From Candidatus Brocadia sp. (GTDB taxonomy: Bacteria; Planctomycetota; Brocadiia; Brocadiales; Brocadiaceae): 32,000 nucleotides of DNA. Shown piece by piece: positions 1 through 32,000 of the stretch (the stretch's first letter is position 1; each line of letters begins with the position of its first letter). The stretch covers positions 420,001 to 452,000 of the forward strand of contig CP091279.1 of the NCBI GenBank assembly GCA_021650915.1. The letters are read 5' to 3'. The position numbers and the translations under genes were made by a program. The notes under the pieces were generated by a model, which saw only the letters and a list, made by a program, of their open reading frames with translations, did not search any database and was not told the origin of the DNA.

Positions 1-7
1 AAAAATA

Positions 8-409
8 ATGAGTATGACTGATCCAATCTCTGATATGTTTACGCGCATGAGAAATGCCTGCGCGATCAAACGAGAGAGCGTAGATATTCCTGTGTCAAAA
101 ATCAAGATGGCAGTTTTAAAGATACTAAGAGAAGAAGGGTTTATAAAGGAATTTAAAGAGATATCCGGCGATAACAACAAAGGTATTATTCGGGTTTATC
201 TCAAATATGGTCCATTAAAACAACCGGTAATCAATAAAATTAACAGGGTTAGTAAGTCAAGCAGGAGAATTTACAGAGGGGCTGATGAGATAACTAAAAT
301 TTTTGGAGGAATTGGTGTTGCAATTTACTCTACTTCAAAAGGTGTTGTAAGTGATAAGGAATGCAGGAGGCTTAAGATCGGTGGTGAACTTATCGGTATT
401 GTTACGTAA
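8..409 (+). CDS. rpsH: 30S ribosomal protein S8
   Basis: 133-aa ORF with typical S8 N-terminus (MTDPISDMFTRMRNA) and C-terminus (GGELIG.V). Sits first in the conserved S8-L6-L18-S5 order. Its ATG overlaps a TAA at 6-8, presumably the stop of an upstream gene. Confidence 0.97.
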   Translation: MSMTDPISDMFTRMRNACAIKRESVDIPVSKIKMAVLKILREEGFIKEFKEISGDNNKGIIRVYLKYGPLKQPVINKINRVSKSSRRIYRGADEITKIFGGIGVAIYSTSKGVVSDKECRRLKIGGELIGIVT

Positions 410-436
410 TAAGTTCTATCCGGATAGAGGTGGAAT

Positions 437-1000
437 ATGTCAAGAATAGGAAAACAACCAATTAAAATACCGAGTGATGTGAAAGTCTCCGTAACGGACA
501 GCACGGTTAGTTTAGAGGGAGCAAAGGGAAAAATGGTTCAGGCCTTTCACCCTGATGTGCATATTGAATTTCATCAAAATGACAGACAAATGGTGATAAA
601 GAGGATTTCTGATGAAAAATATTGCAAAGCATTACATGGTTTAACTCGCGCACTTATCGCTAATATGGTATTTGGCGTCACCAAAGGGTTTTCAAAAAAA
701 CTCGAAATTATTGGGCTTGGGTACAACGCTAAGGTACAGGGAAAAGAACTGGTTTTATCGCTTGGATACACACACCCGGTTCATTTGATAATTCCTCAGG
801 GAATTAAAGTTGATGTCACGAATCCTACAAACCCCGCGAAACTAACCATTTCCGGTTCCGACAAACAGATGGTTGGCCAGTTTTCTGCAGTGATAAGAGG
901 CAAAAAGCCGCCGGAGCCATATAAAGGGATGGGAATTAAATATGAGAATGAAGTTATCAGAAGAAAGGCTGGCAAGGCATTTACATCAGGTGCCGCATAG
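437..1000 (+). CDS. rplF: 50S ribosomal protein L6
   Basis: 187-aa ORF starting MSRIGKQPIKIP, with two L6 repeat domains. GAGG lies upstream and synteny follows rpsH. Confidence 0.97.
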   Translation: MSRIGKQPIKIPSDVKVSVTDSTVSLEGAKGKMVQAFHPDVHIEFHQNDRQMVIKRISDEKYCKALHGLTRALIANMVFGVTKGFSKKLEIIGLGYNAKVQGKELVLSLGYTHPVHLIIPQGIKVDVTNPTNPAKLTISGSDKQMVGQFSAVIRGKKPPEPYKGMGIKYENEVIRRKAGKAFTSGAA

Positions 1001-1020
1001 TTGTTTAAAAAGGATTAATC

Positions 1021-1389
1021 ATGGACCATATTAAAGAAAAATTAAGAAAAAGAACAAGGCGCCATCTTCGAATCAGACAAAAGGTAGTTGGTACGAGTGA
1101 AAGACCGCGCTTAAGCGTTTGCAGGACATTAAAAAATATCTACTGCCAGATTATCAATGATTTGGACGGAAGAACGCTGGTTGCTGCATCTACTCAATCG
1201 CCCGATATCCGTTCGTTGATTCCTTACGGTGGGAATGTTAAAGCTGCAGAGATTGTAGGAAAAAAAATTGCAGAAGAGGCAAAAAAAAAGGGCATTACAA
1301 AAGTTGTTTTTGATAAGGGCGGCTATAAATATCATGGCAGGATAAAGGCATTGGCCGAGAGTGCACGAAAAAACGATTTGAGTTTTTAA
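1021..1389 (+). CDS. rplR: 50S ribosomal protein L18
   Basis: 122-aa ORF with a basic N-terminus, RPRLSV.R. .IY.Q.I.D and a C-terminal YHGR.KALA..AR..GL.F signature. Confidence 0.97.
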
Positions 1390-1417
1390 AGAGTAGATTC
1401 ATAACAAGGAGATTGCT

Positions 1418-1903
1418 TTGGCACGTTTGGATGATCCAATGAATTTGGAAGAAACTGTTGTGCAGGTTAATCGGTGTACAACGGTAACAAAAGGCGGGAA
1501 ATCGATGAGTTTCAGTGCTCTTGTGGTTGTTGGTGATAAAAAGGGCAGTGTAGGCATTGGATTTGGGAAGGCGAGGGAAGTGCCCAATGCTGTCAGTAAA
1601 GCAGTTAAAGAAGCTAAAAAGCAGATGGTAAAAATTCCTTTGAAGGGCGATACAATACCGCATATGAGCTGGGGAAGATTTAAAGCTGCAAATATTTTTT
1701 TAAAGCCTGCATCGCCAGGTACCGGTTTAAAAGCAGGGGCTTCGGCGAGAGCGGTTCTCGAATTGGCTGGCATAAAAAATATTTTGTCAAAATGTTTTGG
1801 AAAGAGAAATCCGCTCAATGTGGCTAAGGCAACATTGATGGGCTTAAAGGCCTTAAGGACAAAGGAAGAGATTGGCGCGCTACGGGGGGTGAAGATAGAA
1901 TGA
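1418..1903 (+). CDS. rpsE: 30S ribosomal protein S5
   Basis: 161-aa ORF with a TTG start preceded by AAGGAG. S5 dsRBD and C-terminal domain motifs are present (VNRCTTVTKGGK.MSF.ALVVVGD..G.VG.G.GKA.EVP.A). Confidence 0.96.
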   Translation: MARLDDPMNLEETVVQVNRCTTVTKGGKSMSFSALVVVGDKKGSVGIGFGKAREVPNAVSKAVKEAKKQMVKIPLKGDTIPHMSWGRFKAANIFLKPASPGTGLKAGASARAVLELAGIKNILSKCFGKRNPLNVAKATLMGLKALRTKEEIGALRGVKIE

Positions 1904-2343
1904 ATTTCATGGATATAAAGGCTTTGCCTTTTGAAAGAAAACGAAAGAAACGGGTCGGGCGTGGTCGAGGATCAGGCATGGGAAAGACCTCATGCAGAGG
2001 CGGTAAAGGCGCTACGGCAAGGTCCGGCAATGAGACTAAAATACAGTTCGAAGGAGGGCAAACGCCGCTCTTTCGTCGTCTTCCAAAACGTGGATTTAAC
2101 AATCCGTTTAAAAAGAAGTATGTCACAGTCAATGTTAAAGATATTGCGAGTTTTGACAAGGGGACAGTGATTGATGCTGAGAGGTTAATGAATGCTGGTA
2201 TAATCAAAAAGGTATTAGATGGTATTAAAATACTGGGAGACGGTGAGATAAAAAATGCTTTGACCGTTGTAGCGCATAAATTTAGTAAAGTCGCACAAGA
2301 AAAGATCCAGGCAGCGGGAGGAGAAGTAAAGGTTATCTTATGA
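1900..2343 (+). CDS. rplO: 50S ribosomal protein L15
   Basis: 147-aa ORF with KRVGRGRGSG.GKT.GRG.KG. Its start overlaps the rpsE stop (ATGA-type coupling). An alternative start at Met4 (1909) is possible. Confidence 0.95.
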   Translation: MNFMDIKALPFERKRKKRVGRGRGSGMGKTSCRGGKGATARSGNETKIQFEGGQTPLFRRLPKRGFNNPFKKKYVTVNVKDIASFDKGTVIDAERLMNAGIIKKVLDGIKILGDGEIKNALTVVAHKFSKVAQEKIQAAGGEVKVIL

Positions 2344-3722
2344 TAGAACAATTTGGCAATATTTTTCGAATACCAGAGTTACGTAAGAAGGTATTAATAA
2401 CCCTTGGGCTTATAGCATTGTGTCGTGTGGGAGTTTACATACCAATCCCTGGAATTGATACTACAGTATTAAAATCATATTTTCAACAATTTACCCAAAC
2501 GGGTGTTGGCCAGTTATTGGGGCTTGTTGATATGTTCGCGGGTGGCGCACTGACCTCTGGTGCAATATTTGGCTTGGGGGTTATGCCATATATAAGTGCT
2601 TCTATTATTTTTCAGTTATTAGTTGGTGTAGTGCCGTATTTGGAGAGATTGCAGAAAGAAGGTGAAGCGGGAAGGAAGAAAATTAATCAATATACCAGGC
2701 TGGCCACAGTGGGTTTATGCCTCTTTCAGGCGTTCGTGATGACGCGAACACTCTATACTGTCGAGTTTAACGGAATGCCTGTCATTCCCGTTTATTTACA
2801 GGGGATTAGTTTCCAAATGATGGCTGCGCTTCTCTTGACGACAGGGACGATGACACTTATGTGGATTGGTGAGCAAATTGAAGAACATGGTATTGGAAGC
2901 GGGATATCTATTGTTATTATGGTTGGTATTATAGAACGCTTGCCTTGGGCTTTTTCACAGGTAATGCAGAGTTTTACCTTTTCTGTTACTCCTGCTGAGC
3001 ATCAAATTGGTATTGTTAAATTAATTGTGCTCTTAGGAATGTTTTTCGCTATCGTTGGCGGAGTAGTGTATATTACCCAAGGACAAAGACGTATTCCCGT
3101 ACAGCAGGCAAAGCACACACGCGGCAGAAAAGTGTACGGAGGACAACGACATTTTTTACCGCTCCGTGTGAATCAGGCCGGGGTCATGCCTATCATATTC
3201 GCACAGTCGCTTCTTATTTTTCCAGCAGCCATTATGCAGGGAATTCAAGTAAGATTTGAGCCTGGCAGTTTTGGTTATTGGATTACTTCCCGATTATCTG
3301 AGGTTTTGCAAGGTGGCGTTATTTATGTTGTGCTGTATGTCCTTCTTATAACATTTTTCTGCTATTTTTGGACTGCCATACAGTTTAATCCGAAAGAGAT
3401 GTCGAATAATATGAAAGACTACGGAAGTTTTATCCCTGGAATTCGACCTGGTCATAGAACGGCTGAGTACTTGGAAGGGATTATGGGAAAAATTACCTTG
3501 GCGGGTGCTGCCTTTCTGGCTCTGATTGCAATTCTGCCAAAACTTGTAGCAGGTGGCTTTGAGCTTAATAGGGCAATAGCAGGTTTTTACGGAGGCACCG
3601 GTTTGCTCATCATTGTGGGTGTAGCTCTCGATATGGTGCAGCGGATAGAATCCCATATGATAATGAGACAGTATAGCGGTTTCCTGAGCGGTGGAAGTAG
3701 AATTCGGGGAAGAATGGGATGA
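2340..3722 (+). CDS. secY: preprotein translocase subunit SecY
   Basis: 460-aa polytopic membrane ORF with SecY motifs (GI.PYI.ASII.QLL, GE.I.E.GIGNG.S..I). Lies in the canonical position after rplO and overlaps both neighbours by 4 nt. Confidence 0.97.
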   Translation: MIEQFGNIFRIPELRKKVLITLGLIALCRVGVYIPIPGIDTTVLKSYFQQFTQTGVGQLLGLVDMFAGGALTSGAIFGLGVMPYISASIIFQLLVGVVPYLERLQKEGEAGRKKINQYTRLATVGLCLFQAFVMTRTLYTVEFNGMPVIPVYLQGISFQMMAALLLTTGTMTLMWIGEQIEEHGIGSGISIVIMVGIIERLPWAFSQVMQSFTFSVTPAEHQIGIVKLIVLLGMFFAIVGGVVYITQGQRRIPVQQAKHTRGRKVYGGQRHFLPLRVNQAGVMPIIFAQSLLIFPAAIMQGIQVRFEPGSFGYWITSRLSEVLQGGVIYVVLYVLLITFFCYFWTAIQFNPKEMSNNMKDYGSFIPGIRPGHRTAEYLEGIMGKITLAGAAFLALIAILPKLVAGGFELNRAIAGFYGGTGLLIIVGVALDMVQRIESHMIMRQYSGFLSGGSRIRGRMG

Positions 3723-4402
3723 GGATTGTTTTTCTTGGCCCGCCAGGAGCTGGGAAGGGTACGCAAGCCGAAATTCTAAGCAAAGAAAAAAAACTGCAGC
3801 ACATTTCTTCTGGAAATTTACTTAGAGATGCGGTTGAAAACGGCACCGAAACGGGTTTAAAGGCAAAGCAATACATAGAGAAAGGTCAACTGGTGCCCGA
3901 TCAGATTGTTGTTGATATAATCCGAGACCGCATTTTAGACAAAGATTGCAGGAATGGGTTTCTTCTGGATGGTTTTCCCAGGACACTTGCTCAGGCGAAA
4001 GCCTTGGATGAGATGCTGAAGAAACTTGGGAACAAACTGGATATAGTTTTTTATTTTGTCGTTTCAAAAGAAAGTATTGTCCTCAGGTTATCTGGCAGAA
4101 GAATTTGTAGTGCGTGTGGTGCAAATTATCACACAAAATTTGTTCCTTCTGTGAAAGACGGAATTTGTGATAAATGTGGTGGTAAATTATACCAACGAGC
4201 TGATGATAAACTGGAAACGGTACAAGAGAGAATAAGAATTTATCATGAGCAAACGGAGGATTTGATAGAATATTATAAAAAGAATGGCATTTTAAAAGAG
4301 ATTGAGTCAGAAACGGATATCAAAACGATAACCAAAAAGATATTTAATGTCATTAAAGACGCTTCGCAAAATGAGCCACTCATTAATTTTGGGGTAGCAT
4401 AA
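3719..4402 (+). CDS. adk: adenylate kinase (long form with Cys4 zinc lid)
   Basis: P-loop MRIVFLGPPGAGKGTQA, LLDGFPRT, and lid motifs C.ACG...H and CDKCGG.L.QR.DD. Confidence 0.97.
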   Translation: MRIVFLGPPGAGKGTQAEILSKEKKLQHISSGNLLRDAVENGTETGLKAKQYIEKGQLVPDQIVVDIIRDRILDKDCRNGFLLDGFPRTLAQAKALDEMLKKLGNKLDIVFYFVVSKESIVLRLSGRRICSACGANYHTKFVPSVKDGICDKCGGKLYQRADDKLETVQERIRIYHEQTEDLIEYYKKNGILKEIESETDIKTITKKIFNVIKDASQNEPLINFGVA

Positions 4403-4403
4403 T

Positions 4404-5156
4404 TTGATTGTCCGTAAGTCTCCTCGCGAAGTCGAATTAATGAGAATGGCGGGAAAAATTACTGCTGATGCGCTTCGACTTGCTTCAGAAATAGCTCAGG
4501 AAGACATAACGACGGATTACTTGAATACTGAGATAGAACGGTATATTGTAAGTAAAGGTGGTATACCGGTTTTTAAGGGATACAGAGGGTTTCCAAAAAG
4601 TATTTGCACTTCAATAAACGAAGAGGTTGTTCACGGTATACCAGGGTCGAGGCGATTGAAAAATGGTGATATCCTTAGCGTAGATGTTGGAGTCAGTTAT
4701 CGAAAGTATGTCGCTGATGCTGCGGTGACAATACCGATAGGGAAAATTACAAACGATGCGCAAAGGCTTGTAGATGTTTGCGAGAATTCACTTCAGCGTG
4801 CAATCAGTGTTATAAAATCAGGCGAAAAGCTTTCCAGGATATCAAAGACGATTCAGGACTATGTTGAAATGAATGACTACACCGTTGTAAGAAATTATAC
4901 TGGGCATGGAATCGGGAGGTGTATGCATGAGGACCCGCAAGTCCCAAATTTTGTAAGTAAGGCATTACTAGAAGCGGATGAAATTCTGGTACAGGGGATG
5001 ACCATTGCTATTGAACCAATGATATGCATGGGTAAGTATGATACTGAGGTACTCAACAATAAATGGACGGTGGTTACAAAAGACAGAAAATTATCAGCGC
5101 ATTTTGAACATACCGTTGTGGTAACTGATGATGGTGCTGATATTTTAACGGTTTAA
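4404..5156 (+). CDS. map: type I methionine aminopeptidase
   Basis: 250-aa ORF with a TTG start. Metal-ligand context is present (D..V....Y.AD, GHGIG...HE.P, IEP, EHT) and synteny follows adk. Confidence 0.95.
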
Positions 5157-5172
5157 AAGATTTATTAAAAGT

Positions 5173-5391
5173 ATGCCAAAAGAAGAGCCAATTCGGGTGG
5201 AAGCTACGGTAAAGGAGGCGCTTCCCAATGCGATGTTCTGGGTTGAATTGCAGAATGGACACAAAGTGTTAGCGCATGTTTCAGGGAAAATGAGAATGCA
5301 TTTTATCAAGATATTACCTGGTGATAAGGTGACAATTGAAATGTCGCCTTATGATCTCGATAAGGGCAGAATTATTTATAGACAAGTTTAA
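5173..5391 (+). CDS. infA: translation initiation factor IF-1
   Basis: 72-aa S1-like OB fold with V.E.LPNAMF.VEL.NGH.VLAH.SGKMR...I.I.PGD.V.IE.SPYDL..GRI.YR. Confidence 0.97.
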
Positions 5392-5427
5392 GGTTAAAAT
5401 GGTTGTTTCGGTTTGGAGGGAGTTGTT

Positions 5428-5541
5428 ATGAAAGTAAAGGCTTCCGTAAAACGGATTTGTGAAAATTGTAAGATTGTAAGAAGGCAGAATGTTATTCGTG
5501 TAATTTGTGTAAACCCTCGCCATAAACAGAGACAAGGGTAA
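5428..5541 (+). CDS. rpmJ: 50S ribosomal protein L36 (not in the supplied ORF track, below its size cut-off)
   Basis: My own translation from the ATG at 5428 gives [37 protein letters not shown], ending at TAA 5539-5541. GGAGG lies 8 nt upstream. The position between infA and rpsM is canonical, and the C..C...C....H zinc-ribbon pattern is present. Confidence 0.93.
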
Positions 5542-5583
5542 GTATTCTGATAATTTGTAAAACGCTGAGAAAGGAATAAGTAA

Positions 5584-5967
5584 ATGCCGAGAATTGCTGG
5601 AATTGACATTCCCGCAGAAAAAAGGGTGGTTGTCGCTCTCACCTATGCATATGGTATTGGAAAAGCATTGTCGCAGAGGATACTAAAAGATCTGCAAATC
5701 GATGAGAATGTCCGCGCTAAAAATCTGCATGACGATCAACTGAGCATGTTGAATGCTTACATTGAAAAGAATTTCACCGTAGAAGGTCAATTACGCAGGC
5801 AGGAGATGCAGAATGTCGCGCGTTTAAAAAGTATCAACTGTTACCGCGGAATACGGCATAAAGTGGGTTTACCGGTGAGGGGGCAGAGAACGAAAACAAA
5901 TGCGCGCACAAGAAAGGGCCGTAAAAAGACGGTAGCCGGGAAAAAAGGCGTAAAAGAGTTGGGATAG
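5584..5967 (+). CDS. rpsM: 30S ribosomal protein S13
   Basis: 127-aa ORF starting MPRIAGIDIP..K.V..ALTYAYGIG, with Y.G.RH..GLPVRGQRT.TNART.KG. Confidence 0.97.
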   Translation: MPRIAGIDIPAEKRVVVALTYAYGIGKALSQRILKDLQIDENVRAKNLHDDQLSMLNAYIEKNFTVEGQLRRQEMQNVARLKSINCYRGIRHKVGLPVRGQRTKTNARTRKGRKKTVAGKKGVKELG

Positions 5968-5996
5968 CAGGGCGGGTTTTCTCTTAAAATATAAAC

Positions 5997-6857
5997 ATGG
6001 TTCATTCTGTGACGAGTTGTGTTGGATCCAAAAAAGGCATAGCAGAGGAACTGAGATCTAGTAAAGAATTGCTAAAGGTATTGGCATTAGATATAGAAAA
6101 GTCAGAAGACGGACGGGATTTTAAGAAGTTTAATGAAGTGGTTGGCTTTTGTGAGCAAATACTGCGGATAGTTGAAGCAATTCCAGAAAAGAAAGAAATA
6201 GTATTTCTTGACTGTTCCTGTGGCAAATCCTATTTATCGTTTGCTTTAAATTATATCCTTTCAAAGCAATTTTCCAGAGAAACGTTTTTTTATGGGGTAG
6301 ATATTAATCCGGATCTGATTGAAAGATGCAGCCGGATTAAGGATAGTCTTGGCTTTAAAAATATGCAATTTGTTCATGCCAGAATTATCGAAGCTCTTCC
6401 CGAAAAGCCTGTTGATATGGTAATAGCCTTGCATGCTTGTGATACTGCCACGGATGAGGCGATTGCCAAAGGTATCAAGCTGAGAGCAAAATATATTATA
6501 GTCGTTCCCTGTTGCGAAAATCAAATAAGGGGTCGCTTAAAGAACGGGCATCCCTTAGTTGACCTGACTGAATTTGGGCTTTTGCGATATCGTTTTGCTG
6601 ATATTTTGACTGCTGCATTAAGGTCTAAGTTTCTGATGGGCTCTGGTTACTGTGTAAAACTGGTTGAGATTGCTCCTCCTAAATGTACTCCAAAAAATTT
6701 AATGATTGTGGCAAGAAGAAAAAAAGGTAATAAGAGTTTCAGTATGGATGGATACAACAAATTAGATGAAATGTTTCATACAGAATTCATTTTGAAAGAT
6801 TATTTTCGTGAATCTGATATGTGCTATGAAGATAATGTTCATCACGAAAAATGTTAA
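5997..6857 (+). CDS. SAM-dependent methyltransferase of unknown substrate (Methyltransf_32 / PF13679-like by motif recall)
   Basis: 286-aa ORF. It has a motif I-like VFLDCSCGKSYLSFAL and the downstream ALHACDTATDEAI...IIVVPCC pattern I associate with the PF13679 family. Same strand as, and tightly packed between, rpsM and rpsK. Confidence 0.7.
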   Translation: MVHSVTSCVGSKKGIAEELRSSKELLKVLALDIEKSEDGRDFKKFNEVVGFCEQILRIVEAIPEKKEIVFLDCSCGKSYLSFALNYILSKQFSRETFFYGVDINPDLIERCSRIKDSLGFKNMQFVHARIIEALPEKPVDMVIALHACDTATDEAIAKGIKLRAKYIIVVPCCENQIRGRLKNGHPLVDLTEFGLLRYRFADILTAALRSKFLMGSGYCVKLVEIAPPKCTPKNLMIVARRKKGNKSFSMDGYNKLDEMFHTEFILKDYFRESDMCYEDNVHHEKC

Positions 6858-6891
6858 AAATTTGTTAGTTTAACTTGAGAACGGATATACT

Positions 6892-7272
6892 ATGTCAAAT
6901 GGAATCAAAAAAAAGATAAGACGCAACGTTACACGGGCAATTGCAAATATTAAAGCAACATTTAATAATACGTATGTGACGATTTCTGACGTTAATGGCG
7001 AGACGATATGCTGGGCTAGTGCTGGTACGGTTGGGTTTAAAGGATCGCGTAAAAGCACTCCTTTTGCCGCCCAAAAGGCAGCTTCAAGCGCCGCTGATAA
7101 GGCACAGAAATACGGCATTCAGGAGATCGAAATCAGGGTTAAAGGTCCTGGTCCAGGCCGGGAGTCTGCTATTACCGCGCTTCAGGCGGCTGGTTTAAGT
7201 GTAAAGGCAATTGAAGACGTTACTCCACTTCCGCATAATGGTTGTCGTCCAAGGAAGAAACGAAGGGTATAA
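6892..7272 (+). CDS. rpsK: 30S ribosomal protein S11
   Basis: 126-aa ORF with A.I.ATFNNT.VTI.D..G....[20 protein letters not shown] and a C-terminal D.TP.PHNGCRP.K.RRV. Confidence 0.97.
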
Positions 7273-7304
7273 ATAAGTTTTAAAAGATTCGCGAAAGGAT
7301 TGAT

Positions 7305-7931
7305 ATGGCAAGATATGTAGGACCACAATGTAGGTTGTGCAGGAGGGAGGGTGAAAAACTATTCCTGAAGGGAATACGATGTGATACGGTGAAATGCGCA
7401 ATTACTAAGAGAAAATACCCTCCTGGTCAATTTACATGGGGAAGAGGAAAATTATCAAAGTATGGCATTCAATTTAGAGAAAAGCAAAAAGTAAAACGGT
7501 ACTACGGAATTTTGGAGAGACAGTTTAAGAATTATTTTAAAAAAGCGGAGCGACAAAAAGGAAATACTGGAGAGAATCTGTTGATGATGTTGGAAAGACG
7601 GTTGGATAATGTTGTGTGCCTTCTCTCTTTTGCCTCTTCAAGAAAGAGTGCAAGACAGTTGGTTCTGCATGGCCATATTACGGTGAATAACAAAAAAGTT
7701 GACATTGCCTCTTATCTTGTGAAAAGTGGTGATATTATAAAACCTAAAGATGATGAGGCAACACAAAATATTGTTAAGGCAAATCTTGAATTAATGAAGG
7801 GACGAAATGTGCCTGCATGGATGCAACTGAGAGTAGATACCCTTGAAGGTCAGGTGATCCAGCTTCCTGCGCGAGAAGATATTTCGGCTCCCGCTCAGGA
7901 ACAGTTAATTGTTGAGCTGTGTTCTAAATAA
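7305..7931 (+). CDS. rpsD: 30S ribosomal protein S4
   Basis: 208-aa ORF starting [22 protein letters not shown], with an S4 RNA-binding domain (LE.RLDNVV......SR..ARQLV.HGHI.VN...V.I.SY). Confidence 0.97.
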
Positions 7932-8076
7932 ATGTATGTTAATTCATTCCGCACCGGGTAGACCTGCAGTTAGTCTAAATAGCTTCGTGGATGTGATCTT
8001 TTACGAAACGTATATACACAGCCAGATAATTTAATTTATTTTCAGATCCCTTATTAACCGAACGAGGGGGAAAAAT

Positions 8077-9093
8077 ATGCGAATCAGGTGGAGAGGTCTT
8101 GAACTTCCTGTCAGAGTTGATGTGGAAAATGAGACTTTAACCGATACCTATGGCAAGTTTATAGCAGCTCCTTTTGAGCGTGGTTTTGGTCATTCTATAG
8201 GCAATAGTTTACGAAGAATATTGCTTTCTTCGTTGGAAGGCAGTGCGGTGGTATCTGTCAGAATTGATGGGATTAGTCATGAATTCACGAGCATTCCTGG
8301 TATTGTGGAAGATGTGACTGATATCATGTTGAATATAAAAAATCTTGTGGTAAAACTGAACGCTGATCAACCGAAAGTAATAAAAATTGAAGCGAAAAAA
8401 AAAGGTGCGGTGACAGCAAAAGACATTGTAACGGATGCAGGGGTAGAAATAATAAACGGTGATTTACATATCGCTACGCTCTCTGAAGACGTGAAATTTA
8501 ACGTAGAAATGGAAGTGAACAAGGGACGCGGGTATGTGACCGCAGAGGAAAACGAACCGGATGAACAGGAGTTTGGGCTTATTGCAGTAGATTCGATTTT
8601 TTCTCCCGTGAGGAATGTCCGCTACTCTATCGAGGAAACACGTGTTGGCAGACGTACAAATTATGACAAACTTATCATGGAGATATGGACAAATCGGGTT
8701 GTTTCCCCTGAAATGGCGCTGGTCGAGGCTGCAAAAATTATGAAAAAGCATTTGAATCCTTTCGTTCAATATTTTGATATTGGGAGAGAGCTGCAACAGG
8801 TGGAAAAAAGAATGGGTATTGAATCCATTCCTGAAATATCTGAAGAAGAGCTTACAAAGAAGATGTGCATACCCATTGCGGAGTTGGATTTATCGGTGAG
8901 GGCCTCCAATTGTCTCGAAATTTCAGGTATTGCAACTGTTGGCGATCTTGTTGCAAAGACGGAGGAGCAGCTTTTAGAAATAAAAAATTTTGGCAAAACC
9001 ACTTTGAGAGAAGTAAAAACAAAGCTGGCTCAGTTGAATTTAACGATTGGAATGCCTGTGGCGATTAAACAAATGGAAAAAGGGAAAGGATAG
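8077..9093 (+). CDS. rpoA: DNA-directed RNA polymerase subunit alpha
   Basis: 338-aa ORF. The N-terminal domain carries G.G.S.GN.LRR.LLSS..G.A and the C-terminal domain carries L.LSVRA.NCL....I..VGDL....E..L..I.NFGK. Confidence 0.97.
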   Translation: MRIRWRGLELPVRVDVENETLTDTYGKFIAAPFERGFGHSIGNSLRRILLSSLEGSAVVSVRIDGISHEFTSIPGIVEDVTDIMLNIKNLVVKLNADQPKVIKIEAKKKGAVTAKDIVTDAGVEIINGDLHIATLSEDVKFNVEMEVNKGRGYVTAEENEPDEQEFGLIAVDSIFSPVRNVRYSIEETRVGRRTNYDKLIMEIWTNRVVSPEMALVEAAKIMKKHLNPFVQYFDIGRELQQVEKRMGIESIPEISEEELTKKMCIPIAELDLSVRASNCLEISGIATVGDLVAKTEEQLLEIKNFGKTTLREVKTKLAQLNLTIGMPVAIKQMEKGKG

Positions 9094-9097
9094 TTCC

Positions 9098-9658
9098 ATG
9101 AGACATAGAATGAGAGGAAGACATTTATCGAGAACTGGTGCACACAGAAAGGCACTAAGACAGAATATAACCAATAGCCTTTTTATGCACGGAAGAATTA
9201 TAACAACTCTTGAAAAGGCAAAAGAAACGCGGTCGTTTGCAGAAAAGGTACTTACCCTTGCAAAAAAAGGATTATCAAAAAAGGATTCTGATAGGCCTAG
9301 TTATGTACATTGCTATCGTCAGGTTTTGGCGAGATTAAGGAATGCTGATGTTACGAGAAAGTTATTTGGCGAAGGGGCCTGGCGTGAATCGGGTGGTATT
9401 GCCCAGCGGTTTGCCAACCGGAACGGTGGCTATACGAGAATTCTGAAGCTGTCGGGAACTCGATTAGGGGTTTTGTCAGGCAGTAGTGTGGGAAAAATAC
9501 CAGTGCTTGAATATAGGATGGAAGGCGCGGACAGAAAGTTACGAATGTTAGGACGGCGACTTAATGATAATGCGTCACGCGTGATCTTTGAGTTGGTTGC
9601 AGGCACCGCGGAAATGCAGTCATCTGATGCCGTGAAGCCAACTGTTACCACAGGTTAG
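9098..9658 (+). CDS. rplQ: 50S ribosomal protein L17 (with an internal insertion near the C-terminus)
   Basis: Start taken at MRHRMRGRHLSRTGAHRKALRQN (ATG 9098), the universal L17 N-terminus. The track start at 9047 overlaps rpoA and adds non-homologous residues. GGYTRILKL and RVIFELV flank about 28 extra residues. Confidence 0.93.
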   Translation: MRHRMRGRHLSRTGAHRKALRQNITNSLFMHGRIITTLEKAKETRSFAEKVLTLAKKGLSKKDSDRPSYVHCYRQVLARLRNADVTRKLFGEGAWRESGGIAQRFANRNGGYTRILKLSGTRLGVLSGSSVGKIPVLEYRMEGADRKLRMLGRRLNDNASRVIFELVAGTAEMQSSDAVKPTVTTG

Positions 9659-9695
9659 GTAAAACGCATTTAAAAATATGGTAGTCGAATGGTTT

Positions 9696-9734
9696 ACCCT
9701 TCTACTATAGGTAGCATAGTAGAAGGGTTTTTTT
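9696..9734 (+). terminator. rho-independent terminator of the ribosomal/alpha operon
   Basis: Perfect 12-bp stem CCCTTCTACTAT (9697-9708) / ATAGTAGAAGGG (9716-9727), a 7-nt loop, then T7 (9728-9734). It lies 38 nt after the rplQ stop. Confidence 0.9.
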
Positions 9735-9739
9735 GTCAC

Positions 9740-10345
9740 ATGGAAGTCATTACCAAGAAACGCTTGATCCTGGCATCAACTTCTCCCCGTAGGATCGCTT
9801 TGCTTAAACTGTTAGGATACCGCTTTGATATTATACCGCATAGCATAGATGAATATATTCCTGACGATGCTACGCCGGAGGAAGTGGTTCTGAATCTTGC
9901 GTTTATGAAGGCACATGATGTTGCCGGAAGAGTCGAGGACGCCATAATTATCGGAGCCGACACCCTCGTATATCATAAAAAGGGTATTATCGGGAAACCA
10001 AAAGACATTCGTGATGCAAAAAAAATCCTTTCCCTGCTGAGTAATTCTGCACACAGTATTTTTACCGGGGTGTGCATTATAGACAAACCTTCGCAAAAGA
10101 AATTGTTGCGGAATGAACGAACACAGATTACAATGAAGCATATTCCTGAAGAAGAACTGGAAGCATATGTTCAGTCTGGCGAACCAATGGATAAGGCGGG
10201 AGCTTATGCTATTCAGGGTGAAGGGGAAAAATTTATTAAACAAATCACTGGTAGCTACTCAAATGCGGTTGGTCTGCCATTGGGGCTTGTTCAGGAAATG
10301 CTCAATAAATTTAACTATCATAATGAAGATGCCGAGAAATTTTAG
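9740..10345 (+). CDS. maf: Maf-like nucleoside triphosphate pyrophosphatase (septum formation inhibitor family)
   Basis: LILAS.SPRR..LL..LG..F.I.....DE, GADT.V, KP and AGAY.IQG motifs. Start moved to ATG 9740 because the track start at 9689 lies inside the terminator hairpin. Confidence 0.9.
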   Translation: MEVITKKRLILASTSPRRIALLKLLGYRFDIIPHSIDEYIPDDATPEEVVLNLAFMKAHDVAGRVEDAIIIGADTLVYHKKGIIGKPKDIRDAKKILSLLSNSAHSIFTGVCIIDKPSQKKLLRNERTQITMKHIPEEELEAYVQSGEPMDKAGAYAIQGEGEKFIKQITGSYSNAVGLPLGLVQEMLNKFNYHNEDAEKF

Positions 10346-10790
10346 TTGGGTAATCGAAGATGAAATAGCTGGTATGGCGAGACCCATATCCTTGGTGTCG
10401 GATCTTGAATTTCTCAAAGACAACGGAATCGAAGCGATTGTATCTTTAACCGAAGTGCCGCTGCCGATAACGTTCATCGAAGAATTTGGCTTCGAGTACA
10501 AACATATTCCTGTTGCTGATCTCACCTCACCAACGCAAAGCCAAATTGATGAGTTTGTGACCTTCGTTAATGATCTGATCTCTTCTAAGAAAAAGACCGT
10601 TGTTCATTGTGATGCCGGGATCGGAAGGACAGGCACAATGTTGGCTTGTTATCTGGTAAGCAAGGGTCATACCGCTCAAAAGGCGATGATCGAAGTGCGC
10701 AAGAGGAGGCCAGGATCTATTGAGACCAGGGAACAGGAATACACGATCGTAAAATACGAAGAGAGGCTTTTAAAAAGACGCAGAGGGTAG
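10323..10790 (+). CDS. dual-specificity / Cys-based protein phosphatase (CX5R)
   Basis: Active-site loop VHCDAGIGRTGT (HCX5R-T). Start taken at MKMPRNFSW (10323, or 10329). The long track extension from 10167 is out of frame with, and buried inside, maf. Overlaps the maf 3' end by about 20 nt. Confidence 0.8.
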   Translation: MKMPRNFSWVIEDEIAGMARPISLVSDLEFLKDNGIEAIVSLTEVPLPITFIEEFGFEYKHIPVADLTSPTQSQIDEFVTFVNDLISSKKKTVVHCDAGIGRTGTMLACYLVSKGHTAQKAMIEVRKRRPGSIETREQEYTIVKYEERLLKRRRG

Positions 10791-10845
10791 CAGCTCCGTT
10801 ATTGCCTGAAAAACATGATGTTTGGTAAAACAATGACCATACCCC

Positions 10846-11679
10846 TTATTCTGTGCAACGCGTCTCTTTTTCCTTGAGATGACACCTTGCTGGATTCCTG
10901 ATGGAGTGCTCATAAGCAACAAGAGCAGCACCAAGGGCTGTCGTGATTTGCGGATCAGGTGGAATAGAGATTCCTGTTTCCAATTCCCGTTCCAGTGCAC
11001 TTTTCAATCCAGTATTGAATGCTGGTCCGCCGTCAAAGAACACTGCCTCTTTTACGCCGATTTTTTTGACCATGGCTCCTACCCGTTTGGCAATCGATTG
11101 ATGAATACCAGCAATAATATCCTCCACCTTTTTTCCTTGGGAAAGGAGTGAAATGACCTCCGACTCGCCAAAAACGGTGCACAAACTATTGATGTGCGGT
11201 ATATTTTCGGCCCGTTCCGACAAGATGCCCAGCTCATCCAGTTCCACTTCAAGGATACGACTCATAACCTCAAGGAATCGTCCTGTCCCGGCGGCGCATT
11301 TGTCGTTCATAGCAAAGTCCGTCATGATACCGCGATCATCGAGGGCAATGACCTTGCAGTCCTGTCCACCAATGTTAATAATAGTTCTTACGTTTGCTTT
11401 ATCGCGCATGAGCCACGTAGCGGCCTTCGCATTTGCCGTAATTTCAGTGATAATTTCGTTGGCTGGCACAATCCTGCGGCCGTAGCCGGTAGCCACGCTG
11501 TATTGGATTTCGTCCTCTCGTAAACCATAATCTTCGACCAATTCTTCAAGCAGGAGTTTAACCGTTCTCTTGCAATTCGTTCCGGTTGAAGATGTCTTTG
11601 ATCCAAGAAAAGTCAGTCCACGCAGGAGCACTACCTTTGTGGTTGTTGAGCCAATGTCTATTCCCGCCACTATTTTCAT
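10846..11679 (-). CDS. BadF/BadG/BcrA/BcrD-type ATPase; 2-hydroxyacyl-CoA dehydratase / benzoyl-CoA reductase-type activase (HgdC-like)
   Basis: N-terminus MKIVAGIDIGSTTTKVVLL (ASKHA phosphate-1). Carries the two cluster-bridging Cys contexts NDKCAAGTGRFLE and LCTVFGESEVISL. Start set at Met36 of the track ORF, because the extension to 11784 reads into intron-derived sequence. Confidence 0.88.
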   Translation of the reverse strand: MKIVAGIDIGSTTTKVVLLRGLTFLGSKTSSTGTNCKRTVKLLLEELVEDYGLREDEIQYSVATGYGRRIVPANEIITEITANAKAATWLMRDKANVRTIINIGGQDCKVIALDDRGIMTDFAMNDKCAAGTGRFLEVMSRILEVELDELGILSERAENIPHINSLCTVFGESEVISLLSQGKKVEDIIAGIHQSIAKRVGAMVKKIGVKEAVFFDGGPAFNTGLKSALERELETGISIPPDPQITTALGAALVAYEHSIRNPARCHLKEKETRCTE

Positions 11680-11729
11680 AGCATATAATAGTACCTGTAA
11701 TAAGCATGCAAGACAAGGTAAAAGTCGTT

Positions 11730-11953
11730 GTGCGAGATAGGCGTGCCTTGAAGTATGGAATACCTGAGTGGTTGAAAATACCATCTCTGCGAGCCTAAGT
11801 CCTCGTAGAGAAGTTTGTACCTATGCGTATACAAAGGAGCAATCCGTGTGCGTAGAAGGATAGCGTATTCCCGTGAGGGGTATGACGGAGTTACGAGGTA
11901 CAGACGACCTTTTGGGGTGCATGAGTATGGCGTATTAGTTCGTGCCGACTGCC
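11730..11953 (+). mobile_element. group II intron 5'-end fragment (first 224 nt, + orientation)
   Basis: Begins GTGCGAGATAGG (GUGYG consensus). Positions 11741-11953 are the reverse complement of 17597-17809, with 8 mismatches in 213 by my manual alignment. That partner segment is the 5' domain-I region of the full-length minus-strand intron. The fragment stops abruptly at ...GACTGCC. Confidence 0.8.
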
Positions 11954-12951
11954 AGCTGGTAGGAAGGAGGCGAATCGCCTCCAACCCCCAATCGTCGCCA
12001 GATACTTTGGACAACGTGACAAAGTATCCTTTTAAACCATACGGCTTTCCCGTAGTTAGCGACCCCATAGTGTTGCTCTGGAGCAGAGAAAAGTAAACTA
12101 TCATGCCTTTGCACGTGCCTTAAGAAATTCTCTTTCAAATGAGAGTAACCCCATCTTAAAGAATCGGTGTACCGGGAAACGTTTGTTGTCAGTTTTCCAT
12201 TTTCTCGAAAACTTGAAACTTCTCAGTCTCATGCGTACCCAGCAGTCTAACGAGCGATATACCGTTTGTACATTGCCCAGCCGAAAATAGTTGACATGTC
12301 CCCTTATGACAGGATTTAATGTATCAATGACGGCTTGCAGGTTGACGCCTTGTGTGCGTTTGGTGATGTCTCTAACGGCGTCCTTGAGTTTGTCCAGGGA
12401 TTTCATGCTTACACCCTTGTCCTTGCCCATGAAATTATATCCGAGAAACCGGAAGCCTCGTTTGAAGTTGGTGAGCCTGGTTTTATCCTCGCTCAGCTTC
12501 ATTTCAAGTTTCCCTTCGATGATTTCTTTGACGTACTGAAGGGCGGCAGGGAGTTCTTCTTTCGTTTTTATCATGACAACGAAGTCATCGGCATAGCGGA
12601 CAAATTTATATCCTGCCTTTTCAAGCTCCTTGTCGATGATGTCACCGATAAGGTTTGCAAGCAAGGGGGATATGACGCCTCCTTGCGGAGTGCCTTGATT
12701 TGTCTCGTGCACGATGCCGTCCTCCATGACCCCTGCCTTGAGCATGTTCTCGATACTGTTCAACACCCATCCGTCAGCGATTTTCTCACGCAAGGAGTTC
12801 ATGATAAGCTTATGAGGTATGGTGTCATAGAACGCCTTTATATCGGCGTCCAAAATGTTCCGATACCCTTGCTGCTTATACTGTTCAATCCGTTTGATAG
12901 CATCATGACAGCATCTGTTTGGACGAAATCCAAAGCTGTTATCCGAGAATT
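11954..12951 (-). mobile_element. group II intron 3' partial copy, tandem unit 1 (998 bp: 147-nt 3' RNA domains plus distal 2/3 of the RT ORF)
   Basis: Near-identical to 15807-16804. Starts AGCTGGTAGGAAGGAGGCGAATCGCCTCC and ends CCGAGAATT. Confidence 0.9.
12101..12951 (-). pseudogene. 5'-truncated group II intron RT/maturase (lacks RT domains 0-2)
   Basis: Reading frame colinear with residues about 106-388 of the 388-aa RT (YADD, X/maturase domain). The track ORF 12101-12853 starts at a Leu-to-Met change. There is no upstream RT N-terminus. Confidence 0.9.
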
Positions 12952-13051
12952 AGTTGGTAGGAAGGAGGCGAATCGCCTCCAACCCCCAATCGTCGCCAGA
13001 TACTTTGGACAACGTGACAAAGTATCCTTTTAACGGATGTTCACCTCAAGG

Positions 13052-13079
13052 CAAAAAACAAAAAGGCTGCGAAAGCCTT
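13052..13079 (-). terminator. hairpin plus U-run just inside the IS-A end, downstream of the transposase stop
   Basis: The minus strand reads AAGGCT-TTCGC-AGCCTT followed by TTTTGTTTTTTG. Confidence 0.55.
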
Positions 13080-13083
13080 AATT

Positions 13084-14738
13084 TTACTGGCTTATTTGTT
13101 GCCTGGTAAGTTTTTTTCTCGTGACTACCCGTAGGTTCCGGCTTGGCAATGCCTCCGGCAGCTTTACCTGCAATGCCTCTAACAATTCACGTGATTGTTG
13201 CCGTGGACGTGGTATCTTCTGGCAATGCGCCTTTTGACCCTTCACCTTCACTTCCACGGAACAAATGGTAGTCAATTGTTTGAGTCCTTCCTCTACCGTC
13301 AGATCAAAACTCTTCCACGCATCACGTAACCTTCGGATTATCAGGTACGCAAGCATTACCACAAACACATGCCCTTTTGTACTCTCTTCTTTCCTCACGT
13401 ATACAGGACGAACCTCAAGATTCACCGTCTTGCACCCCCGAAACACCTTCTCCACCTCTGACAAGTCCTTGTACCGGTCGTGCACCAGATCGGCATCCGC
13501 ATCGCCCTCCTTCAGATCGGTCTTGATTACATAACATCCATCAAGATACGATTCTTCCTTGAATGCTTCTTCATTGTTCTCAATCTTCAGCGCCCCGGCC
13601 TCGTCTTTTATCTGCACCCACCCCTCAAGCTTCAGCTTCCCGAGCTTCTCCTTCGCTGCCCCCAGCGCCTTCAATACCGATGCCTTCGGATGTTCTCTCA
13701 AATAACCATTCCTCTTCTCGACATATCTCTCCATACTCTGTAATTTTGACATGCGAGTCTTCGCCATCTCTTCTGCCCTTATCGGATTGCGTCTCAGAAT
13801 ATACCGAACCCCCTCACTCTTTATCTCGCAGAGCTTTTCTTCAAACAACCCTAACTGCAGAATCCCTTGTTTTATCAACGACTCGATCTGCGGCTTGGTT
13901 ATCGCCGTTATGTAATGAAACCCCTCCGGTAAACATTCGATTTGCATCGTCTTGATCATCCCCCGATCACCTACCATGGTCACCCCGGTGCACCCAAACC
14001 GTTCTGCCGTCTTCTTTACCTGAGACTCAAAGGTCTTTGGGTCCTGAGTATTGCCCCGAAAAACCTCCGTGGACACCGGCTCCCCAAATTCATCACACAG
14101 CATACCAATCACGATCTGCTTCTTCCCCTTCTTGCCGTCACGATTATACCCGTACTCACCAAAACGATTCTGCTCCCCTCCAGATAACTGCTCGTCACGT
14201 CATACAGAAACAGCTTCGGCTTCTTGCCTGCCCGTCTTGCCTCAAACAACGTTCGCTCTATCCTCGCCTGTTGCTCCGATAACCACGATAAATTATCGTA
14301 GAGATCATTCTCGTCGAACCCCCGCTTCATACCCAGCACATCACCCGCTGCATGCACATGCGCCAGCCGCACCGCCGAGAGTCTTGACCCCTGATTTATC
14401 ACCCGCGCCATTACCTGCCACAGCGCCAGTCTCCCTTGAAAATCCTTCCCCAACGCCTCCTCTATCCCTAATTCCTTTGCCACCTGGTACACACTCCAGA
14501 TCGCCCCCACGGACATCCCCTCCTGGAGTTCCACCGATCCTGACAATGCCCCCAATGCAGTGAGATCCTCTTTATGGCTGAGGGCAAGCTTTATCGCTTC
14601 TATCTCCCGCGATGTGCAGTTCGACAGATTTGCAATGGTACGCTTCCTGACCTTTCCGCCTTCCCGATACGATTCCCGCAAAAGAATGGAGCGATAGATT
14701 TTTTTGCCGGATTTTGATTTGTTTTCCACAATATGCAT
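13084..14738 (-). pseudogene. IS1634-family DDE transposase, split by a 1-nt frameshift
   Basis: The N-terminal ORF 14109-14738 ends ...YDVTSSYLEG. The C-terminal ORF 13084-14112 is in another frame. Slipping -1 at the G4 run (14175-14178) restores LEG-EQNRFGEYGYNRDGKKGKKQIVIGMLCDEFGEPV, the family-typical linker. Confidence 0.85.
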
Positions 14739-14955
14739 GTCTACTATAATATACTATATTATTCAACATTTCAAGCACATTATTGAATAATAACAATATA
14801 TTAGTGACTACATAATTGCAGACAAAACCACACTAACTACCAATATATTAAATACTTACGTGGTTTGCTTGGGGTGAACATCCGTTTTAAACCATACAGC
14901 TTTCCCGTAGTTAGCGACCCCATAGTGTTGCTCTGGAGCAGAGAAAAGTAAACTA

Positions 14956-15806
14956 TCATGCCTTCGCACGTGCCTTAAGAAATTCTCTTTCAAATGAGAG
15001 TAACCCCATCTTAAAGAATCGGTGTACCGGGAAACGTTTGTTGTCAGTTTTCCATTTTCTCGAAAACTTGAAACTTCTCAGTCTCATGCGTACCCAGCAG
15101 TCTAACGAGCGATATACCGTTTGTACATTGCCCAGCCGAAAATAGTTGACATGTCCCCTTATGACAGGATTTAATGTATCAATGACGGCTTGCAGATTGA
15201 CGCCTTGTGTGCGTTTGGTGATGTCTCTAACGGCGTCCTTGAGTTTGTCCAGGGATTTCATGCTTACACCCTTGTTCTTGCCCATGAAATTATATCCGAG
15301 AAACCGGAAGCCTCGTTTGAAGTTGGTGAGCCTGGTTTTATCCTCGCTCAGCTTCATTTCAAGTTTCCCTTCGATGATTTCTTTGACGTACTGAAGGGCG
15401 GTAGGGAGTTCTTCTTTTGTTTTAGTCATGACAACGAAGTCATCGGCATAGCGGACAAATTTATATCCTGCCTTTTCAAGCTCCTTGTCGATGATGTCAC
15501 CGATAAGGTTTGCAAGCAAGGGAGATATGACGCCTCCTTGCGGAGTGCCTTGATTTGTCTCGTGCACGATGCCGTTCTCCATGACCCCTGCCTTGAGCAT
15601 GTTCTCGATACTGTTCAACACCCATCCGTCAGCGATTTTCTCACGCAAGGAGTTCATGATAAGCTTATGAGGTATGGTGTCATAGAACGCCTTTATATCG
15701 GCGTCCAAAATGTTCCGATACCCTTGCTGCTTATACTGTTCAATCCGTTTGATAGCATCATGACAGCATCTGTTTGGACGAAATCCAAAGCTGTTATCCG
15801 AGAATT
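14956..15806 (-). pseudogene. 5'-truncated group II intron RT/maturase (second fragment)
   Basis: Same truncation point as 12101-12951. It differs from the other copies by a few scattered substitutions (D/N, I/T, A/T). Confidence 0.9.
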
Positions 15807-17809
15807 AGCTGGTAGGAAGGAGGCGAATCGCCTCCAACCCCCAATCGTCGCCAGATACTTTGGACAACGTGACAAAGTATCCTTTTAAACCATACGGCTT
15901 TCCCGTAGTTAGCGACCCCATAGTGTTGCTCTGGAGCAGAGAAAAGTAAACTATCATGCCTTTGCACGTGCCTTAAGAAATTCTCTTTCAAATGAGAGTA
16001 ACCCCATCTTAAAGAATCGGTGTACCGGGAAACGTTTGTTGTCAGTTTTCCATTTTCTCGAAAACTTGAAACTTCTCAGTCTCATGCGTACCCAGCAGTC
16101 TGACGAGCGATATACCGTTTGTACATTGCCCAGCCGAAAATAGTTGACATGTCCCCTTATGGCAGGATTTAATGTATCAATGACGGCTTGCAGGTTGACG
16201 CCTTGTGTGCGTTTGGTGATGTCTCTGACGGCGTCCTTGAGTTTGTCCAGGGATTTCATGCTTATACCCTTGTTCTTGCCCATGAAATTATATCCGAGAA
16301 ACCGGAAGCCTCGTTTGAAGTTGGTGAGCCTGGTTTTATCCTCGCTCAGCTTCATTTCAAGTTTCCCTTCGATGATTTCTTTGACGTACTGAAGGGCGGC
16401 AGGGAGTTCTTCTTTCGTTTTTATCATGACAACGAAGTCATCGGCATAGCGGACAAATTTATATCCTGCCTTTTCAAGCTCCTTGTCGATGATGTCACCG
16501 ATAAGGTTTGCAAGCAAGGGAGATATGACGCCTCCTTGCGGAGTGCCTTGATTTGTCTCATGCACGATGCCGTCCTCCATGACCCCTGCCTTGAGCATGT
16601 TCTCGATACTGTTCAACACCCATCCGTCAGCAATTTTCTCACGCAAGGAGTTCATGATAAGCTTGTGAGGTATGGTATCATAGAACGCCTTTATATCGGC
16701 GTCCAAAATGTTCCGATACCCTTGCTGCTTATACTGTTCAATCCGTTTGATAGCATCATGACAGCATCTGTTTGGACGAAATCCAAAGCTGTTATCCGAG
16801 AATTCTTTCTCGAATATTGGCTCTATGATTTGTCTGAACGCCTGCTGTACTACCCTGTCCTTGACAATGGGAATGCCAAGAGGTCTCTTGCCATGCCTGC
16901 CTTTGGGAATGTAGACCCTTAAGACGGGCGCAGGGTTGTATATGGCGGTTTTCAGTTCCTTGTGAATAGCTTGTAGATTATTCTCAAGGTCACTTTCAAA
17001 CTGCTTAATACTTACCCTGTCGAGACCAGCCTTGCCTTTATTCTTCTTTACGTGCCCAAAAGCCGCATAAAGGTTTCTCAGACTGAATACCTTGTCTCTT
17101 AAAGAATGATACTTAAGCATCTCCCGATATGTTCCTTTTGATTGATTCCGGATAATAGACTTGTCAATCGTGTTTCCTGAGTCGAGATTCCTCCTGACAG
17201 AGGCAAAACAAGAGAGGCTCTTGCTACTACTTGCCCATGCAAAGAGTCTCTTTTCTCATGGAACGTATTCAATCTACCACGTTTCATCAACTCCACTACG
17301 GTTATGCCCCTTCATTCCTGGTACACACCAGAAACTATTATGAGCACTGCTGACGACTTCAAAGACAGACCTGTGAGAGCCAGTCGTCTGTCACCATCTC
17401 ATACAGCTTGGATTTCGGATTTCCCTTATACCTCGCTGTTAGGGAATTTCTTCCCAAGACGTAAGTCCTCCCCCGGTCATATGAATTACCCCTTTTCCCT
17501 TCGTGATGTATGTTCAAACGCATTATCCAGAGATGTTTTCACCTGGTCTCTTTTGACATCTCCAACAAGGACATTGTCAGTGCTTCACTGAGAAAGGGCA
17601 GTTGGCACGAACTAACACGCCATACTCATACACCCCAAAAGGTCGTCTGTACCTCGTAACTCCGTCATACCCCTCACGGGAATACGCTATCCTTCTACGC
17701 ACACGGATTGCTCCTTTGTATACGCATAGGTACAAACTTCTCTACGAGGATTTAGGCTCGCAGAGGTGATATTTTCAACCACTTAGGTATCCCATACTTC
17801 AAGGCACGC
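15807..17809 (-). mobile_element. group II intron, only copy with complete ORF and domains I-IV (about 2.0 kb)
   Basis: Layout: 147-nt 3' region, ORF 15954-17120, then 689 nt of 5' structured region. In the minus-strand reading, the last nucleotides fold as a GC helix with a bulged A 7 nt from the end (...CCUUCCUACCAGCU). The 5' boundary abuts an IS-A fragment and lacks the GUGYG seen in the 11730 copy. Confidence 0.85.
15954..17120 (-). CDS. group II intron-encoded reverse transcriptase/maturase (388 aa, no endonuclease domain)
   Basis: Motifs NKGKAGLDRVS, RVYIPKGRHGKRPLGIP...DRVVQQA, SFGFRPNR, DADIKAFYDTI, GTPQGGVISPLLANL and YADDFVV, followed by a maturase X-like NP.IRGHVNYF. The ORF ends without HNH/En motifs. 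Confidence 0.95.
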   Translation of the reverse strand: MLKYHSLRDKVFSLRNLYAAFGHVKKNKGKAGLDRVSIKQFESDLENNLQAIHKELKTAIYNPAPVLRVYIPKGRHGKRPLGIPIVKDRVVQQAFRQIIEPIFEKEFSDNSFGFRPNRCCHDAIKRIEQYKQQGYRNILDADIKAFYDTIPHKLIMNSLREKIADGWVLNSIENMLKAGVMEDGIVHETNQGTPQGGVISPLLANLIGDIIDKELEKAGYKFVRYADDFVVMIKTKEELPAALQYVKEIIEGKLEMKLSEDKTRLTNFKRGFRFLGYNFMGKNKGISMKSLDKLKDAVRDITKRTQGVNLQAVIDTLNPAIRGHVNYFRLGNVQTVYRSSDCWVRMRLRSFKFSRKWKTDNKRFPVHRFFKMGLLSFEREFLKARAKA

Positions 17810-18110
17810 GTCTCTCCATATAACTGCTCGTCACATCATACAAAAACAGCTTCGGCTTCTTGCCTGCCCGTCTTGCATCAAACAACGTTCGCTCTATCTT
17901 TGCCTGATGCTCCGATAACCACAATAAATTATCGTAGAGATCATTCTCGTCGAACCCCCGCTTCATACCCAGCACATCACCCGCTGCAGGCACATGCGCC
18001 AGCCTTACCGCCGAGAGTCTTGACCCCTGATTTATCACTCGCGACATTACCTGCCACAGCGCCAGTCTCCCCTGAAAATCCTTCCCCAATGCCTCCTCTA
18101 TCCCTAATTC
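17810..18110 (-). mobile_element. internal fragment of a second IS-A copy (transposase residues about 95-190)
   Basis: Colinear with 14185-14480 of IS-A (ELGIEEALGKDFQGRLALWQVM.RVINQGSRLSAVRLAH...LFLYDVTSSY). It is cut on the left by the intron and on the right by IS-B. Confidence 0.88.
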
Positions 18111-19681
18111 GTGTTTGAACGGAACCCCCCCCCAGAGCCCTGTAAAGTAAGGAGAAGCTGGTGAAAAATGTTCATGAAAGTCATTGAATTTTTTCGGGTA
18201 AAAGGGTAAAATATGGCGAAAATGAAGGGATTCTGGGTATAAAGAGTCCAAATATTCGGTTCATTAACCCACTAGCCAAAGGACATTCGATAGAAGATGA
18301 GAAAGAGATTTGAGCAGCAATTGAAGCTTGGCATCATACCCATTTCAGGGGTAAAACTGCCAATAAAGAGTCGAGATGAGCTACCACCGATACTGAGGGC
18401 GTTGCAACATATCTATGTTACACCGGAGTTGAACGAGGAGGTATTCCGGATATTAGAGGCGAAGGTAACGAAGGGGAAGAAAAAGACGGGAAGATATGGG
18501 ATGGATTTATGGCATATTTTGGTGTTGTCGGTGGTAAGATTAGGGTTAGATGCCGATTATGACAGGTTGGAGGATTTTGCCAACCATCACAAACTTATCA
18601 GGCAGATAATGGGGGTTGAGACGGCATTTGGAGAGGCGAAGGTTTTTTCGATGCAGAGCATCAAGGACAATATAAGATTGTTGGATGAGGAGACCCTCAG
18701 GCAGATAAATGAAGTGGTGATATCATCGGGGCATCAGTTGGTTAAAAAAAAGGACGAAGGACTGTGTATTAAGGTGGATACGTATGTGTTAGAGACGAAT
18801 GTACACTTTCCGACCGATATGAATTTATTGTGGGATGCGGGACGCAAGAGTCTGGACATGATAGAGGATGCAATAGAGGAAGGCATCCTGGCGGGGAAAG
18901 GATGGCGCAAGAGCAAATATTGGAGGAGAGAGTTAAAAAAGCTGATGAGGATAAGCGCAAAGGCGTCAAGCAGCGGGGGGAAAAACAAGGAAGAGCATGT
19001 GAGGAGTTACTTGGAATTATCGAGGGGTTTGAATGAAAAGATAGGAGCGAGTCTGTTAGCCATCTACGAAAAGGTGCTAACGACGAACCAGGTAGACAAG
19101 CATGCAGGGAAAATAGGGACACTGGAGTATTTTCACGGGATGTTGAATAAACAGATAGACCTGGTGGAGAGAAGGGTGATCCGGGATGAGGTAATACCGG
19201 CGGCAGAAAAGGTTCATTCGTTGTTTGAGCCGCATACGGAGTGGCTGTACAAAGGCAAGTCAAACAAAAGGGTAGAGTTGGGACATAATATTCTGGTAGC
19301 AAGCGATCAGTGGGGTTTCATCGTGGACCATGTGGTAGGAGAAAAACAGGCGGATGTATCGTTGGTAATTCCATTGGCAGATAGGTTGTTGAGCCGTTAC
19401 GGAGAAGGCACAATAAAGAGTATAAGTTTTGATAAAGGTTTTTACAAGAAAGAGAATAAAGAGTTGCTGAGTTTGTATATACCAGAGGTAATCCTTCCCA
19501 AGAAGGGCAAGAAGAATAAGGCGGAACAGGAAGAGGAATCGGGTAAGACATTTAAGAAGCTAAGGCACAAGCACTCGGCGGTAGAATCGGATATCAATCG
19601 TTTGGAGCATCACGGCTTGGATAGGTGTCCGGACAAAGGGCTGCATGCCTTTAAAAGATATTGTGCAATGGGCGTGTTAGC
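18111..19681 (+). mobile_element. IS-B copy 1 (3'-truncated by IS-C); DDE element of the IS5/IS1182-like superfamily, exact family uncertain
   Basis: The left end GTGTTTGAACGGAA is shared with copy 2 at 20158. Colinear with copy 2 up to ...GGGCGTGTTAGC. The remaining roughly 325 bp of the element are absent. Confidence 0.85.
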
Positions 19682-19760
19682 CCGACTTTCGCAATTCGCG
19701 CCCGAAAAAGGTTATTTTTGGGCAAGAGTCGCCAGGAAACCCGTGAAATTCAAGGGGTGA
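18297..19760 (+). pseudogene. IS-B transposase with chimeric C-terminus
   Basis: DDE-type contexts DTYVLETNVHFPTD, SFDKGFY and SAVESDINRLEHHGLDRC. The last 26 or so codons (RLSQFAPEKGYFWARVARKPVKFKG) are read from the IS-C terminal repeat. The authentic tail, seen in copy 2, is AANLHKLGNVLQEKARKQCEKLRKAA. Confidence 0.8.
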
Positions 19761-20157
19761 ATTTTCAAAACGGCTTGTAGTGCCGACCTACCCTCTTGAC
19801 GCATGCAGGGGGAAGTGCGAAAATGCTCGCATGCTTCTCCGGGAAAAGACACGAACGAAAGATGGAAAAACCCACCGTTATTGGAGCATGGTAGAGAACC
19901 GCCGGGTCAGCGGAAGAAGGGTGGTGCAACGGCAGGTTCTCTATTTGGGAGAACTCAATGACAATCAACGGGCTGGGTGGATTCGGACGATAGAGGCGGT
20001 GTCGGGTAAAGAACCGAAACCAAGACAACTGGCATTGTTTCCGGATGACCGGGAAGCCATGCCGATACCGGATGGTGAGACAGTTCGGGTGAGGTTGGAC
20101 AAAATAGAGCTGCGCCATCCACGGGAGTGGGGAGCAAGCTGGTTGGGATTGTATGTA

Positions 20158-22006
20158 GTGTTTGAACGGAAACCCCCCAGAGCCCTGTAAAGTAAGGAGA
20201 AGCTGGTGAAAAATGTTCATGAAAGTCATTGAATTTTTTCGGGTAAAAGGGTAAAATATGGCGAAAATGAAGGGATTCTGGGTATAAAGAGTCCAAATAT
20301 TCGGTTCATTAACCCACTAGCCAAAGGACATTCGATAGAAGATGAGAAAGAGATTTGAGCAGCAATTGAAGCTTGGCATCATACCCATTTCAGGGGTAAA
20401 ACTGCCAATAAAGAGTCGAGATGAGCTACCACCGATACTGAGGGCGTTGCAACATATCTATGTTACACCGGAGTTGAACGAGGAGGTATTCCGGATATTA
20501 GAGGCGAAGGTAACGAAGGGGAAGAAAAAGACGGGAAGATATGGGATGGATTTATGGCATATTTTGGTGTTGTCGGTGGTAAGATTAGGGTTAGATGCCG
20601 ATTATGACAGGTTGGAGGATTTTGCCAACCATCACAAACTTATCAGGCAGATAATGGGGGTTGAGACGGCATTTGGAGAGGCGAAGGTTTTTTCGATGCA
20701 GAGCATCAAGGACAATATAAGATTGTTGGATGAGGAGACCCTCAGGCAGATAAATGAAGTGGTGATATCATCGGGGCATCAGTTGGTTAAAAAAAAGGAC
20801 GAAGGACTGTGTATTAAGGTGGATACGTATGTGTTAGAGACGAATGTACACTTTCCGACCGATATGAATTTATTGTGGGATGCGGGACGCAAGAGTCTGG
20901 ACATGATAGAGGATGCAATAGAGGAAGGCATCCTGGCGGGGAAAGGATGGCGCAAGAGCAAATATTGGAGGAGAGAGTTAAAAAAGCTGATGAGGATAAG
21001 CGCAAAGGCGTCAAGCAGCGGGGGGGAAAAACAAGGAAGAGCATGTGAGGAGTTACTTGGAATTATCGAGGGGTTTGAGTGAAAAGATAGGAGCGAGTCT
21101 GTTAGCCATCTACGAAAAGGTGCTAACGACGAACCAGGTAGACAAGCATGCAGGGAAAATAGGGACACTGGAGTATTTTCACGGGATGTTGAATAAACAG
21201 ATAGACCTGGTGGAGAGAAGGGTGATCCGGGATGAGGTAATACCGGCGGCAGAAAAGGTTCATTCGTTGTTTGAGCCGCATACGGAGTGGCTGTACAAAG
21301 GCAAGTCAAACAAAAGGGTAGAGTTGGGACATAATATTCTGGTAGCAAGCGATCAGTGGGGTTTCATCGTGGACCATGTGGTAGGAGAAAAACAGGCGGA
21401 TGTATCGTTGGTAATTCCATTGGCAGATAGGTTGTTGAGCCGTTACGGAGAAGGCACAATAAAGAGTATAAGTTTTGATAAAGGTTTTTACAAGAAAGAG
21501 AATAAAGAGTTGCTGAGTTTGTATATACCAGAGGTAATCCTTCCAAGAAGGGCAAGAAGAATAAGGCGGAACAGGAAGAGGAATCGGGTAAGACATTTAA
21601 GAAGCTAAGGCACAAGCACTCGGCGGTAGAATCGGATATCAATCGTTTGGAGCATCACGGCTTGGATAGGTGTCCGGACAAAGGGCTGCATGCCTTTAAA
21701 AGATATTGTGCAATGGGCGTGTTAGCTGCGAATTTGCACAAGCTGGGAAACGTGCTGCAGGAGAAGGCACGGAAGCAGTGCGAAAAGTTGCGAAAAGCCG
21801 CCTAAGCAAGCAAAAAACACGAAGAAAAACAGTCTGCCGGGAGGCAGGTACGCCCAGACAAGGCTAAAATAAAGGGGAAAACAAGGGAAATATGTAAAAG
21901 AACAGTATTTTTGCCAAAAACCCTAATCTCAAATCTTAAAATTATCTATTGGTAAATAGAAAATCGACCTCGCACTTTTACAAAAAGTGCGTTTTCGTTC
22001 AGACAC
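20158..22006 (+). mobile_element. IS-B copy 2, full length (1849 bp)
   Basis: IRs are GTGTTTGAACGGAAAC and, as reverse complement of the right end, GTGTCTGAACGAAAAC. The 6-bp TSD TATGTA lies at 20152-20157 and 22007-22012. A 9-bp-stem hairpin plus T-run sits just inside the right end (about 21970-21995). Confidence 0.92.
20342..21805 (+). pseudogene. IS-B transposase with two homopolymer frameshifts
   Basis: Relative to copy 1 there is G7 instead of G6 at about 21019-21025, and CC instead of CCC at about 21545. This splits the gene into track ORFs 20342-21082 and 21045-21608 plus a tail that ends at TAA 21803-21805. Confidence 0.88.
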
Positions 22007-23546
22007 TATGTATGGAATATGCTGGAACTGGACACATTCTGGAGGATGCGTCTGCCGTCAAGCCGGAAGGGGACAAGCTGGTTGAATATACTGAAGGCGC
22101 TTGTCTGTTACCGGTTGATCGATCCGGGAAGCGAATTTCGTTTTCACCGTGAGTGGTACGTGCGGAGCGCAACAGGCGATCTGCTGGGAGAGGATTATTC
22201 CCTGGCGCAGAAGGACAAGGCGTATCGTTGTTTGGATTTGTTGCTTGAGCATCGGGACGAGCTGTTTGCCTATTTAAAGGAGAAGTGGGGCAAGCTCTTT
22301 GGGGCGAAGTACGATGTGCTGCTGTATGATTTGACGAGTACGTATTTTGAAAGTGACCCACCTCCGACTGGATCGGGGAGTAAGAAGCGGTTTGGATATA
22401 GCCGGGACAAACGTTCGGATTGCGTGCAGGTGGTAGTGGCATTGGTGTTAACGCCGGAAGGATTTCCCGTTGCCTACGAAGTGTATCCGGGCAATACCAG
22501 AGACACCGCAACGCTGGAGGAATTTCTGGATCGGATTGAAAAGCAGTATGGGAAATTCCGGCGCACCTGGCTTATGGATCGCGGTATTCCAACGGAGGAG
22601 ATGTTGGAAAAGATGCGTGAGCGCGGGATTGATTATTTGGTTGGGACTCCGAAGGGGCATTTGACGAGAGTAGAAAAACCGCTACTCGAACAAACCTGGA
22701 TGCGGGCGAGGGAGAGCGTCCGCGTGAAAGTTCTTCGGCAGGAATCGGAGTTTTACGTTTACGTGGAAAGCCATGACCGGGTGTCTAAGGAGCGTGCCAT
22801 GCGTAGGCGCAGACTCAGACGTTTGTGGATGGGCCTGCGCGAACTTCGCAATCGAAAAGCCCTCACGCGCGATGACCTGCTCATGCATATTGGCGCGTTA
22901 AAGAAAGAAGCCGGACGAGACTACAGACTGGTCACGATCTCCATTCCCAAACCGCAGGAACCGGTCAATGAGAATACGTTCCGGTTCAGTTTGGATCGGG
23001 AACGCCTGAGGCAGGCGTATCGGCGCGAGGGGCGTTATTTGCTTCGTTCCAACATGCAGGCCGCCGCGCCAGAAACCGTCTGGGAAAATTATTTGCTGTT
23101 GACGCGGATAGAACAGGCATTTAAGGACTTGAAGGGGTCTCTTTCCGTCCGCCCCTATGGCATCAATTGGAACGGAGAATTGAAGCCCATATCTTTGTTT
23201 CCTTTTTGGCTTTTTGTCTCCACACGACACTGCGCAATCTTGCGCGGGGGAGGGCCGGAGGGCTGACGTCTGAAGCGATTTTGGAAAAACTGTCGGGCAT
23301 TCAAATGATAGACGTTCATTTACCGACCACGGATGGCCGTCATATTGTCATGAGTCGTTATACCCAGCCGGAGAAGGACGTTTTACTCCTTTTGGCACAA
23401 TTGGGATTAACGCTTCCTGAACAACCGCCGCCCAAGGTTTACGCATCCGGACAGGTCGGCCTGTAGTGCCGACCTTTTTACATGACCCCTTGATTTTACT
23501 GGCTTAGCGGGTTGTATACCCCTCGAATTGCGAAAGTCGGGCTAAC

Positions 23547-23856
23547 CTTCGAACACAGTCTTAAGGTGTTAGAAAATACGAAACGCCGCCTGTATGCCGC
23601 ATTGTCTATCTTTAAGGAAGATGAAGAAGCCCCTGAAGTGGCTATTGAGCGTCTCTGGGGAGCCCTGGGTAAAATAAATAGGGAAGAAACTGCCGAACTG
23701 ATAAACGACCTGGAGTCACGCGCATTATTAGAGGTCACGCAAAAAGCTGAACCGCGTACCATACGGCTGCACGACCTCCTGCGTGATTTGATGCACACGG
23801 AATTAGGCGAAACGGGGAGCCATGAGGCACGTCAACTATTGATAACTGCTTACCGA
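23547..23856 (+). pseudogene. remnant of an NB-ARC / STAND NTPase gene (ARC winged-helix region only)
   Basis: The frame of track ORF 23512-23883 reads LYAALSIFKEDEEAPEVAIERLWGALG...ELINDLESRALLEV...TIRLHDLLRDLM. This matches the LS.FPED..IP...L..LW / L..L..RSLL / .HDL.RD pattern of APAF-1/R-protein ARC domains. No P-loop lies upstream (IS-C abuts), and the frame dies in the IS-D terminal repeat. Confidence 0.6.
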
Positions 23857-24883
23857 CATTACTTTGTTAAAAAACGCATGTGAAAAAATATTTTCGAGTC
23901 ATAAGTGGAGTTCGACTCAACTTACTATAAATCAATGTTTTGCGACTTATTTTATGCTTGACTTATTCCTTTACTCCTGCTATTAATTGCATTTGTGAAT
24001 TTTTCAATCAACCAATCAATCAACCAATCAACCAATAATAGGAGCAAAGGATTTGAGTATTTTTTCTGCAAATATTCCCCTGTTCAAAGACAAAATACAA
24101 ATCGCCATGGAACTCTTTGATACTTGCTCAAAGACCATGGATTTCTCCGGTATTGTCTTCGACTCCTGGTATGCCACAACTCGCCTCCTCACGCACATTC
24201 ACAAGAAAGGCAAAATCTTCTATTCCGAAATAAAATCGAACAGAAACATCTTCATGCGCCATCCCGTAAAGAAAAACAAATGTCTCGTCAAACCAGATGA
24301 GCTCGTGACCCTCATCAAGAAGCATTTCTGGGACAAAATCAAATTCGTCAAATTCAAAACTACGGATGGCTCTGAAGTTTCACATAAAAGCTATTCGTTC
24401 GAGGCAAAGCTGAAAGATTGTGATGTTCCCATCAAGTTGGTAGTTATTCTGGGCAAGTGGAATAAGGAAGACGACTACAACTATCATATCCTTATTACCA
24501 ATGATCTCCGCGCCTCTGCCAAAATGATAATTACCAACTACCTGCTCCGTTGGGGCATTGAACACTGTTTCAAGGAATTAAAGGACACCTTTTGCTTTGA
24601 TCACTACCAAGTCAGACATATCAACAAGATTGAGAGATACTGGAATCTCTGTCTTGTTGCATGGACTCTCACCTACTGGATCAAACAAAATGCCTATCTT
24701 GCGAAAATCCTTGAAACAAAACCGACAACCTTCAATGAGATCAAACAAGCTGTCAATTCTATGCTAGAATTCGCCGCTACCAATGCCTTATCAAAGAACG
24801 AAAAACTTGCCAATGGCTATTTTAAAATTAAATCCAAACGCCTTAAGAAAAAATGCGCTGCTTAAATTTTTAACAAAATAATG
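23857..24883 (+). mobile_element. IS-D: internally deleted IS4/IS701-like element (about 1.03 kb)
   Basis: Terminal IRs are CATTACTTTGTTAAAAA (23857-23873) and the reverse complement of 24867-24883 (CATTATTTTGTTAAAAA), matching 16 of 17. Encloses a transposase ORF that lacks its N-terminal third. I could find no TSD. Confidence 0.5.
24053..24865 (+). pseudogene. N-terminally truncated IS4/IS701-type DDE transposase
   Basis: Contains the second Asp context (IVFDSWY) and the Y-2-R-3-E-6-K signature (NYLLRWGIEHCFKELK), but the first-Asp region is missing. It opens with TTG directly after a CAATCAAC microsatellite. Confidence 0.7.
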
Positions 24884-25030
24884 TTTCATAGAAGGAAAAC
24901 TCCTCATCACGGATGATAGTGTGTTCATAACTTGGGGAAATACTGAAAATTATGGAAAAAATCAGGTAGCCATTGGTTTTTTAATCTATTTTACTGAAAA
25001 TTGGCACCGATTTTCTTGCAATTCTCTCGT

Positions 25031-25056
25031 CCCAAAACCCTATCTTGGGTTTTGGG
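25031..25056. terminator. perfect 10-bp hairpin between convergent transcription units
   Basis: CCCAAAACCC-TATCTT-GGGTTTTGGG lies 29 nt beyond the stop of the minus-strand membrane protein gene. No clean U-run follows on either strand. Confidence 0.35.
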
Positions 25057-25084
25057 TTAAAGTAAAAATCCTTTACGAAAGTAT

Positions 25085-26824
25085 TTATTTCTTTGAACGA
25101 ATCTTGTCGTTCAAGGCCTGAAGGAATTTTTCGGTATCCACATTATGCATCTTTGTAGCCATTTCTATGCTTGCAACACGGCCCATGGTCTTACGCATAA
25201 CGGGGTTTGCCATCTGGCTAAAACCAAAATCGAGGAAGATTTGAAGGGTTTCAGGGTATTGATCCACGATGTCGAAGACCTTGGTGTCCTTGGCAATCTC
25301 CGTTAGCTTAACGGCTGCCGGTGATTTCGCCACCTGGGTCGTATTCATGGTTTTCCACAGGTTATAACCGAAGATGCCCAACGCGGCTAGTTCAAACCAA
25401 CCAGAGGTTCCCATAACGACATAATAGACAGGTTTCTCGCTGACCCCGACCATGATCTGAGAAAATACCCTGAGGAAACAGCCGGTATTAAGCAGGATAA
25501 AGGTCATATTTGACAATTTTAAACTGTGCATGTCAATCCCTTTAAAGGTAGGGATCATTTTTGAGGCATAGCCAATAATCATCATGGTAATAAAACCAAC
25601 CGTGACGGCATGATTGAGCGATCCGTGAAATCTTTGCTGCATTTCAGAACCAAGCCCTAGAAATGGGATGACGAGCAGGATTGCTGCGGTAACGATGAGC
25701 CAGAGATATGCGGTGCGGATTGTCTTGGCATAACTTCGGTCCATAACCACATCCTGAAGCTCTTTCGTTGACCTCTCAAAGATGCGTAATCCGTAAATGA
25801 AGGAGATCAGGGCAAAGGCAATGGGAAACGCAATGCCTTGCGAAAACCTGAATGCTATAACGGACCGATGCGCAAAGACGTGGGCGACAAAATAGATCGG
25901 AACCGATATGTTCAGCACCCAGAAGGTCAGATTGACCGCCTTCTCCCTGACAGGCTTGATGTCGAGGAAGGCAAATACTGTCCTGATATTGATAGCAAAG
26001 ATAAACATGAATACAAAACCAAAGAGATAGAGATGCACAAAGGGACTAAAAACGGTCCTTGGAATCTCATAAATAGCATGATTATAAAGGTATATGGTCA
26101 TTCCTAGGTTGATAAATGTGGAGATGATGAGCCAGATAATGCCAGCTTTGAAAAATTTATCAAAGATACCGGGCTTTTCCTTGCTGGCAAATATAGTCCG
26201 CAAGATAATAAAGGCAAAGAGATAAATTGAAATGATCTCTAAAATTGCGGAGATAAAAACCAGAATTCTGAGGGAGCGAAAAGGCGTTGGCTGCAATAAA
26301 ACCCTAAGCAATAAGCCAGCGATGATAAATCCGTAGCAGATATTTGTCAGGTTCCGGTGTCTGAGTTCGGTATTTTTTACCCTTGGTATAATGTACAGGG
26401 CAAAGCCCATGATGCAAAGTCCCACCCATCCGAAGAGTTGCGCATGACCATGTGCCTGAATCATGGCATAATAGATGGAATGAAAACTGAATTTAACAGC
26501 GATATAACTCAGGATGACGGCTCCAAACGTTACGCCAACCGTGAGCGTTAATATGATTGCGGTTTTAACAAATTTCTCGTATATCTTGTCCTCCTCCAGC
26601 GTCGGGAGTTCGATAGGTTCTCCGCCACCTTTGGCAATTGCCTCGTTTAGTTCCTGGACAAGGATGTCATAATTAACTTCGTGTGCCTTGGCAAAAAAAG
26701 CAATGGGTTCATTCGGCCCGCGAACTCCACCCGCTATAACAAGATTATATTTCTTGAATACTGCAAGGGTTTCCGGATGCGACTCTATGAGGTCCTTAAT
26801 AATAGTATTTCTGTTGATTTCCAT
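25085..26824 (-). CDS. 12-TM membrane protein, NnrS-like core flanked by N- and C-terminal DUF1858-like cytoplasmic domains
   Basis: 579 aa. About 70-aa soluble ends share I.D....YPETL.VF...... and NVD.E.FL..LN-type helices, which I recall as DUF1858. I count twelve hydrophobic spans. Two His-containing half-repeats are present (QAHGHAQLFGWVGLCIMGF and HGSLNHAVTVGFITMMIIGY), resembling the H.H...FG pattern of NnrS. Confidence 0.6.
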   Translation of the reverse strand: MEINRNTIIKDLIESHPETLAVFKKYNLVIAGGVRGPNEPIAFFAKAHEVNYDILVQELNEAIAKGGGEPIELPTLEEDKIYEKFVKTAIILTLTVGVTFGAVILSYIAVKFSFHSIYYAMIQAHGHAQLFGWVGLCIMGFALYIIPRVKNTELRHRNLTNICYGFIIAGLLLRVLLQPTPFRSLRILVFISAILEIISIYLFAFIILRTIFASKEKPGIFDKFFKAGIIWLIISTFINLGMTIYLYNHAIYEIPRTVFSPFVHLYLFGFVFMFIFAINIRTVFAFLDIKPVREKAVNLTFWVLNISVPIYFVAHVFAHRSVIAFRFSQGIAFPIAFALISFIYGLRIFERSTKELQDVVMDRSYAKTIRTAYLWLIVTAAILLVIPFLGLGSEMQQRFHGSLNHAVTVGFITMMIIGYASKMIPTFKGIDMHSLKLSNMTFILLNTGCFLRVFSQIMVGVSEKPVYYVVMGTSGWFELAALGIFGYNLWKTMNTTQVAKSPAAVKLTEIAKDTKVFDIVDQYPETLQIFLDFGFSQMANPVMRKTMGRVASIEMATKMHNVDTEKFLQALNDKIRSKK

Positions 26825-27015
26825 AATTCAGTGCCACCGCAACAACTCCCCACTTTTGTCAAGAGGGTCGAAGGGGGTGTAAAAACCCTTTCAAAAAATA
26901 AAGTTTTTTCAGAATAATACTACAAGTAATACATAGTAGCAAACAGCAATGAAAAAATTCAAGGAAATAAATAAAAATTATGCATAACACGCTGATGTCA
27001 TGCAACAATGCGGCG

Positions 27016-27030
27016 CTGCCATAATGGCAG
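27016..27030. promoter_or_regulatory. perfect palindrome, candidate activator (bEBP) site upstream of the sigma-54 promoter
   Basis: CTGCCAT-A-ATGGCAG, flanked by CAACA...TGTTG, lies about 100 bp upstream of the -24/-12 element. Confidence 0.3.
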
Positions 27031-27120
27031 TGTTGTTTTCGCAATATTTATTTATATTAATATTCCATAATTACTTTAATTGTAATTGTTTATGTGTAAT
27101 ATTTTCGTTAAATAAATATT

Positions 27121-27136
27121 TGGCATTTTAATTGCT
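27121..27136 (+). promoter_or_regulatory. candidate sigma-54 (-24/-12) promoter for hsp20
   Basis: TGGCATTTTAATTGCT has GG and GC separated by exactly 10 nt and matches TGGCAC-N5-TTGCW at 10 of 11 defined positions. It lies 59 nt upstream of the hsp20 ATG. Confidence 0.55.
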
Positions 27137-27194
27137 CACTGATCAATCAAAAGTATTGTATTTCAAATATATTTATTTTTGAAAGGAGCTAATT

Positions 27195-27647
27195 ATGGCT
27201 AAGGATTTGATGAAGTGGACGCAATTGCCAACCATTTCTTCTATACAGGAGGAAATGAACCGGATGTTTGACCGGGTCTTCAGAGGAGGGGATTTGTCAG
27301 ATTTTGGCATAACAGGCACATGGGCGCCCCCTTTGGATTTATCAGAGACAGCAGACAAAGTCACGGTAAAGGCAGAAATTCCTGGTATGGATCCAAAGGA
27401 GATAGATATTTCGATCCAGGGCGATACCCTGATAATTAAGGGTGAAAAGAAGGAAGAAAAAGAAGAGAAGGGAAAGAACTATTACCGTATGGAAAGACGA
27501 TATGGGAATTTTACGCGTTCCGTTGATCTTCCTGCCTCGGTAGACACCAATAAGGTGACGGCGGAGTGTAAAAACGGGGTGCTGGAGATTACCATGCAAA
27601 AGAGAGAGGAAGTAAAACCGAAGCAGATTACCGTAAAGGTTGGTTAA
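27195..27647 (+). CDS. small heat-shock protein, Hsp20/alpha-crystallin family
   Basis: 150 aa with alpha-crystallin core W.PP.D..ET.D...V.AE.PG....I.I...GD.L.I.GE.K.E.........Y.R.ER.YG.F.R...LP..VD...V.A....GVL.I. GGAG lies upstream. Confidence 0.93.
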   Translation: MAKDLMKWTQLPTISSIQEEMNRMFDRVFRGGDLSDFGITGTWAPPLDLSETADKVTVKAEIPGMDPKEIDISIQGDTLIIKGEKKEEKEEKGKNYYRMERRYGNFTRSVDLPASVDTNKVTAECKNGVLEITMQKREEVKPKQITVKVG

Positions 27648-27797
27648 TGGCATAATCGCAGGTGTCCGGAGCGGCTTATCTGGACATCTGCTGAATTGTA
27701 CAAAACGTTTATCGTGAAGACAGGGGGGTGGGAGATATTCCAGTCTCTCATCCTCCTTCTTTGCATCTTTTCAAACCGCAATATTATACTTCTCCGT

Positions 27798-28700
27798 CTA
27801 TAGCTCGCCAACAATCGAAATCTCCGTCTCTAAAGCATAGCCCAATTTCTTTTTTACTACATGCTGCACGTGCTGAATCAACTGTAAAACATCACATGCC
27901 GTCGCATTGCCTCTGTTGACAATAAAATTGGCGTGTTTCTTTGATACCTCCGCTTCCCCGATGCACGCACCTTTTAGACCGGCCTGTTCTATTAATCGCC
28001 CCGCCCCGATATCCTTGATTTTTTTAAATACCGAACCACAACTGGGAAATTCCGGCAATTGCGGTTGCCTGGCATTGCGCCATGCCATATTGGCATCCAT
28101 AATAGCGCGTATTTCCTCTTTCTGCCTTGAGCACAACTGAAAGGTAACATCGAGGACAATGTCCTTCCGTTTCTGTAAGACGCTTTTGTCATAGTCAAAC
28201 TGGAAGTAATCGACCCCGACGGTACAACACCGCCCTTCTTCGGTAAGAATACGGCTTGTTTGAACTATTGACTCAATAAATACCGTCCTCGTTCTGTCGG
28301 GGGACAAAAAGTGTAAGTTCTGCCACATGGCGCCACCCACCGTACTTGGTATGCCGATAAAGTGTTCAAAACCAGACAAACCGCGACCCCAGCATTGTTC
28401 TATCAGATTGGCAACGATGACGCCGCTTTCCGCAACCAAGACCGCATTATCGAGGAAGGAAATTGTATCTGCCAGATTATGGATAACCAACCCCCGAAAT
28501 CCCTTGTCGGTTACCAGAATATTTGCACCGCAACCAAGTAAAAAAAAGGGTATTCCGTTACTGCGCGCCTCAAATAAGGCATGAAGGAGTTCGTCTATGG
28601 AGTGGACTTCGACAAAAAAATCGGATATTCCCCCGATTTTGTAAGTTGTGAATGGCGCCAGGGGTTTGTTTCTTTCCAGATTTGGAATATTCAGTGACAT
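27798..28700 (-). CDS. murB: UDP-N-acetylenolpyruvoylglucosamine reductase
   Basis: 300 aa with PLAPFTTYKIGG, LGCGANILV.D.GF.G and a GSVFK / AG.LIE..GLKG..IG.A.VS.KHANFIVN C-terminal domain. Confidence 0.9.
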   Translation of the reverse strand: MSLNIPNLERNKPLAPFTTYKIGGISDFFVEVHSIDELLHALFEARSNGIPFFLLGCGANILVTDKGFRGLVIHNLADTISFLDNAVLVAESGVIVANLIEQCWGRGLSGFEHFIGIPSTVGGAMWQNLHFLSPDRTRTVFIESIVQTSRILTEEGRCCTVGVDYFQFDYDKSVLQKRKDIVLDVTFQLCSRQKEEIRAIMDANMAWRNARQPQLPEFPSCGSVFKKIKDIGAGRLIEQAGLKGACIGEAEVSKKHANFIVNRGNATACDVLQLIQHVQHVVKKKLGYALETEISIVGEL

Positions 28701-28870
28701 AGAACGCTAATCAGTATGCGGTACGCAGACGGCATTCAGTAAAATTTTCGTTGCCCACTGCCAATCGGCAACGATATACTATGACAAACAATATCACATT
28801 CATTGACAAATTAGCTTATTGTGAGGTAGATTTGCAATAAAAATTTTCTATTTCAAATAGGAGGTATGCC

Positions 28871-31800
28871 ATGTCCGCCACGTTTGCAAGAATTATGCTG
28901 CTCTGTGTCTGTTTTGGTGTATTACCGCTGAAAATAGAGGCTGCGCCGACTGCCAGTGGGATAAAGCCCGGGCTCATGTCCTACCTTGAAGGACTAGACG
29001 CCATGACCCAGGGCCAATTCCCTGAGGCTGTTGCGGCGTTCTCACGGGCGCTTGACGCAAGTGGCGACGATCCGGATTATGTGCTCGCGCGGGGAGTTGC
29101 TGAAACCCTGGCCGAACAATTTCATCCGGCAATGAAGGATCTTGAACGATATCAGCGTCTCGGCGGAAAGGGACGCGAGGCAGAGCTCTGGACGTATGTT
29201 GCAGAAGCGATGAGCGGCATCGCAACTCCGGGACACGCCATCCCTGGCCCCCGTAGCCTCCAGGGCAGGGAAAGCGAATCTGCGGATTCCCAGCAAGGGC
29301 AGGCATACAGCTTTGTTTCAATACCTGGCCATATGATTCAGGGACGAGATGACTACCCGACGACCTATGCTTCATTTGTCTATTACGAGATGGCTGGTTC
29401 TTATGGAAAGGTACGGCAGGGCGGCGGCGATAAGAAAACGGGTACTGTTCGCGAGAACATGATAAAAGCGGGTCGCTGGTTTGCAAAACGTTTCCTGAAA
29501 CGGCCGGACCTTGCGCCTGTGCATTTTGCCCGTGCGAAACAATTGCACGAAGCAAGGCAATTTGATGCAGCCTTGCGGGAAATTCATTTTGCCCGCGCAG
29601 CCTACCCGGCTGATCCCGATGTTTTTTATATCTCTGCGGATAGCTGGCTTTCCCTTGGCCGTCCGGCTACGGCTCGTCGCGAATTTACCATGTCACTTAC
29701 CGCCCGTACCGATTTTGCCGCGGCCTATCTTGGCCGGGCTATGGCGGCAGCCCGATGGGGAGACGCGAGGAGAGTCCGTGCTGACCTGGAGATTGCCGCC
29801 AAACTGGATGCCGCAGCCACAAAAAAAGCACGTTCCTCTATAGAAGCAGAACTGAAAAAACAGCAGGCAGAAGGCTCTCCTGAACATTTTTTGACCGCCG
29901 TGGAACAAGCAGTGCAATCAGGGACTCCTTCAGATCAGATCATCGATCTTGCCGTCAAAGTTCACAAGGCTACGGGAGAGCGGCGGCTGCGCTATGATGA
30001 AACGTATCAGGATAAACTCCGCATACTCGAAGATGCGGTGCGCGCTCATCCGAAGAACCCCGACGACCTGGCCAACCTGGCAGAGTATATTATCTCGGAA
30101 TCTGATAACCGCGGGGAATCGGTTGAGCCCCGACGGGAATTGCTCACCTACCGCTGGCAGGAATCGAAAGAAAAGGAGCGCCTTCGGGCGGTGGAAATTC
30201 TCGACCGTGCTTTGACGCTCAACCCGAAACACATAAAGGCAATGATTCAAAAGGCCATTGCGTTGAGCACCCTCAAACAGTATGACCAGGCGGAACAACT
30301 TGCGGATGAGGCATTGAAGTTGTCCGGCAAGAATTACGATGCGTTGCGTCTTTATGCGAAATTTCGTTCCATGCGGGCAAATCAATATTCTGCCGAGGCA
30401 ATGAGCCTGAGACAGACAGAATGCACAAGCTCCACCTCTACAGAAACCCGACACGACGGGATCTATGAAGTTACGACAACGACCTGTTACCCGCCTTCGC
30501 CTGCCGATCTGGAGAGGGCGAACCAGCTCGACGCTGCGGCCTCAGGACTGCGGGATAGGGCGCGTGCCGCTATGGAAGCAGCGGTCAAAGCTGCGAGGGG
30601 CACGGTGGACAAGTATCTTATTCAGGCGGATCTCCAGCTATGGTCCGGCGACTATGACGCCGCCCAGCAAACGCTCATGGATGGCGTTAAATTGTATCCA
30701 GAGTCTCTGGAAGCGCAGGATGCCCTGGTTGATTTTTTTGCAAAGACGGGGCAAAAGGTGAAGGCAGAAGAGCAACAGGCTATTGCCCGCCAGCTAATCC
30801 ACACCACCGCCGCTCCCTTGCTCCGTCTGGCATGGGATCAGATCGCAAAAACCGCCTGGCAGGGGGCGCGTGCAAGGCTGGCAGCAGCGCGTCAGATTGA
30901 CCCGGCTGACGCTAGGATTTCTGCCTATAGCGGAATGGTTTTGGAAGGTGAAGGCAAGACCAAAGAGGCGATTGCCGCCTTTCGGGTTGCGCTGGCGCTG
31001 GAGGAAGCGCGCGTTCGCCTCGATGAACCTCCGATAAACAGCGAAATGCCTCTGACCCGTGACCCGCTTGATTTTGGGTTGGCCATCCAGTCCCGTTTTC
31101 ATCTTGCACATCTTCTGGAACAGGGCGGAAAGCAGCAGGAAGAGCTTGATCAGTACCTTGCTTCTCTCAGGTATGAACCGAGAATGCTGCCGGGTTGGGA
31201 ATCGTGGCAAATGTTTACTGCCATGCTGCCGGATCAGAAACCAGAAAAAGGCGCCGAGATGATTGCCCCGGTAAATGCCGCCACGTTAATCGCGGAAGCC
31301 CATCTGCGTGCCGGTAAACTCTTTGCATCCCTCGGTAAACAAGATAAGGCGATAGAACAGTTTTCAGCCGCAGCCCGGTTGGGTCCGCAGCGTATGGCCA
31401 ATATTCCTATGGTAGGAAATGCGCAGGGTGATACGAACTTTGGCGGATTAGCCGGGGCGCCGGCCTCAGAGGCATCATTTTACCTGGCGCGGGCCCTTCT
31501 GGCTAAGGGCGATGCAGAGGGCGCCAGTAATACCCTTTACGAAATAGGAAGAACAATTCCTGAAGACCTCCGGGACGATCTCAACCAACTCAACATGGCC
31601 ATTGCACGGGCTCATTCACAGCAACAGCAAGAGCAACAGGATCCGTACGCCGGAATGAGTCAGGAACAACGCTCCTATGCGGATCGTCAATATCAGCGTG
31701 ACCGTGAGCGTCAGCAGATGGCAGCACGGCAATTTGCGTCCAAAGCAAAGGTTGTTCCGGAGTTGGTGGGCGTCTGGGAGATGTCTCCTGACAACAAATT

Positions 31801-32000
31801 TCTGCCCTGGAAGAAAACCCTGACCATCGAGTCGAACGCCAATTTCACGATCGCTTCTCACAATGAGGGTTCAGCACGCCGGGGAAAAGTAGATGTCCAG
31901 CAGGCAGGGAGTATGGCACAGGGAGTGCCTGATAATGTCAACGGACAAATGATGATGTTCGACGAGTCGGGCTCCGTTTCCACCATGTGGTATGAATTTA
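28871..32000 (+). CDS. large secreted TPR-like repeat protein, 3'-partial (over 1043 codons, continues beyond the window)
   Basis: Not in the supplied track. My own reading from ATG 28871 (TAGGAGGT lies 5 nt upstream) found no in-frame stop through 32000. The N-terminus MSATFARIMLLCVCFGVLPLKIEA|AP looks like a Sec signal peptide. Several 34-residue A/L/Y-rich helical repeats are present (e.g. GQFPEAVAAFSRALDASGDDPDY; HIKAMIQKAIALSTLKQYDQAEQLADEALKL). All long minus-strand track ORFs here are shadows of this frame. Confidence 0.8.
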   Translation, partial: MSATFARIMLLCVCFGVLPLKIEAAPTASGIKPGLMSYLEGLDAMTQGQFPEAVAAFSRALDASGDDPDYVLARGVAETLAEQFHPAMKDLERYQRLGGKGREAELWTYVAEAMSGIATPGHAIPGPRSLQGRESESADSQQGQAYSFVSIPGHMIQGRDDYPTTYASFVYYEMAGSYGKVRQGGGDKKTGTVRENMIKAGRWFAKRFLKRPDLAPVHFARAKQLHEARQFDAALREIHFARAAYPADPDVFYISADSWLSLGRPATARREFTMSLTARTDFAAAYLGRAMAAARWGDARRVRADLEIAAKLDAAATKKARSSIEAELKKQQAEGSPEHFLTAVEQAVQSGTPSDQIIDLAVKVHKATGERRLRYDETYQDKLRILEDAVRAHPKNPDDLANLAEYIISESDNRGESVEPRRELLTYRWQESKEKERLRAVEILDRALTLNPKHIKAMIQKAIALSTLKQYDQAEQLADEALKLSGKNYDALRLYAKFRSMRANQYSAEAMSLRQTECTSSTSTETRHDGIYEVTTTTCYPPSPADLERANQLDAAASGLRDRARAAMEAAVKAARGTVDKYLIQADLQLWSGDYDAAQQTLMDGVKLYPESLEAQDALVDFFAKTGQKVKAEEQQAIARQLIHTTAAPLLRLAWDQIAKTAWQGARARLAAARQIDPADARISAYSGMVLEGEGKTKEAIAAFRVALALEEARVRLDEPPINSEMPLTRDPLDFGLAIQSRFHLAHLLEQGGKQQEELDQYLASLRYEPRMLPGWESWQMFTAMLPDQKPEKGAEMIAPVNAATLIAEAHLRAGKLFASLGKQDKAIEQFSAAARLGPQRMANIPMVGNAQGDTNFGGLAGAPASEASFYLARALLAKGDAEGASNTLYEIGRTIPEDLRDDLNQLNMAIARAHSQQQQEQQDPYAGMSQEQRSYADRQYQRDRERQQMAARQFASKAKVVPELVGVWEMSPDNKFLPWKKTLTIESNANFTIASHNEGSARRGKVDVQQAGSMAQGVPDNVNGQMMMFDESGSVSTMWYEF

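Follow-up and report, generated by a model that had tools for sequence, protein, structure and literature searches.

The window, the whole stretch of DNA analysed here, comprises 32,000 nt of the anammox bacterium Candidatus Brocadia sp. (GCA_021650915.1, CP091279.1 positions 420,001-452,000, forward strand) and contains a group II intron whose 3' part is present three times in a row (Table 1). The array consists of three 998-bp units, the second of which carries an IS1634-family insertion. Since unit 3 is contiguous with the intron 5' part, it completes one intact intron copy. The truncated RT of unit 1 is annotated as UJS22445.1 (L3J18_02035), and that of unit 2 is identical to UJS22446.1 (L3J18_02050).

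Table 1. Features of the intron array and its surroundings (window coordinates; a slash marks a joint or an intron-exon boundary)
Feature	Position	Strand	Description
Second intron copy (H), inverted 5' fragment	11741-11953	+	element 1-213, 213 nt, cut exactly before its own EBS1
Unit 1	11954-12951	-	element 1006-2003: RT codons ~106-388 and 147-nt 3' domain
3' domain of unit 1	11954-12064	-	repeated at 15807-15917; broken in unit 2
Unit 2	12952-15806	-	element 1006-2003, broken by the insertion sequence; 3' joint variant CCAACU/AAUUC
IS1634-family insertion sequence	13034-14884	-	1851 bp, terminal inverted repeats CGGATGTTCACC..., 6-bp target duplication
Unit 3	15807-16804	-	element 1006-2003, contiguous with the 5' part
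Intact RT/maturase ORF	15954-17120	-	388 aa, endonuclease domain absent; identical to UJS21124.1
Self-target site P, GAGAAAG/A	16805-16811	-	in the FEKEF codons of the RT ORF
Intron 5' part	16805-17809	-	element 1-1005: 689-nt ribozyme 5' region from GCGUGCC and RT codons 1-105
EBS1 CUUUCUC	17596-17590	-	element 214-220; pairs with the last 7 nt of 5' exons
Array 5' exon	17810-18110	-	IS1634-family transposase gene fragment, ending GGAGAGAC/

A preliminary description had read the locus as an exact head-to-tail triplication of 998 bp, and self-BLAST together with a repeat finder reproduced all three units. The stretch 15807-16804 repeats 11954-12951 over 998 bp with 99.0% identity; further repeat pairs are 14880-15888 with 12026-13033 and 12952-13033 with 11954-12035. 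Unit 2 amounts to 998 bp after subtraction of the insertion and of one copy of its target duplication (TTTTAA on the plus strand, at 13028-13033 and 14885-14890). The insertion sequence has terminal inverted repeats of 17-19 nt (13034-13050 and 14868-14884) and a split transposase, the two ORF halves of which match NF033559 with 194 and 63 bits. It is situated in the UUUAAAAGG linker within the domain V-like region of unit 2.

The element is a mobile group II intron that is present in many copies in this Candidatus Brocadia genome; the annotation of one genome contains at least seven full-length RT genes together with numerous fragments. In profile searches the RT ORF contains RVT_1 (2e-40) and GIIM (6e-15), and it scores 397.9 bits against TIGR04416 group_II_RT_mat (cutoff 300). 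Members of the lineage, whose RT identities reach down to about 44-53%, were found in Brocadia, Kuenenia, one Chlamydiae MAG and several metagenome contigs. Group II introns typically begin with GUGYG and end with AY, and their EBS1, a part of domain I, base-pairs with IBS1, the final stretch of the 5' exon. More than 12 independent copies from Brocadia, Kuenenia and metagenome contigs define an element of 2003 nt with constant ends (GCGUGCC... and ...CUACCAGCU), which is found at many different sites with unrelated flanks and no target duplication. On the 3' side the similarity between these copies ends exactly at ...CCAGCU/; the 5' boundary was set by eight copies, again with unrelated flanks upstream. 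The 5' terminal pentamer reads GCGUG in the window and in most copies, GUGUG in three (L001, L087, L173) and GAGUG in one (L083), which corresponds to GUGYG if the second position is allowed to vary. At its 3' end the element has ...GCU, as against the usual AY.

In group II introns, domain VI typically forms a helix whose bulged branch-point A lies 7-8 nt before the 3' end, and domain V a 34-nt hairpin with an AGC or CGC triad and a 2-nt bulge. The domain VI geometry proposed earlier for the terminal 40 nt was borne out: they form a helix in which a single A, the seventh nucleotide from the end, is bulged (-21.3 kcal/mol, z = -3.8), and this helix co-varies across the copies, with double changes in four of its 14 pairs and an agreeing consensus fold. 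From 5' to 3' the 3' domain comprises a stem of GUCGCU paired with GGCGAC and containing CGC (12061-12059), a hairpin a with a GAAA loop and a 2-nt bulge, a hairpin b and the domain VI-like helix. Over the whole 3' domain 11 pairs show double changes (alignment A4; 0/500 shuffles).

It had been proposed to confirm the 3' end with the Rfam models of domains V and VI. This failed: Rfam Intron_gpII gave no match to the 3' end even when 191 nt were searched with E values up to 10, RF00029 matched none of the copies of the lineage, and a descriptor scan for a domain V-shaped hairpin found none. The end therefore rests on the comparison of the copies and on a custom covariance model (R1). This model aligns the canonical domain V of relatives onto the GUCGCU stem and hairpin a, with CGC at the triad position, and treats hairpin b as an insertion of 34 positions; its match to unit 2 is split by the insertion sequence. 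Judged from this alignment, domain V of the lineage appears to contain an inserted hairpin that splits it. It is invisible to Rfam, and a domain V interrupted in this way would be missed by standard covariance models. As Rfam detects no canonical domain V, the ribozyme activity of the intron is putative.

At each joint of the array the true intron 3' end is fused to one and the same nucleotide within the RT ORF. This had been claimed before, and the terminus is now fixed by the independent copies. On the minus strand the joint between units 3 and 2 reads ...CCUACCAGCU/AAUUCUCGG and that between units 2 and 1 ...CCUACCAACU/AAUUCUCGG. The two sides of the joint have zero nucleotides in common, so its position is exact. 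The window holds only such 3' joints (end/P+1) and no twintron with both junctions; the duplicated 5' part is consequently gone.

Why the joints lie at this nucleotide can be seen from the target recognition of the intron. Copies with the EBS1 CUUUCUC have the 5' exons GAGGAGG/, GAGAAAAG/, GGGGUGG/, GAGAUAG/ and GAGAGAC/, the last being that of the array itself, which ends in a C.C mismatch against EBS1. In the three copies with AUUUCUC the exons end in U (GAGGGAU/ and GAGCGGAU/ in L082 and L087; L083 is known only as AU/). L060 combines the EBS1 CACUCCU with the exon GGGAAUG/, and the Chlamydiae copy (72% identical) CUGACCC with GGGCCAG/. Positions 214-220 co-vary with the 5' exon across L082, L083, L087, L060 and L173. 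Each strand of the 2003-nt element contains the sequence GAGAAAG a single time. On the sense strand it ends at position 1005; this is site P, which complements all seven nucleotides of EBS1, is the sole perfect sense-strand complement in the element and sits in the loop closed by a stable stem of 10 bp. On the antisense strand it lies at junction 213, opposite EBS1, where the presence of EBS1 necessarily provides a perfect complement. These two sites are exactly the two anomalous joints of the locus, and both are occupied. GAGAAAG is also found on the plus strand of the window at 3884, 5573, 9361, 18305 and 20350. All five are unoccupied, so EBS1 pairing alone is insufficient and targeting would have further determinants, with EBS2/EBS3, RT contacts and strand or replication context as candidates.

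We considered two of the possible origins of the joints together, reverse splicing into the intron's own ORF followed by recombinational loss of the 5' part, and repeated switching of the RT during cDNA synthesis from P+1 onto the 3' terminus of a different intron RNA without insertion at P. Both had been put forward in the preliminary description. The first agrees with P being a unique, full-length EBS1 complement: the outer intron at site P matches the intron's own target specificity, as expected of a twintron. It is further backed by reciprocal joints in B. pituitae and in the genome of the window. In the complete genome of B. pituitae (L006) the stretch 2306-3311 corresponds to positions 1-1005 and is directly followed by a full copy, i.e. 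the complementary product [1..P][1..end], with the 5' joint GAGAAAG/GCGUGCC (TTCGAGAAAG/GCGTGCCTTG). In the genome of the window, UJS22295.1 (L3J18_08270) comprises RT residues 1-105 and then GVP-stop, which is what GAGAAAG/GCGTGCCTTGA encodes; the protein reads through the 5' joint. After it come a full RT (UJS22296.1) and a truncated RT of 262 aa (L3J18_08280), the latter not identical to the C-terminal part of the former. With gene order and strand taken from the locus tags and the proteins, L3J18_08270-08280 is apparently an intact, uncollapsed host-guest-host nested copy. End-to-end template switching by group II RTs is established (PMC3683930), and the hairpin around P could stall synthesis. 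Switching nevertheless predicts only end/P+1 joints and cannot yield the P/5'-end joints of L006 and UJS22295.1, and it explains neither the choice of the unique EBS1 complement nor the antisense joint. We regard it as very improbable.

Both the array and the inverted fragment were probably built by self-retrohoming into the two EBS1 complements and subsequent collapse by homologous recombination. Intron RNPs would reverse-splice into both GAGAAAG sites, P on the sense strand and the site opposite EBS1 on the antisense strand. Insertion at P would yield a nested copy composed of host 1..P, guest 1..end and host P+1..end (A-AB-B). Recombination between its direct repeats would then delete the sequence between the A copies to give ABB, or between the B copies to give AAB. 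Collapse might follow complete insertion or occur in one step, with the cDNA being resolved by its homology with the host copy. As such an array would retain one intact P at its A/B border, a second round there and a second collapse would lead to ABBB, with the distal unit 1 being the oldest and unit 3, beside the 5' part, the newest.

The third unit could also have arisen differently, one self-insertion giving ABB and unequal crossing-over or replication slippage between the 998-bp repeats adding the last unit. Direct repeats of this length are good substrates for RecA-dependent unequal exchange, and the resulting ABBB with identical joints would have the same architecture. Units amplified in this way should initially be identical, but units 3 and 2 differ at 17 sites and unit 1 is unlike both. 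Many of the variants are moreover common to L080, L081 or outgroups and are not private mutations, although gene conversion with dispersed copies could have blurred such differences. We consider this route unlikely for the third unit. Plain tandem amplification as the origin of the whole array was rejected, given that the unit boundary coincides with the element 3' terminus and the unique EBS1 complement and that the variants are common to other copies. From the few substitutions between the units it had been concluded that the events are recent. The units differ by 1.0-1.8%; the inference of age is weak, since the differences lie mainly at sites polymorphic among other genomic copies (L080, L081, outgroups) and so point to different donor copies or gene conversion and not to in-situ age. 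They fit the separate donors that repeated self-retrohoming would bring in.

The second anomalous joint is found at the other end of the array, where the 3' end of unit 1 adjoins the antisense strand of copy H at GAGAAAG/GGCAG. Copy H, with the 5' exon GAGATAG (11734-11740), is resident upstream of a CoA-activase gene, and in related strains it runs uninterrupted through EBS1 (positions 213/214; L160 19402-20597, L164). Here the intron 3' end would have been joined to the reverse complement of positions 213..1 of the resident copy, generating a 213-nt inverted repeat. An inverted repeat of 220 nt (11734-11953 and 17597-17816, 95%) adjoins both array ends, and the array 5' flank is an IS1634-family fragment, of which 17814-18110 is 95% identical to 14178-14474; neither had been noted before. 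This 5' flank and the 3' flank do not together make up a single target site. One side of the array must therefore have been exchanged by a further recombination between intron copies, which implies one or more unobserved rearrangements.

A single 4.05-Mb contig from one assembly is the basis for the number of units and for the long-range context, and mis-joining of near-identical dispersed intron copies could in principle have mimicked both the array and the inverted fragment. Repeats are piled up in the region (the intron, two IS1634-family elements and two ISNCY copies), a related scaffold places the two sides of the window ~420 kb from each other and in inverted orientation, and short-read assemblies of related strains break at the intron (L163-L165, L172). 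The related scaffold has N gaps inside the intron and is thus unreliable as a reference. Mis-joins between repeats fall inside shared sequence, whereas the end/P+1 and end/rc213 joints share none and fall at EBS1 complements. The units also bear distinct variants, one of them has an insertion sequence with its own target duplication, and site P was used in the independent complete genome L006 as well. An artefact is accordingly hardly credible.

Off-target 'self-homing' is recorded with unusual clarity at this natural locus: both anomalous joints coincide with the element's only two perfect EBS1 complements, and related genomes contain the two halves expected of the nested intermediate (ABB... 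and AAB). Self-invasion and recombination would thereby create partial tandem arrays and inverted repeats, structures that make a bacterial chromosome unstable and cause assemblies to break. Every group II intron unavoidably offers itself a target on the antisense strand opposite EBS1. For annotation the lineage is a warning, being invisible to Rfam's group II model, and a split domain V, if real and active, would be of interest for ribozyme structure. It is possible, and we suggest this only tentatively, that these introns form a broad, apparently undescribed group II lineage in which a CGC-triad domain V is split by a co-varying hairpin of 35-45 nt in the 3' strand of the lower helix. Such introns would still be highly mobile, and their self-targeting would include antisense insertion opposite EBS1, leading to inverted repeats able to seed chromosomal inversions.

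The preliminary description had called the architecture undescribed, which was overstated: intron-into-intron homing with recombinational deletion is known from Methanosarcina acetivorans (PMC4424553) and self-invasion from plant mitochondria (PMC7049729). The Brocadia array is an example of known intron behaviour and not a new kind of element. Group II introns of M. acetivorans repeatedly home into intron copies, with up to five introns nested (Dai & Zimmerly 2003, in PMC4424553). Their insertions are offset by homologous-recombination deletion and their exons lack a host gene, as in Brocadia. Unlike these nests, the Brocadia array is what collapse has left of self-invasion within the RT ORF, with the 5' part kept once and the 3' part three times, and it is accompanied by antisense insertion opposite EBS1. 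The twintrons of Thermosynechococcus elongatus (Mohr et al. 2010, PMC2882425) share recognition of the En-minus type, mostly by base pairing. Their inner introns belong to a different, ORF-less family, lie between two start codons and retain both junctions, and partial tandem arrays as in Brocadia are not reported in the passages considered. The intron cox1i1149g2 of Lycopodiaceae mitochondria is likewise inserted into its own copy (Zumkeller et al. 2020, PMC7049729). It differs in being organellar and located in domain IV, and in representing an old, degenerating event with the complete twintron retained. Head-to-tail copies formed by retrohoming, the first insertion recreating an acceptable target, were described in 2025 (PMC12584367); in that case the natural site holds two full-length copies placed end to end, whereas the Brocadia joints connect the 3' end to an internal ORF position. 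Clostridium tetani C.te.I1, with four domain V/VI repeats (McNeil et al. 2014, via PMC4424553), resembles the array in having one 5' ribozyme part followed by repeated 3' catalytic segments, each of which is a potential 3' splice site in both systems. As summarised in that source, each C.te.I1 repeat precedes a different exon ORF and serves alternative splicing, whereas the Brocadia repeats comprise intron sequence only and one of them is broken by an insertion sequence.

The three head-to-tail segments of 998 bp that had been claimed in the preliminary description were reproduced by a repeat finder and by self-BLAST of the window. Read on the minus strand, each unit opens with AAUUCUCGG and closes with ...CCUACCAGCU (CCAACU in unit 2), and the rest of the group II intron (16805-17809) precedes unit 3 only. 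Confirmation of the 3' end by the Rfam model Intron_gpII (domains V and VI, DV-DVI), as the preliminary description had proposed, was not obtained: the model had no matches in the window, neither at the gathering threshold nor when 8 kb and the 191 nt at this end were scanned at E <= 10, and in a scan of 28 related loci it had none within the lineage, the sole Rfam signal being a weak match to D1D4-1 (E = 3.4). The termini were therefore defined by copy comparison. As reference, one copy of the element (window 17809-15807, 2003 nt, positions 1-2003) was aligned to relatives that a protein-guided search of species genomes and of metagenomes had gathered. The close ones (80-99% amino acid identity) come from Candidatus Brocadia pituitae (complete genome, four loci), other Brocadia/Brocadiaceae MAGs, Kuenenia hertensis and anammox metagenomes; such loci are denoted by L-numbers. 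Across the aligned copies the similarity starts constantly at GCGTGCCTTGAAGTATGG and ends constantly at ...CTACCAGCT, and the same 3' ending was found in more distant members (72% and 69% RT identity). As the copies share both end points and their upstream and downstream sequences are unrelated, the element truly terminates at the 3' end named in the preliminary description, and its 5' end lies at window position 17809.

Features of the array, its surroundings and the 3' domain (window coordinates unless a locus is named)
Feature	Coordinates	Strand	Remarks
Unit 1	11954-12951	minus	units 98-99% identical (repeat finder, self-BLAST)
Unit 2	12952-15806	minus	as unit 1
Unit 3	15807-16804	minus	as unit 1
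IS1634-family insertion in unit 2	13034-14884		1851 bp; 6-bp duplication TTTTAA (plus strand); terminal inverted repeats; split transposase
Group II intron RT/maturase ORF	15954-17120	minus	388 aa; RVT_1 and GIIM; TIGR04416 398 bits (cutoff 300)
Window RT proteins			main RT UJS21124.1; truncated: unit 1 UJS22445.1 (L3J18_02035), unit 2 UJS22446.1 (L3J18_02050)
Nested insertion sequences block	18111-23546		
Intact ISNCY copy	18111 to ~19675		487-aa transposase; adjoins second IS1634-family element
Second IS1634-family element	19676-19698 and 23524-23546 (inverted repeats)		perfect 23-nt inverted repeats; interrupted by second ISNCY copy
Second ISNCY copy	20158 to ~21800		frameshifted; 99.6% identical to first
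3' domain, window	11954-12064; 15807-15917	minus	
3' domain, related loci	L173 3706-3812; L174 1217-1322; L175 2107-2207; L092 2009-2105		
3' domain (147 nt past stop codon), part 1			invariant stem GUCGCU with GGCGAC around two hairpins (predicted fold)
3' domain part 2, hairpin a			AAC-UACG(G)-GAAA-loop-CGUA-UG-GUU; invariant, 2-nt 3' bulge (predicted fold)
3' domain part 3, hairpin b			8-11 bp, loop ...GUUGUC (predicted fold)
3' domain part 4			helix, bulged A 7th from end (predicted fold)

Both ends of the array are adjoined by the arms of a 220-nt inverted repeat (11734-11953 and 17597-17816, 95% identity), which the preliminary description had overlooked. We had initially read this repeat as exon plus about 106 nt of an intron starting at an internal GUGCG, a reading abandoned because independent copies put the 5' end at 17809. 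With the 5' end fixed, the right arm consists of positions 1-213 of the array's own intron and 7 nt of exon, and consequently the left arm represents positions 1-213, in plus orientation, of a second intron copy, termed H. This copy is located upstream of a CoA-enzyme-activase gene. In related strains (L160, L164) H lies at the same place and is unbroken through positions 213/214; in the window it breaks off after position 213, where the 3' end of the array, which is minus-oriented, is fused to it. As the source of this antisense joint, exchange between inverted intron copies by homologous recombination was discarded, since such exchange makes no new junction. The 312-aa "CoA enzyme activase" ORF (10846-11784, minus) begins within the antisense strand of H, and 276-277 aa are annotated in other strains; the long start probably reflects misannotation caused by the intron insertion.

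Target recognition of group II introns is defined by the pairing of EBS1 with IBS1 at the end of the 5' exon, here its last seven nucleotides. The first seven nucleotides past the cut in H are CUUUCUC (array's copy: window 17596-17590), and the 5' exons of independent copies are purine-rich and complementary to this heptamer (GAGGAGG/, GAGAAAAG/, GGGGUGG/, GAGAUAG/, GAGAGAC/; here and below a slash marks the insertion point or joint). Where the heptamer is AUUUCUC, the exon ends in U, as it does in three copies, L082 (GAGGGAU/), L087 (GAGCGGAU/) and L083 (AU/, only the last two nucleotides known); the Kuenenia copy combines CACUCCU with GGGAAUG/ and a Chlamydiae copy CUGACCC with GGGCCAG/. The pairing thus co-varies, and it is the EBS1-IBS1 interaction. 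The site within the ORF, P, which ends at position 1005, reads TTCGAGAAAG/AATTC and matches EBS1 by Watson-Crick pairing at 7/7 nucleotides. At the cut in H the antisense strand reads CACTGAGAAAG/GGCAG, by construction the complement of EBS1. GAGAAAG occurs exactly once per strand in the 2003-nt element, both times at the anomalous joints; the chance of two arbitrary breakpoints falling on both sites is about (1/2003)^2. The codons for IFEKEFSD form a perfect 10-bp hairpin, UAUUCGAGAA paired with UUCUCGGAUA (window 16790-16817, minus; z = -5.6), whose AGAA loop contains P. Locus L004, considered as a further P-site joint, starts 23 nt upstream of P and is an ordinary 5'-truncated fragment.

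Insertion of the intron at P would produce host 1..P, guest 1..end and host P+1..end, that is A-AB-B, with A denoting positions 1-1005 and B positions 1006-2003. Recombination between the A copies would reduce this to ABB, the type seen in the window, and recombination between the B copies to AAB. The B. pituitae locus L006 has the AAB arrangement: a full copy comes immediately after positions 1-1005, and the joint reads TTCGAGAAAG/GCGTGCCTTG. Elsewhere in the window's genome, the product of L3J18_08270 consists of RT residues 1-105 and then GVP-stop, exactly as translated from GAGAAAG/GCGTGCCTTGA; a full RT has the next protein accession, and L3J18_08280 is a truncated RT of 262 aa that differs from the C-terminus of this full RT. 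At the level of protein sequence, L3J18_08270 to 08280 thus bear the signature of a putative uncollapsed host-guest-host copy, for which we infer strand and order. In ABB the sole intact P would be found at the border of A and B, as the remaining joints would have the intron 3' end in place of IBS1. A second insertion at this border followed by collapse would yield ABBB with the newest unit beside the 5' part. The collapse could take place after complete insertion, or homology of the nascent cDNA with the host copy could resolve the 5' side directly.

The perfect EBS1 complement at P, the only one on the sense strand, together with the joint in L006 and the read-through protein of L3J18_08270, supports reverse splicing into the intron's own ORF with recombinational loss of the 5' duplicate, the first mechanism of the preliminary description. 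Its alternative, template switching by the RT, is not supported, as it yields no 5' joints and leaves the antisense joint unexplained. By architecture, unequal crossing-over would account equally well for the third unit. Each unit, however, has 2-9 private-looking sites, most states of which recur in L080 and L081 (98-99%) or in outgroups; these recurrent variants fit different donor copies, which counts against unequal crossing-over, and gene conversion is a possible source of them. That the joints are an assembly artefact is unlikely, because no sequence is shared across the junctions and they are placed at the two EBS1 complements; the unit number is given as assembled.

The array has as its 5' exon a fragment of 297 bp from an IS1634-family transposase gene, with GGAGAGAC/ at its end, and as its 3' exon antisense H. 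As the exons are not halves of one site, a later exchange between intron copies would have replaced one side. The 11.6 kb from the activase gene to 23546 are wholly nested mobile DNA, comprising the intron array, two IS1634-family elements and two ISNCY copies. Both IS families were also found inside intron copies of Kuenenia hertensis and of a metagenome contig (L060 1906-3760; L084 584-2617); anammox introns and insertion sequences repeatedly insert into one another. In a related scaffold (GCA_021463075.1) the flanks 1-11953 and 23539-32000 lie about 420 kb apart and inverted, suggesting a large inversion that has one end in the block of mobile elements. Little weight is given to this separation, however, since the scaffold has N gaps inside the intron. 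An intron derivative that lacks the ORF and is internally deleted lies upstream of the S10 ribosomal protein operon in the same assembly (L160 544-832); its positions 1-62 are fused to 392-628, and it has its own purine-rich 5' exon, GGAGGAUG/.

Distant RT relatives (40-48% amino acid identity) possess a textbook DV/DVI right after the ORF (52-58 bits on RF00029), which this model did not detect in any Brocadia-lineage member scanned. An nhmmer search with the 5' and 3' untranslated parts against the distant relatives found nothing, and a descriptor scan of the whole element for a DV-shaped hairpin found nothing convincing; the best similarity to the DV consensus lies at the P site and was judged a coincidence. 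In ten sequences with RT identities down to 69%, 95% of the cells in the predicted fold of the 3' domain are paired, versus about 40% in slid controls. Double changes occur at eleven pairs (six belong to hairpin b, four to the terminal helix), a number matched by 0/500 shuffles. A pairing of CGUUG with CGACG, proposed by RNAalifold from a first alignment, was rejected, as it is broken by L086, L173 and L174, which favour hairpin b. A covariance model of the 3' domain recovered the same architecture in L175 (53% RT identity, 505-aa RT) and L092 (44%), and it places the canonical DV-DVI of the relatives onto the stem, hairpin a and the terminal helix, hairpin b being absent and the canonical AGC aligned to CGC (window 12061-12059). 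The hairpin interrupting the stem and GAAA hairpin has 35-45 nt and co-varies. From this one model and the alignment geometry, our reading is that domain V may be present, split by a hairpin inserted in its 3' strand. Unit 2, in which the insertion sequence interrupts this domain, is predicted to be inactive. No description of a split domain V, and nothing specific on anammox group II introns or domain V insertions, was found in the non-subscription literature searched. The sequence UAUGG-GAUA-CCUAAG (window 17782-17796, minus; element positions 14-28) matches the classical 11-nt receptor motif for GAAA tetraloops, and the GAAA loop of hairpin a may dock there.

Regarding known systems, Thermosynechococcus has twintrons at conserved sites in introns or ISs (PMC2882425), an intron that inserted into itself is known from lycophyte mitochondria (PMC7049729), and full-length tandem integration from a groEL intron (PMC12584367). 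The preliminary description overstated the novelty of the architecture, and what is seen here is a variant of behaviour already known rather than an element of a new kind. The clean mechanistic evidence adds somewhat to its value, as does the lineage's split domain V, which may be undescribed. New with respect to these systems are the collapsed 3'-partial array, the demonstration that the element has no EBS1 complements other than its two self-targets, and the antisense insertion opposite EBS1.

Follow-up and report, generated by a model that had tools for sequence, protein, structure and literature searches.

A group II intron of Candidatus Brocadia that inserts into its own DNA next to complements of EBS1, probably once on the antisense strand

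What directs a mobile intron to land repeatedly in its own sequence, and at two unrelated sites of that sequence? The question is raised by a stretch of 32,000 nt (the window) from Candidatus Brocadia sp., an anammox planctomycete (GCA_021650915.1 CP091279.1:420001-452000), in which the region from 11.7 to 22 kb is a nest of mobile elements. According to the original prediction, orphan 3' junctions of a group II intron lie immediately after GAGAAAG at two distinct sites, and the complement of this 7-mer, CUUUCUC, is a candidate EBS1 in domain I, so that one of the targets would be the strand antisense to the EBS of another intron copy. The account that we favour extends this view: GAGAAAG is the complement of EBS1, the intron has hit both its own ORF and the antisense strand of a resident copy, and the resulting nest was later trimmed by recombination. 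Taken as one, we regard this account as quite probable.

To establish the layout of the elements, the most complete of the intron copies was aligned with the window by BLAST, and a repeat map was used alongside. The intron is a group II intron of 2003 nt, the encoded protein of which has no endonuclease domain. Its 5' terminus is GCGTGCC (GCGUG in the RNA), found at 17809 on the minus strand and at 11741 on the plus strand: among relatives from both genome and metagenome loci, homology begins only at G(C/T)GTGCCTTGAAG, with unrelated flanks upstream, and GUGUG takes the place of GCGUG in the relatives L001, L087, L160 and L166-L174. GTGCGAG at 11730 was considered as a 5' end and ruled out, given that the sequence common to the relatives starts at GYGTGCC. 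This GTGCG is a decoy 11 nt ahead of the true 5' terminus, and the start first assigned to the intron was off by these 11 nt; CUUUCUC, placed in domain I by the original prediction, is indeed there, but at intron nt 214-220 and not at 225-231. The 3' end reads ...CCTACCAGCT, one copy (at the 12951/12952 junction) having AACT. Group II introns start with GUGYG and end with AY; the RNA 3' terminus is here ..ACCAGCU, not AY, and relatives with 40-48% RT identity end in ..CCCUAU. The 5' ribozyme part spans ~690 nt, and the ORF corresponds to intron nt 690-1856. The intact target reads TTCGAGAAAG|AATTCTCGG, and its occupied counterparts read ..TTCGAGAAAG|GCGTGCC (i.e., ..GAGAAAG|GCGTGCC) in Ca. B. 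pituitae (locus L006) and ..CCAGCT|AATTCTCGG in the window, which means that insertion is precise and produces no target-site duplication.

Three copies and one fragment of the intron can be delineated. Copy A (15807-17809, minus strand) has the full length of 2003 nt, GCGUGCC...CCUACCAGCU, as delimited by the BLAST map, the relatives and the twintron junction of L006; it is probably a recombinant of nested copies. Copy B comprises intron nt 1006-2003 and is split by an IS element (13034-14884, minus strand; TIR CGGATGTTCACC, TSD TTTTAA), of which an 81% identical version is present in the intron of locus L060. The larger piece of copy B (14885-15806, minus strand; 98.2% identical to A) starts from intron nt 1006, exactly at the ORF site, while its last 82 nt (12952-13033, minus strand; intron nt 1922-2003) abut AATTCTCGG of copy C by their 3' end. 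Copy C is represented by the same 3' part (11954-12951, minus strand; intron nt 1006-2003; 99.0% identical to A), with a 3' end that directly adjoins the strand antisense to fragment D (11741-11953, plus strand). The latter consists of intron nt 1-213 and is cut at the nucleotide just before EBS1; it shows 96.2% identity (BLAST) with nt 1-213 of copy A (17809-17597), the two forming an inverted repeat (17597-17816 vs. the fragment D region, 95%). Fragment D is preceded by GAGATAG (11734-11740, plus strand), an IBS1-like 5' exon that makes 6/7 pairs with EBS1 and lies within the decoy 'GTGCGAGATAG'. As for copy A, its present 5' flank is an IS fragment (17810-18110, minus strand), i.e., an internal piece of a second copy of the IS found in copy B. 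This flank ends in GAGAGAC, with a mismatch to EBS1 at position -1, and is not the 5' exon that a nested copy should have. It was rejected as a true homing site, as the intact IS copies have GGAGGGGAG in place of GAGAGAC. The idea that the relative L003 lies in the same IS as the window, suggested by the common GGGATAGAGGAGG, was likewise abandoned when BLAST gave no further homology.

In the intron DNA, a perfect IBS1 7-mer occurs exactly twice, once on each strand; in copy A, these sites are at 16805-16811 (minus strand) and 17590-17596 (plus strand). The sense-strand site belongs to the RT ORF and, as GAGAAAG|AATTC (intron nt 999-1005), constitutes an unoccupied homing site in the part that encodes the peptide EPIFEKEF. 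The antisense one lies opposite EBS1 (5'-CUUUCUC-3', 17590-17596, minus strand, intron nt 214-220) and is, in copy A, an unoccupied IBS1 mimic; its presence follows by definition, since the strand opposite EBS1 is complementary to EBS1. Both sites have been used. The three orphan 3' junctions that had been reported directly after GAGAAAG equivalents were verified: ...CCTACCAGCT|AATTCTCGG at 15806/15807 and, with AACT, at 12951/12952 for the ORF site, and ...CCTACCAGCT|GGCAGTCGG at 11953/11954 for the antisense of fragment D, exactly at the EBS1 boundary. Copy A, which is intact, has ..TTCGAGAAAG ahead of the first of these flanks, on the minus strand, and ..CACTGAGAAAG ahead of the second, on the plus strand. 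Beyond its two uses in the window, the ORF site was used once independently in Ca. B. pituitae, and locus L162, also in another genome, has another intron-in-intron insertion at a site that fits the EBS1 of the invader. Hence, at 12951/12952, at 15806/15807, at 11953/11954, in L006 and in L162, intron termini are found inside another intron at a site matching the EBS1 of the invading copy. The first 3' exon nucleotide is A at about 20/28 sites; at the antisense site, it is G, for which a wobble with a U is still possible.

That CUUUCUC is the EBS1 of the intron is supported by both structure and covariation. Structural modelling might have placed this motif in a paired helix. Instead, the domain I hairpin at 17580-17608 (minus strand, intron nt 202-230), GUGCC-AACUG-[CCCUUUCU]-CAGU-GAA-GCAC, exposes CCCUUUCU as the terminal loop of GUGC..ACUG[loop]CAGU..GCAC, both in the single-sequence MFE fold and in the RNAalifold consensus of 11 members. 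In this consensus, the pair 212-223 is UA in 5 members, UG in 4 and CG in 2, and the relative L166 shows compensatory changes in both stems (ACUA/UAGU and GUGU/ACAC). The EBS1 loop is the most variable part of domain I, the rest being ~85-90% conserved, and the exons vary along with it. When the last 7 exon nucleotides were compared with the resident EBS1, at least 5/7 pairs were obtained in 11/13 junctions, for a mean of 1.9-3.6 in controls (199-286 7-mer windows per site, taken from the same flanks). With 22 independent junctions (the earlier ones plus loci from exact-protein look-ups) and 9 EBS1 variants, pairing with the own EBS1 averaged 5.95/7 vs. 4.29 when cross-paired, and the former mean was reached in 0/20000 permutations. 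Moreover, the exon nucleotide at -1 pairs with the first nucleotide of EBS1 in 22/22 junctions (C-G: 13, G-T: 4, G-C: 3, A-T: 2).

At natural insertions of this family, the 5' exon closes with a purine run that resembles GAGAAAG and is complementary to EBS1, as the original prediction required, and wherever EBS1 differs, the exon changes to match. Thus, EBS1 GUGACUC faces the 5' exon GGGTCGC and AUUUCUC faces GAGGGAT (7/7 pairs each), while CACACCU faces AGGAGTG and CUGACCC faces GGGCCAG (6/7 pairs each). These data show that a duplex of 6-7 bp between EBS1 and IBS1 is the main determinant of DNA target choice in the family, with insertion directly after IBS1. On inspection, exon positions -8 to -14 are neither conserved nor consistently complementary to variable domain I loops, so that no IBS2/EBS2 pairing emerges; since there is no general upstream hairpin either and EBS1 covaries with the exons, target recognition seems to be dominated by EBS1. 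With ~6 perfect 7-mers per 64 kb and five GAGAAAG sites of the window empty, the IBS1 7-mer alone is nonetheless insufficient. The clustering of insertions within intron copies may reflect the proximity of the RNP to its own locus, strand accessibility or protein contacts.

The intron encodes an RT/maturase of 388 aa (15954-17120, minus strand) without endonuclease domain, in which Pfam recognizes RVT_1 (2.3e-40) and the group II maturase (X) domain GIIM (5.8e-15); it is encoded in domain IV, as in mobile group II introns. This RT shares 98% identity with a protein of Ca. Brocadia sp. No protein exactly matching P0001 or the window RT was found. Its closest relatives among solved RT structures, in which classes A, B, D, E and F are not represented, are the GsI-IIC RT (5.6e-79) and the E.r. 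IIC RT. The family resembles class C introns (GsI-IIC and E.r. IIC; PDB 6AR1 and 7UIM) in having the nearest solved RT sequences, no endonuclease domain and no EBS2/IBS2 apparent on inspection, as well as in having RT relatives that insert after DNA hairpins, the relatives in Desulfosarcina alkanivorans (40% RT identity) all being inserted 2 nt after a long perfect hairpin. It differs from class C by its 6-7 bp EBS1, by the lack of a conserved hairpin upstream of its sites, by its ~690 nt 5' ribozyme part and by a domain V with an inserted hairpin. In particular, insertion just downstream of a DNA stem-loop (terminator or attC), by which IIC introns are recognized, is not what the family shows: in 12 sites, the flanks fold no better than shuffles, the antisense site excepted, and an upstream hairpin was dropped as a general site determinant, the 11 other natural sites being at shuffle level. 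In addition, IIC introns have been described as devoid of part of EBS1 (PMC3753933). For lack of the hairpin and because of its long EBS1, we do not file the family as IIC, even though its closest solved RTs are IIC.

The 3' end of the ribozyme departs from the norm as well. Domains V-VI occupy 15811-15916 (minus strand), with a D5-like helix at 15916-15847, the 3' strand of which carries an inserted hairpin (15882-15853), followed by an ordinary D6 at 15842-15811, with a bulged A at -7. A regular domain V is a 34-nt bulged hairpin bearing the catalytic triad, and precedes a domain VI with a bulged A. In a 15-member alignment, the layout of the D5-like helix reads GUCGC-U-AAC / UACG / GAAA-containing loop / CGUA / bulge UG / GUU ... 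GGCGAC. A D5 model built by hand, in which the register of the triad is uncertain, has a lower helix of 9 bp that includes CGC, then a UG bulge, an upper helix of 4-5 bp and a GAAA-containing loop of 5-7 nt; the inserted hairpin, in the 3' strand of the helix, is ~35 nt long and has a conserved GUUGUC loop. The Rfam D5/D6 model (RF00029) had no match in the window (at gathering threshold and at E<=10) nor in L001, L002 and L006, and the only Rfam hit of the window is a weak D1D4-1 match. RF00029 does match the more distant relatives tested. We attribute the miss to a non-canonical domain V, not to the absence of an intron. In the D5-D6 alignment, 97.6% of the cells pair and 11 pairs show compensatory changes, vs. 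35-44% pairing in slid controls. As the family is evidently mobile, its domain V with the inserted hairpin appears functional. The family is one with an unusual domain V that escapes standard covariance models.

Could the junctions have another origin than pairing between EBS1 and the target? They might be mere breakpoints of illegitimate or homologous recombination, with the common 7-mer and its match to a domain I loop due to chance, in a locus where IS elements have caused much rearrangement and 5' halves are missing, and where GAGAAAG occurs at chance frequency (7 matches in the window vs. 6.0 expected from shuffles, i.e., ~1e-4 per position). However, the exact intron 3' terminus is present at 3/3 junctions, and the same ORF junction, with the exact 5' terminus, exists independently in another species. 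Furthermore, the probability that two unrelated junction sites share the same 7-mer by chance is near 1e-4 when computed from the window frequency, which bears out the earlier estimate that such a coincidence is rare (~4^-7). With the covariation over 22 sites, the pairing tests effectively refute this reading, which we hold to be highly improbable. We give equally little credence to an assembly artefact, in which near-identical repeats were collapsed or chimeric, so that both the tandem 3' parts and the inverted junction would be spurious. Repeats that are 98-99% identical over ~1 kb are admittedly hard to assemble, and most metagenome contigs of the family end at intron ends; against this, point substitutions distinguish the three copies A, B and C, copy B carries an IS with its target-site duplication, the junctions are base-precise at biologically meaningful positions, and an equivalent structure is found in the complete genome of another species (L006).

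An alternative that deserves more attention, though we deem it unlikely, is that the antisense insertion was guided by a hairpin in the manner of IIC introns, the perfect IBS1 match being secondary. The antisense strand of the EBS1 stem is a DNA hairpin, CAGTG-CTT-CACTG, that ends 6 nt before the insertion point, which is the geometry of class C introns at terminators, and this flank folds at -9.1 kcal/mol vs. -5.8 for shuffles. The affinity of the RT for IIC RTs and the insertion sites in D. alkanivorans point the same way. Yet eleven other natural sites have no hairpin above shuffle level, and EBS1-IBS1 covariation accounts for site choice across the family, so that the hairpin at the antisense site is at most an addition to IBS1 pairing and no substitute for it.

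With EBS1-IBS1 pairing as the guide, the array can be explained as follows. An intron RNP with an EBS1 equal to that of fragment D would have entered the bottom strand of D by reverse splicing, at the point immediately following GAGAAAG. Such reverse splicing would produce the observed geometry, in which D stops at nt 213 and meets, on the opposite strand, the 3' terminus of copy C. Fragment D has lost its own EBS1 segment, which was presumably the same as in copy A, to which D is 96% identical over 213 nt. The matching 5' junction of the antisense insertion is also lost, and we infer that the event was one of retrohoming. Insertion opposite EBS1 would split domain I of the target copy, resulting in its inactivation and in an inverted repeat. 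As regards the ORF site, nesting at three levels would give the order C(1-1005) B(1-1005) A(1-2003) B(1006-2003) C(1006-2003), and homologous recombination between its direct 5' repeats would yield one full copy followed by tandem 3' parts, as observed; the missing 5' halves and 5' junctions would have been lost through that recombination. In Ca. B. pituitae, L006 has the mirror-image deletion product, [1-1005][1-2003]. Finally, the IS fragment at the 5' flank of copy A, with its mismatch at -1, implies a further rearrangement, by which copy A would later have been joined to that fragment.

How general the antisense route may be is a separate issue. We searched 174 related loci, most of them short contigs broken at repeats, using nhmmer with a domain I profile and self-inverted-repeat BLAST, and found no other antisense event. 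The generalization that intron copies in opposite orientation serve as ready targets for one another has a single event behind it, the junction at 11953/11954. At face value, introns relying almost only on EBS1 might undergo such 'cannibal' insertion recurrently, as each copy offers a perfect target on its bottom strand; we consider this rather doubtful. Were it the case, recurrent insertions would show junctions CTACCAGCT|GGCAGTYGGCAC and CACYGAGAAAG|GYGTGCC. By breaking up domain I in resident copies, they would keep copy number in check, a built-in negative feedback, and would seed inverted repeats leading to rearrangements in intron-rich genomes, such as those of anammox bacteria; they would have been overlooked so far because short-read assemblies break at such junctions. 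Irrespective of recurrence, the locus provides a sequence-level rule for the landing of an EBS1-driven intron in its own DNA, with 2/2 predicted perfect sites used, and the family offers a series of EBS1/IBS1 pairs, retargeted in nature, for a compact intron with a 388-aa RT.

Self-nesting of group II introns is already known. Antisense insertion at EBS1 is apparently undescribed: in line with the original impression that self-targeting through the strand antisense to an EBS had not been discussed, the literature searched contained no mention of antisense or EBS-strand intron targets, though the original 2003 Methanosarcina paper, which lies outside that search, may contain an earlier description.

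Among the known systems, an intron of plant mitochondria described as 'invading itself' (Zumkeller, Gerke & Knoop 2020, PMC7049729) is similar in that a copy sits in its own paralogue and that the EBS-IBS fit is discussed. It differs in being organellar, in its sense orientation and in its degenerate 'zombie' inner introns, and that study mentions no antisense or EBS-strand target (PMC7049729). The twintrons of Thermosynechococcus elongatus (Mohr, Ghanem & Lambowitz 2010, PMC2882425) share target recognition mostly by base pairing; unlike the Brocadia introns, they are CL/IIB introns with EBS1, EBS2 and EBS3, in which ORF-less introns are inserted in sense orientation between two ATGs of the ORF of the outer intron (PMC2882425). 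A parallel in organization is offered by the nested introns of Methanosarcina acetivorans (Dai & Zimmerly 2003), for which later accounts describe repeated homing into related introns, offset by recombinational deletion (PMC4424553, PMC2882425). As summarized there, both systems combine site-specific homing into intron sequences, including the RT ORF, with nested arrays that lack a host gene and whose copies are trimmed by homologous recombination. According to these reviews, the archaeal introns home into ORFs in sense orientation, whereas the Brocadia introns, which belong to a different lineage and reside in a bacterium, include one antisense hit opposite EBS1, thereby adding an antisense route to the known sense-strand route to twintrons.

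A twintron at the ORF site, the sequence GAGAAAG/AATTC within the reverse transcriptase gene of the 2003-nt group II intron, is found not only in the window but also in Ca. Brocadia pituitae (L006, positions 2306-5313; AP021856.1, 1643390-1652553, reversed), where the 5' junction GAGAAAG/GCGTGCC is intact. There, the 3' half of the outer intron has been deleted, leaving nt 1-1005 followed by nt 1-2003, the mirror image of the window arrangement. In the intact site of the window (16795-16815, minus strand), the DNA forms a perfect palindrome, CGAGAA-AGAA-TTCTCG, with the homing site in its loop; a spurious Rfam match to mir-9428 falls on this palindrome.

A third intron-in-intron site of the family is provided by locus L162 (ERZ26222911 ctg820089, 1-120 and 1790-1945), where immediately after an intron with EBS1 GUGACUC comes domain I sequence (nt ~161-273) from a second copy. 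The insertion lies on the sense strand after ..GAGGUAC, which forms 6/7 pairs with the EBS1 of the invader. In another related locus (L160, 112-147), the intron 5' end is duplicated over 18 nt (GCGTGCCTTGAAGTATGG); the duplicate stands immediately before a full copy that begins with GTGTGCC, and the outer flank GGGGTTG fits the EBS1 of that intron (CAUCCCC) at six of seven positions.

The 5' flank of the full-length copy A points to a rearrangement. It consists of an internal IS fragment (17814-18110) rather than the expected outer-intron sequence, and its terminal heptamer GAGAGAC (17810-17816, minus strand) leaves exon position -1 (C) unpaired with EBS1 nt 1, the sole such case among 23 junctions. 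With an intron of the GUUUCUC type, the fit of this heptamer would be 7/7. Beyond it, window 18111-22005 is a graveyard of IS elements and introns, with two copies of an IS (TIR GTGTTTGAACGGAA, DDE_Tnp_1 transposase, spacing 2045 nt), one of which is interrupted by another IS-like end at ~19680; for this reason, the 3' exon of fragment D (intron nt 1-213) was not located. An IS distinct from that pair (13034-14884; TIR CGGATGTTCACC, TSD TTTTAA) sits inside the partial copy B, near domain V. In Ca. Kuenenia hertensis, an element 81% identical to it (L060, 1907-3759) interrupts the related intron elsewhere, at intron nt ~452.

At the 5' boundary of fragment D (11730-11745, plus strand; GTGCGAGATAG followed by GCGTGCC), the exon carries a GTGCG 11 nt upstream of the real start GCGUG that by chance resembles a canonical intron start, a decoy that will mislead boundary calls, whether automated or by eye. 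The intron 3' terminus is ..ACCAGCU, not AY. Rfam RF00029 gave no domain V match in the family members tested. In the window (15811-15916, minus strand), and also in L001, L002, L004, L083-L088 and L160-L168, domain V appears to be a helix of normal length with a ~35-nt hairpin inserted in its 3' strand (15853-15882, minus strand; conserved GUUGUC loop), in which 8/10 pairs show compensatory changes.

A distant relative, an intron with 40% identity, is present seven times in Desulfosarcina alkanivorans (NZ_AP021874.1; L061-L067, ~3480-3560), and each copy follows, at a distance of 2 nt, a long palindrome that is nearly perfect, GGAGCGGCTTCCAGCCGCGAT...ATCGCGGCTGGAAGCCGCTCC. Such placement is hairpin targeting in the style of class C introns, here directed at a repeated element.
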